Made by a program: the position numbers and the translations under genes
Assembly (NCBI GenBank): GCA_905178155.1
Contig: CAJINV010000003.1
Span: 8,853,226-8,917,225, forward strand
Reading direction: 5' to 3'
Origin: Amoebophrya sp. A120
Lineage: Eukaryota > Protista > Dinoflagellata
DNA length: 64,000 nt
Shown: one piece after another, positions 1-64,000 of the stretch
Numbering within the stretch: the first letter of the stretch is position 1
How the letters are laid out: each line of letters opens with the position of its first letter
Notes under the pieces: generated by a model
Told to the model about the DNA's origin: nothing
Seen by the model: the letters and a program-made list of their open reading frames with translations, nothing else
Databases searched by the model: none

Positions 1-1141
1 TCGTTGTGGTTGTGTCAGCGCCCGATGCAGACGCCGAGTCTTGCGCTTGCGCGTCCTTTCGCAGTGTTGTGTGCAGCAGTACCGCCTCGTCCTCCAGTTG
101 TTCGTTTCGTGGAGGTGCTCCTTCGCGTGGTGCACAATTACTCCCATCCCGCCCTAATCGGGTTGAGGCAGATGCCCCCCCGTGTGCAGCACTACTTCCG
201 GTCTCGCCTGCGCTGTGATGCAGATGATGTTCCTGACCCTGAGCCTGGTGCTGCAAGTGCTGCAAGTTGAAGCTGCGCCGCCTGAGTTGCGAGGGTATTT
301 TTGAGTGCCGCTGCAGATACACACTTCCAGCAGCCAGGCGCGGCTGTGGCAAAGGTGGCGCAAGCTGTTGCATGCTCAGACTGGCGACTTGGTTGACTTT
401 CACGCTCGACGAGTGAGAATTGGACGAGGGCAACGTGAGCCTATAGAGGGGAAGTGAGTGACTTTCCGCTGACTGCCGCTGGCCCTGAGAAATAAAAGCG
501 CAGACTGCCATGCCAACGAACAATTTGTTATCTGTATTTCGTATCATTCATGCGAAAAAAACAAGAATACTCATGTGTCCCGGTCCCGGAGTGATATATG
601 AATGTATAAATATTGAAGTGGATTTTGATTTTGGTGCGGCTGCGCCTGCGGCTGCCTCTTTTGCATAACACACAGAGTTTTTGCTTGGGTTCGCCAGCAG
701 TCACGAATATCCATGACTTCTCCTCCATAGAGCATGCTTGGCTCAGGAAGCGACCGCGCAGACGTGGGAAGCATATGCACGCGCCAGGCTTTATCAAAAT
801 TGAAGATGTTGAACTACAATCTGTCATATAAAAACAAAGCACAAAGTGCCTGCATTGGAGAGAAGACCGCTCATGAGGCTGACTGTAGGCCTAATTAGGG
901 CAGTGACGCGGTGGCTAAAGGGCATTCGACGCCATGTGCCTTTTCTTTAGTGAACCAAATTGCATACGAAACCTCCCAATAAAAGTTGTCATGCGCCTCT
1001 TAGAACTGGGGGATCGACCTGGTTGTACGTAGTGACTTCAATAAATATCCATCCTCGACAATTTGAAAAATGAAAATCACTTCAGCTGCATTGATTTCAA
1101 GCCTGACACTCACTACCATAAAGCGGTGGCGACGCATTCGC

Positions 1142-3394
1142 ATGAAGGCTGCCTGCGTTGAGCGCTGTCGACGTGCTGTGCGTATGCTGTGATTGTTTTG
1201 CAATTCCGGTTGGCTTCCTTTCCTGTCCCATGACCGTGCTTCCGCCGAGGGCGCTTGTGATCATTCCTGGCACTTCAGGACTACTAGGATGGTTAATATG
1301 CGTGCTAGGCTCGACCAGGAGCAATTGCTTTCGCAAAGGGGAAGGAAACACTGTAGATGATGTGCCGCTGCTGGCAACATCTTCTGCACCTCCGGCGCTC
1401 CTCTGCCGTTGCAACACTTGGAGCCGTTCCTCCTGTAAAACGTCCTCACGCTCCTGCTCGTCCTCCTCTTCGTCGACTAGCGAGTCGCTCGAAGACGTCA
1501 TTTCAGGGTCCAGGCCGTCGAGATCCTCCAATCCCAGTTCGACGTCCAGACTGTGGTGCACTTTTCCGGTCCGGCCAATCAAGCTATCCTGTGCAAAAAC
1601 TGTCTTCGCAGTCGTGTTTTTGAAAGAGAGAAAGCAATGTAGTTCAACTCATCTGCAACTACACTGTGGTGCTTCATGCAAGAAAGGTAATAAAGAGCCA
1701 CCTTCTCTTTATTTTTCCGTACATACTGTAATTCATGCACAAGTGCGATGCTTTTGCAGAGCATAAACGCTCGGAAACAACAATCGTCCCGCAGCTTCAC
1801 CAGGCATCAGGAGTACCTGTGTTCATAATTCAAATTTGCAGCTACTCAGTTATGAGACGATTAGAAAGACGCTTGTCTTGATTGCGACATATAAATGTTT
1901 AGAACTAGAGGTGGTGGTGCGTGCTGGACCACGACGTAATATCCTTATTGACAGCATGCAGCATAGCGAACTTTTTATTCTTAAGCGCCACGACTATTGT
2001 TGAGGCTACTGCTCGACGACGCCTCTAAGACTTCCGCTTCCCCATAGAAGTGTTGTCATGTGGTGTATAAACACAGATACTTAGCTGTCAATACAACGAC
2101 GCACAAAATTCACAGTGCGACGTACTAAGAAAACGAAAAGTATACATTTCATAGATACATAATTTTAGGTCTTTTTTACTGCTACCAGCTTTGCCAGCGT
2201 GCCTCCGATGTCCACTCCCATTTGTCCCTGTACGTTCCGCAGGTTTTGCAAGACCGCAACGGGCACCGCATGATCATCTGCTAGTAGGGACGAGGACTCT
2301 CGGCTTCGACTACGGCGCTCGAACGCCGAAAGTCTCTTCCGATCACTGGCAGACAGTTCATGACTGGAACTTCGGCTTGTCTGAAAAACCTCGCCGCGTG
2401 AAGACCGCCCGCGATCCCACGCGTGCAACAGACTCAAAAGTAGCTCCCGACTAGGTAGCGTCGGCGCTTGTTCATGTGGGTCGTCTAAAGTCCTCGTCGC
2501 ATCCATCATGCCAGAGGGTGAACCTTTTTCTCCACCAAGCGGAGTAGCGACATTCTGTGATGACGATGATGGAATTTGGCCTGGGACCGCCGCTGTTGAT
2601 GTAGATGTACTTCTACTCTCTATATCAGATGCATTTGATGCAATCCTTGCGTCTCTGTGAAGTTGCGATGCTGACGTTGCCGCAGTTAAGCTTGCGCTGC
2701 CTTTGTCGAGCACCACTCCTGCGCCCTGGTGTTTCATCTCATATTGCACTTCTGCTTCCAGTCCTTCACCCAGTTCCGGTCGTTTCGACTGCCTGTGCTG
2801 CTCCTGGTCCAGGCAAGTAGAACTTGCTTCTTTATCTTGGTATCGTTCCCAATCCCCTGCTGTCGCAGGGCTTGTGCCAAGTGCGACATTGTCTGAGGAG
2901 ACGCCCGAGTTTTGGCTTGTTGCGCGCCACAGTCGCTCACTCTCGCCACTAACTTCAGAAGTAAACGGCTCGGCAGAATTCGTTCCAATATCGAGCAGCG
3001 GAGGCGAAGTGTTAGGTGGACTAAGTTGCGCTTGCAGCGGTAGGGGGTTTTCTGGTGACGGTGAGTTTTTTTTCTGTAATGATTTCCTGACTCTCTTCGC
3101 TGAAGACGAGAACGCGTCACCCTCTTCACCTGCCGCGCCGCCAGGTGCGGCAGCGCGTCCGCCTCCGCTCGCCGAAATAAAAGAAGAATCGTCCATGAGA
3201 CCGCGGGCCTTGGCCAGCTCAAGCAGGCTACTGGTATCCCACTGTGAATAGGACCGCATCTTTGGATGGTCCGCTTGCGTAACAACTGCGGAACTAGAAG
3301 AGAAACCGCGACCACCTGCCTTGACGCCGAGTGACGGACTTGGACTTCTCCGCTGAGTCGCGGAGGAGTCGCGCCTTCTGGAGAGCGCTGGCAA
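1142..3394 (-). CDS. PANK: Type II (eukaryotic/Fumble) pantothenate kinase, multi-exon, long low-complexity N-terminus; 3' part continues toward or beyond the window start
   Basis: Exon ~3394-2186 ends MGVDIGGTLAKL|gtagc, matching the PanK DIGGT phosphate-binding motif. Exon from 1588 (ttttgcacag|GAT) reads DSLIGRTGKVHHSLDVEL...GSLH, similar to the PanK segment YGSTGIRDVHLEL...GNLHF with a long acidic insertion. Downstream exons not resolved. Confidence 0.75.
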
Positions 3395-6300
3395 CGGAGT
3401 CAGGCTATTGGTGTTCCTCCGACGAGGATCTTATGCATTGCAAAACGAAAACGCTCGCACTAGTAGCAATGGTCGAAAGAAAAAATGGAATTTGAAATGT
3501 ATGATATGAGACCAGACCTGTTTGTAATACAAAAAATGATGTGCTGCAAATGCAACTAGTACGAGCACGAAACAACTCTTGCAGAGAATAGATCCACTAC
3601 CTCTAGCTCTTCTCTGCCGCTGCCGCCCGTACTTCTGTTGGGCCCTCGGTCACCGAAATAGAGCGCCCTCATACTGCCTGTTTCCGAATTCTGGTGTCCA
3701 ACCTGATACGCTGCAGAAGGAGTCCCATAGTTGCCGACCTCCTCACCATCGTGTCGAACAAGATCGTCTGGTTGCGAAAGAGTCGGAGACTTTCCGCTGT
3801 GTGCCTGCCCCATGCTCGTTGACCAGGTAAGGAAAAGCGCAAGGAGCAAGAACTGCGGCGAATTGCTTGCTACAGAGTATCAAATATCAAAATGCTCCTG
3901 CTGCCCAGTATCAAATACATCGATGAAATCTTTGAAGTAGATATGGCGAAACTACTCGCGGCGGCTGTGGCTGCGCTACTCCGATTTTTTCCCAAGCGAG
4001 GAACTGTGGAAACCTTCCTTTGTTTTCCTACTTCGTCAAACGCTGGCGATCATTCATATGCTTCTTCAAACAAGAAGCAGCGCAGATGCAGGGCAACATC
4101 AGGACCAGTTCGTGGTCGTGTGCTTGTTCTTCATTGTGTACTTTTATCTCCGCACAACTTCCCGTCCGACGCCGTTCTACTTACTACTCCTTCAATAATC
4201 GTTGGTCTGCGTCTGCTTTAAGATTCTAGAAGTCTATTTGAAATACTGGTAGAAAGTAAACAAAAACATAATTGCTCAGTCAGCTGCAGGAGTTGTCAGA
4301 CCAAAAAAACTGCTCTTGATTTTGCTGCTCTGATCCGTCGCGTGTGCCATGTTTGCGCTTCAGCACTCACAACCAGTCCCACCCAATCCCCAACGCCTCC
4401 AAGCGGGCAAGATCATAAAAATGAACTAAAAGATGCATCATCTCGCGGCAGGGTGCTGCGACGAGTAAAAGTAGACTCGGGCTGATCTCCGAAACAATCA
4501 TGATCTTCATCAATCTTCAACTGGGTCTGGGGGCTCCAATCTCATTTCTCAGGATCGCGGTAGAGTAAAAGGAGACAAAAAAGAAAGGAGCAGGAGATAT
4601 GGATATAGAAAAAAAAAGAAGACGGGCGTAGCGGCAGTGGGAGTCGTTCAAAACCAGAAGGGTGATTGATGGATGCGACCATTGACCTTCAGTAGTTCGC
4701 GAAAACTCGAAAGGAAAACGAAATCGTGCCAGGTTCTTCTATGTTGAAATCAGCCGTGCCGGCAGGCTCGCTTCTTTCTTATTCTACAACTAAGACTGCA
4801 AGCTGCAGCGAATAACTGTTATGCGTGCCGAGGAAGTTGGTTCCTGAGAGTGAGAAAAATAAAGCGAGAAACTTTCTTAGCAATGGCATCCGGAAACACA
4901 TACATATTTCTTAGCTATAGCATCCGGAAACACACATAGATCGATGCCAGCACCTCCGCTCTTGGTCGGGGCCGAATGAAGAAATTCCAACTCATGATGA
5001 ACATGATACCAAGGACATGGTAGACTTGCTTGCAATTCGCTAGAAATGCAGACTGCTAGTACTGCACTGGGCTCAAGTGGCACGCACTACCAATTCTCAA
5101 TCATGCGATCGAGAGGTTCTCTTGCAGCTAACTAAGTAAGAAAAAAAATGAAAATGACCTAAAAGAACCTAAAAGAGTAAATCTTAATTCCTTATTGAAA
5201 AAAGGGCCTAGGGCGTGTCCGCAATAACAGAGAGGGCGCCTGTGTTTGAATGCGATGAGGTATGACCATTGACAAGGTCCAATGTCAGTACACGACAGCA
5301 CCCAGCCTTGTATCGTACAGGAAATGATGCGAGCTATTTTTCTTGGGTCTGGACTAATTGTCAATAATGTCAAGAAATGCATTTATGTTTCTCCCTTGTT
5401 GTGCCAAGGAACATACCAGGCTGCGCGTGCTCTTTTCTTCATGTGCATACAAACTATTTCGCACCTTGGCACTCCACCCGACATTATGAGGACACACGAC
5501 CAGTGACATGGAAAATGCGAGTGAGTAGATATCAATGATGCTCTACTACTACAGCAGCTGCAGCACAGCGCTTCGGTACAAATAAACGATGCTGTTGATG
5601 TAGATTGAAATTGATTAAGCCTCTGAATCTCATTAAGTTTCTTCTGCGAACACGTGGGATCTGGTAGGCCGTCATCTTCATCGATCCGTCATCAACATCA
5701 CCGAGGTTAACATTTTGATCGTGTTCGGTGAGCGCCTCCTGAAAGCGATCGCAATTGTTCCTGAAGGGTATCAGGAATGTCCAAGCAGGTCCTATCTTTT
5801 TGTAGTACGGAGTTAGTACAACATACTAAATCAAGACGCCAAGAAGAACGAGGCGAACGAGCCAGACCAAGAAAAGGAGCCGATTCTTGGACACACAAAC
5901 AGAACGCACAATCAGGTGGAGACTGCTGGGATACAAGTTGGCATAGCACTACAGATATGATCAACACAATTGCAAACCCGTACCACGTATGAAGAGTCCG
6001 GCTTTGCCATTTCGACGGATTTACTCCCATAAAAGCAACAACATCGCTTCCGCATGCGAAAGTGAAGAGCGCGACGGTCAGGAAAGTTGAAGTCGAGTTG
6101 AAAAGTCTGACAGATTTGGGGGAATGCACTCAAGTGCGCATAGGTATCATAATTCATAGAGGAAACCTGTAGTGACTTTCTTCGTTTTCTTTTTTTTTTT
6201 TTGATCTCCTCGGCAGTTTGACCCAGACTCTTCGTCATCTTCTTGCCCTTCTGCTATCTCGTTTTGATTTTGATATTGCTATAGCGCTTCACCTACACGC

Positions 6301-9148
6301 TAAAGAAGCACAGTTACTCCCTGTAGTACGGGATTGGGATTCGGATTGCTAGTCCAACGCTGGAGCAAAATAAAATATATCCGAGGCGAAATATTCCCAC
6401 GACGAAAGGAAAAGAGCAAGCGCCAAGAAAGCTCTATCAAGTGAACATATATCTTCAGTAGCCCTTCTTTATGTTTTCTCTTGAGCATAACTACCGTCAG
6501 AGTAGGTGCATTTATTTTTTCGCTGCGTACAAAGTCTTTCTCTTTTATAGAAGAGGACGATGCTTGCACTATTTAGAATCTGACACGTAGGAACAATTTG
6601 AGTCATTGCTTTTCATCTCTTCGCTTTTTTTTTCCCATGTTGTATCAATAAATATGCTAACTTGCACAAGACGCATCGCAAACACCCTTGCCGCCAGTTT
6701 TCGGGCTCAGGCTTCGCAACATCGACGCTTCGAAAAGAAGTTCCCTCTCCCTGACTATCAGTCGTTATCTATAAAACTGAATTTGCTCATAGGTAAAATT
6801 TCGCTATCTTTGCTTTATTGTTGCGCAAAAGCTCACCTGCGTCACCTTGTTGCGATTTATGAGACTGATTATAGCCGATGCGCCCATATCTTTCCATACT
6901 AATATAGATTCCAAATCCACGAGGAACGGCGAAACGCTTCAGGTCAACATAGTGGCGCGGCACTGCGAGGTGTTAATTACCTCAACAGACGCTGGCTTTC
7001 CCTGAAGCTAGCGAGCGAAAAACTCGTGGAGGGTTATTTTGCCTCAAACATCGTACCCTGACCTACCACCAGGTTGTGGTAGCTTGTGCAAGCATATCAA
7101 AAAAAATTGAAAAAATTTGCACTACGAGGTAGAAGCAGACGTTACAGTTGGTGACATAACAGAAATAGAGGCCTAGGCAAGACACGAGCAGTAACTATGA
7201 CCATGAGCGGAGCATGGATGCTGCTAGAGGGAGCTGCTTTTAACAAAAGAAAACGCAATGTCATACTATTCAGAAAAAATCTGCCACCGTCGAAGTTTCC
7301 CTGAAAATATACGATCATCTTTCTTCTTGTAAATCTTTCGTGTCTTCAGTCGAAATTAGAGGACTCGAAACAGGGCCAGCATATCTTCCGCTTCTTCTTG
7401 AAACAAACGCAAACACTGAGACCTCCTGGCCAATACTCTAAAAAACTACTGACAAAGGAGCTCGTGGATTGTAAACTGAAACGGGTATCTTCTCCTTTTC
7501 GTTCTCGACGACATAAACATAATCAATACAAAAGAGCGAAACAGTTTTGTGTCTTTAGGTTTAGCTTTAGGCCGATCACTAATTGATAGGCGCTTGCTGA
7601 TCTTCATGTTGATCTATTATCTTTATCGTGACCATCAAATAAGCATCCTTAATTTTCGACTTCGATTTCCCTAGCAATAGCGCGATGATAATCAAATCTG
7701 AGCAATACGTCGCGCCCCATCCTGTTTTTCTTTGTTTTTACAACTCGTCGGAGGACTTCTATCAGTATATTCAAATTTACAAATAGATTAGGAATCGCTA
7801 GAAATACACCAGTAACGCTGACCCACGACCTTCTGAACGAATTATGAAAAGCCTTGGATTACTTCGAGCAGTCGATCAAAATTTCCATCAGACGGGCCTC
7901 CAGGCGCATCTAGATCAAGACCATCGAAGGCGTTGGGCTCCTCGTAAGTTTCTTCTCGAGATCCAACGTTTCTCCTTTTCGGCGGTGGCCCCATGCTGTT
8001 CCCGTCGCTCAGACGCCCCCCGCCCGCCTTCCCGTGTTGCTGTTGATACCTTTGGTTTATAATTCATGTTCATCTACATTTTCACCTTCTTCGCCTGATC
8101 TGCTTATGCTTTCGAAGATATCTACAAAGCGAGCGACAAAGTGAGACCGTAGCTGTTTTACGCCACGACAACCATTGGTTTGTTTTCTAAATTGACAGAA
8201 GCAGCTGCACTCAGGTTTCACAATGGGCGCTGAAGTTAATGTTGAAGCTGTAAAACGTTTCTCGGGCTTAAGAATCACTTAAATGTTTTTCCTCTGTTGT
8301 TCTCGTGTTGAGGACGGGCCGTGATGTTTTCCAACACATCATATGCAGATCGCTTGAATAGCCAAAGCAAAAATCATAGATGAATTCAGTTGAGTTGTAG
8401 AAAAATCGACTTATAATAGTAGTACGACGGATTTCCAGTGTTGAAGAGGTTTTGATCGCCGGTGCTATTCGACTGCGCGCCTGTGCTCCGTCGTTGCATA
8501 TGAAAAGAAAGAACTCTAAGTCTAACCTTTAGTGCGCACAGTTGTGAGTGTGACGTGGAAGAGCGAGAGCCCATAGTCCCGCATACGCAGATTAACGAAG
8601 TAGAGGCTTCTGACTCATCTAAGAACTAGTACCTGTGCCAAAGAAGCCTGCGCAAGGAGAGAGCACCTCACTAAAGTGCTGCGAGATGCTGCTTTAGTGA
8701 AGTTTTATTCGTACGGCTCTCCCCAGGAGGAAGAGAATCAGAAAAGAAAAAAAAGAAGCTCCCTGGTGGTCAAAGTCTCATCTCTTCTGATACATATTGT
8801 GCTCAAATGCAGAAACTAGAACTACATCAAGGATTCTTTATTTATTATGTCGCAAATGCGCGAAAAGAGAAACATTCACTCTACTAGGACCGCGAAGAGG
8901 AAGAGGTAGAAGGCAGTCGCAAGATGCAGATGTTGCAAAAATGAAAATGCATAGCGGACTACAGCAGGCCAATAAAGAACGTGCGCTGTAGAAAAATTTG
9001 AATTGCACGCTGCTGCCTTTACATCAGTTTAGGCTGATTGAGGCTGACACAAATGCAAAAAATCATAGAATCGGAATAACGTTTTTAACTGCACATCGGC
9101 ATCAGAAGCATCTACTGGTCGTGTCGCCTTCTGTGTGAGAGCTAGAGC

Positions 9149-12100
9149 TTAGAGCACCCTCTGCTTTGCATATGATCGTCCTGTATTGAAGAAGTCGTCT
9201 TGCTTTCCGCCTTTTGCGCTGGGCCCCGTCCCGCCTCCTCGTTTATCAAAGAAGTCCTTCCGTCCAGTGGCATTGTTTCCGCCAAAAGCGGAAAACTCGA
9301 AGTCGCCGCCCTTATTTGCTCCTGCTCCACGGTCCGGCTTGTTCTTACCCACGTGGAACACATCTCGGTCCGCTGGGTCCGGCTTGTTCTTACCCACGTG
9401 GAACACATCTCGGTCCGCTTTTCCGCCCCAACCACCGTCGTTGGACGAGCTGCTTGCGTAGCCTGTGTCCCAGTTGTCGTGATCGATGTTGCCTTTTCTC
9501 CGCCGGTGCTCTACTCCGGCGTTCGAAGGTCCGCCCCTGTTCCCATAGCCCCCCCGGGCGGTGGAGGACGAGGAACCACCACCGCGATGCGGCTCCCAAT
9601 GGTCGTCCCACTGCGTTCCACCACCTCGCTGGCCGCCCCGAGGTCCGAACATTTTGTCGTTCACACTATATTTCACGTCCGGCGTCGCTCCCGCCTGTTT
9701 CATGTCGTCCCACGTGATCGCATTTGGACCAGCGGCGCCACGGCCCCCGGTCCCCCCGCTGTTCGTCGGCCCACTACCCCATTTTCCTCCTTCGTGCAAC
9801 TCCCATCCTGCCTTCCCACTGCGCTTCCCGGCACCATACGAATTTGCTGCACTCCCCCAAGGGCCGCTCGCGAAATGGTCATCGCGCGCCTGCTGCCCGC
9901 GCCCACCTTTGCCACCCGCAATTCTCCCCACGCTGTTGACGCTACCTGTGAAATACGGACGATGATCAGGATTCAGGAGCAGGTGAATCATTATTACGCA
10001 CATAAGTGTCATCAATCGTGGGCGAGGGCGACCACCTCTGGTGTGTGATAGCCAGAGCAGGCAGCAGGAGACTACGTTCCAGTGCAGAAGTTAGAGATTG
10101 ACACATGTGAAAAAATCCCTTATGAGCAGCATGACTATGAACGATCAGCGGGGACCCAAATAAAGTTCGTCATAAACTAGACCAGATAGATGCAACATTC
10201 ATATTTCAGTCCGAATTCTTTTTTTCGTCTTCCGTATGCATCTAATGTTGAAAGAGGAAATAAATCTGCTGCGTTTGTAATTCAGGTATCACTTACGGTG
10301 TGTTGTGGACGGGGACCTTTGGGCGATGACTAAACCAGCGGGAGTGTCAGTTCTGCGGCTCTGACTCTCGTCGCGCGCGGTCATTCGATGTGTCATTCCT
10401 CTCATGTATCATAAGAAAAAGTGTTGACGTTACGGCTTTCAGTTTTTTGGAAAAAATTTTTTTTGTGGGTACTGAGCACTATCATTTTAATTTTTTTTTT
10501 TCTCGCCGCTGCGCAGCCTCCCTCTTTGCCCCTGCGGGGCTCTAAAGTGGTAAAACTCTGGGAGAGGAAGCTAGTGCACAAGGTGCGAAAACTATGAGGC
10601 CCCGCCACAACATTGCGCCCCTTCAAGCCCTGAAATGGCTGCCCAATCCCTGTCCGGGCTCAAGAGCCATGATGGCTGTAAGCCGGTGGGCCAGGGCCCT
10701 GGCACTGCTGACAAGACCCGCCCACCAACGCGTCGCAACGATCGACACCGGAGATGGGCCTGTTTTAGTGAGGGAAAATGGGCCATAGCATGCTGTCCAG
10801 ATATGACGTTGACGGTTTTTTGGGGAATTGGAAAAATCCGAGGAAAAAATCAATGATTTGACGCCATTTCGAGGCCAAAAAATGCAGATCCCACAAAAAC
10901 CGTCAACGCCTCATCTAAACAGCACGCTATGGTCCATTTCCCTTCACTCAAACCGGTGCGGGCACGGGAGCGCACCTTCTGAGCAGGCAAATCGAGCATA
11001 GCGTGCTGGCTAGATGAGGTGTTGACGGTTTTTTGGTCGATTTCATGCAAAAAAGCAGGCTTCTGGAAGACCCGATCGACCATACCGTCGTGTCTAGATG
11101 AGGTGTTGACGGTTTTTTGGTCGATTTCATGCAAAAAAGCAGGCTTCTGGAAGACCCGATCGACCATACCGTCGTGTCTAGATGAGGTGTTGACGGTTTT
11201 TGGGGTGCCGGCAAATTTTGGGCATTTTGGTACCCAAAATTTGCCCATTTCCCTCATCCTCGAAAGTGCCACCTTTTCTTCAGTCATGGAGAAAATTTCA
11301 CAAAAGGCGCCAACGAATCCGAGATGGAAACTTGCAAAGCCGCACAGAGCTGAACTGGCGGAAACGCCATCTAGATGCCAGCTCATAGGCCCCCATGTCC
11401 GAGGTTTAGCCACGGTTCGAGGTTTGAGCGTTCTGGCCCGGATCTAAGAGCCGGCGGCGAGGAGAAGGCACGGCAGGGGGCGGCCCCGGTAGCCGAAGTC
11501 CTACGCCGTCATATTTTGTGCACTAGCTAGGTTAAACCAAGCGAGCTTCGTCGCAGTCCCGCGAGAACTAATAGCGGGAATGGGTCGACTTACAAACCAA
11601 AAACATACCTCCAGCATACACCCAAAATTTTTTTTTTCGAAAAAACTTAAAACCGTAACGTCAACACTTTTTCTTTCGATATCATGTTCGAAGGTGGTCG
11701 TATTGGCGGGTTTATATTTATCATGCAGCTCCGAGAGCGCTCTCTGGCGTTGAGCAGAAAGCTGCTCGCACTCGCTCCTCTTTCTCTAGTGGTAGCCCCT
11801 CCGTGATGTAGATTGTCGTGGACTAAAGCAGCGTGCGGGGGTATTCTTATTGTTTTTCCTTTTTGGACTGCAGTACCGCTCGGTGAAGATGAATGAGGCT
11901 CGGGTAAGACGATTGGGGGCATTCTGGGGATAGGCATTTTTAGGGTAGGCGTAGGCAGCGGCGGGGTTTGTTGAATACTAGGTAAAACTACTTTATCGGT
12001 TGTAAAATAGGTTGTCCGCAGAACGCGTAGGGTCGTTCCGGTGCCCGACGCATCAGTGCAACAACTTGACGGATCTTTTATCTCGGTGGTAGATTTTTTT

Positions 12101-13744
12101 TTACTGCTGCCCCCACTGTCGTTACTAAGAAAAGTCGTCCGCAACACGCGGACACGGTCACAGTCCACTGGCACTGACGCTGCCGAAAAATTTTTAGCGT
12201 TAGAAGTCGATGTCGGAGCTGTTCTTGTTGAATCTGTATTTGTATTACTTTTACCTCCGTCGTGGTCCCTTCCGTAGCCGAGACCCCGCCCACCCAGGGG
12301 GTTGCCTTTCTTCCCGATGGCAGGTGGAAGTGGGAGCGTCTTAGCCGCACTGGCGCCAGACTTGCCGCCGTGATGTCCGCCGGCGTTCTTTGCGGCTCGC
12401 TGGTCATGGTCGTCCTTCGAGTTCCATGCTAGCCGCGAGTACAGGATACGAAGTTGCTGCTCCGTAAGATCCTGTATGAGATAGGTTTTGCCTTTATTAT
12501 ACTTACTTTCCTCGTTGGCCAGTGGTCTAGCAACATGCCTACGATGTCACAACTCGTGCCTGCGTCTCATACACCACACACCGAACGACCAGAGACAGAG
12601 TTCTTGTTGTAAAAAAGCATAATCATAAAACTTTCATTCCAATGATCCTGCGAGACTGCACTAAGTGTGCGTACAGCGAAAACAACAAGACACCAACCCT
12701 TGTACGCTATCGCTACGTACCTTCGAAAATGTCAGGCCCACGTCTTTTGCTTCCTGTGAACCGGGCTGGAGTCCTCTGTCGCTGCAGAGTGCGTTTGCCT
12801 TTTCGTCAAGCATCTTCTTAAACTCCTCGAAGGAGAGCAGGTTCCACTCCTTCTTGCTCAGAGTAAATTCGCGGTGCACGTTGGGGAGTGCCGGCTTTGG
12901 AAACGTGAGCGGTGGTTCTACACTCCCCGTGCGGGGTAGCTGCTTCGAGCCTTCCACCGGGGCAACGCCGGAGGTGGTCCCGACGCCCGACACAGCACTA
13001 GAGGAGGATGGTTCCTGCTTATTATTTGGCATCATGCCTGAGCTCAGGGCCGGCATGCGCATTGGGCTCGGGGGCTGCGGCATGCGTGTCAGGTCTATCA
13101 CTTGTTTTTGTTTGTTTGTACTACTGCTGCTACTGTCGGTGCGTTTCATCGGCGCAACTTGTTCGTGCCCAGGCGCGGTGGTGAAGTGCCCGTCTTCTCT
13201 TTGCAAGGGAAAAATGCTACAGTGGAGTTAAGTACACTCTACGTTGCAGGAGCCGGGAGACAATGACAGACAGCGTGGTTTCCGTTTTATTCCCTTTTAA
13301 GTAATTATCTGCAGCTCCACATTGCAGCAGGTAGTGAATTTCATGCAGACCCATCTTGTCGCTGTGTTGTGGTCTGCAAGAGTGTGTACTAACTCACTGT
13401 AGCACTTAATTTTCTTGGATACTCTCCAATGCGTAGAACTTGTGTGGTGTGCCTTTGCACGGTGTTCCCATGCGCATCCTTCACGAGGTCGAGCTTTACC
13501 TGGGGCTGGGGGGGAACCATCATGGGAAGGGGAAGGTTAGGCTTTGGCATTTTCAGGCCGCTGCCACCTTGTTGCAGGTCTGCGAATGTGATGGCGTTCT
13601 TGTCGCCCAGGTCTGCGAATGTGATGGCGTTGTCGCCTGGGGCGGCGCGTTTGTTGCCGCCACCGCGGATGCCGCTGGGTTTGGTCCCAGATGATGTTGC
13701 TCCATGGATAATTGGCATATGGGGGGGCATTCCGGGCGGCGTGC
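9149..13744 (-). CDS. Multi-exon low-complexity Pro/Gly/RGG-rich protein (possibly the 3' part of a larger gene)
   Basis: Coding-like exons at ~13744-13400, 13200-12720, 12174-11683, 10402-10298 and 9946-9149. Removing the 10403-11682 element restores the frame (PSNM-RGMT). The C|gtaagt donor near 10297 is in phase with the cacag|GT acceptor near 9946. A NAIT(F/W)xD motif recurs in two exons. Confidence 0.55.
9331..9419. repeat. In-frame tandem duplication (ADRDVFHVGKNKPD x2)
   Basis: ggtccggcttgttcttacccacgtggaacacatctcggtccgct occurs twice in tandem. Confidence 0.9.
10403..11686. mobile_element. ~1.28 kb non-autonomous TIR element with CATG ends, interrupting a coding exon (introner-like)
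   Basis: Left end catgtatcataagaaaaagtgttgacgttacgg...; right end ...ccgtaacgtcaacactttttctttcgatatcatg (imperfect TIR of roughly 65 bp). TCATGT direct repeat at 10402 and 11682. Internal 84-bp tandem repeats (11010-11200) and an internal inverted repeat (10757-10825 vs 10890-10957). Confidence 0.85.
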
Positions 13745-14634
13745 CTGTTTAATAACATGGTCGGGCTCCGAATTTTTATACTTGATGCGCATTTGAGAAG
13801 CAACAGAAATACTGTTTTTCAATCGCAATGAGAATGATTTCTACATTTTGATTTTCTTTGATAACCGATAAATCTAAATAGCCGGAGGAGGAAGGGGATA
13901 TAGTGAGGCCATGGCCGCTTTTTTGCCGGGGCGTCCAAGTTCGTGTCGCGGCTGCTGCGATCAGGAAGCCCTTTTTTTGTAACTGCTCCGTCCTTGATGT
14001 GCCTACTGTTATTCATGATCTTTCCGCTATCATTCATGATCTTTCTGATATGCTGCTATTTCTGCTTTGACCCATCTGATGGGTCAAAGTAAGTGGTACA
14101 TCTACAGGCAACTATACCTGGCGTAAGCGGGGCCACTGCATTTCGGGCCGCTGCTGCTGGAGATTTTGAACCGCTTTGCGCGAGCGAATTCTGCAAGATC
14201 ATCATGAGGCTTTCGCGGGCGGCATCATCAGTTTCGGCGCTAGGATCCAGCAAGTTCATGCTGTTCAGAACTGCAGCACCGCTTCCGTCCACATCCCGAG
14301 CCCCGGTTTCGGCAAGCAGCTCCTCATCCCTATTGTCGTCATTGATAGAGACCAAGTCGTCCTCGTCCTCTTCTTCCTCGTCCAACGCGTGTGAAAGCAA
14401 AAAACTATCGCCAGTGTGTGTATTCATTCAATCCTGTGCCCATGACTTGCAAGGACGAGAGATGTTGCTTGCTCTAGAAATATGGCCCCATACCGACCCA
14501 TAGCAAGCAAAAGTGAAAGCATCAGCATGCAAGGAAAATTCATGCCAACTAAATAGTCAAGTACTTACAGGGAAGTACTGGTGCGTTTCTGAGAAGCGCT
14601 TTTTCATGTTTGTTGACTGTCATATGAATATTAT

Positions 14635-17600
14635 CTACTCGACGAATATAGTAGCGATGACATTTTTTGCGTTCGATACCGGTCGCTGCGGAAGGACGTG
14701 CGCCAGAAGCGAAGGATCCTCGAGCAACACACCTTTGTTTCTGCTCCCGTTCGACGCGGAAGCCAAAGGAAGATCCAGGTTAGAGGAATTCGAACTCCCG
14801 ATGCCTTGTTCCAGCTCGTCTCTGGCTCGGGCTTCTGCATCGTCCGCGCCCTCCTGCGCCTGGTCCTCTCCCATGTGGTCCACCATATCTATGATCGGAG
14901 GTGCAGTTGGATCAAATTCATCGTTCATCATCATCTGCAAGGACAAATAAGTTTCAAGGCCCGGAGCAGAGGGAGACGCTGTTCTTTGTTCCCTTTCCTC
15001 TTCATTTTCGCATTTATTTTCATGATCAGGGTTATTTAGGTTTGGCTTCATTAGAAGAGCATCCAGAAAATTCGAGTCCGCGGGGGCGACTTCGTTACGG
15101 TAGTCGCAGCTGGGGGGCCCGCCTTGATCTGGGCTGTAGCTGTACTGCTGCTGCTTAATGCAACTAGAATTACTGTAGTCCTCCTTGTTACTCCCGGTCG
15201 TGTCCCCTGCAGCTACTAGTCCTAATTGTTCGAAAAAAGCTGTTGTAGTAAGGTTCTCTTCATCTACTTCTACCACTTCCTTAGAACTAGAAGAGTTGTC
15301 ATCCGCTATAACAACTACATCAGAGGCCCCATCAGACTTTTTTTCATCGCGAGATGTTGTACGACTAGCAGCGCTCATCATATCCACATTGTCTTTGTCG
15401 TTGTTCGCTTTGTCGTTCTTCGTAATGCCTCCGATCGCAGGAGGGAGGCCCAATGAGTCTCTCGGGTGACAAGGGGCGTCCTTTTCTTCATCTGGATCTG
15501 CGCCTCGCAATTGCGCCTGTGTCGGGGTGGTCCTCGTTTCCGGAGAGCATTGCAACTTGCAGACAGGTTCTTGCTCTGGGTGCAGCCTAGTGCCCGCAAT
15601 CTGCGACTGCGGCTTCTGTTGCTCTGGCTGATGGTAGTCCTCCTGATCCTTGTGGTGTTTTGCGTAATATTCGAAGATGGTGCTCGTGATGCTCGTAGCT
15701 ACCTTGTTGCGCGCTTGCCCTTTTTGCCCCCGTTCGTCATCTACAGCTTTTGCACGAGAGTCGTGCTTGATAGAACAACTACCGAACAGCTCCGTCTCGT
15801 TTGCAGAACGTTTTTTCCAAAAATTCAACGCCGAAGCAAACGAAGCACTTCCGGCGTTTATTTCACCAGGTGTACTACTAGAGGAGGGCGCACCACTAGC
15901 TTCTACGCTACTAGGCCCTGGGCAGTTCATCTGCCGCGAGATGTACTGCTCACCACTCGACGTCGCGCACGCAGATCTTATTTCCTGCGTGGTTCTTTCA
16001 CCTCCTGTTTTCTGTGCTTCGCTTTCGAGCCACGACTGCGACGCGGCGTTGGAGGAAGTTCTTGTAGAGGCCGCGCACATCGGTTGCTGCTCGAGGACGG
16101 CCTTATCGTCAGCCGTGGCAGTTGTTGTAGACCCCAAAACGCCAGTACTTGCCGGAGGAGCTGCAGCACCAGTATGAACTCCTGCGGGTGTGGTCGTGGA
16201 GTATGCGTTCGCTTCTTCCTTGTTGTTTTCTGCTGCTTTAACTAGGTCCAGCGTCGACACCACCTCTTTGCCGCGTGTGGAGGATGTATCGTGCTGCCCG
16301 TTGATATCCTCCTCGACAACTTGCAGCTGGCGCAAATTGGACGTCGCAAGAATGGCTGGACTCTCGTCCATTCCTTGTTCGTGTACTTCTGTATTATCTG
16401 ATTCGCGGCCAACAATAACCTCATTGGACGCAGTAGGGGACACAGCTTGTTCAGGAAGAGTAACTACCTCGGTCCTTTGAGGCGACTGCGATTCGAGAGA
16501 AGAACACGGCGAAAATGCGACCGAAGGGGTCTCCTCGACCGCATCGTCAGCATCTTCAAGAAAAGTAACTTCTTCCGGTGGTCTAACGCCGTTGGCGAGG
16601 CCAGAGCAGTGCTGATCGTCACCCAAAACAAGTTCGTCGTCTTGGTCTTGGTTTCCCCCGTGCCGCGCCAACGCGTCGTCGGCTTCATCCGGGGGTAGAG
16701 CAGCGGCGCAGATTTCGTGGCTTGTTTGAGAAGAAATCGATTCCTCCATATTCTTCGTCTCGTGGCATGCGACTGCGGCTTGTGCTTGCTCTGCAGTTGT
16801 ACCAGTAAAGGAGAGGGCGTCGTGGTTAACCTCGTGTTGGTTTTTCAGTTCATCCTCCATGTTGTCAACTTGTTCCGCCGTCTGCTGCTCTAGCTCTACG
16901 GGTGGGCTCGGGCTCCCGAGAGCAGTGGATCCAGGTATAATTTGTCCTGGATCGCGATCGGAGCCAGAGGCCAAAATAAATGAGTTCTGTTTCATCCCCG
17001 CAGAAGTCCCTTCCGCAGTATCATCTCCCGACGACTTGCTTGCACAGGTTGTAACCAATGATGTTGATGTGGCCACAGCGGAAGTAGAAGTAGAACTCGA
17101 CGGTACTACAGGCACCGAGACTTGCTTTTCCTCCAATACCTCTTGTTCCATCTTGATCTCTTCTGGAAGTTCAGCATTCGAAGTGACGCCCTTTTGTGCA
17201 GCGGGTTCTTGGTCTTCTTGCGGCGCTTTGTTCGCACAGTCCGCAGCGGCCGCGAAGACGTCCGGCTCACTGCAATGCTGTTCCGACTGCTGGCGCTGAA
17301 TGTTCGCGGGTTCATCCTGCGGTGAGGACGTTTTGCTGGCAGTGGCAATGTCGTCGGCGTCAAGATCATTCGCATCAACTGCGCCGGCATTCGCCTCCTC
17401 CTCCTCGTCTGCTTTCTCGGCAGTTTTTGATATCGCTCGGACTGCAAGCGGACCTTCGATTTCTTCCTCCGCCGGGGATGGAGGCTTACATTGGAAATAA
17501 TCGCGGGTAAGGGGAATCAAAGGCGCAACACGACCCGCACGCCGAACTGTGCTCGCGGTTGATTTTGTCTTCGTCGGCGCAGGCGCTTCCGCTTCAGAGA

Positions 17601-17781
17601 CTCCGTCGTGGTACTCATTATGCGTAGTTGTTTTCAACGACTTGGGTTCCTGGTGGTCAGCCTCTTCTTCAGATGCTTGCAGCTGCCCACTTGCCTCCAT
17701 TGGTGAACACGCCTGCTGCTCGACTATCAAATAAAAACATGACTGGGCATGGACGAATGCAGATGTTATTTGTGAAAACAC
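14635..17781 (-). CDS. Long acidic low-complexity exon (~1000 aa), unknown function
   Basis: Uninterrupted 1048-codon ORF, E/S/A/T-rich; the ends probably run into introns. Confidence 0.7.
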   Translation of the reverse strand: MFSQITSAFVHAQSCFYLIVEQQACSPMEASGQLQASEEEADHQEPKSLKTTTHNEYHDGVSEAEAPAPTKTKSTASTVRRAGRVAPLIPLTRDYFQCKPPSPAEEEIEGPLAVRAISKTAEKADEEEEANAGAVDANDLDADDIATASKTSSPQDEPANIQRQQSEQHCSEPDVFAAAADCANKAPQEDQEPAAQKGVTSNAELPEEIKMEQEVLEEKQVSVPVVPSSSTSTSAVATSTSLVTTCASKSSGDDTAEGTSAGMKQNSFILASGSDRDPGQIIPGSTALGSPSPPVELEQQTAEQVDNMEDELKNQHEVNHDALSFTGTTAEQAQAAVACHETKNMEESISSQTSHEICAAALPPDEADDALARHGGNQDQDDELVLGDDQHCSGLANGVRPPEEVTFLEDADDAVEETPSVAFSPCSSLESQSPQRTEVVTLPEQAVSPTASNEVIVGRESDNTEVHEQGMDESPAILATSNLRQLQVVEEDINGQHDTSSTRGKEVVSTLDLVKAAENNKEEANAYSTTTPAGVHTGAAAPPASTGVLGSTTTATADDKAVLEQQPMCAASTRTSSNAASQSWLESEAQKTGGERTTQEIRSACATSSGEQYISRQMNCPGPSSVEASGAPSSSSTPGEINAGSASFASALNFWKKRSANETELFGSCSIKHDSRAKAVDDERGQKGQARNKVATSITSTIFEYYAKHHKDQEDYHQPEQQKPQSQIAGTRLHPEQEPVCKLQCSPETRTTPTQAQLRGADPDEEKDAPCHPRDSLGLPPAIGGITKNDKANNDKDNVDMMSAASRTTSRDEKKSDGASDVVVIADDNSSSSKEVVEVDEENLTTTAFFEQLGLVAAGDTTGSNKEDYSNSSCIKQQQYSYSPDQGGPPSCDYRNEVAPADSNFLDALLMKPNLNNPDHENKCENEEEREQRTASPSAPGLETYLSLQMMMNDEFDPTAPPIIDMVDHMGEDQAQEGADDAEARARDELEQGIGSSNSSNLDLPLASASNGSRNKGVLLEDPSLLAHVLPQRPVSNAKNVIATIFVE

Positions 17782-17979
17782 GGTAATTTAAATTTTAATT
17801 CTTGGATATCTATAGAGCGACGCATCCATGAAAAAAACTGCCCTTTGTCCCGTCTCTCCGTCTCTTGTAGCCAAAAATCGCACATCTTGCGCTGACCATC
17901 ATCATCATCGCGTAAAGATAATTCTATATACCATTTTGATTTTCGTTTCTGCCCAGTACTTTTTATTTTAGAATCAGCA

Positions 17980-20900
17980 TCAGAATTGTGCATCCTTCCA
18001 GATCCAGTCTAAGACAAGATATTCACAATGCATATTCTTGCCGTCATGTAGTTGCGGTGCGGCAGGCTCGTGCGTAGGACTTTCCCGAGCGCTACTGAGA
18101 ACGAGCGGAATGAGACGCCGCTTGCTGTATAGGCGCCCCCGGCTTCTATGAGACCTCACGGGTCCTCTCCCTCCTGACACTAGCGCCTTCTCGTCCACGT
18201 TGCCGCCTCCCACTTTGTCCTCCCCTGCCCCCGTAGCGTGATTCGTGGTATGATCTTCAGCTGCTTCTCCCGACGGGGACGTGTTCAACTCCGCACATTT
18301 TTCAACATGATTACTGGCTTGTTTTTCTTCGTTTGCGGAAGCTCGCTCCAAGCGCCGCGTGTTCTCTTTCACCTTGCCGGCCTCGATCTCCTCGGCTCTT
18401 TTGTGGAAGTAATATAGCGCTGCTCTCTTTTTCAGTTCGTCGCGGCTGCTGGAAACCACACCAGCGGTCTCTGCTTGTTTTGGGAGTGAGGACGTCGCAG
18501 CGGCGGCTGTAGTTTGTCCCGCAGCAACTACAGGACGGGAGGTAGAAGTGGCATTTTTTTCATCCTCCACAAGATGCGACTTTTTCGACAATAGTACGGG
18601 GACAACGCGGCGCTTGCTGGGAGACCTCCTGGTGATCCTGTGTAGTAGAGCAGGCGGATCATCTCGCTCATTCCTTCGGCGATCATGTTGGGAGGAGGCC
18701 AAGCCCAGAGCCAGCTCGCCGCGCTGAAGCTGATTACGTTTACTCCTACTGCGGCTCCGGCGGTCTGCTCGTTCGCCACGCAATGGCGACGCGGACGCAC
18801 CAGCAGCGCTCACCGCACGATCCCTCATCAGCTGATTGGGGAACTGCAGCCTGTCGCGGCACGACACTGAATCTGCAGAGCGAAGCAGAGGCGGATGGTC
18901 TTGCGGTACTCGACGCTGCTCTGGTTGCTCATCTCGTCTTCTACTAGGAGCAAACGCGCGAACTCGAGGCCGAGGAGGCGAAGCGGCGACTACATTCGTC
19001 CTCCGCAATGTGCTTCTTTTCCTGCTAGTCCGTGTGCGGCTCCTACTCCTTCGACCTTTCTGCTGGTTCAACGTGACGAAATTATTACGAGGACCTCTCA
19101 GCACTGAACTCGAAGCATGCCTTTTCGCACGAGCACTGTCCCTATGGCTACTTCGCTTCCGCGTTGAGCTCCTTTCGATACGACTCTGAGTTCGCCGTGG
19201 TGGATTTTTTGCTGATCCGCTATCTTGGTGTGCTTGCTCGGTGACGCCACGGCATCGGTCAACATGTTGAGGCCTGCTTATTATGCGCTGTGAACTTGAT
19301 CCACGGGAAGGAGGCAACGCGTCCCGGTCACGATCCCGCGCAAGTCGTCGCAGGTCCGAAAACAACGCGCCAGCCAAGGAAGTGGGTGGAGGTGCGGAGG
19401 GTTCCTTGCGGCGAGACAAAGCAGGTTTTTCGTTTTTCGTGGGAGACGATCTTCCTGGATGGCCGATGTTTACATCCTGTGCCTGTCGTGGTTTCCGCCT
19501 GTCATGATCTTCATCTTCGGGCTTGCTTACAACGAACTTGAGGCTTGCTGATGAACTACTTGATACGCTTTCGCTTTCACTTTCATCTTCGACCGCCGAG
19601 CATGCTCCTAGCCACTCGGTCGGAGCTGGGCCGACACGGATTTTGCTAGGGGCTCTGGGTCTTGTTGTCGCCATCAATTTTACGGAACCAGATGCAGAGC
19701 TAGCAGCTCGCTGCTCTTGGTCGCATGTACTGTCCTTGGCCGCAGTACTTGCTGATCTTTCTGGCGCTGCGTGCTGCTGGTGCAGCCCTCGATCTGTAGT
19801 ACCTCCCGGCATGGCAACGTGCAGGGGGTCATTTGCGTTGCCTGCAAATCTACTTTTCGGTCGTGGCTCAGTTGTCGAGTGAAATTCGAATCGGGCCGTG
19901 CTCTCGCCGGGACAACGTTGCACCAGTCGCACTTTGCTGGGTTCTCGTAATGTTCTTGTCACTCCTGTCGTCGTACTTTCAGAAGTATATCGTGTCGTCA
20001 TAGCTTTTGTCTTCTTGCCTACTTCATCATCTAGCGCTTTTTCCTGAACTGCGCTCGGACCACGCCAGTCGCTCGGTGCCGGACCGGTGTTGCGAGCGGA
20101 ACAAGGGTGCAAGCTGCTCGCCGCCTTCGTTTGCTCCCTCTGACAAGTGGATGGCGATGGACATGGACGAGTTGCGCCACTATAATGCGCTGCAAGTACT
20201 TCCTGTTGCGAAAGCGGTTTTGGACACAACTGCCGGCCTGAAGGTGGACAAGAAACCACGGCGGAAGAAGGGCGGACAGTGCCGGTAGTTGTTGTTCTGG
20301 CACGTTCGCCTTCGGCCCTGCTGCTTTTGTTCGTTGTGTCATTTACAGAGACTTGCGCTCTGCTTTCCCGCACTGCTGCGGCTTTTGAGAAAGCGCCATC
20401 TTTAAGAGGAGTAGGAGCTTTCGAGACGCTGCCAGATGAAGCTTTCGAAAAACATGTCGGTTCGGTCACAGAAATCGCTTTTGGAGCCGCGGGCACAGCC
20501 CCAACACGAACAGCCACGGGCACGAGGTGGACGTTACTCGAATTATTAAACGTCGGCGCAGGCCCTACCGCACCACCTGCACTCGCACTGGTCGTAAACG
20601 ACGGGGCTTGAAGATGTGCTACGGTCGTCTCCTCTGTTTCTTGGCCAGCCGATGCAGTCGCAGTGAAACGGCCTCGGCCTTCCTCTTTGTGCGATGTGCA
20701 TTCGTCCGGAACCCCCCGTTTCGGCGAAGTGGCTGCGCCCATCGACTTGGATTCGCCGGAAGTGGCTGCGCCCATCGACTTGGATTCGCCCTTGGGCGAA
20801 GGTGAAGATTCTGTGGCAGCCACGGGCTTACGTTCAGCCAGAACATCATGCAGTACCGGTTGTCGTGGTCTATCTACACCTGCTCCGCACGGCTCGTGCT

Positions 20901-22661
20901 CGTCCACCACGTCCTCCGACACCCTGCTAGTATATGTATCTGCGCTGCTGTAGGTCTTCACCCGCCCCGTTCCTCCGATTCCGAATTTGAGAGCGCGGAG
21001 ATGAGTCTTCGAGGCCTGGGATGAAGATACGTTCTTGCATGATACGAGCTTAAGGACCTCTTCTGCTCCTGTACTATGGCTCCTCGTCACTTCATCTGTG
21101 CTGGGCGGTGCCTCTGCGCCCGAAAACAACGTAGTTGTCTGATTGTTCAGGCGATTGGTTTTGGTCTTCTCGTCGAGTAAAGTGGTAGGCGCCGCCCCGT
21201 TGCTACCTGTGCTAACAGGCGTACTCAGGGGCAGGGGAAGTAGAAAGGGACGACTGGTGTCCTCGTCCTCGTCGTTGTTCTGCTGCAATTTTTCGAGCGC
21301 CAGCTCATCCATCGCCTGCAGATTTAGAAGCTCGACTTTTTCGTCTTGGTCTTGTTTCTTAAGCGCCGAAGCCGATGTTGATGTAGGTGTTATATTATCC
21401 ACTGCCTGTTCATGATCTTCATCGTCTTTTTTATCCTTAATATCCTTCGGCTTTGCTTGTTCTCTTCTTGCAGGAGCTGCAACAGATTTATTTTCGTGAC
21501 AGCACTCACCTTCTTCTTCATTTTCGTGCGGCTTCAGCGAAGCCTCACACTGTTCGTGTTCCCGTTTTTCAGACGCATTCTGCTGCTCGTGCTGGGACTC
21601 TTTCTCTTTCCGCACATCAACATCGAGCTGGTCGTCACCAGCATAGGTCCGCAGCTGCTTCATATCTGGCTGCGCTCCTAGTCCCACACCAACAGCAAGC
21701 GGCTCCGCCTTCCGCGTCGTATTCAACCCGACCTCCGATGTGGGCTTTTTTTCACCTACAACTGAAGGCTGCGACGTAGGCTTTTGCCCTTCTGGCACAT
21801 GATTGTTCGGAAGAAGAACTACGCTCGTGGTCGTGGCATCGAAGGCAAATATGTTTTGGCCTGTAAACTTGTGACACAAGTGTGTGAGTAATAAGCATCT
21901 CCCTGCAATAGGTGGCCAAGCATGACAAGTTTTTGAGCTTCTGCGTGTTGCGTATTCCGCATGGCGGGCTTCATTTTTGCATCATGACAGGCAAGGAGAT
22001 TATTTCGTGCCTACGCATCACACAGGTAAAAAAAAAATCATGCCAGACAAGCATGAGAAATCATGCTCTCTACTTCCAGACCCAAATATATTTGCACTGC
22101 ATAAGCACCGGTGGAAGACGATGACGTCGAGAAGCGACTGACGTCGACGTACATAGATTTCTGCCTGTTCCCCTTTTTCCCAGTTGATCCGCACGACGAG
22201 CTTGACGAAGTACTTCTTTTCAAGTGTGGTTTTCCTTTCATGTTGTAGCTGTCGTTGCTCTTGCTGTTGCCCTCGCCCTTGGACCAGCAGGATTTTTTTT
22301 GGATTCTTCCGTGCTGGTGTCCGTCGTCGTACCACATGAAATTCTTTCCAGCAACGACACCGAATGCCGAATGTGCCAAATTGCTGCTGCTTTTGCCTGC
22401 TGGAAGGTAACTATTTTGTAGCTCTTGCTGAGCGCGCTGATATTGATCGTACCCTGTTTCGCGATCCCATTCGGACATAAAAGTAGCGTCATCAATCTGA
22501 ACATCTGGCCCGGTCATAACTTCTTGGTTAGATCCTGTATGTCGGTTCCAGGGCGCAGGATCATTTCCGGTGACGGGACCACAAGTGCGAGCGGGAACGC
22601 CTGCCGACTTCCCTTTCTCATTCTGGGTGGAGGTCGCCGACATGTTTATTGAAGAGCTCAA
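17980..22661 (-). CDS. Long low-complexity, RS-rich protein exons (22661-22108 joined to 21838-~18000)
   Basis: 1299-codon ORF with RSRSR tracts. It joins in frame to the 22038-22661 ORF (STGA-TTTSVV) once the 269-bp TIR element is removed. Confidence 0.7.
21836..22107 (-). mobile_element. Introner-like element, family A (~269 bp)
   Basis: Degenerate TIR gcaaatatgttttggcc / cagacccaaatatatttgc, similar to the 32159-32429 element; 3-bp direct repeat; internal gcatgacaag; excision restores frame. Confidence 0.65.
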
Positions 22662-23755
22662 TCACGGCCAGAGGTCCTCCGTCGCTAGCTTCGTGAAAAT
22701 CACCGATGGATGTTACCAGCGTACGCCTTGGCTGGTGTTCTGTTGCTAGCGTACGCGGATATTGCCAGCGTATGCTTTGGCTGGTGTTCGTGTTGATGAT
22801 CCACCTGGCGCTGCTGTGGGCTGCCGATTCGGTCTCGTGGGAGCGTTCTATCTTTTGCTTTTCCCATGCAGATGAAAATTACTCTGCCCGCGCCCTCCTT
22901 GTTTTTCAGCCCGAAATAAGATTGCCATCACCGAAGCCTCGAGCGCCGAAAGCTGCGAAGTAAACTATAAACGCGAATGAATCAATATACAGAAAATAGA
23001 AATACTTAATGCGGTCCTGGGTTATCATCTGTAAAGATGTGTGTGAGAGCCGAGCTGTAGCTGTACACTAAGCGCTAAGAGCGCAATAGCGACAAGCTAC
23101 TTGTATCTGTAAAAAAGCGACTAGTAATTATCTACTTCAGGGTAGTTGTAAGCACTCTAATCACATTCGATTCGTACTCAAAAAAATATCTAGTTTTAGG
23201 GGGTACAACATAACAAGAAAAGAGATATTTCTGGCCAATCAACGCCATCAGTCAACGCCCACATCGAAACAACGCCAGCGTAAAGCGCTACAACTACAAG
23301 TGCAGTCCACGAGTATGATGCTGTAAGTTGTTTAGGCGGGGCAGCTGGTTTGTGTTTTTCTTTGTCTGCTTGATGGGTCTAATATTTCTCCCACTTTCTG
23401 GATCAACGTATTGAAATGCAGGATGGTTCTCCACCTCCAATCCCGTCTTGATAAGGAGCTCGTCCTGCAATCAAAGATGCTATAAAACACGGGGACGGCG
23501 GCCACTAAAAGAAGGGTATCGGTATTATATATATTTTTTTTTGCCAGCCGATAGAGTTATGATGAGGGATATTTGGGGTTATGTCGAAAATACAAATCCA
23601 AGAACTACAGCAGTCTACTGCTCGTACTCTAACTCTACCAAATAAATGTGTCGTCATTGATGTTCGTAGCCTGGAAGAGAGATTGGATGAGTTAAAAAGG
23701 CATGAATTACATCTTCACGTATGAACATGATGCAGCAGAATTACGTCGATAAGCA

Positions 23756-26700
23756 GTACCTGGTGGCTTCGTGGGATCGAAAACTTCTGGCGGAGCTGTG
23801 GGATCACTTTTCACCCCTTCCGGAGGCGCCCCCGGGGCTTGCCGCCGGCGCCTTCCGGGTGTTGCGTTTTCTGTCCGGCCGCCGCCTTGCCGGCCGCGCG
23901 GGGTCCGGCAAGCTTGCGCGGCCGCGAAAGCATACCCCGGAGGGGGCCCTCGTGGAGTCGGCCAACATTTTGCCAAGAGGCGGCGGGCCCCCTTCTGGTT
24001 GTGTGGAGGATCGCCCCGGCCCCCCAAGCCACACCCCACGCCCCGAGGCTTGGCGGAGCTGCGCTCGTGGCGCGTCTGAAAGGGAGCGGGCGCTGTGCCC
24101 CCTGCGTGCAAGGGCCTCTCAGGGGCGCGTGCTCTAGCGCGCCCGGCATTGGGGCCAAAGGGCAAGGAACGCAATGCGCCCAATGCCGTTACGGGCCAAC
24201 GACCTGCCTCGTAATTTCGCGAACCCCCCGCCCGGGCCCAGACGAATGACAGGGCCCCGGACGAAGTGGGCCCGTCGGGCCTTTTTCTTCCCCGCAATGC
24301 CAACACCACGCCGGAGGGGGGGCGCCGCCGCCATTTCTGCACAGCGGCAAGGCGGGCGGGCAACGTCCGGCCGGCGCGATCGGGCAGGCCACTAATGGGC
24401 CGCCACCGCTCGCGCGCCGCGCTGGCCCGTCTAGGGCCTTGGGGCACGCACTTGGCCCCGCCTGTCCGCCGGCGCAAAGAAACAAAATCCGCGAGGCGCA
24501 ACAGAAGGCACGAAGGCGCGCGCCCGCCCTTTCCCTGCGTTGGCGAGGGCGGGGGCTTGGCGGCCCCGGCGCGTATCTTTGGCGGCGCCGGCCTTGTTGC
24601 GGGGCCTACCGCCCTCTCCCGTGCTTTGCTTGAGGCTGTTGGCCTACCATCCTGCCGGGCGAGGGTGTGGCGGCCTCACCTCTTGGCGCGCGACCGGGGT
24701 GCCGGCTTGCGCGAGATCTGCCGCAGCCGGCGGCGCCGTGGTGACTGAACTCGCACAGGCGCCGCGCTTGCAATTGGCCGCGGGCTCACAGAGTGTGCCT
24801 ATGCGCTCGCGCACAGGAGGGGCACATCGGCAAAGCCTTCGCCACGGAGGCGAGCGCGCCGAATCGGTGGGAAACCAAAAACGCGGCCCAATGTTGCGCG
24901 GCCTCGTCGGGATTTTCCCAACTTGTGCCCGGCCTCTATTTGCTCTAAGTGTGCCCGTGGGGTGGGGCATGCGCATCACCAACACACAGGGGCGCGCCCC
25001 TCGGTGCATTTTGGGAGGCCGCGGCGTCTCGCTAACAGCGAATGCCACGCGGCGGGCCCTCGACGAAGTGGCTCCCGGAGGAGCTTGACGTGGCCAGCCA
25101 CCAAGCTGACAGACAAAGGCCCTGTAGGAATGGGACGCGATGTCTTCGAGTGTCGCCCAAGTGCTCGGAACCCCACTCGGGATGCGAAAAAAAACGCATA
25201 TCAAAATTCTCAGCGTACTTGAAAAAAGCGTCGTTGACGCCGCCATACAGTACCTGGTGGCTTCGTGGGATCGAAAACTTCTGGCGGAGCTGTGGGATCG
25301 AAAGGTACCTCCGCACTAGGGTGTCGAAAGGTGCCAAAGTCTCTCCGCAGCGACCAGTCGTCGCTTCTGAGTGATATTGCCACCCATGATAGAGCAAGCT
25401 CCCCACAGAATCGGCTTCCTGGCCTCCCTCCGACCTAGAGCAGACGCGGCGGCCGCGGCCCTCTAGCGTCTACGCTTGCCGTCTGGCGCACGGGTGTCGG
25501 ACTGACTCCCCGGCTGCGCTGTGCGCTACTTGTGCTGAGAGTGAGGGCCACTCAGCCTGTCCACGCTGCGCCTCAACCAGAAGCACGCAATACATTTTCT
25601 CCCGAACCGCGCGCGTGCGCGAGGATTCACGGACAAGCGACCCCGGTCTCAGCCGTCGCGAGTACGTGGGAGCCGACCCTTGTCGGCCGAAGCGGCTGCG
25701 TCGCAGCTATGTAGATTTTCTGGGCGTTACGCCTCGCGCAGTGATCTGCGCTTGCACACTTCGTGCTCGGTCCCCAGTCGAGGATCTGCACTCGCTCCTC
25801 AGCTCGGAAAGCGGATGCAAGCTGGCCGCGGCAGTACCCGCCAGCACTTGGCTTTTCAAACTTACTACTGCGCTCCTCTGGCTCTGTTCCGCGCTTGCTG
25901 AAGACGTCAAGAGGAAGAAGCGCAAACTTCGATCGCGCGATCGAGTCGGGCGGCGTTTAGCCGAGACGGGGCACTTGCCCATTTTTTTAGCCAAGCAGAT
26001 ACACCGGGGGCATTGAGGATGAGGGGCCCGGCCCTCGCATACCTATCAAATTACCTACCCTTATCTTCTCTCTGCCTGGACTCACAGGCTCGCCAGCGGT
26101 TCGAAGATAGTGAACATTTATTTTTTCATCTTCTATCTAGCGGATACTTGTTTTACATGTCAACCACGTACAGGCGGAGCTTCTGGAGGCTAGTTATGTC
26201 GATAAGCCGTACCTGGTGGCTTCGTGGGATCGAAAACTTCTGGCGGAGCTGTGGGATCGAAAGGTACCTGAGGGGGTCCTCAGACCCCCCCTCTATACTA
26301 ACGCCCAACAAGACCTAGGTTTTTTGCAGTCCCCACGCTATGGTCCACCCAAGGGGGGTCCCGAGACCCCCACCAATAACCCCCCTGGATGGGCCGGAAG
26401 CTTTTGCCGTGTCTTTCGAATTCGCAGAAAACAGAGCGGCGGCCCTTCAAAGAAAGCACACCCCAGAGCATCCGGAAGAGCGCGAGAGCGTGGCGCCCGG
26501 ACTGCAGACCGATACCCATTCCAAGCTTCGCCCAGGTGGCTTTTTTGCATGCGCCGCTGCCCCGGTCAAGGGCTTGGTGCGTGTGAATCCTTTCCCGGAA
26601 GCGTAACTGCTTCCAACTAAAGGACGGCCTTACGTACGGTACCTGCATGAAGGCGGCGGAGTTTGTCTACCGGCCTGGTCCGTCGGGCCCCGGGCCTGGC

Positions 26701-27222
26701 CAGGGGAATATGAAAACAGAGCCGAAGGGTGTTCCGCGAAAGGAAAGGAAGCGGCTCGACACATGGAGCCGATCACAAAAACACACACAAGCCCCACCCG
26801 CTTTGGCAGGTGGGCGCGAGATAGGCGTTGCCTAGCAGATTCCGTCCTTGCACAGTGCGGGCCACCCGCTGGCTTGGCCTAGAGGGCCAACATGGCGGGT
26901 TGCCTGTGTCTCGGTCCTGGGGGCTCTCGAGCCTGTGGGGCGCCCCTTACAAAACGGCTGGCAGGCTACGAGGTGGATCCCGCATCTGGCATCGACCCAA
27001 GTTGTGCGATGGCGGGCTACTTGCAGTTTGCGTCTGCCTTCGCTATAATATGACCAACTCGGCTATGTGCGTGACCTACTTGCAGTAGGTCGCTTCGCGA
27101 AGGTAGATAACAATTTTGAAAGTTTTCTATGGATTTAATCGTTGGGCGCGTTATATAACAAGTACCTGGTGGCTTCGTGGGATCGAAAACTTCTGGCGGA
27201 GCTGTGGGATCGAAAGGTACCT
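23756..27222 (-). repeat. Array of four identical 50-61 bp repeats with long, largely unrelated GC-rich spacers
   Basis: GTACCTGGTGGCTTCGTGGGATCGAAAACTTCTGGCGGAGCTGTGGGATC(GAAAGGTACCT) at 23756-23805 (truncated), 25250-25310, 26209-26269 and 27162-27222. Spacers are 1444, 898 and 892 bp. Confidence 0.95.
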
Positions 27223-29303
27223 GCGGAAACGAGGATAAAGGTCAATTTGCGTGGCACGCTGCCACTTTGGGAACCAACAGAAAAGGCTCTGCTTCTCCTT
27301 CTAGTGCTATTGATAATTGATGTTCGTTCTCCTCGACTGTCGTCCTTGCTACGGACCATACACGAAAACTAAACTATTCGTCTGAGATTACAATGACAAG
27401 GAGCGGCTTGGTCTCAATTCTTCATTATCGCTTAGCGCGTTATTCACAGATACATACTAGGACGACTAAATATTGATCCTACTCTGTATGGAGCACCAAG
27501 CAGAAGCACATATTCGGTCAAGTTTGATCATCAAGTCATTCATGATCTTGCTCCTCATCCGTGTAGTTCTTTTTTATTTCATCATGTAATATGTACTACA
27601 TTTAATGCTACAGGGGCAAATGACTCGTGGGAATTCAGCGCCTCACAAGAGGAAGAGCCGCCCAAGCTTACAATTCTAGGGAAGAGTTTAGTGATAGTGT
27701 CCTCTTAATCTTCTCTGTCCGCTTTTTTGCACTTTTTCTCATTTCGGATCTCCGCGTAAAGTAGCTGTCGCTGTGAAGTCGAAGTACTATGTGTATTCGA
27801 ATAGGCATCTGCGATAATCAGAAATACAGGAGATGGAGAAAGCGGCAATGCATAACCCTGCTCGTTTCGAGAAAAACCGTATGAGAAAAGAAGACTCAGG
27901 CCATGCTCCTCGGATGATTTCACAGCGCAACACCTGCGGCAAGTGCATCCGCTACAACGAGCTGCATGGAGACATGCCGGAGCGTAAGCAAGTGGAAGAT
28001 GACTACTGCCGAAACAAGCTGTACCTCCTGTGCGCTAGCCGTGCCCCCGGCCGACGAACTCGACGAAGATGCGCCTCGACCTGTCATCAAGCCTGTTGCT
28101 AAATATGAAGGAGTAAGAAACAAGCGGCCCTATTTGAAACCCGAATGAGAAGTAGGATCATGACGTAATGCAGCGATTGCAATATACCCATCTTTATAAA
28201 TCATGACATCAGGTCAATGTCGTGAGATGAGAGCGAGAGGTGCTACTCACTGCGTAAGAACTTAGAACGCTTTCCTACTCACTGCGTAAGAACGCTTTCA
28301 CTTGCAATGAATTCAAATTCAATGCTCCAGCAAATGGGCAATCGCGCAGCTACAAGTTGAACGACAAATCAGAATCACACGCTCTCTCAACCACGAGGGA
28401 GAAGTACTACAAAAAACATGAAAATCAAGCTTTTTCGTGGTGTTTCTGCTGGTGCAGAAGTATTTAATTGATTGACAGTGGACTTCTCACGGACCAAGGA
28501 CTATCCGGCTTCCTCGTCCGATAATGCAAGGTTCTGCGCCACGTTTTCTGCCGCCGCTAGAACCGGGGCGCGACTTATGAAAGAAAAATCTGATAGTACT
28601 GAAGTCTGCGATGGTTGTATGTTCTTGTGCTTGACAATTTAGTAGCAAGCTTGTCCTTGTATGTGCGAAATCGTTTGAAAAATGCAAATCGAGCTGGCAC
28701 CTCCTGCTCCGTACGCGTACTACACTTTGTCACTCTAGAAGAAGATTGCCGGACTTCATCGTAACAATTTTTCTACGAATACCCATGGCACTTCCAAAGT
28801 CCATGACTTCACTTAGATCCCATGCGCCAGGCTGCTCGGTATTCGGGTCCCATGCTCCCGTTGCGGCGCCAGTGCCGTCATCTCCCGAACTGTCTTGTGA
28901 AGCGCAAAACTCGCCCCGGGAACCTCACACCACTGCATGCACTAGCCTCATCACGCAGGACTCGGCAGCAACAGCTGCAGCAGCACTGCCTTAACTTTAT
29001 GACGTATTCAAGGCGGCCGCGTACGCGTTCCCCTTCCCTGCCACTTCATACTGATATTGGCGCTCCAGCTCCTGACACCCAAATACAAATACGGCAGTAG
29101 CTACGCGTGTCGTCACAATGGTGATGGTCTCAGGCCCAGGCGGGATCACTTACCACATAAGTCTTCATCTTGAAAGTTCTAGTTATGTTCTTGCTTCTGT
29201 CTCATTTCGAAACCTCTGAGGTATGATGCCATTGTGAATTTATAATGATGTAAACGCTCCGTGATCAAAAAGATCGACTTGCTCCAACTCCTGCAGCTGC
29301 CAT

Positions 29304-30060
29304 TTATGATTTGCTTGAGTGTACTAGGCGTGAGCACCAGGAACGAGCTGCTTCAAGGGATAGGTCCGCGGAAGACCAGGACTGTCCAGAGGACCCCGCC
29401 GGCGTCTCGGGTGCCCAACTTCCTCCGCCTCCGAGCCAGTCGTGCAACTCTTGCTCCGAAACCGCTTCATTGCTTCCGGAGCCCGTACCTCCTGCTGCCA
29501 CATCGTTCTCCGTAGCCGCGGCGCCCTCGTCTAGCATATCGCCTCCGCCCCTTCTGCTCTCTGTGAAGGGATTGTTTCCAGCAACCAAAGACGACGACGC
29601 GGCCAGAAAATCGTCCACAACTGGCGACGCCGGGGCCGGATCTGCGACATCTTGCATCGCCGCTCCATCCCGCTCGTCGACATCTTCATCGCTGTCACTG
29701 AGAGTTCTTGTTCTTGACATAGATATAGAAGAAAAAAAAAAAGATATAGCTGAAAAAGACATGACGCGGCCCTCAACTTCTTGCTCATCTAGTTCATCAT
29801 CATCATCATCATCACTGAGCTCGAAAGCAAGCATTCTTCTAGTACTAGTTTGTTCTTTAAAAAATATCATGGTCGTGATCATTTTTACAACTGCAAATCA
29901 GGAGCATTACGGTTTAGCTGCTGCAGGCGGTGCCGACGGATCAAAAGCGTCGCCCTCGTCGGCCATCGCGAGACGCTGGCACTGGTGGCTCTCCGCGCGT
30001 GACAAGGAAGCCCCACGACAAATTTTAAGCAGCGCGGGCTCGGAGAAGCTCGGGCTCGGC
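29304..30060 (-). CDS. Acidic low-complexity exons, unknown protein
   Basis: Minus-strand frames read ...MADEGDAFDPSAPPAAAKP|gtaatg and FELSDDDDDDELDEQEVEG...WAPETPAG; coding-like composition and a GT donor near 29910. Confidence 0.45.
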
Positions 30061-31929
30061 GAAATAGATCTATCGACGCTCGTTGTCAGACAACATCCTC
30101 GTCGAGCAAGAAGATCGAGCAGGAGGAACGACTTCTACAATAATCAAAAGAAGAAGAATAGAAATGCTCCTCCTGTCCGGACAAATTATTCCCCACCTAC
30201 CGAGCGCTCCCGCTTCTCCATCCGGTATTCAGGAAGCCCATGCTGAGGACGCGCGACCCCCGCCCCGACCCCGTGATTTGCACGTGACTCATTTCGAAGG
30301 AGTCGGTGGATCATTCTACGCGGCTTGGCGAAGGCAGCATCGACAGAAATGTGAGTATGTCTTGATACGCCGAGCGCCAGTTTATTGGCTTCTTGATAGT
30401 ACAACTAACCGAGTGCTAACACATGACTCACTCAAAAGCTGCTTGGACACCGAGTGCAAGAAGAGTGACGAGGCAGGGCGATGCTTTGAGTGATAGTAGA
30501 GCTGCGGCAAAAGTGTAGACGCAGAGCTAAACTATGTCGGGTGATTCTACGCTACTGCGCATCCGATTAGAAGCAAGCTCTTCACGAGCAACTGCCTCTA
30601 CATCATGGAGACTCTCTTCAAAAATGTTGATGCAGGCGGAAGATTCACGAGCGACTTCGACTAACCAAATAAATGATATGATGACGATGGTACAACCAGC
30701 AAGACCGAATACCACATGAGGCGAACGCGAAGGCCTAACAGTTGCGTTCGTTACAACGACAGAAATGTGTTGCTCAAGAACTATTTTAACATACATACGT
30801 GACATGCTTTTCATCATTCGTAAAAACCGATTGTATGTTTTTTGATTATCCAACAGGCAACACATGATCATCAGTCGGACATTTTACTTCTCTATGCACC
30901 CAGATTAGCTATCAACGAAAACAACGACGTCGGAGATGAGAGGAGCAGGGACATTGAAAGTAAGACTTCACGTTCCCCGCTCTTGCTGGCCTGGCCGCGA
31001 CCGGTCAGGCACAAGCGCGTTCCTTGTTATTGCTGTGCCATATTTTGCTCTCCAACTCTGGCAGCGCTTTTTCTTTTTACGTTTACCGAGATGAGCAGAA
31101 AACGGACACGGATTCATTCGCAACACGGGACACTCACGAAGATGGATGGACGGGGCGCGTCGGTGCGATTCTATTGCTCTTGTTCTGGTATTATTTTTCT
31201 TTTCTTCGAATATAACGAACTGAATGTTGAAATATTCTATACCTCTTCATCCGTCGAGGTATTCCGATTTACTTTGCTCGTCTTTAGACATGCGAAAACG
31301 TTAAAAATGCAGTAGTAGTACCATACTGGGCATCAAGATCAATAATGAAAAGAAGATCCCGATGCCAATCGCGGCCATTATTTCGATCGGACACTCTCAC
31401 TGATGACAACATCAGCTCGTTAGTGAAGAGTAAACAAATCCAAACCATTCCATCATGACGTGCTCGTGAATGAGCTGCATGACCCGACCTGCTTCTGCGA
31501 AAAAAATGAATTGAGTCCATAAAAAGTACGGCAACAATCAAGTTCGGATCTGTTGCAAATGCAGTCCAATCCGGATAAAATCGATCACCAGCACATCAAC
31601 TACGCCCGATTATATGTTCACTTAATTCGTTCGCACAGAGGGACTGGTAAGAGCTCCTACTTCAGTAGACGTGTGCAGTCGAGTCAACCTCCTGCTCCTC
31701 GATGAAGACGAAGACGTGCACCGAAGTAATAATTGGCGCAGCTGCACATAAGTCTATTTCTAATATTTGACTTATTTTACTACAACTGCAGCATGCATGG
31801 AAAAGAGGACCAAAGAAAATAAGCAAACGCTTCTTGTTCTCCTTTCCGCTGCGACAGCACCATCTCCACCGCCCACAGACCCGGGAAAATAAGTAAAGCC
31901 GCTCCACCTTCTACGTGCCTTCTTTAGAG

Positions 31930-34900
31930 TCAGTAGCCGCGGACCGCTTTTAATTCTTCAGACTCCGTCGTGTAGAAGGGTATGGATGACTCCAATACGG
32001 CATCCACCTTAGCGAGTAGTGCTGCTGGAATGAAGTGCTCGATATCGAACATGTTCTTCAAGACGTTGTCGCTATGCAGCTCGACTCCAGTCTCCTTGCC
32101 CACGTCCGTCTGCATCATCTGCGCACGCATGTTTGGCTCCGAGATTTGCACTACCTCGTACGTTATCAAATGCAAAAATGTCTGGGTCTGGAAGAGTGTA
32201 AACTTGTCATGCAGGTTCTCCATGAGCCTTGAGGTCTGGAATGCGGGACCTAGCATGGCAGAGTCTGTGAGGTCTCTTTCATGCCTATCCTGCATGAGAA
32301 ACTCCCTCCCAACTTGGTCGAAAGTGGGCAGCTTTTGGCTCTCATGCAACACAGATTTTTGCATGATTCGGATTTAGCATGACAAGCTGCAATCTTCCAG
32401 ACCCAGACATTTTTGCAATCCATATACGTCGGCCCGAGACTCAAAATCTGAATGTGCTTTCCGTCGGTACTATGAAAGTAGACCACTCGTCTCCATTTCC
32501 CTAATTTGAAGCAAAACACCAAAGAGGAAATCACCTAGAGAAAACGTGACACCGGGACCAGCAAAAGGAACAAAAGTGTTAACATATTCATCTCGATGCG
32601 GCCACAGCTGCCTTTGCAAGACAAATAAACTACTCATGGAGTGTAGTGTTGTTTCCCTCGGCTTCCAAGACTTGTCGCGCAAACGGTACTACAGACCCAA
32701 GAAACGCAGAGACAGGGTTTTGCATGACAAATCCGGGGAATGGGCAGTTCGAGTTTTTATGCACTGTCATACATACTATCCTTGCCCGATTCGGCGAAAG
32801 GCTTGAACTCCCACATGTGTTTCGGATAAATCTCACTTCCTGGCGCGCGCACCTGTGTTCAGTTTGCAACTAAAGAGGCATGCTTTGGCCTGCTAATATT
32901 GTCGATATCAAGCAACTCAACTACTTCTTGAGCAGGAATGTTTTTTATCAACCCTTTCGCAAGAGCTACAACTCACGCTACTGCTATCTTCCCAGCTGTG
33001 TGCTCACGCCCATGCGTGACCACGAGTCTAAGTAATTCATACAAAAGTATATACTTATTTTTTGAACTTTTAGGTAGCATCCTCCAGTTCCAGTCATTCT
33101 TCTTAGGGTCGTATTCTTTGACTTTTCACCATTCCTTTTCCTCCAGTTCCAGTCATTCAGAGTTGGCGAAGAATAATAAACATGAAGCAGTAGCAATTTG
33201 CGCATGAGTTGTGACAAACAATTTCTATACCTTGACAGGATCCAATGTTTCGCTTCCCTTCGCTGCCTCTTCTATTTTTTTCAAGTGCTTTGCGAGGATG
33301 AGTTTCATATTCATGTGGATCATCTGTGCGTGAATCCAGGCTCCGAACGCCATCCGCTCTCCGTTCAAGTGGCGCTCGCGCCCGGTACAATCACCCATGA
33401 CCCACATATGCGGAAACTTGGCCGACAACTGGTTGGTTGAGAGGCAGTTGATGCTGTGGTCTGCGGGGTTGTAGATTCCGGGGTCGACTTTTTTCAGGGA
33501 TTCTCCGAGGATGGATTTGTTCAATTCTAAGGAGTACCCAGTGCACCTGCGTGTTCAAGAATTGATGTATGCAGAACAAGAAAAAAACTCATGTTCTTGA
33601 GCGTCTACCTCTAGCTCGACGTCGCATCCGCAATCGCGTACTATACATGCACGCACTACTTTCCTCTCTAGGCAGTTCTTGTATTGATTTACGTATTAGT
33701 TTACATTTCCAGACGGGAGGACCACGTGAGAAAAAGCACCGCAGATTCGTGCGACCATGCAAACTTTCGGATTAAATTTGCTTGCACGAACCGCATCTAC
33801 GTACAGTGCCACTGCCTCCACTGCAGATTGAAGACAAAGAATAACGCGCGAACATAGCTCTTCATTACTCATCAGCAACTTCTAACTTCTACTTACATCG
33901 GTACCAGAACTCGCGGTCTTTGCTGGGATCAAAAGGCACGGATAGACCCGACTGGCACACGTAGCACTTTTTCACGGGGTCGAAGTGCGTGACGCGCTCG
34001 TTGAAAATGATTTTGGCGCCCAGCTTCTCCAGCGTGTTCTTCGCGTGGTCACCAGTGGCGGGGTGTGCGCGGCTTACCAGCTTGGAGCCAGAATGCACCA
34101 GCACGACCCTCTTGTTCGGAAATGCTGTGATCAGTTCTCCGCAGAGCTCGGATCCAACAACACCACCACCGATCACAAGTAGTTGCTCGCACTTTGCCAC
34201 TTCTCCGTGCAGGTAGAGCATCTGTTTCTTGCGGTAGTCCAGACTGGCGTTATCCGTCTTGATGTAGCTCTTGTACACACTTCCGGTCGCGATCACGCAG
34301 TAATCGAAGGGCACCACTCGCTCTCCGTCATTGATCACCACGTGGTCCGCCTCTATCTTGGTTGCTCTGCCCACGACCACCTGCCCCTGCTGACCCATGT
34401 AATCGCTGTGCCTGCAGAGCGTGTTTCCCATCTGCTTTTCCGGCTCGCAAACCATGCGCAGCACGGCCATGGTGTTCTCTGCGTAGTCCTTCAGATCGAT
34501 CAGCGTCACCGCTACGCGCTCGTCTGTCAAGTTGCTCCACAGTCGCCGCGATCCTGCGCAAAAGTATCGCACTTCTCATGCTAGGTAACAATTAAAATTG
34601 ATAGCCGCCTCGGCGGGGGTAGTGAGGTGCCGGCTAAGAACTTACTCTTGCCTAATATTGCGGCTGCTGCACTAAAGTGAAGTGCTGCTCTTTTTCGTGT
34701 ACACCATACGCTCGCGCGTAACATTACTCCCCATGTTGTTCCAGCTCCGCTGTGTCGTTTTTTTCAAGCCCCACCTTATTTGATTGCAAACCACCGGCCA
34801 CCTGCTACAAGCTTCATTTTATCCATGTGCGAAAACACTCTCGACTGCCACAAAAGTTGCGGTTGCTTTGCGCGGAAGGTGTCAAAAAAGCTTCCAGATT

Positions 34901-37900
34901 AAATGAGCATTATACAGCTTTGTTTACTACATACAAATAGTTTGCACCACTTGGGCGCGGGGGTAGAAACAAATGGGCGGGAAGTTTCTTGGTCCAGGAG
35001 TTGCTGCCGAAGTTTGTGGGAAGCAGCTGTTGGTAAAAGTGGCTGCGTCTTGGTTGAAATGAACTCAAAAAAGGAAAAGATGCGCGTCTTTGCGTGAACG
35101 TAGCAAAAGGTGCTGCGTGAAGACAGCAAAAGCTGACTGCTTCATATCAAAAAGCGCAAGAAGGTCGCTATATTTTGATGTTGCACGATATGCAAACTAT
35201 TAACGATGATACCACTTACAATTTAAAAACCGCGCCACTTCGTTCTTTCGCAAACACCACTACTGCCCGCCTCGGCTACGCTGATCCTAGTAAAACTTCT
35301 GCCCAGCAGGCTTTTCCACGCACCTGTCAACCAACTTCCCGGCCCCGAAGACACACTTCTATACGAACTTCTCGATGATCTGACGATCTTGGAGATGCTC
35401 GCTCTGAAGTTTGTGCGATGTTGGCGGCGAACTGAGCCGCGCAAAAGTCCGCGACATGTCGAGCCTCTAATAAATCGTTGCAGCAATCGTTTCAATTCCC
35501 ACGACGAGTGCGATACTTTTGAACTGGATAGGAACAGAACAGCGCCTCCCAGACCTCCACCGACTATAACAATCTGGATCGGGGCCCGGCGCAGGCGCAC
35601 CAAGCGGGCGTGGCTACTTTCGTCCTCGTGCTTCTGTTTCGACTTGCTCGCGAGCAGATTCAACGACCGCAGGGGGGAAACGCGGTGCGTCATTTTCAAA
35701 ATGTCCAGCGCCTTCTGGAGCCGCTTCTCAGCTTGCCGCTTTTCGGCCTGAAATTCCGCAAGCTCGGGAAGGATGAATCTCTCGTACACATTGTGCTTCA
35801 CGTTTTCCAGGCGCGCGGCGTCCATGATGTTTTTGGCATCATCTTCACTACCTCGAGCCTCGGGAGCAGCACCACCAGCTGCCTTCAGATATTCCTTCCG
35901 GAGTTTCGCCTTCTCCTGTCCAAGCTCTTCGAACAGGGGCGTAAGATACTTTTCCACGAGCTGGCTTTCGAGCCTCTTCAACGCCTGCAGAAACTGGACA
36001 TCCGCTTCCTCACAGGCTTCGGCGGCATTTTGCTGTAGGATATGAACTGCAAAAGTATCGTACTCGTAGTATTGCAACACAAATTACCTCAGCATGACAA
36101 AAAGATTTTGTCATGCTGATTTAGCTAGAAAATGAAATTTCTTTTGCATGACTGCGATTAGTACGAGTACGATGCTTTTGCACAGGATATAGGAGCAGGC
36201 CCCGCAATTCGCGCGCCAGATTTGCATCAGCCACCACCTTGTCGACCGTGAGCGACCGCGCCCAGTCCCGCTCCGCCCGTTTTTCCATCAAGTCCACTTT
36301 GTTACCCAGTTCGATTTTCTCTACCTTTTTCGGGTCCGTGACGATGCAATCGCCGGCGACTTTCAGGAGCCGCTCAGCGTCCGCTGCGCCCAGCTCCTCC
36401 TGCACCTGACCGGGTAGCGAGGCCGTGGAGGAACTCTTTTTCATTTTTGGAGCCTGGAAAACGCAGATGTCGTCGCTAGATTTTTCCTTCAACAGGAACG
36501 TTTTTTCTTGCTTTCGTATGCAATACAAATTTCCCGTACATGTACAACATGCATCACAAATTTTACCAGTTTGGTTCGTAAAAATTGTCATGCTAAGTTA
36601 GGATCGAAGCCAAGTTTTGTCATGCAGAGACCGCATCTGTACGTGTACGGAAAATTTACTGTGGCTATTTCGCGGGACGGTTAGAAACTCCGACTTGCCG
36701 TCCACGACGGTCTTCAGGCCGAACGCGAACGCCCCTTCGCGCAAAAACTCGATAAACTCCTCCTCCTCCTCCTCGTCGTCATCGAAATTCGCGGAAACCA
36801 CCGAATCCTTGTCGTCCACGTCAAACTCCGCCCCGTGACACTCGCGGATGCGGCGGCGCAACTGCACCAGCGTGGTCGCCTCCCCGCACATAACAAATCC
36901 GCTGTTGGACTTGTACTCCGCAATGCGGTCGAAGGGCGCCTCTTTGTCACGAACGTGAATGAAAAAGACCCGATCTCCAGCGCTCGGCTTCATCTCGCTA
37001 GAGGAAGCAACGCTAACATTGTCGTCCTCTGGTTGCGCAAAGTGGGCGACCAGTGCCTTCAGGTTCTCGAAGCCGGTAGCGCGGAAAAGCGCATCGAGCT
37101 TGAAAACGCTAGTGTTGTTTTCCGGATCCGCAACCATCACGCGGCGCAGCCGCGGCAGCATCGGTTCGCCCTCTAGGAACTCCCGCCCAAAGCTGCTGTG
37201 CTGCCACTCGAGCGAAAGCCGGGTGTTCACATTTTGTGCCGGGATGGTGCCGCCACTTAGGTTCATGTGCCCGCCGCCGGCGACCTGCATGGTCATCGCC
37301 GTACCCTGCGGCTTTCGCCCCAGCACACTAGGCTCCTTGTGGAAGGTCTGCTCCACCGCGCCCTCAAACAGCACGTAGCGCACCATGTTGTCGCGGGGAA
37401 AGTGATCCACGTCAGAAAAAAAACCATCTTCCCCATGATCCATTTTATTTTCCATGACAAACCCTGCGTTTGGTGCATGTTTTGCATGGCAAGTTGGATG
37501 TTGGGGATTGGTCAACATCTTTTTGGTTGATAGAAGTACCGGCCCCACCACTGGCGCCCGTCCGGGTTTTCGATGGCCATGGCGGGCGCATTCTTTTTGT
37601 CTTCGAGCTGTGCAGCCTGGGAAATCAGCTCGATTTGGGACCGGATCTCCGTGTTCAGGCGCCTGATGTACGCAACGTTTTCAGACATGGAACCGTAATA
37701 CTTGCTCGGCGATGCAAACAAGGCCATGAAAGGGTTGAAGCTGCGCTTCGGTTTCTTTTTTGTCTCCCCATCCGCGAGGTAGCCGAGACGGTCGCGAAGG
37801 TCCTGCAACTTTTTCTCCAGCCCTCGGAGGGAAGAGGCCAGTGTCTGCGAAGCAGGGAGGCCATGGACGATGTCAATCGCAGCCTGTGCCAGAAGTCGGG

Positions 37901-37994
37901 ACTCCTCTGCCAACTCCGGATACTCCGCCAGGGCACGCACTTGGACCAAGATCACGCTCGCAATGCCAGTGACAGCTCCTACAGCGTCCACCAT
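31930..37994 (-). CDS. AIFM2: Multidomain protein: N-terminal helical bundle + Cbl-like EF-hand, putative ubiquitin-like domain, coiled region, C-terminal AIFM2/FSP1(AMID)-like FAD/NAD(P)H oxidoreductase
   Basis: Approximate exons 37994-37538, 37403-36645, 36473-36195, 36040-35535, 34550-33903, 33556-33231, 32475-32430, 32163-31930. Motifs: IVIVGGGLGG, VTLID, FDYCVIATGS, LLVIGGGVVGSELCGEL, VVLVHSG, FWCTG, WVMGDC, ILSLGP. Most joins are in frame via direct-repeat introns; one link (33231-32475) is unresolved. Confidence 0.8.
32159..32429 (-). mobile_element. Introner-like element, family A (266 bp, non-GT-AG)
   Basis: ~42-bp TIR tgcaaaaatgtctgggtctggaag..cttgtcatgc / gcatgacaag..cttccagacccagacatttttgca; TACGT direct repeat; excision gives SLGPTY-EVVQ. 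Confidence 0.85.
33081..33158 (-). mobile_element. 40-bp insert flanked by a 19-bp target-site-like duplication
   Basis: cctccagttccagtcattc at 33081-33099 and 33140-33158. 37 bp of the insert are identical to 52460-52496. Confidence 0.6.
34550..35535 (-). mobile_element. Introner-like element, family C (~985 bp)
   Basis: Perfect 15-bp TIR caaaagtatcgcact (34559-34573) / agtgcgatacttttg (35507-35521). Interrupts the first Rossmann helix (GGGLGGAV...RRLW). Exact ends ambiguous by a few nt. Confidence 0.75.
36036..36194 (-). mobile_element. Introner-like element, family C (154 bp)
   Basis: TIR tgcaaaagtatcgtactcgta / tacgagtacgatgcttttgca; TAGGA direct repeat; central hairpin agcatgacaaaa-ag-attttgtcatgct; excision gives GLLL-QQNA. 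Confidence 0.85.
37400..37537 (-). mobile_element. Introner-like element, family B (134 bp)
   Basis: AAGT direct repeat; body resembles 61075-61201 (ccatc..cccca...catgacaaac...gttttgcatg.c.a.ttggatg..gggat); excision gives WWGRYF-PRDN. Confidence 0.8.
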
Positions 37995-38697
37995 AATGGT
38001 CTCTCTAGGATTTTTGCATGTACTAGTCTGTGTCTTCTAGGAGAATTAGTACTGTTCTTCAAGAAGTTCACTGGAGTTAGAGGCACGCATTGACTCGCCG
38101 CTGAAGAGCGGTCTCCCTTGGTAAATGCTCTTCACATACTGGGTAAGTAATGGCGACCTCTAGGCGATTTGAGTCTCGTTTTTATTTTATTCGACAGCTC
38201 ATGTCGAACATGCTCAGATTTTCTATATCCATAGTATTCCTGCGGTTCGCGTTCCGCGCTGCTCTCTTGCTAATCTGAGTGTCCCAACGAATACGGAAGC
38301 GGAACGCCAACGGACCACACGCACCCCATTTAGATGAAGTTGAAGATTTAAATTTCCTTACAATTGAAATAAATCAAACACGACATGCAACACAGGCACA
38401 GGAGGGGCGAGCTACTGCGTTTGACCTGCTCCAAGTGACTACGATATTAATGGTCGTTTTCTTGCCGAGCTGGTGCAAGTCGTAGATGTTTCAGCGGCCC
38501 CCCTTAACCTTATTGCATCTTTATTCAGTTTCTAATTACCGTGCTTCGTGGTGTTGCCCTTCTTAGTCTTACACTTCTTTTGAAATCTGCTCTGCCAATC
38601 GTAAAAATGCTAGCACAGCAGGAGTCCCGGTTTCCAGATTGTCGTCTATTGTAAGCCTTGTTCGCATCAATAAGCGGCCGCGACGAGTTCGTCGCTT

Positions 38698-41005
38698 TCA
38701 CTCGTCTCCGTTCGAGCCAGGACTGTCCTCACCCTCTTCGCCGACGTCTTCCATACTGACGTCGAGCGCGTTGTCCCCAAGCGCCAGCTGTTGCCCAAAG
38801 GGAAAGTAAAGACCATCCTCGATCGCTTCGACTGCCTCGGGAAACGTGAGAGGGAGGGCCTTCTCGAGGCCCTCGTTGACGACCTCCTTATCGTGCTTCG
38901 CAGATTCCAGGCAATGGTCGAAAATTCGATCGTATCCACTGCAAAAGTATCGCATTCGCACTCCGTAGCAATTGCTGCTATGCATGACAAATCTCTTTCC
39001 TAAGGCGAAACAGCATTACAAATTTCTATTTTATTTGCAATGCTAAACTAATTTGTAAATTGCGATTTATACCAGTACGATACTTTTTCTTTTGCAATGC
39101 ATATGTCGACCCACTCGTCCGTCACGGCGTCGGATGCCATATACATTGTGCGTATGCATTACAAACACGTCTGGGCCCCAAAATTTGCCATGCTAGCTGG
39201 TCACGACCAGCACCAAAGAGCAACCTGCAATAAACAGCGAAGCATGACGGACTCTTTTCTGTTGCGTGTCTTGTTCGAGCACGACAGGTTGCGTTTTTGC
39301 ATCACAGACAAGCTCCTGGGCTTTTGGTATTGGTTGACAAACATGCATCACAGAGATGCTAGTCATACTCATACCAGACACCGACACGCATAGAAACACT
39401 TGCAGCAACCTAAATGTAAATGAATCTTGCAGAGCCAGACATATATTTTGCAACTGATAGTGCGTATGCGTGCGCAAATGGACCGGTACCTGTGGTTCGT
39501 GCGTGTGTATGGTAATTCAGAACGAATTCGAGGAGCGCCGTTTTCTCGCAGCTCTGCCTCTGCTAGTATTGAATAGGAAGTACTACTGCTACGCACTACT
39601 TACCAGGTGTTGATGGCTAGTGTACTAGCTAATGCAGCCAGCGGATTCTTCACCTAGTACGCAGAAGCAAACATCTTGAGCTTGGGACGGTAAATCAAAA
39701 TTATTGATGAAACGGGATGAAATTATATATGTGGCTAGCCGGGAACGCTGCTCTTCGTGTCTAGCGACCACCAACTCGAGCTTTTACATAAAGTACTTGT
39801 CGCGGAGGTGGCGCTCCTCAAGACGGGCGCATTCATTACCACACAGCACCAGAACGAGGCTAAGAAACATTTGCGACCTCCTCGCAAGCATAACCACATC
39901 AACGTCCACCACGAAGAAAGCATGATATCAAAGTTAGAGAGTACCATCTCGCATTTCTCAAGTGTGTAAGGTTTTCGCGGATGTTATCCAGTGACACTTT
40001 TTTGTAGTCCTTTTCCAGAATGTACTGTTTGTCCTTCGAGAAGATTTGCTGAACGTCCTCGGGTACAAAGTGCACGAATATATCGTGCGCTAGGTTTGCA
40101 GCAAATTCGAATGGAGAGTCGCAGTACAAGGCGCGCAACACCAACGCGAGCTTCCCAACATACTGCATCCCCTGGTCCTCTTCCACTATTTGAAATATTT
40201 TTTCTCGCGAGTGTGCTTCGACAATGTCTCCGAGTGCGTCCGGCAGAATTCGTGGCGCGTGGCGAACAAGTTTGCGAAGATCGAAGCTGGTGAAGTCCTT
40301 CATGTGGCTGAAGATCGTGTCCACCTTTTTCTGCAGCAGATCCGGGGCGTCGAAAGGGTACAGATCCTCGCGAAACTGGCGAAACAACTCCTTCTTGAAC
40401 TTGCGGCGATCGTTCTTGCGGCGCAAATACTGAAACAAACTCATATAGCCCTTCCCGTATGCTATCCGCAGATTCTGCTTCAGCGGGCATCCGGTGAGGT
40501 TCAGTTCTGCGGGATTTCAAATCAGTTCGAATGCAATTTTTGCAAAAAACGTTGCATCATGCTCTTGCAGGTCATCTTCTTTGTCTAAGTTTATCACTAT
40601 CTTTCTTAAACCTTCAACTTGAACAGTGCCTACAGGTCTCGGCGACATCGGTCGCTTGTGATCTCTAATCGCGAACCAAAAGCTAAACCACATCGATGAT
40701 ATCTATCGCGGCGCACCTTTTAAGCAATGCTGGAGGTCGGCGTACTCCCTCGGAATCTCGAAGACTGAGGTATTGCGAACGTCCAACACGCGGAGATCTT
40801 TCAACGTAGCGAGGCTCACTGGGAGTTTGAACAAAAGCGGGTTGTCCTGGGCTAAAATCTCTTGGAGGTTCTCGAGCAGAGACACCTCGGCCGGAATGCT
40901 CTGTAAATTGTTGTACCCGAGGTCGAGCCGAGTGAGCCATGTGTAGTTCAGAATGTTCGGGATGGCGGCATCCGTCAGGTTGCAGTACGCGAGAGAAAGC
41001 GGCAT
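38698..41005 (-). CDS. Leucine-rich repeat protein, multi-exon
   Basis: MPLSLAYCNL...LTRLDLGYNNLQSIP...LRVLDVRNTSV; GT-AG intron joins KE-LNLTGCPL...; helical C-terminal exons end at GSNGDE*. Middle exons only partly resolved. Confidence 0.75.
38926..39109 (-). mobile_element. Introner-like element, family C (180 bp)
   Basis: tgcaaaagtatcg ... cgatactttttcttttgca termini; TCGA direct repeat; internal gcatgacaaa; excision gives DGRVGR-IFDHC. Confidence 0.75.
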
Positions 41006-41858
41006 CGTGTGGAAAAACGCAGCCCAGACCGCATACTGCCCAAGCTGTCGCTGTAGACTAATCAAGTACAAGACGCGGCTTTGGGGTCGTACTAGGTTCT
41101 GACGATTACTAGCTCTTGTTCCCTGCTACGTACAAAAGCGTAAGCGTCGTGGCGATTGGCTACAAGTAGAATGCTGGCCGCGATTGGGGTTGATGCATTA
41201 ATTCTCAAATGCCCTTCGTGTGTAAGAACAACTCAACGACAATGCCTCATTTTGTTTTTATGCGGCTGATCCGAATTCACGATTTGGTGCCGTCATCAAA
41301 TGCTAGAAACGACGCCGTGGACTTCTTGCACGTGCATATTGCAAGTATGGGCCTGCGACGTTTTTGAAAGGGATACGATGCCGGTCCTTTTTATCGCGTA
41401 TGCGGGTCAGCCGCTTATAGATTTCTGTTCCTTTGGACAGCCCATCCAAATTATCCACAAACTTCACGGGAAACATGGTAACCTTCTGTTGCTCGGATGC
41501 TGGGGCCGTTCTTGCTGTCGCAGTCGTTGTTCTTTGAAACCAGCTTTTCAAGAAGCTCGAGCAGGTGTAACAAACGGATTAGCGCCCGCCTTCCCCCGTC
41601 AGAATTTCATATTTGCTGCTCGTGCTCACCGCAATACTGCATTAGGTACTTAGCACTACAACACCGTTGGTTGTGGTAATGGTTTGTTACAGTGATATTG
41701 CTTTCGCAGCTTTGCCTTCCTAACCGGCCGGCGCAGTAGAAGTAGTTCTAGTACTAGTTCCTCGTCTACAATAAAATAAAGTTTTTGCCTTTGCAGCAAG
41801 AACTTCAACTTATGTTGACTGCCGGTGCTGTCGAGCTCGAGGCTACAGGGTCCACCTC

Positions 41859-41923
41859 GACGTCAAGATCTAAGATCTTGACGTCCATTGTTGGGCCAAG
41901 ATCTTAGATCTTAGCCCAACAAT
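41859..41923. repeat. Twin adjacent palindromes with a shared AAGATCT-N-AGATCTT core
   Basis: gacgtcaagatct-a-agatcttgacgtc and attgttgggccaagatct-t-agatcttagcccaacaat. Confidence 0.9.
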
Positions 41924-43915
41924 ACTACCACCCGTAGGCGTAGCTACTCGGCTGTGATCATGCAGCAGTACTCCTCATCATATTACCTTTATACTTTCCT
42001 GCGGTAGCTGCGTGCCTTACCGCTTCGATTCTTTGCGCCAGCACCAGCATTCGCTACTAGATCACAACCTCCAAACTTTCCCGAGTTCTGAAAATGACGT
42101 GGTGGCAGACGCAGTGGCATCAGATGAAACTTAGCGCTCACGTTTGTAGATCGCAAGTAGAAATGGAACGGCGAAACATCTTTATCTATGCCATCTCGTC
42201 TATTTCAACCTCCCTCATATTTCTTTTTTTGCTGTGACCAAGGTCATGTTTACCTCGAGACATCCATTCGCTGTCAGATTTTTTTTTTACTTCATGCCGA
42301 CGAGAACATAGGTCTGGTCGTGCAGTTGATTTTTTGTAGAATACCACAAGAAGCATACCACATGCAATTATCGTCCGCCGCCCACCTATTGCCTGCGCCG
42401 TCTCTCGTCTATGCGACTGAAATGATATGTTGCTGAAAGCTCGTTTGGCGTTTTTCTCGTTTGCCAACTTTGACGAGGTTCATTTTTTTTAGTGGCTGCA
42501 TGCAGTATGTGTATGATGCAAATGTCTATTTTACCACGACGAAAGAATGTTCGTTAGCTTGCTAGGTTTGCAACTATTTCAGAAAAAAGTGAAACACAAG
42601 AAACGGAAGTGCTGCATTCTTGACAAAGAAATATTTTTTGAAAGATATATTTAGTAACTCGGCATAAAAAATCAGAACGACGATGCGATACTGATTGGAT
42701 TTAAGCAGCGCTCGCCACGCTTTTGTATCCTTATCTTTCTGTATTCTCTTGGAGACTCTGTTCAATTGATAGCCTGTTTCTGCCTCGCATAGCCCCCGCC
42801 CTGGGCCGCGGGACTAGTGCAAATTCTGCAATGCAATATTTACAAGAGAAAGCGCCGCCGTGGGTGCACTTTTCACTATTCAATAAATGCGATACGCAAG
42901 GACTACGTCAAGTAAAACTAGAACCACCACCAGGACGAGCCTGGGACTTTTGTTTTGTTTGCGCGTGTGCACGTCTCTGGAAAAATCACGTAAGTACGCT
43001 ACTTTCTCGTAAAAGGCGAATAATCGTAAAGGTAATAATTGAGCTCGTCTTTATAGTAAAGAGTAATCGTAAATGCGCACAGTGCTCTTCGACGCAGCGT
43101 CCTGATATACTCATTTTTCAGTGCGGTTGAAGGTGCGCTTGAGTGAGTGAGTTTTGTATGTATTCGTAGTATTGATTGGAGGTGGCTATGGCTCACCTCC
43201 TCAACCACCCATACGCCACCGCTTTTTTGCTTTCCGACACGGCTCCGGATGCGCTTGTCGCTTTCGCGGAATTGTCTACGAAGGATACTTGCTTCTGCTT
43301 TCGCTGTCGCGAGCTCATGTTGCTATTGGAACTGGCTGGTGCGGGATAGTAAAGCAACGGCTGCTTGTATCCAGGGAATAACAAAGATGCGAGTGCGATC
43401 GCAAAAGGAAAAGTCAATCTTCTAGAAACACCTGAATCATGACACATGTTGACGCAAAAATAGCAATAAGCCTCTGGACCTGCTGGTAGTCGTGAAATCG
43501 TGAATATTTGCGAGTTTCTTTTGTACGCAGTGATAGCTGTATGCAACTGCATGTGCATCTACTTGTTCTATTATAATGCATGATTGACTTAACAAGACGA
43601 CAGCATCGATGGACGTTATCCATTTCGTATCTGGCCGGTGCGCTGTCGCTGCTCCTCCTCGCTGGCATCCCAAGAGAGCGTTTCGCGCGCGTCCTCCTCC
43701 AATATCGGCGCCATCTGGAGTCGATTCAATCAGAACATCAAGTGTGAGCACTGAGCATCTTCAAGCTACCACCTGTTATCTCTCAACACGACCAAAAAGC
43801 AATCACTCATTTCTGCATTGCTATGACTATGGATACTAGTCTTGATGACAAGACCATACATCTTGTTTTTACTTCGACTGTTTGTGTTTTTGTGGTGACG
43901 CCCAACTTCATCTTG

Positions 43916-46900
43916 TTACTCGGGTACAGGTATTTCAAAACTGTATCTTACCCTGGCGCCCCGGGTTGGAACTTGTTCCGAAGAGCTGGAGGAGTCTTCC
44001 GCTTCGGCGGTGCCTTCTAACGACTTGGGTTCCACCTCCGCAGCACCAGGCGCCGCTTCTGTGTCAGCACCCCCAGAGATCTGACTGACGCCGCGGCTAC
44101 TGCGGCCTCCTTGATTCACTCGCATGGGCCCCTCGTCACCAGTATCTCGCCGAGCGACAAAGCGCTTTTTCGGTCCGGACGAATCCTCGCTCGCGGCCTC
44201 ACGAACAGTGGCAGCGCTCCCGTCGTTTCCAGCGTTTTCGCTTGCGGCGCCACCGAAGGGTTTCCCTGTGCCGGACTCTTCACCTGCGGGGTTTCCGTCT
44301 TCGCCAGCTTCCTCAGCGGGATCTCCGCTTTCCCCTTCTCCCCTAGGTGGTTTCGGCGCCGCCGGGTCAGAAATTTGATCTGTAGAAATCATGATGAATA
44401 TTATTGAGCCGCTCCGTCTTGCACTGATGAAATCGCAACCGCTCGACACTTTCATTTTTTTTTATTTTGCCGAGGTCGTCCTCGTGAAGGCGATGAAGGT
44501 CTTAAGCTATCCCGCCACGACTGTAACTGTTCTTGATCTTCATGCACCACGAAAAGGCAGACGCCGCAGTTAATGCACGACGTACCAGGAGGCAGCCCTG
44601 TTTTCGACTGCACTGCGGTCGGAAACAGCAAGAGCAGTGCGATAATGAAGAGCAGCGCGATGCCTACGCTGAGCAGCAACAGGACGAGTGGATTTATGCT
44701 GTTTGCTTGCGAACTTGCAAGCGGTTGCATCATTGCGAAAATGACCCCACATCCCCAGCAGAGCAAGATTTTCCTTTTTTTCATGTTTCAGAACGATAAA
44801 GCTTTTTTTGTTTCTACAAGCAAGCCAGGTCATGGATCACGTTATTTTCCCATCTCACTAAGATGTTGACGTTGATGTTCCCTATCTTGTTCACACTGCC
44901 GTTACCAATTCAAGAAAAAGTCTTTGCTCGTGGAGAGACGAGACCATAATCATGCGGATAGCTTCGGCGGAAATCGTTCCCTGTGCAAAGCAGTCTGGCA
45001 CTGAGCACTGCTCGCTTTCCAACAAATCAGGATCAATATCGAAGGAAAATCCTCAACATCAGTCCAGAAGTCAAACCATATTTTTGGCTGCGACGCCGAG
45101 ACAACGCACTGAATAGCTTTTTAGCTGGCTCCGTAGTAGGGAATCAATGAAATGAGCACAGAGGTCCACCACCTCGACATAAATGTACATCTTATCAAAA
45201 CTTTTCCGATTCGCAATCTGACACCTGTTCGCATCGTTTTTCGTCCTCAGCAATACAACGCTTCCAAGCTTGTTGCTAGTACGTGCTTTTATTCATATTT
45301 TTAGCCATGAACATGATGGTGCAGAAGTTGCCCTCTTCGTCTACTTCATGTTTGTTTGTTTTCTTGACTCAAACCGATTTGACCTCGGTAGCAGGCCGCT
45401 CCCTCGTTTTGCGGTGCCGTTACCATCGTTCGGCGTCTGCTACGTACACTTTCGCCGCATGTTGCACTACACAAACCCCAGGTGGACCATTGCGAGACTT
45501 CGCAATTCGTAGCTGTGATTTTTTCGATCCATTTTTTTCGCACAAGCACCTAGTCAGAAAACAAAATGCAAAAGAGTAACATAATATCAAAACTATCGCA
45601 ACATGTTACAAACGGCGCGCCCGTTACCGCCCCGAGACCCGAGAACGAGACCCGGGCGAACCCAAAACGAGGCCAAGCTTACCGCTTTTTGGTATTCGCG
45701 CGCCGACAACGTCGCGGCCGGGGGCTGTGTGCTGTTGTTCTACTTCATGCTGCCGGCGCGTGGTCTCTGCAGCCGCCTCCGAAACACTAGCGCGCCCCAT
45801 TTAATTTTCCCCATATTGGGGCATGGGCCGCGGGCGTATAGATTCGCAGGCAGCGCGCCACATGGCTCAAGTTTTGAGCCGCATCGGACTGCGACCAGAC
45901 AGACAACACCCACCCTAGTCAATGGCCACGCCAGAGCCCGTCTACCGGATGCCCGCCAGGGAGGCGCCGCTATCTGTCCAACATGAGGCCTCGTGCCTGC
46001 TGGCGCAAATTGGCCCCGTGCCTCTGTTGCAGACAGAGGACCAGGCAGAACGATCAGAAAACGCGCAGGCCAAAACGAAGCCGGGACGGGGCCAAAACGA
46101 AGCCAAAACGAAGCCAAAGCCATCCAAAAAAAAGACGGCCAACCCTTTCAACTTTTTGCCAGAAAGCAAAGGCCCAGAATCAGACCGCGGGGCCTCGTTT
46201 TGGCCTCGTTTGGGCCTCGTTTTGGCGTCGCTTCCACGAGGGCACGGCAAAGCGAGCCGGGCGGCGACCAAAGTGCCGAATTTTCCGCGTTCCCCTTCCA
46301 GACGCGAAACGCACTTGCCTGGCCTCGTTTTGGCTTCGTTTTGGCCTCGTTTTGGCTTCGTTTTGGCCTCGGTTTTTTTGCCCTTTGGCTTCGTTTTGGC
46401 CTCGTTTTGGCTTCGGTTTTCCGGCAATGCCGACCAGGGGTGGTCGCGTGTACATATCTACTGGACCAGAGTGCGCCCATACCCATTTGAATATCGCAGG
46501 CACTGCGCGGGGCATTGGGGCTTCGCATAGTAGCCAAAGGCAAGACGAAGGCGGCGCCCCCTGGGCATCCATGTGGGAAGCGCATAGCCCCGCGACGGCC
46601 AAAGCTTTTTGCGTTTCTTTGTAATGCCATGCGGCTCAAAAATTGAGCCCGGCGGCACGCTGCGTCGCAGGCTCTCCCGTATGCGTAACGCGACGCGCCC
46701 GGGCCCAAAGCGCGCACAACACAAATGGCGCCCCGGCTTACATGCAGCAGAAGCCCCAAAGGCTGGGGGCCCTGCAAACGCCTCGGCCGACCACTATGGG
46801 AAAACTTGCCGACGTTTTGCGCTGGCAGAGGTGGGCCCTTGTAAAAGCTGCCCGACTGGCTTCGTTTTGGCTTCGTCCTGGTCTCGTTATCGTGCGAGGA

Positions 46901-47850
46901 CGGTAACGTGGGTCGCCGTTTGTAAACATGCAACAGCAGTCGAGTGGTGTGGTGCCCGCTTCTTTCCTCTTTTTGAGGCGAGCGTCGCTGCAGCACAAGT
47001 CGAAGACACAACAAATACTTGAAGTACCGCATTCTTCTGGCTTACAGGGCTTCGACTGCACCAAAGATGGACAAGACACAACAAATACTTCTTGAAGTAC
47101 CGCATTCTTCCGGCTTACAGGGCTTCGACTGCACCAAAGATGGACACTCTGCGCCGGTCGGTCCTGGACCCTTAAGCACATCGCGGCGCCGATATCCGAG
47201 AGAAAACTTCTACCCCCGGTTTTTACAAAACATGAAGGACGCACTTTTTCGCGCTTTGTGTCTGTACTCTCAGCATCAACAGCGACAGATGCACGGTCAC
47301 CATTTGTTGGAATGAGAGATCATTTGTTCCAATTTTTTTCTGGCTGAGGTGTAAGTACTTTTCTCTTGGATAACCGGGTGCATTCGCACATCTGGTTGCA
47401 CGGTGACCAGTCAGTCCACTGCGAAACTTCGCAATGCGCGGCTGTAGACGAGGTTCATATTTCTTTGTTTATGTTTTGCAGAATGCGCCACACACTGTTG
47501 TCAATCCACCAGCTTTGGGTGCCTGAGCACGTGTCTCGTCAAAAGGTGCAGGTGCGATAGACATTCGACGCCTCTCTGGATGTACGAACATGAATCTGAT
47601 ATCTAGTATGCGAGTGGAGAATATATAATGCTCGGTGACGTATAGAATTTTTTGTTTCACGCCATGCTACTAGTCGAAAGCGGTACCGCACTCTGACTGC
47701 GCCGGGCAGGCCTCCGTCTGCGTCAAGGACGGACAGTCCCCGGTATCGACCCCGACAATAGCACGCGTTCGGGTGTGCGCTGCGGAGCCGCAGGTGGCAC
47801 TGCAGTCCCCCCACTCGGCCCACTCGCTCACGTCACAGTTTCCACGATCC
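43916..47850 (-). CDS. Thrombospondin type-1 (TSP1/spondin-like) repeat protein with C-terminal transmembrane helix and acidic tail
   Basis: Three TSR exons: CDVSEWAEWGDCSATCG..RTRAI..CPSLTQTEAC, CEVSQWTDWSPCNQMC..CPSLVQSKPC, CEVSQWSTWGLCSATCG..RSRRRT. Hydrophobic SVGIALLFIIALLLLF near 44620-44680, then a G/E/S-rich exon 44385-43916. 5' end not resolved. Confidence 0.75.
45602..46930. mobile_element. ~1.33 kb GC-rich non-autonomous TIR element with CATG ends, nested in an intron
   Basis: ~75-bp imperfect TIR catgttacaaacggcg..gttaccg..aacgagacc..ccaaaacga / tcgttttgg..ggtctcgtt..cggtaac..cgccgtttgtaaacatg. AACATG direct repeat. Internal 11-bp GCCAAAACGA(A/G) arrays in both orientations. Confidence 0.85.
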
Positions 47851-49648
47851 AAGTGCAGAGCGCCAGTTGGAGAGCTCATCAGCGAGCCGCAAGAGAGCAT
47901 GTAGCGTATGAGTCTCGACGACGGCCTGATCTGCTGGACCAAACCAGAATGCGTCGCAGTACGAAGGCGGCGCCCGACAGGTCGTGACGCCCTTCTTTTT
48001 CTTGTGGACGAAAACGCCCCACGAGCGGCTGGCGGCGTACGCGTATTTCCCTGCTGTCGTGATAGTAGCCCGCCGATTATATGATCCAAATCGGCACCGG
48101 TGCTGCATATTTGCCTTGTCGCGGACGCATTGCCACTGCAGCTCAGTGCTGGAGAAAATCGCATTTCGTCGCTGTCGACAAATTTGATGTTCGGTCTAGT
48201 TGGTTGCGCTTGCGTAGCAGGAAGGACTTTAATATTTTGTGATTTTGGCAAGCTGCCGATGAAGATTTTCTTCCTACTCGTCGCGGAGCGAGAGACAAAC
48301 GCAGAAGAGGAACTAGGGTCGATCTTCGCTTGGCGGGACAGACCCGGAACCCGAATCTGTGGCCGCTTGCACACCAGAAGAACTCGACACATCGGTGTCG
48401 CGTTTGATGTCTCCTTCGTGTTTATGTTGTTGCCGCGCCGTTGTAGTGGTGTGGGGCGGCGCGTCTTGACTTGTAACATCCGCCTCCTCGCCAATCGGGC
48501 GGCTGCGGAAGTACTGGACCTCCACAATGAGGTGGATGATCTGGTCAACATACTCGCGGTCATGTTCGCCTTCACTCCGTGTCTTTTGTTCTCACGTTCG
48601 GAATGGACTGTAAAGGAGTGGCTGGACGACAGGAAGGAGGGCCCGCTCCCGCCGAATTCCATTCGTGAAATAGTCGCGGCCTCCTCATCGTCTTGCTTCT
48701 TCTTCACCTCCATAGTTCTTGTCCGATACCGATTGAATCTATGACATTATCATCAAGAACGACTGTGGTCGTCTCCTGCTCACGACAAAAACGACCTTGT
48801 TCATGAGGCGGGATTGCATTTCTTAGTATTCATGCCGACTTTGTGACCGTGTTTGCCGCTATTGGCTTTGATTCTTGCACTGACTCCGTAAGCTGCTCTT
48901 CTCGTACTCGTCACCAGCACTCTAGTTTGATGCCCTTCCCCAGCAAGCTAGTTTGCTCTCTTCCTGCTCTCTGAGATCCAGAATTGCTAAAGTCAGCAAG
49001 TAGTCGGCTGCGTGGCCTTCACTAGGTTCTCTTTAAACCACTTACTTGCTCCTGTGCTTGTGCAGCCCCACTCCTAGGTCGAGAAGTTTGTTAGTGTTCC
49101 TGTGCTCGAAGATTTTCTTGCAATTATTATGTGCACAGTGTCGCCCGACGCCTAAATTTTTTGAACGACTACGCGCATGTCGTAGTAAATTTTCCCTTGA
49201 AATCACTAGGTGCGAAATTGGCATTCCTGCAGGTCGTATTCGCTCACGTGTGTGTGCGCCTGCGCGTGTGTGTGTAATATGATTGAACAATGCGCCCGAC
49301 CAGCGATTCAGCTATCCCCTTCCCCATCGTGGTGGTTCCGTCAGTCGCGCAATAATTGCTGCTCCTCTACAGTTACAGACGCACAAAATCTTCCGTGCCG
49401 TAATAATTTCACTATCGTCATTTTTTGCACCAAAAAAAATTCCGGGCGGAGGCTTTTATTTTACAAATACGAATACCGGGGGAGCCGGTGTTTTCTTTCT
49501 TCTTGGTCATAAAAATACATTATATCGTACGGCGAAGTAGTGAAACTTGTTGTTACTGGGTCGTTGTAAGTAAGTACATTGATTTACAACTCGAGACGGA
49601 GCACATATCGGCGCCTGTAGTATGTTACTCACCATACACATTTATATT

Positions 49649-51412
49649 TCAAGATAGGACGTCGACTGCCGAGTTTGGCGTCCCCGTAGTCACCTCCATG
49701 TCCATGCAGCTGGTAACATTTGTCCCACCTCCTGCCGGAGGCGCGTCAATAGACTCACCCCCTCCCCCGTCAGGGGCGGCCTCTTGCTGCTGTGCAGCTC
49801 CACTTTCGTTTGCACCCGTCACGACGAGTGCAGGAGCAGGACCCGCACTATGTGCTGCCGCTTCAAGGACTGGCATCGACATAGATTCCTTTTGTTCTAG
49901 CTCTAAAGATGCTGCTGGTTCGACTTCTACACCGGCACTGATGGCCGGATTGCTATTTTTCCTCCGTGCAGCAGCTGCGGTTGCAGGAGTGTCGCCGTCG
50001 ACTACATCACCTGCGTCAAGAGATGAACCCGGAGCAGCCTGGTCTTTCGTTTCGTTATCATCATCATCTACGTAGGTAGATGCGAAGGGCAGTGGTGGTG
50101 ATCCCATGTCTTCATCTTGTGGTCCTGCTTCCTTCGCCACTCGGCCAGCGTGTTGGCTGTTGTTTTCCGCCGCACTTGTTCCCGGTGCTCCCGCTGGCGT
50201 CGAGAGAAAAGGAACTACCTCGGCGCCAAGCGAGGAGCTGTGTTTAAGCTGCTTTCGCAGAGACAGCGCCTCGTGCTCCAAGTTTTCCAGGGCGCGTATC
50301 AGATGTCCGATCCGATCTTCCTCGACCATGCGACTGCGGGCGTGCAGGGTCCGTATGATAGGGAACAACTTCCAGAATCCTCTACTTGCCGCCCTCACTT
50401 GTAGTGCAAAGGACCGACCACACTGACAGTGTGACACTGTTCCGAGTCCCTATACATAGATCGTCATCGTACTGTGGCTGCGCTGCCATTATTTAATATG
50501 CGTTCTATCTTCACTTTCGCTAGTTGCACTCATAAAAAGCGTTGCCTTTGCGTCACGATGTGGATACTTTTCTTTCCTAAAGTTGTAGCACAGCACAACT
50601 ACAATTCGGATTATGGTGCTCGCTTAGGTTTATTAGGCAGGAGGTGGCTAGTACTTCTTGATGAGGCGTGTTGGCGTTTGCGTTGGTATGGACGAACACG
50701 TTGTTCATGTACAAATGAGGGGCAAGAAGGGACGAAAAACGACCTTGACCACTAGCATATTCCACAAGGCGTCCTCGACCTGGCGAAATTGGGTCTCGTC
50801 CCCGAGAAAGTACCTTTCCCGAGGCACCACGTTGCCTGGTCTGACAAACGATCCAAGTCCTCCACCGCCGCCTCGAGAATGCGACGCCCGAGATCGAGGC
50901 CGCTCCGGGAAAGCATTCGGCTCTAGGACCGGCGGCAGCACCCCCTGAGACCGAGCCTGGTCCTGATAATTTTAATAGTAGAAAACATATCAATCTTCGG
51001 TGATGCAGCTGCATAAGGTTGGGGTCACGACCGAGGAGGATCATCTCAATCTTCTCTGCATAGACAGTGATACAGAGGGAAATCACTAGGTGGGCCACTT
51101 CGTTCCTCTGCAGAAATCGCAATACAAACATCAACATGAAGATGAACATGAAGATGAAAGTGAAACATGAGAGCGAAAAAATAAAGCGCGAGCGCCGGCA
51201 TTTTTACTGTTCTATAGAGACTTCGCATGCCGATTACGACCCTGTGTGAGTACCTGCAACTCTAGAATATGTGCTCGAAGAGAATGGGTAGCAGTCATGG
51301 TGCCCTTCACGCGACTGCTTGCGCGGGACCCAGGTCTGGAAGATAACGCCCGCGACTTTGGGCGAGGCATGTCCATCGCACGCGTTAGCAACTCCGCATT
51401 CAATGTCTGCAA
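49649..51412 (-). CDS. Multi-exon hypothetical protein with coiled-coil and low-complexity tail
   Basis: Coding-like frames MDMPRPKSR...ILELQ, ...RERYFLGDETQFRQVEDALWNML, ...EEDRIGHLIRALENLEHEALSLRKQL. Confidence 0.5.
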
Positions 51413-54086
51413 TGCGGAGACCTCGTTCTCTGCTGTGTTGGCACGGACCCGGTATGCGCTTACCTGGCAAGAAATAAAAACAAACTATGGTAGCGCACAC
51501 GACGAGCACCACATATGATAAAAAATCAAAATAAAACGCTGTATTTGTATATTCAGCGCCCTCTGATGGAATAGCCAAAAGAAGCACTTAAAGCTTCAAA
51601 AATCCGCTGAATTTTGCTGTTACTTTTTAGCTTAAGTAGCTGCTTCGCACCTTTCTGGCCATTGTCTGATTGCTTTGAATCAGCGACTCGATCTGCCGCT
51701 CCTGATCTCGGAAATGGTCCAACATTGTTGCATCACTTTTGGATTTCTCGCCTCGGTAGCCGCCTGCACCACCCCCAAGCGAAAACTGTCGCCGACCGCG
51801 ACCAGCATCGAAGGCTGCAACCATTTCTAGAGGAAAATAGCAGACTAGTACTGATATAATAAACCAAAACGAACCTCGTCGAAGAGAAGAAAACACGAAT
51901 CAAAAAAGAAAACGAATTTTTATTCTCGGACGAAGCTATCAACTACCACAACCACGACTACGTTCGAGATTTCCTAACAATTGAGTGATTTCTGGAAGCT
52001 GCGTTTCGACATTTCCATACGTTCTTTTGCGGAGTGAAATTCAAAAATGCTCTTGCAGCCGATGCTCGTCTTCATGAAATCGAATACTTAAATTCATCCA
52101 CTTCCGATGCTCTCGGATCTTCTTCTTCACTCGAAGCAGATTAACAAGTCGAAGCCAAAGCACATGCACAGTGTGGAAATAGAACAATTGGAACTCCTCG
52201 TCCGTGCGGCCACTCCTTTATTCCTTTTGCGTTTGCCTTTCGCCGACATGAAATGTTTCATAAACAAAAACTCGCCAGCACTCACTGCACTGGTGGAGAT
52301 CGTCATTTACTTTGACGTTACGCTTTGTTCCAAGTCCAAGTTCCGATGATTTTTGAGTATTTCCTCTTGCTCTAGCCCTTCCGTGCTGACAACCGCGAAC
52401 ACCTCTCCTGGCTCGCTCATCAATGAAATCGAACTCTCACTCTGTGGTTTCGATTGCGGTTCTTAGGGTCGTATTCTTTGACTTTTCACCATTCCTACAC
52501 TCATTTGTCACCTCGCAACGAGATAAGTTCGAAGCTTTACGATCTTCGTCCCTCCTCAAAATTTTCGGTAGGGGGCAAGCGAGGTAGGAAGGCCGTGGTG
52601 CATTCTGCTGGCCAACACCTAGTACGACGACACAAATCTCAGCTGCTCTCAACCAACAGACCACATGCAGTTTTGTAAGTACGTGCCGCTTTTACGAACG
52701 TCTGATTCGTTGCCCTTGGCTCAGAAACAAGAAAATGAAAATCGAACGAGACTCCGAAGTAGATGCGTTTAGGAGAGACGCGATTGAATACTAGTGTCCT
52801 TGTGCTAGTCTCTCCCAGTTCTCCCAGTTAAAAGTACTGCCACATTTTTGGTGTGCGTTTCGGTTTCTGGTTGCCCTTTTCTGAGTCCTTTCATACTGCT
52901 CTTGCGTCACTGACAACACAACATAATTGTTCTCCGCGTATTAGTATTTTCAATCCTGAAAATCGCAACCTCAAGCGACGAGTCAGTTTCGATTACGGCT
53001 CCGTGCCTGTAATCATCGCCGGACAGGACTAGAAAACTAACAGCACAAGGCATGGCAATACAATAACAATACGGAAACGAATGATAAATATCAAACATGA
53101 TGATCCTGAACAGGCAGAGATTGAAAGAGAAACTGAAACAGACATAAAACATGAAAATGTGAAAGTAAAATTAGATCATACGGATAGCAAAATAGATGAC
53201 AGCAAGTGCCTGCAGAAAGCTTCTCCTGCTCGTTAGCTTCATGCATGATGGTGATGCGATCGATGGAACACGATTTACTTACTTAGTTGATAAAAATCGA
53301 TTGTACTTTTGCGTTGAAAATTGTGGAAAATCAGACGCGTGGTGACACTAGTGGAACGAGACAGAGTGCTTCTACTCAGCATCATAGAGAAAACGTGCGA
53401 AAAAACCTATCCGAAGCTGTGTCGGGGGACACATCTCCATCTCGTTCCCGGGGGATAAATTATGCTAGTCTTTATTTTGGGTTTTGATAACATGACGTCA
53501 AAAGTTGTCCATGACTCGATGCATAGCATGTTTCTCCTATATGTCGCAATCTATCACGGGGCTGTAACCGGTGTAGAAATGAAAGCACGAGTAGCAACAT
53601 TGCGCTGCAGATGACACCGCTAATGCCTACACATTGAGGACCACACCAACATGGTAAAAAATCATGCGGCTGCGCACATCCTTGCTTTTGGCAATTGCCC
53701 TTCAATTCATAGGAGGACAGCGACCTCTGCGCGACCACGCGACTTGATGGAACTGACAAACCACTTTTATTGATCGACTGAGATGACGCAGGATTCATGC
53801 GGTAGGAGGCTACATGAGAGTCGGCGAGGGGGACAAAAACAGAAAGATAAACAAGTACATAGACCTACTTCTTGAAAAATAGTATTTTTACTTTTATCTA
53901 TTTGCATTCTCTTTTTCCCTGGTCAACAAAATGTATGCGTAAAATCGAGGAGCAGCTGCAAGAACCTCCTGCACGGGTTGATGCAGGCCATCGCCATGGT
54001 ATTCGTATTACTTTGCCATGAATAGCAAAGTTCAAGTTGTAGAACGGGCAAGAAATGTAACGCGCTCGTCTTTGTCATCATGCTCC

Positions 54087-54623
54087 CTATGCGGATTCCG
54101 CTGCCGGTGCCGCGGTTGACTCGCCGTTGGTTTTGTCTTCCGCCCCAGGTTTTTCTTCCAGAACGACATTTTCCGGAGCCGCGGCCGGAGTGGCCTCGGG
54201 CTTCATGTTTTGCTGCACGCTCATCTTGCCGCTGCTCTTGATAGCGGTGGCATGTTGGGTCAGCGCGTCCAGCTTTCGCTGGACGTAATTGGTGCACTGG
54301 AACAAGTCGCACTTGTCCTGTTCCAGCTTTAAGGTCAGCTGAGGCGTCGAGACCGAGTGAAAATCCACCTGCAAGATTTGGTCCGTGTCGCAGCAACCGA
54401 GCTGCCGGTCCACGTAGGTGCCGCAGGCCCACTTCCAGGGGATGGTCTTGTAGTACCACTTGGAACCACTGAAGAGAGATTTTCGCTGTTCGATCGCCAG
54501 CACGCGATGCGGAGTGAACAGACAGAACTGCTTCTCCGTGCCCCAGAAGGACCTCCCGGTGAAACCCATTTCCACGAATTCGTCCGCCTGTGAATAAAAA
54601 AAATAAAATAAAAAAAAAATAAA

Positions 54624-54655
<32 letters not shown>

Positions 54656-57600
54656 AAAAAAAAAAAGAGAAAAAAAAGAAGAAAAAAGAAAAAAAAAGAA
54701 AAACAAAAACAAAGAAAAAATAAAAAAAAAAAAAAAAAAAAAAACAAAAAACTAGAAACAGAAAAAAAGAAAACCAACAGGACAAAAAGAAAAAAAAATA
54801 AAAATAAAGAAAGTAAAAAAATAAAAAGATATAGCAAAAAAAAAAAAAAAAAAAAGCAAAAAAAAAAAAAAGAATAAAAAAAGATAAATATAACAAGAAA
54901 GATAATAAAAGAAAAAGAAAAAAAAACACGGCGGAAAAACCGCAAGTGCCTTCATTTTTTGCAATTCGAAGTTGGGAAGTTTTTTCATGCGTCACCGCTA
55001 GAACATGAACAGGGCGAGTCAAACTGCGCCTGTGAGCTAAGAACTTGCTTCAGTCGGTCTGTTGCTGCTGGTGTAGCAACAGGCCGACTGAGGAAAATCT
55101 TAGCTCGCAGGCGGAGTTTCGCTCGCCCACTCTCAGCGTTCGCTAGATCAACTGCAAGGATAGCGACACTTTACGCTGCTGACATATGATTATGAAAAAC
55201 CTTCCCAGTTTCGAATTGCAAAAAATGAAGCCAGTTACGGCTTTTCGGCCGTGTTTTGCAGTCAATTACAATTTCATTTCAAAATAAGCGCGAAGATAAA
55301 ATTCTCAATCAGCATGCTCTAATGAGGATTTGCGAGCACTTCGGGTTAGATATCACCACCTTGCGATTTGTCTACAGTTCTAACCGCGAGTTAACCGTCC
55401 GGCCGGCCGGCCGGACGGCTAACTCGCGGGTGCGAGTTAACGGGTCATTTGTTACCCCGCTCCTACAACTTTATAAATATATTACGGTCTATTAGTTTAC
55501 GCGGGACCCCATTCGTCAACAAGATCCACATCGTCGGAAACTGCATAGAAAAAAGGGCAATCGTTGTTTTCTTACTGAAACTGAACTGTGTACCAGGAAA
55601 CTGAGTCAATGCTCATCGTGATTTTTGAAACTGCTTGCTTAGAGACGTACATAGACGAAATCAACAAACAAGTACCATCATGATATTCGGAGAGCTCTTG
55701 AATGTCTCGGTCATTGTCTTGCATGCGTCGGCGTCCAGCTGGCCCATGTCCCGGCCGTTCAACCGTATCAACAAGGCGAGCCGTGTCCGCTCCCCAGAGA
55801 GACAACAGATGAGAGACGGAGGGGAAGGCAAAAACTTCTCGTTTTTCGTCGTCTTTGCCATGCCAATGTGCGACTCATACATACGAATCAATATCAAGTG
55901 TGTTTATTGTCCCTCACAGTTGCTGCTCCCTCAACGCGAATATGGTGCTGTAAAGTAACTGCTCAGGTTCAGCTTGTGCACCCAAATGTCCTGCTGAATG
56001 TTCTTGTACCAACTTTGGCAACGCCACGTCGTTGCAATACATTGTACTTCTAGTTTCCTGATCATGGAACAAAGCTATTCCAATTCATTCTATCTTGTGG
56101 CAATGACGTAATATTCTATATGCCTGGCTGGGTAGCGGGGGCTTGTCGATATTTCATAAACCAGGCGATCATGGCATTGGCGTCACCCTTTGATGGTGGA
56201 GTTTGGGGGATCTCGGGACCCATGATAGCGCCGTTGTTGGCAATGATGCGGTCCCCCAGCAACTGCGCAACCCGCGTCATGTCGCAGGAGCCCGAGGAGA
56301 GGTCCTGTGAGATGGTACAATCCACCGACTGACCCGCCGCAAGGGTGATGCTTTTTTGGTATCCAACAAAAAAGAGTCTTGCCATCGCAGCCTGTAGTGC
56401 ATCTTTATTTTTCTCTTGCTCTGCGTTCGGACTTCCCTCAGTGTTGAGTGTTGTGGTGATTGATCATCTTGATAATCCGTACTACGCTTTACACATGTTA
56501 TCTGAAGATTCGATGCTGAAGATGCAGCCACAGCCACACCGCCACCTTGTGTCAATATAGTAAAGAAATTTATGGTCGGGGAGAAGAGCAGCATGCAGAG
56601 CGTCTGACGTAGTTACACAGAGACAAACAAGGGCTTTCAGAAATTTCAGCATCATCAACATCATCAATGCATTGGCGCGATAGCGGTACTACTGCTGCTT
56701 CTTTATTTGGATAGTTTGTCAGGTTTGCTCAGCGGCCAGTTTCCGTTGAGCTCCAGCATCAGTTCGCCATCGGAGTCGAAGCGTCCCGCCGTCGCGCACT
56801 CGAAGGATCGAATCGACGAGTAGGGAATGGACAAATACTGAGTGCGGTTTCCGGTCCAGCCCTTGGTATCCAGCCGGNTGATGGCCGAGGACTTTCGCAT
56901 GCCCGGGCGAAAAGCGGTGGCAGCGGAACTACTGGCCAACACTTTTGCCCGACAGGAAAGGAAGCGCTGGGCAAAAGTAATGGCCAAGGAAAGAGCCCTT
57001 GGCCACCACTTTTGCCCATCCGGAAAGTGATGGGCAAAAGTTAAAGCGATGGCCAAGGAGTTGTCGCCATTGTTTTTCTTTGCCCGGCCGAAAAGTGATG
57101 GCCAGGGAGCTTCTGGCCATCACTTTTGCCCGACCGGAAAGCGATGGCAAAAAGTGGTGGCCGCGGAGTTCTTGGCCACCACCCTTGCCCGACCGGAAAG
57201 CGATAGCCACAATCGCTTTCGCTCGAGCGAAACAAAAGCGATGGCCGCGAGGCTCTTGGCCAGCCATCACCTTTGCCCGGCCGAGAGGCGATCGATGGCC
57301 ACTTTGACGGCCAGGGAGCTCTTGGCCATCATGTGTGCCCGGCCGAAAGGCGACGCCCGAGGAGTTCTTCGCCATCACTTTTGCCAGGCCGGAAAGCGAT
57401 GGGTGGCCAGGGAGCTCTTGGCCATCCCTTTTGCCCGACAGGAAAGCGATTGCCAGCCAAAAGTGATCGGTGGCCAGGGAGGTCTTGGCCATTACTTTGG
57501 CCCGAGCGAAAAGTGGCCACTTTTGCCCGAGCGGAAAGCGATGCATGCCCCAGCAGCTCCTGGCCATCATTTTCGCCCGACTCCTGGCCACCACTTTTGC

Positions 57601-60600
57601 CCGGCCGGAAAGTGATGGCCAAAAGTTTCACTTTTGCCCGACCGGAGGTGGTGGCCAAGGAGCCCGTCGCCGCCCGTCACTTTTGCCAGCCCAGCCCGGC
57701 CGGGCAAGGTACGGAGCTTTTGGCCATCACTTTTGGCCGCCCGGAAACTGGTGGCAAAAAATGATCGCCGCGGAGTTCTTGGCCACCATTTTTGCCCGCC
57801 CCGGCCGGAAAGCGATGGCCAAAAGTTATTGCCAAGGAGCCCCGGGCCATCACTTTTGTCCGTCCCGAAAGTGCTCTTGGCCTCCACTTTGTTTTGCTCG
57901 GCGGGCCCACCGGAAAGTGGGGGCCAAGCTCTTGGCCACCACTTTTGCCCGGGCGGCCGGAAAGTGATGGCCAAAAGTTAGTTTCAACTTTGCTCGACCG
58001 GAGGTGATGGCCAAGGAGCCCTTCGCCGTCACTTTTGCCCCGCCCGGCTGGGCTAGGAGCTTCTGACCATCGCTTTTGCCCGCCCGGAAAGTGGTGGCCA
58101 AACGTGATCGCTGCGAAGTTCTTGGCCACAACTTTTGCTCGGCCGGAAAATGATGGCCGGGGAGCTCTTGTCCATCACTTTTGCCCGGGCGAAAAGCGAT
58201 GGCCAAAAGTGATGGCCAAGCAGCTCTCGGCCACCACTTTTGCCCGATCGGAAAGTGATGGCCAAGGAGCTTTCGCCCCTCACTTTTGCCCGACCGGAAG
58301 CAAAGCGATGGCCGCCAAAAGTAGTGGCCGAGGAGCTGCTGTTGGGTGGCCATCACCTTGCTCGCCCGGGCGGAAGGTCATGGATGGCCAAGGAACTCCT
58401 GGCCGCCATTTTTGCCGGGGGGGACAGGAAGTAACGTTTGCTCGACCGGAAAGCGATGGCCAGGGGGCTCCTGGCCCTCACTCTTGCCCGGCCGGAAGGT
58501 GATGGCCAAGCAACCAAGGAGCTCGCAGCCCTCACTTTTGCCCGAAAGAAAAGTGGCGGCCAAGGGGCTCCTGGCCGCGCCGTCACTTTTGGTTGCCCGA
58601 AGGGAAATTGATGGCCAAGGGACTCCCTGCCGTTACTTTTGCCCGACCGGAGAGTGATGTCCAAAAGCGGCGCCCATCCAAGGAGCTCTTCTTGGCCACC
58701 AATTTTGCCTGAGCGAGCGAAAATTGATGGCCATGGAACTCTTGGCCAGCCATCACATTTGCCCGATCGGGAAGTGATGGCCCAGGGGAGGCTTTTGGCC
58801 ATCGCTTTGGCCCGGCGGGCCGGAAAATGGTGGCCCAGGAGGAGCGCCTGCCTATTACTTTTGCTGGACCCGACCGGCAAAGTGATGGCCAAAAATGATG
58901 GTCAAGGGGCTCGCGGCCGTCACTTTTGCGCCGCCCGTCCGCGAAGTGATGGCCAAGGACCCCTGGGCCATCGCTTTGCCCGGCGACCGGAAACGATGGC
59001 CCACCCAGGAGGCGCTCTTGGCCACCACTTTGGCCCGGCCGGAACGAAAGTGACGGCCAAGGAGCCCGTGCCCCATGCCCGAGTAAAAAGTGATGGCCGA
59101 GGAGCTTCTGGCCACCACTTTTGCCCGAGCGAAAAGCAAGGGCAAAAAGTGATGGCCAAGGAGCTCCCGGCCATCACTTTTGCCCGAGCGAAGGCAAAGG
59201 GATGGCCAGGAAGCTTTTTGCCATCACTTTTGCCATGCCGGAAAGTGATGGCCGAGGAGTTGGTCCCTGTTTTCGGGCGTGAAAACAGGGGCAGTCGAGC
59301 TTGTCGACGCTTTCTGTATCAGAATCGCACTGAAGTTGATGCGCGGCTTTGTTCTGCTGCTCGCCAGGGCGTGCAGCGTAACATTCTGCGCGACGGTATG
59401 GCGTAGAGATACAGGGGAAGCGTTGAATCTGTTACACGAAGCTTCTAGACGAGACCTTCTAAGCACATTCGTTTAGAATTATTTTAGTAGAGGCCTCCTA
59501 TAGATTATATTTATACGGAGGCCCGGACCAGATTTTGTATTATTATAATTATACGGTCTATTAGTTTACGGGGGACCCCATTCGTCAACAAGATCCACAT
59601 CCTCGAAAAATGGATAGAAAAAAGGGCAATCGTTGTTTTCTTAGTGAACTGTGTACCAGGAAACTGAGTCAATGCTCATCGTGATTTTTGAAACTGCTTG
59701 TGCTTGCTTAGAGATCATGTCCTGTACGCCACGCTAGCGGAAGGCACTGGCAAGCGCAAGACCTTTTCCTTTAAAAGTACATAGACGAAATCAACAAAAA
59801 AGTACCATCATGATATTCGGAGAACTCTTGAATGTCTCGGTCATTGTCTTGCATGCGTCGGCGTCCAGCTGGCCCATGTCCCGGCCGTTCAACCGTATCA
59901 AGGCGGGCCGTGTCCGCTCCCCAGAGAGACAACAGATGAGAGACGGAGGAGCAGGCAAAAACTTCTCGTTTTTCGTCGTCTTTGCCATGCCAATGAATGT
60001 GAGACTCATACATACGAATCAAAATCAAGCGCAGTTATTGTCCCTCTCAGTTGCTGCTTCCTCACCGCGAATATGGTGCTGTAAAGTAACTGCTCAGGTT
60101 CAGCTTGTGCACCCAAATGTCCTGGTGAATGTTCTTGTACCAACTTTGGCAATGGCAACGCCACGTCGTTGCAATACATTGTACTTCTAGTTTCCTGATC
60201 ATGGAACAAAGTTATTCCAATTCATTCTATCTTGTGGCAATGGCGTAATATTCTTATGTCTAGCTGGGTAGCGGGGGCTTCATGATATTTCATAAACCAG
60301 GCGATCATGGCGTTGGCATCACCCTTTGATGGCGGAGTTTGGGGGATCTCGGGACCCATGATAGCGCCGTTGTTGGCAATGATGCGGTCCCCCAGCAACT
60401 GCGCAACCCGCGTCATGTCGCAGGAGCCCGAGGAGAGGTCCTGTGAGATGGTACAATCCACCGACTGACCCGCCGCAAGGGTGATGCTTTTTTGGTATCC
60501 AACAAAAAAGAGTCTTGCCATCGCAGCCTGTAGTGCATCTTTATTTTTCTCTTGCTCTGCGTTCGGACTTCCCTCAGTGTTGAGTGTTGTGGTGATTGAT

Positions 60601-62921
60601 CATCTTGATAATCCGTACTACGCTTTACACATGTTATCTGAAGATTCGATGCTGAAGATGCAGCCACAGCCACACCGCCACCTTGTGTCAATATAGTAAA
60701 GAAATTTATGGTCGGGGAGAAGAGCAGCATGCAGAGCGTCTGACGTAGTTACACAGAGACAAACAAGGGCTTTCAGAAATTTCAGCATCATCAACATCAT
60801 CAATGCATTGGCGCGATAGCGGTACTACTGCTGCTTCTTTATTTGGATAGTTTGTCAGGTTTGCTCAGCGGCCAGTTTCCGTTGAGCTCCAGCATCAGTT
60901 CGCCATCGGAGTCGAAGCGTCCCGCCGTCGCGCACTCGAAGGATCGAATCGACGAGTAGGGAATGGACAAATACTGAGTGCGGTTTCCGGTCCAGCCCTT
61001 GGTATCCAGCCGGAAGACGCGTTTGGTGGTGAGCAGTAACATGTCACGCCCACTCGCGAACGCGAGCATGGTTTTTTCGTATCGACAGAAAAAAGAACCC
61101 ATGCCATCCCCACTCATTTTTTGCATGACAAACAAAGGATTTTATACGTGTTTTGCATGACGAATTGGATGGGGATGGGTTTTTTTCTATGGATATTTCG
61201 TCGTCTTGCAGCATGCCATTGTCGTGCATCTGCTTGTCGACCGTCTCCGGATTCACCGCCACGGCGTTGTCCGTGCACCACTTAGTAAAGCTCGACATCA
61301 GATCCGATTTCTCGTCCGCCGCCGGCTTCACCATCTTCGTGGTCGCGGCCACCGGGGGACCCTCCGTGATCTTGCCGCGCCCCCCCGTAGCCATCAACAC
61401 TTTTTCGCTGAGGTACCGGTGGATGGAATTGAGGTCGACCTTGTCCTTTTTCAGGTCGACCTGGACGTAGGCGTAGCCTTTCTCGGCCGTGATAATCAGA
61501 TGGTCTCCGTACTTCTGCGTTTTCTTGTCTTCGTATGAAAGTGCACAACTCCCCCCGCTTATTTGGAGTGCAAGAGATGAAACCACCTCAAAATAACATT
61601 TGAATTATGCTGTCTTCGCATTACAAATCCACGCACGGAGAATAGTGCAGTTTATTGGGCCTCCACAATTACTTGTCACACAAGTACATACCAAAAGACT
61701 CGTCAGACAGGAGCGGGACCGGATGTGGCAACATTTTTGCATGGCAAAGAAATGAGGAGGGGAAATTGTGAAGTCTCATACATCGACGATGTAGCTGGCG
61801 TCCGTCCAAATCTGGAGTTCGCAGTCGCAGTCCAGCCATCCACCGGCGGTCTGCACCGCGAAGTGCGAAATGCTCGCGTACGGAATCGTCGTGAAGTTCT
61901 GCTTTTTGCCCATGCCCATGAAGGCTGAAGTTGTATTTGAATTGTGTTGCATATTTTTCGGACACAGAAGTTGACATCACTCATGGAGGCACAGGTATAT
62001 AGATCAACCTAGACAACCAATGCACGACCGCAACATGTTGCGGTCGTGAAACGCTTGCTTCGGTATCGGTTGATGTTGATCTAGATAGCGACAAATTAGC
62101 AAATCAATATGTGAATAGAAATATCTTCAATCATGTATAAAAATCAATTCGACCCAATACTCGATTTGTTGTCGCAGAAGATCATGCGTTTCGAGGTAAA
62201 GAGCGTGTAGTCCTTGCGGCCCTTGAAGGCCATTTCCACCACTTCGGACTTCTGCAGGACTTTGGCGCCTTATCCTTAGTAAGACACCCGGCGCCCCAGA
62301 TTTGCCAGTTAGATCAAGGCCTGTATGCGTACACTGTCTCAGTTTCTCAGGCGCACCCCTCTGACCTCCATGAGAGACTTTTCTAGTGGTGTTTGGAAAT
62401 GATCAATAAGCCACGCTTGAATCAGGAAGTCGATGAGGTTCGATGAGGGGTGCTGCTGCACTACATAAACGCGACTGAATTGCGCCTCCTGCAAGACCAA
62501 AATTGCCGTGGCCATGCGGAACAAGCAAAGTATTTGTCTATACAGAATTGACATCTTGACTCTGGGGTCGTGGGGACGTTCTTACGCATGATACGCCTCC
62601 GTCCTCTTTCATGTTCCCGTATCGGAAGAGCCGATCGGCCTCCGTGGCGTCAATCTGGCCCGCGGAACCCTCGCCCATGAGCCAGTGTGGGAGCGTTCGC
62701 TTCTGCTCCCCGCCCATTGAGGCTGTGTTGGCGTCCGCGGAAATTGGGGGCGGGTCGCCTGTGGTCAGCCCACAGGTAACATCGACCAGAAACTTCTGGA
62801 GCGCGGGAAGGTCGCAGTTCTTGGAAAGTGCCTGGTGATAGGTCGAGAACGCCGGAATGTCCAGATACAGGTCCAGCTCCGCATCGTCCAGAAATCCACC
62901 GGCACTCTTATCAATCTGCAA
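54087..62921 (-). CDS. Protein with tandem bacterial-type PH (bPH_1, PF08000-like) domains, multi-exon; 5' end not resolved
   Basis: Repeats such as EKTMLAFASGRDMLLLTTKRVFRLDTKGWTGNRTQYLSIPYSSIRSFECATAGRFDSDGEL, EVVEMAFKGRKDYTLFTSKR..IPYASISHFAVQTAGGWLDCDCEL, SAGGFLDDAEL, and a divergent last copy DEFVEMGF..FTPHRVL..TIPW. Confidence 0.85.
54595..54927 (+). repeat. A-rich low-complexity tract (~330 bp) inside an intron
   Basis: Almost pure A with scattered other bases, directly upstream of the cacag acceptor on the minus strand. Confidence 0.9.
54923..55257. mobile_element. MITE-like element (~335 bp) with ~65-bp TIR
   Basis: aaaacacggcggaaaaaccg..cttcattttttgcaattcgaa..tgggaag.tttttcat versus atgaaaaac.cttccca..ttcgaattgcaaaaaatgaag..cggcttttcggccgtgtttt. 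Confidence 0.8.
55483..61013. repeat. ~1.4 kb direct duplication (55483-56877 vs 59552-61013) of bPH-gene exons and introns
   Basis: Near-identical sequence and duplicated ORFs; the first copy ends at the N at 56878. Confidence 0.9.
56879..59258. repeat. Degenerate satellite of palindromic ~45-50 bp units
   Basis: Recurrent AAAGTGATGGCCAAGGAGCTCTTGGCCATCACTTTT-GCCCGACCGG units over ~2.4 kb. Confidence 0.9.
61075..61201 (-). mobile_element. Introner-like element, family B (121 bp)
   Basis: TTTCGT direct repeat; IR gaaaaaa..ccatcccca / tggggatgg..ttttttc; two ttttgcatgac motifs; excision gives LQDDE-KTMLAF, the canonical bPH start. Confidence 0.85.
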
Positions 62922-63185
62922 AGTGCTCCGCCCTCAACAGAAAACGACAGTTCTATGGAAGTGCTGCAAAGTTCCGACTACGCGCCAATCATGAAATTGA
63001 AAACGCTTTCGGGCATAGACGTTGGAGGACGATACTGGCTCGGCAACAACGGCGGAGAACGCAGCCCGTACTAAATGCTCGAGCAGCACGCAAGTCCCAA
63101 CGGAGCAGACTTCTGCCGCTGAAAAGAAATCTATATCAATAGCAAGTGCGAAAACATATAAAAGACAAGTATCCGCTATTGCATT

Positions 63186-63960
63186 GACTAATTACAATGA
63201 CTAATTGCAATGACTAATTACAATGACTAATTACAATGACTAATTACAATGACTAATCTTTCTTTCTTTCTTTCTTCTTCCTGTCTGGGCTTGACTCAAG
63301 TGTCTCTTTGGCCCGTTCACAGCTTGTTTCGTTCGTTCAGTAGTGCCCTCTTCTCGCGCAAGTGCTTTCACGAACTTCAGCCAGTGCTTTCTCGAACTAG
63401 AACTACAAACAACAGCGTAGAACTCTCAGAAGACCTTGTAAAGCTTGTTTCTGTGATAAGGATAAACTAAAACTCGAAAAACTGCGATAAAACCTGTTAA
63501 AACTGTAAGACTGGCAGAAAACTCAAAACAACGAAGGTAAGTCGTACTAAAGCGAAGGGGTTCGGATGGTACAGTGGTTTTGAAAGGGGATACAAGCGAG
63601 GGTATAACTTCAACAAAAAATTAAAGGCAATAGTAAATCTTAGTCTGAAAGATTTCTACTTTTTCCTCAATGACTAATCACAATGACCAATTTCTTTCTT
63701 TCTTTCTTCTTCCTGTCTGGGCTTGACTCAAGTGTCTCTTTGGCCCGTTCACAGCTTGTTTCGTTCGTTCAGTAGTGCCCTCTTCTCGCGCAAGTGCTTT
63801 CACGAACTTCAGCCAGTGCTTTCTCGAACTAGAACTACAAACAACAGCGTAGAACTACAAACAACAGCAATGACCAATTACAGTGACTAATTACAATGAC
63901 TAATTACAGTGACTAATTACAATGACTAATTACAATGACTAATTGCAATGCCTAATTGCT
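63186..63960. repeat. 12-bp minisatellite (AATGACTAATTA/C) arrays flanking a ~180-bp direct repeat
   Basis: gactaattacaat tandem at 63186-63257 and ~63868-63960; 63248-63424 repeated at ~63682-63856. Confidence 0.9.
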
Positions 63961-64000
63961 ATTAGTTATTGTTATTACTTATTGCTATTACTTAGTCATT

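What the first reader, a model, noticed from the sequence alone, without database searches (positions are those of the whole stretch)
23756..27222. Cassette-like array: identical 61-bp repeats with kb-scale spacers, each repeat a splice-bounded PTAPP-encoding unit
Seen: four identical copies (the first truncated to 50 bp) separated by 1444, 898 and 892 bp of largely unrelated GC-rich DNA, with no copy elsewhere in the window. Each full copy has a terminal GTACCT direct repeat. On the gene-bearing minus strand it reads AG|GTA CCT TTC GAT CCC ACA GCT CCG CCA GAA GTT TTC GAT CCC ACG AAG CCA CCA G|gtac = VPFDPTAPPEVFDPTKPP. Outside one A/K codon, its internal repeat differs only at synonymous third positions (ACA/ACG, CCG/CCA), a coding signature. 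An internal cccacag| acceptor defines a frame-preserving 36-nt micro-exon kept in all four copies. Copies 1 and 3 share diverged flank (tta.gtcgataagc.gtac). Spacer 3 has a subterminal inverted repeat (taacgcccaac / gttgggcgcgtta). Inference, three models: (a) a site-specific insertion hotspot in which each incoming element regenerates the target (integron/CRISPR-like growth that also multiplies a micro-exon); (b) homogenised micro-exons giving tunable motif copy number; (c) a 55-nt GT-AG mini-introner.
Basis: partly seen in the sequence, partly recalled or inferred. Interest (0 to 1): 0.85.

Follow-up and report, generated by a model that had tools for sequence, protein, structure and literature searches.

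The report
Exon copied by repeated DNA insertions
In a marine parasitic dinoflagellate, one short, likely protein-coding piece of a gene sits in four identical copies separated by three unrelated pieces of mobile DNA, likely because each insertion re-copied its landing site and would be spliced out of the RNA without harm.

Summary
The array is real. Four identical copies (50, 61, 61, 61 bp) are separated by 1444, 898 and 892 bp. The window encodes a protein that its source names Amoebophrya sp. A120. In a DNA-like public run the flanks and spacers have equal depth (41-47), three contig ends fall exactly where this array predicts, and depth leaves no room for further copies of the repeat. The repeat is likely a 55-nt exon with AG|GTAC at both ends; its FDP[ST]APP motif recurs twice nearby, once in a spliced exon. 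The spacers are pieces of unrelated multicopy families whose other copies go on into other sequence, not the repeat. The duplication differs per spacer (52, about 77, 62-63 bp), so this is no fixed recombination site. Best reading: three successive insertions, each with a long target duplication, tolerated because insert plus extra copy would splice out as a GT-AG intron. No RNA covers the repeat, so splicing is untested. One contig shows a one-copy form but cannot be told from a graph artefact. Integron/CRISPR-like and mini-introner readings are not supported.

The parts
27162..27222 (-). Copy 4: the likely original 55-nt exon (27220-27166) with its AG|GTAC ends; normal pyrimidine-rich acceptor upstream
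   Evidence: exon status inferred, no RNA cover
26270..27161 (.). Spacer 3: insert with terminal hairpin (26270-26293) and subterminal inverted repeat (26294-26309 / 27141-27157); reads GT...AG on the minus strand; duplication 62-63 bp
   Evidence: relatives over about 26270-26800 at 2-3 times single depth
26209..26269 (-). Copy 3, identical 61 bp
26195..26208 (+). Duplicated piece of the left flank (homolog of 23742-23755, 2 mismatches): part of the about 77-bp duplication of spacer 2
25311..26208 (.). Spacer 2: 83 nt without seen relatives, then a multicopy-family piece 25394-26194 that ends in CTAG before a T; GT...AG on the minus strand
   Evidence: depth 180-590, loose ends at 25394 and 26194
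25250..25310 (-). Copy 2, identical 61 bp
23806..25249 (.). Spacer 1: 68.5% GC; right part 24729-25247 multicopy and ending in ATA; both outer parts lie on one related contig; interior single-copy; duplication 52 bp (23754-23805 / 25248-25299)
23756..23805 (-). Copy 1, cut to 50 bp; keeps the internal acceptor of a possible 36-nt in-frame micro-exon (23795-23760) and the original donor
23505..23759 (-). Likely original downstream intron, GT...AG, starting GTAC-N4-TAT
   Evidence: sequence; a contig of the RNA-like run X4 ends at 23505, one base past the AG acceptor
28025..28080 (-). Likely upstream exon; its donor is in phase 0, matching the FDPTAPP frame of the repeat
   Evidence: inferred from canonical sites
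29911..29966 (-). Likely first exon of the host gene, with an independent FDPSAPP motif
   Evidence: inferred
14890..14920 (-). Independent FDPTAPP motif in an annotated, spliced exon further down the same strand

Best explanation
Four identical copies of a likely 55-nt exon are separated by three unrelated pieces of multicopy DNA, and the array likely grew by three successive insertions, each of which re-copied 52-77 bp of its landing site. Inferred mechanism: one true end of a mobile element was joined 1-16 bases from the exon's donor site, and the other side was finished by repair synthesis on the far side of the exon (one-ended integration or template switching), helped by the GTACCT repeat at both exon ends. 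Because the exon begins and ends with AG|GTAC, an insert plus one extra copy would be removed as an ordinary GT-AG intron, so the mRNA would be unchanged and the site survives repeated hits. Flank remnants suggest growth at the left end (spacer 2 before spacer 1). Shown: copies, spacers, duplication lengths, multicopy relatives, equal depth. Inferred: exon status, order, enzyme, splicing.
For: Duplication lengths differ per spacer: 52, about 77 with 2 mismatches, 62-63 bp, whereas ordinary TAT...ATA elements in the window have 5-bp duplications (6 found against 0-1 in each of 10 shuffles). Spacer relatives exist and stop at the donor-side junction: a relative of spacer 1 matches to 25247 and runs on into other sequence in X4 and X8; two X1 contigs leave spacer 2 at 26194 into different flanks; on the other side a relative runs on 255 nt or more beyond 25394. 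All 4 donor-side junctions have TAT at +7 to +9 (3 independent) against 0 of 13 AGGTAC sites outside the repeat. FDP[ST]APP occurs at 2 further places on the same strand with other codons, 0 times in 200 shuffles; one lies in P0001 and in a spliced X4 contig. Canonical sites put the repeat in that frame. X1 depth: left flank 43.2, spacers 44.3, 46.6, 44.2, right flank 40.9; contig ends 23776, 25281 and 27190 equal the predicted k=31 breaks. A small case of the same geometry lies at 33080-33158: a 20-bp duplication round 39 nt, 37 of them identical to 52460-52496.
Against: No RNA read or contig covers any copy, so neither exon status nor neutral splicing is shown. No empty ortholog was seen: the DNA behind P0002 was not found. 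Only 5 of 8 junctions appear in the displayed rows (82 rows hidden); X1's left contig ends one base past the predicted break and no contig with the window's own letters shows at 25176-25181, 25858-25864 or 25973-25982, so the right junctions of spacers 1 and 2 are unconfirmed. The copies have 0 differences while the duplicated flank has 2 in about 16 nt, a hint of constraint or conversion that a neutral model does not need (hand estimate p about 0.06). Break points cluster tightly (left -1, -2, -16; right +50, +61, +62), which also fits a site-preferring enzyme. One related contig holds both outer parts of spacer 1, so spacer 1 may be a whole element. The acceptor before copy 2 is a weak GAG.
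Confidence: 0.5

Rival explanations
1. Each spacer is a non-autonomous element moved by a dedicated enzyme that makes long staggered cuts or overruns its ends (target-primed reverse transcription, or a rolling-circle HUH transposase); the genome would hold a whole class of long-duplication introners.
For: Fixed right end plus broken left end plus variable duplication is the pattern of target-primed insertion (recalled). Spacer 3 has HLE2-like ends; spacer 2 ends in CTAG at an A|T-like site (definitions). Non-LTR, LTR and TIR-derived introners are reported for this organism.
Against: Helitrons make no target duplication. No tail at the junctions; no Pfam hit in 12 spacer-overlapping frames. The three spacers are unrelated. 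No other kb-scale insert with an exact duplication over 15 bp in the window outside satellites.
Confidence: 0.25
2. The copies are kept identical because they work: optional 36-nt in-frame micro-exons or alternative identical exons tune a proline-rich motif.
For: The 36-nt unit is phase-symmetric and in frame, and survives in the truncated copy. No difference among copies against 2 in the duplicated flank. AGGT dual sites give variable unit numbers in polyubiquitin (abstract).
Against: The 36-nt form adds no PTAP; 55+55 gives a frameshift and early stop. Identical exons give no diversity. The 19 nt before the internal acceptor are identical too, as recent copying would leave them.
Confidence: 0.1
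3. A site-specific, polarised cassette array (integron- or CRISPR-like) in which a recombinase adds foreign segments at a fixed repeat.
For: Flank remnants fit growth at one end (chance about 1 in 6 for three events). The repeat has a palindromic end. One X3 contig has the one-copy form.
Against: Repeat ends vary between events; relatives of the spacers are not bounded by the repeat; no recombinase found; spacers are at full single-copy depth in X1, so the one-copy form is not common there.
Confidence: 0.05
4. Assembly artefact: segments or haplotypes were chained through a shared 61-bp sequence.
For: k=31 contigs cannot order the spacers; X3 joins 23754 to 27161; 3 of 8 junctions are not displayed.
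Against: Equal depth of flanks and spacers, three exact predicted contig ends, and repeat depth that fits four copies. The published assembly of the named organism was checked for chimeras with long reads (passages). In X3 51 shared letters exceed k, cover is patchy and indel-rich, so a false join is expected when spacer ends drop out.
Confidence: 0.07
5. The 55-nt unit is itself a small GT-AG introner.
For: It reads GT...AG between AGGTAC direct repeats.
Against: Not dispersed (0 matches); no TAT...ATA ends; it encodes a motif found in two other exons.
Confidence: 0.03

Closest known systems
Amoebophrya introner elements (Farhat et al. 2021, PMC7789003; sections 10-11 and passages read)
   Same: Same genus; repeated mobile elements that form introns; TAT-type ends occur at the donor-side junctions and in 5-bp-duplication elements elsewhere in the window.
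   Different: Described direct repeats are 3-5 nt and both ends carry an inverted repeat; here duplications are 52-77 bp, take in a whole exon, and only spacer 3 has an end-to-end inverted repeat.
Intron gain at AGGT sites by transposon insertion, tandem genomic duplication or break repair (review PMC3443670, passages; Hellsten 2011 PMC3265369, abstract)
   Same: A duplicated AGGT supplies donor and acceptor, so the new DNA can be spliced out without changing the protein.
   Different: Here insertion and duplication are combined, the duplicated unit is an exon with AGGT at both ends, and it happened three times at one site with unrelated inserts.
Dinoflagellate introner-like elements and identically repeated intron boundaries (10.1101/2020.10.14.339549, PMC5032977; passages)
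   Same: Splice sites recruited from the target duplication; the repeat is left once in the mRNA.
   Different: Those repeats are 2-11 nt in the passages read.
Long target duplications of HERV-K HML-2 (PMC5488345; abstract and discussion)
   Same: Insertions flanked by 111-250 bp duplications, with a possible return to the empty form by recombination between them.
   Different: Single retroviral insertions, not serial hits by unrelated elements on a small exon.
Helitron-like elements HLE1/HLE2 (PMC11417382, PMC4067079; passages)
   Same: Spacer 3: subterminal inverted repeats plus terminal stem-loop; spacer 2: CTAG end.
   Different: HLEs insert at A|T or T|T without duplication; no RepHel partner was seen.
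Dual-specific AGGT sites in polyubiquitin UBC (PMC10809524; abstract)
   Same: AGGT sites at the borders of repeated units allow variable unit number.
   Different: UBC units are in-frame tandem coding repeats without inserted mobile DNA; the 55-nt unit is not a multiple of three.

Membership tests
Amoebophrya introner elements (spacers) | Repeated elsewhere in the genome | tested here: met
   Relatives at 85-95% identity for parts of all three spacers
Amoebophrya introner elements (spacers) | 8-20 nt inverted repeat joining both intron ends | tested here: not met
   1 of 3 spacers (spacer 3, p about 0.02); spacers 1 and 2 p 0.82 and 0.67
Amoebophrya introner elements (spacers) | 3-5 nt direct repeat at the boundaries | tested here: not met
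   Duplications of 52-77 bp
Amoebophrya introner elements (spacers) | Spliced out of the transcript | tested here: inconclusive
   No RNA cover of the array
Mini-introner (55-nt unit) | Dispersed copies | tested here: not met
   Depth leaves no room beyond four copies
Intron gain by duplication of an AGGT site | AGGT on both sides of the new DNA | tested here: met
   Spacers 2 and 3 lie between AG|GTAC sites; spacer 1 plus copy 1 ends in CAG|GTAC
Intron gain by duplication of an AGGT site | Precise removal shown in cDNA; empty ortholog | tested here: inconclusive
   No RNA cover; DNA of the close relative P0002 not found
HLE2 / Helentron (spacer 3) | Short subterminal inverted repeats and a stem-loop beyond the second repeat | tested here: met
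   (uncorrected p about 0.02 and 0.008)
HLE2 / Helentron (spacer 3) | Insertion at T|T without duplication | tested here: not met
   Flanked by a 62-63 bp duplication
HLE2 / Helentron (spacer 3) | Autonomous RepHel partner with the same ends | not testable with these tools
   No whole genome held
HLE1 / Helitron (spacer 2) | Hairpin followed by CTRR at the 3' end | tested here: inconclusive
   Relatives end at CTAG but no significant hairpin (p 0.49)
Non-LTR retrotransposon or SINE | Variable duplication, fixed 3' end, truncated 5' end (recalled) | tested here: inconclusive
   Fits spacer 2 and partly spacer 1; ends of the families not mapped
Non-LTR retrotransposon or SINE | 3' tail or reverse transcriptase frame (recalled) | tested here: not met
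   No tail at junctions; no Pfam hit
Integron / CRISPR-like cassette array | Fixed repeat ends at every unit (recalled) | tested here: not met
   50 against 61 bp; 1, 2 or 16 nt of flank copied
Integron / CRISPR-like cassette array | Linked recombinase or integrase (recalled) | tested here: inconclusive
   None in 32 window frames scanned of 118 listed; genes are split by introns; rest of genome not held
Integron / CRISPR-like cassette array | Excised circles or spacer turnover between strains | tested here: inconclusive
   One X3 contig with the one-copy form, unresolvable at k=31

The most novel reading that the evidence does not exclude
A eukaryotic splice-neutral docking site: an exon with AG|GTAC at both ends is targeted again and again by an enzyme that copies the whole exon at each insertion, so the locus grows from one end as an ordered record of mobile elements, is cleared from the RNA by stepwise splicing, and has siblings across the genome.
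Probability: 0.1. Interest if true: 0.85.

Novelty: new variant of a known kind. Interest (0 to 1): 0.5.

Why it matters
How new introns arise is an open question, and this lineage is one of the most active intron makers known. If right, the locus shows a route in which an insertion copies a whole small exon and is still spliced out, three times at one place. It gives a direct test: long cDNA reads tell whether AG|GT-ended exons act as safe landing sites, and a genome scan for inserts with 20-80 bp duplications tells whether this is a missed class of introner or a local repair accident.

Tried and rejected
tRNA-end or primer-binding-site reading of the repeat: no tRNA gene and no Rfam match in the array (5 weak matches elsewhere). 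Exact 26-nt pattern: 0 matches in metagenome and viral contigs. RNA raw reads X5-X7 did not cover the gene region, only a repeat near 32164-32424; no RNA holder was listed: no evidence either way. Protein searches for an annotated model holding the repeat exon found none: ORF 29304-29783 against 280-2000 aa, ORF 17980-21981 against 733-2333 aa; the representative search gave only P0002. DNA around P0002 was not found. No whole genome was held, so family ends and other arrays could not be mapped. Insertion with a 4-6 bp duplication into a pre-existing 55-nt tandem repeat was rejected: no terminal inverted repeats next to such a duplication, and copy 3 carries flank DNA. Recombination between related elements on both sides of the exon was rejected: spacer left ends do not resemble the right flank. 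Short likeness of spacer 2's ends to the repeat is weak (1.8% and 4.4% of 2116 control windows score as well, 8 ends tested). Earlier findings by place and sequence were empty.

Full report
Observation. The four copies, their identity, the truncation of copy 1, the spacer lengths and GC content, the terminal GTACCT repeat, the shared flank of copies 1 and 3 and the inverted repeat of spacer 3 are all in the sequence. On the minus strand the 61 bp are a 55-nt unit plus a 6-nt direct repeat AGGTAC, so both ends read AG|GTAC. No other copy is in the window.

Organism. A search with the frame 14635-17787 gave one protein, P0001, that its sources name Amoebophrya sp. A120; six longer blocks and two short ones map to 16371-7845 on the minus strand at 97-100%, a parasitic dinoflagellate of the Syndiniales. 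The window fits: contigs of the RNA-like run X4 are spliced at non-canonical sites (14385/14680, 17719/18035), and six TAT...ATA elements with 5-bp duplications are present against 0-1 in each of 10 shuffles (one of the six is weak). TAT-N7-AAA inverted repeats with 3-5 nt direct repeats are what PMC7789003 describes for introners (sections 10-11).

Is the array real? In the DNA-like run X1 the unique parts have equal depth: left flank 43.2, spacers 44.3, 46.6 and 44.2, right flank 40.9. A k=31 graph of the window predicts contig ends at 23776, 25281 and 27190, and X1's contigs end exactly there; the fourth displayed end is 23784 against 23783 predicted. The depth left over in the bin of copy 4 is about 18,500 against about 23,700 expected if all five repeat unitigs of a four-copy array were laid there, so there is no room for further genomic copies. 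Against: only 5 of 8 junctions are in the displayed rows (82 rows hidden); X1 shows no contig with the window's own letters in stretches where high-copy relatives lie; and short contigs cannot order the spacers. One X3 contig joins 23754 to 27161, the one-copy form, with no mismatch on the right side. The shared letters (51) exceed k, X3 is shallow, patchy and indel-rich, and X1 shows no drop of spacer depth, so this may be a false join through the collapsed repeat. It is also notable that X3 covers both outer flanks next to the repeat and none of the six spacer-side ends. I count it as inconclusive.

The repeat is likely an exon. FDP[ST]APP occurs at two further places on the same strand (near 29945 and 14916) with other codons and 0 times in 200 shuffles. 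The second lies in P0001 and in a spliced X4 contig. A chain of canonical sites from 29966 through 28080-28025 enters copy 4 in the motif frame and leaves it into an open frame at 23504 (hand-picked sites, an inference); an X4 contig ends at 23505, at that acceptor. No RNA covers the copies. Keeping two or three 55-nt copies shifts the frame to early stops; four full copies would restore it, but copy 1 is cut; one full copy plus 36-nt units stays in frame but adds no PTAP. That P[TS]AP binds ESCRT-I is recalled, not tested.

The spacers are mobile DNA. Spacer 1: relatives over 24729-25247 at 5-9 times single depth; one ends at 25247, after ATA, and goes on into other sequence in X4 and X8; one X1 contig holds both 23809-23860 and a piece from 25196. 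Spacer 2: relatives over 25394-26194 at 4-13 times single depth; two contigs leave at 26194, after CTAGT, into different flanks, and what follows in the window is the duplicated left flank; a relative runs on 255 nt or more beyond 25394. Spacer 3: relatives over its left part; ends like HLE2 elements. None of the displayed loose ends is the repeat. No Pfam domain in 12 frames overlapping the spacers.

Geometry. Read as insert plus duplication, spacer 1 has 52 bp, spacer 2 about 77 bp with 2 mismatches, spacer 3 62-63 bp. Copy 3 and copy 2 both carry left-flank bases, so each was next to the left flank when hit: spacer 2 came before spacer 1; that spacer 3 came first is the simplest order but is not shown. 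All four donor-side junctions have TAT at +7 to +9, against 0 of 13 AGGTAC sites outside the repeat, which suggests that element ends were joined at or near an old element end in the original intron. A small insert of the same geometry lies at 33080-33158. An unchecked earlier finding in an unrelated bacterial genome reports a similar geometry; it is a lead only.

Mechanism. I commit to serial insertion with long duplication, most likely one-ended integration finished by repair, kept because AG|GTAC at both exon ends makes insert plus extra copy a GT-AG intron (0.5). The main rival is a dedicated long-stagger or rolling-circle enzyme (0.25); the data here separate the two poorly, and the shared part (exon plus long-duplication inserts) is firmer, about 0.75. 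Functional micro-exons (0.1), artefact (0.07), cassette array (0.05) and mini-introner (0.03) follow.

Comparison. Splice sites drawn from a duplicated AGGT are known from transposon insertion, tandem duplication and break repair (PMC3443670, passages; PMC3265369, abstract) and from dinoflagellate elements with short duplications (passages). Long duplications are known for HML-2 (abstract and discussion). PMC12130899 (passages) lists diverse introner origins in this organism. PMC10809524 was seen as abstract. Nine literature searches (listings only) showed no description of this locus or of serial whole-exon duplication by unrelated inserts; the library is partial, and the supplements of PMC7789003 and PMC12130899, which catalogue introner families, were not read and may bear on this.

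Verdict. A real, unusual locus: a new variant of intron gain by insertion at AGGT sites, not a recombination cassette. Interest 0.5.

Noticed in passing
window 33080-33158 and 52460-52496: An exact 20-bp direct repeat flanks 39 nt, 37 of which are identical to a site 19 kb away: a small copied insert with duplication; direction unknown.
   Followed up: partly
window 10407-11681, 32164-32424, 36041-36189, 61080-61195, 62271-62593: TAT...ATA elements with inverted repeats and 5-bp duplications, typical introners; the first lies in an intron of P0001 and holds internal repeats.
   Followed up: partly
window 14386-14679 and 17720-18034: Introns with non-canonical ends removed in an X4 contig; that contig runs to 18506, so the gene extends beyond the annotated start of P0001 at 16371.
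   Followed up: partly
window 7845-29966, minus strand: One very long or several adjacent low-complexity genes with FDP[ST]APP motifs and acidic-aromatic short motifs near the end of P0001; no Pfam hit. A role in membrane traffic is a guess from recalled motifs.
   Followed up: no
window 55471-61013: About 1.4 kb duplicated at a distance of 4.1 kb (90-97% identical) around a GC-rich palindromic satellite at 56900-59300.
   Followed up: no
window 54544-54988 and 55192-55257: Long A-rich tract next to a 66-nt inverted repeat.
   Followed up: no
window 45850-46663: Element with 35-nt inverted ends holding an 11-nt satellite in both orientations.
   Followed up: no
window 63130-63995: 13-nt satellite in two blocks.
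   Followed up: no
window 33889-34575 and 47670-48746, minus strand: Pyridine nucleotide-disulphide oxidoreductase domain and thrombospondin type 1 domain.
   Followed up: no
P0002 against window 29304-29897: A 95-97% identical protein with in-frame indels from another 7053-nt contig: a close relative of this locus exists and could show the empty site.
   Followed up: partly
window 23806-23815, 33121-33130, 52481-52490: The first 10 bases of spacer 1 also occur in the 37-nt copied insert; may be chance.
   Followed up: no
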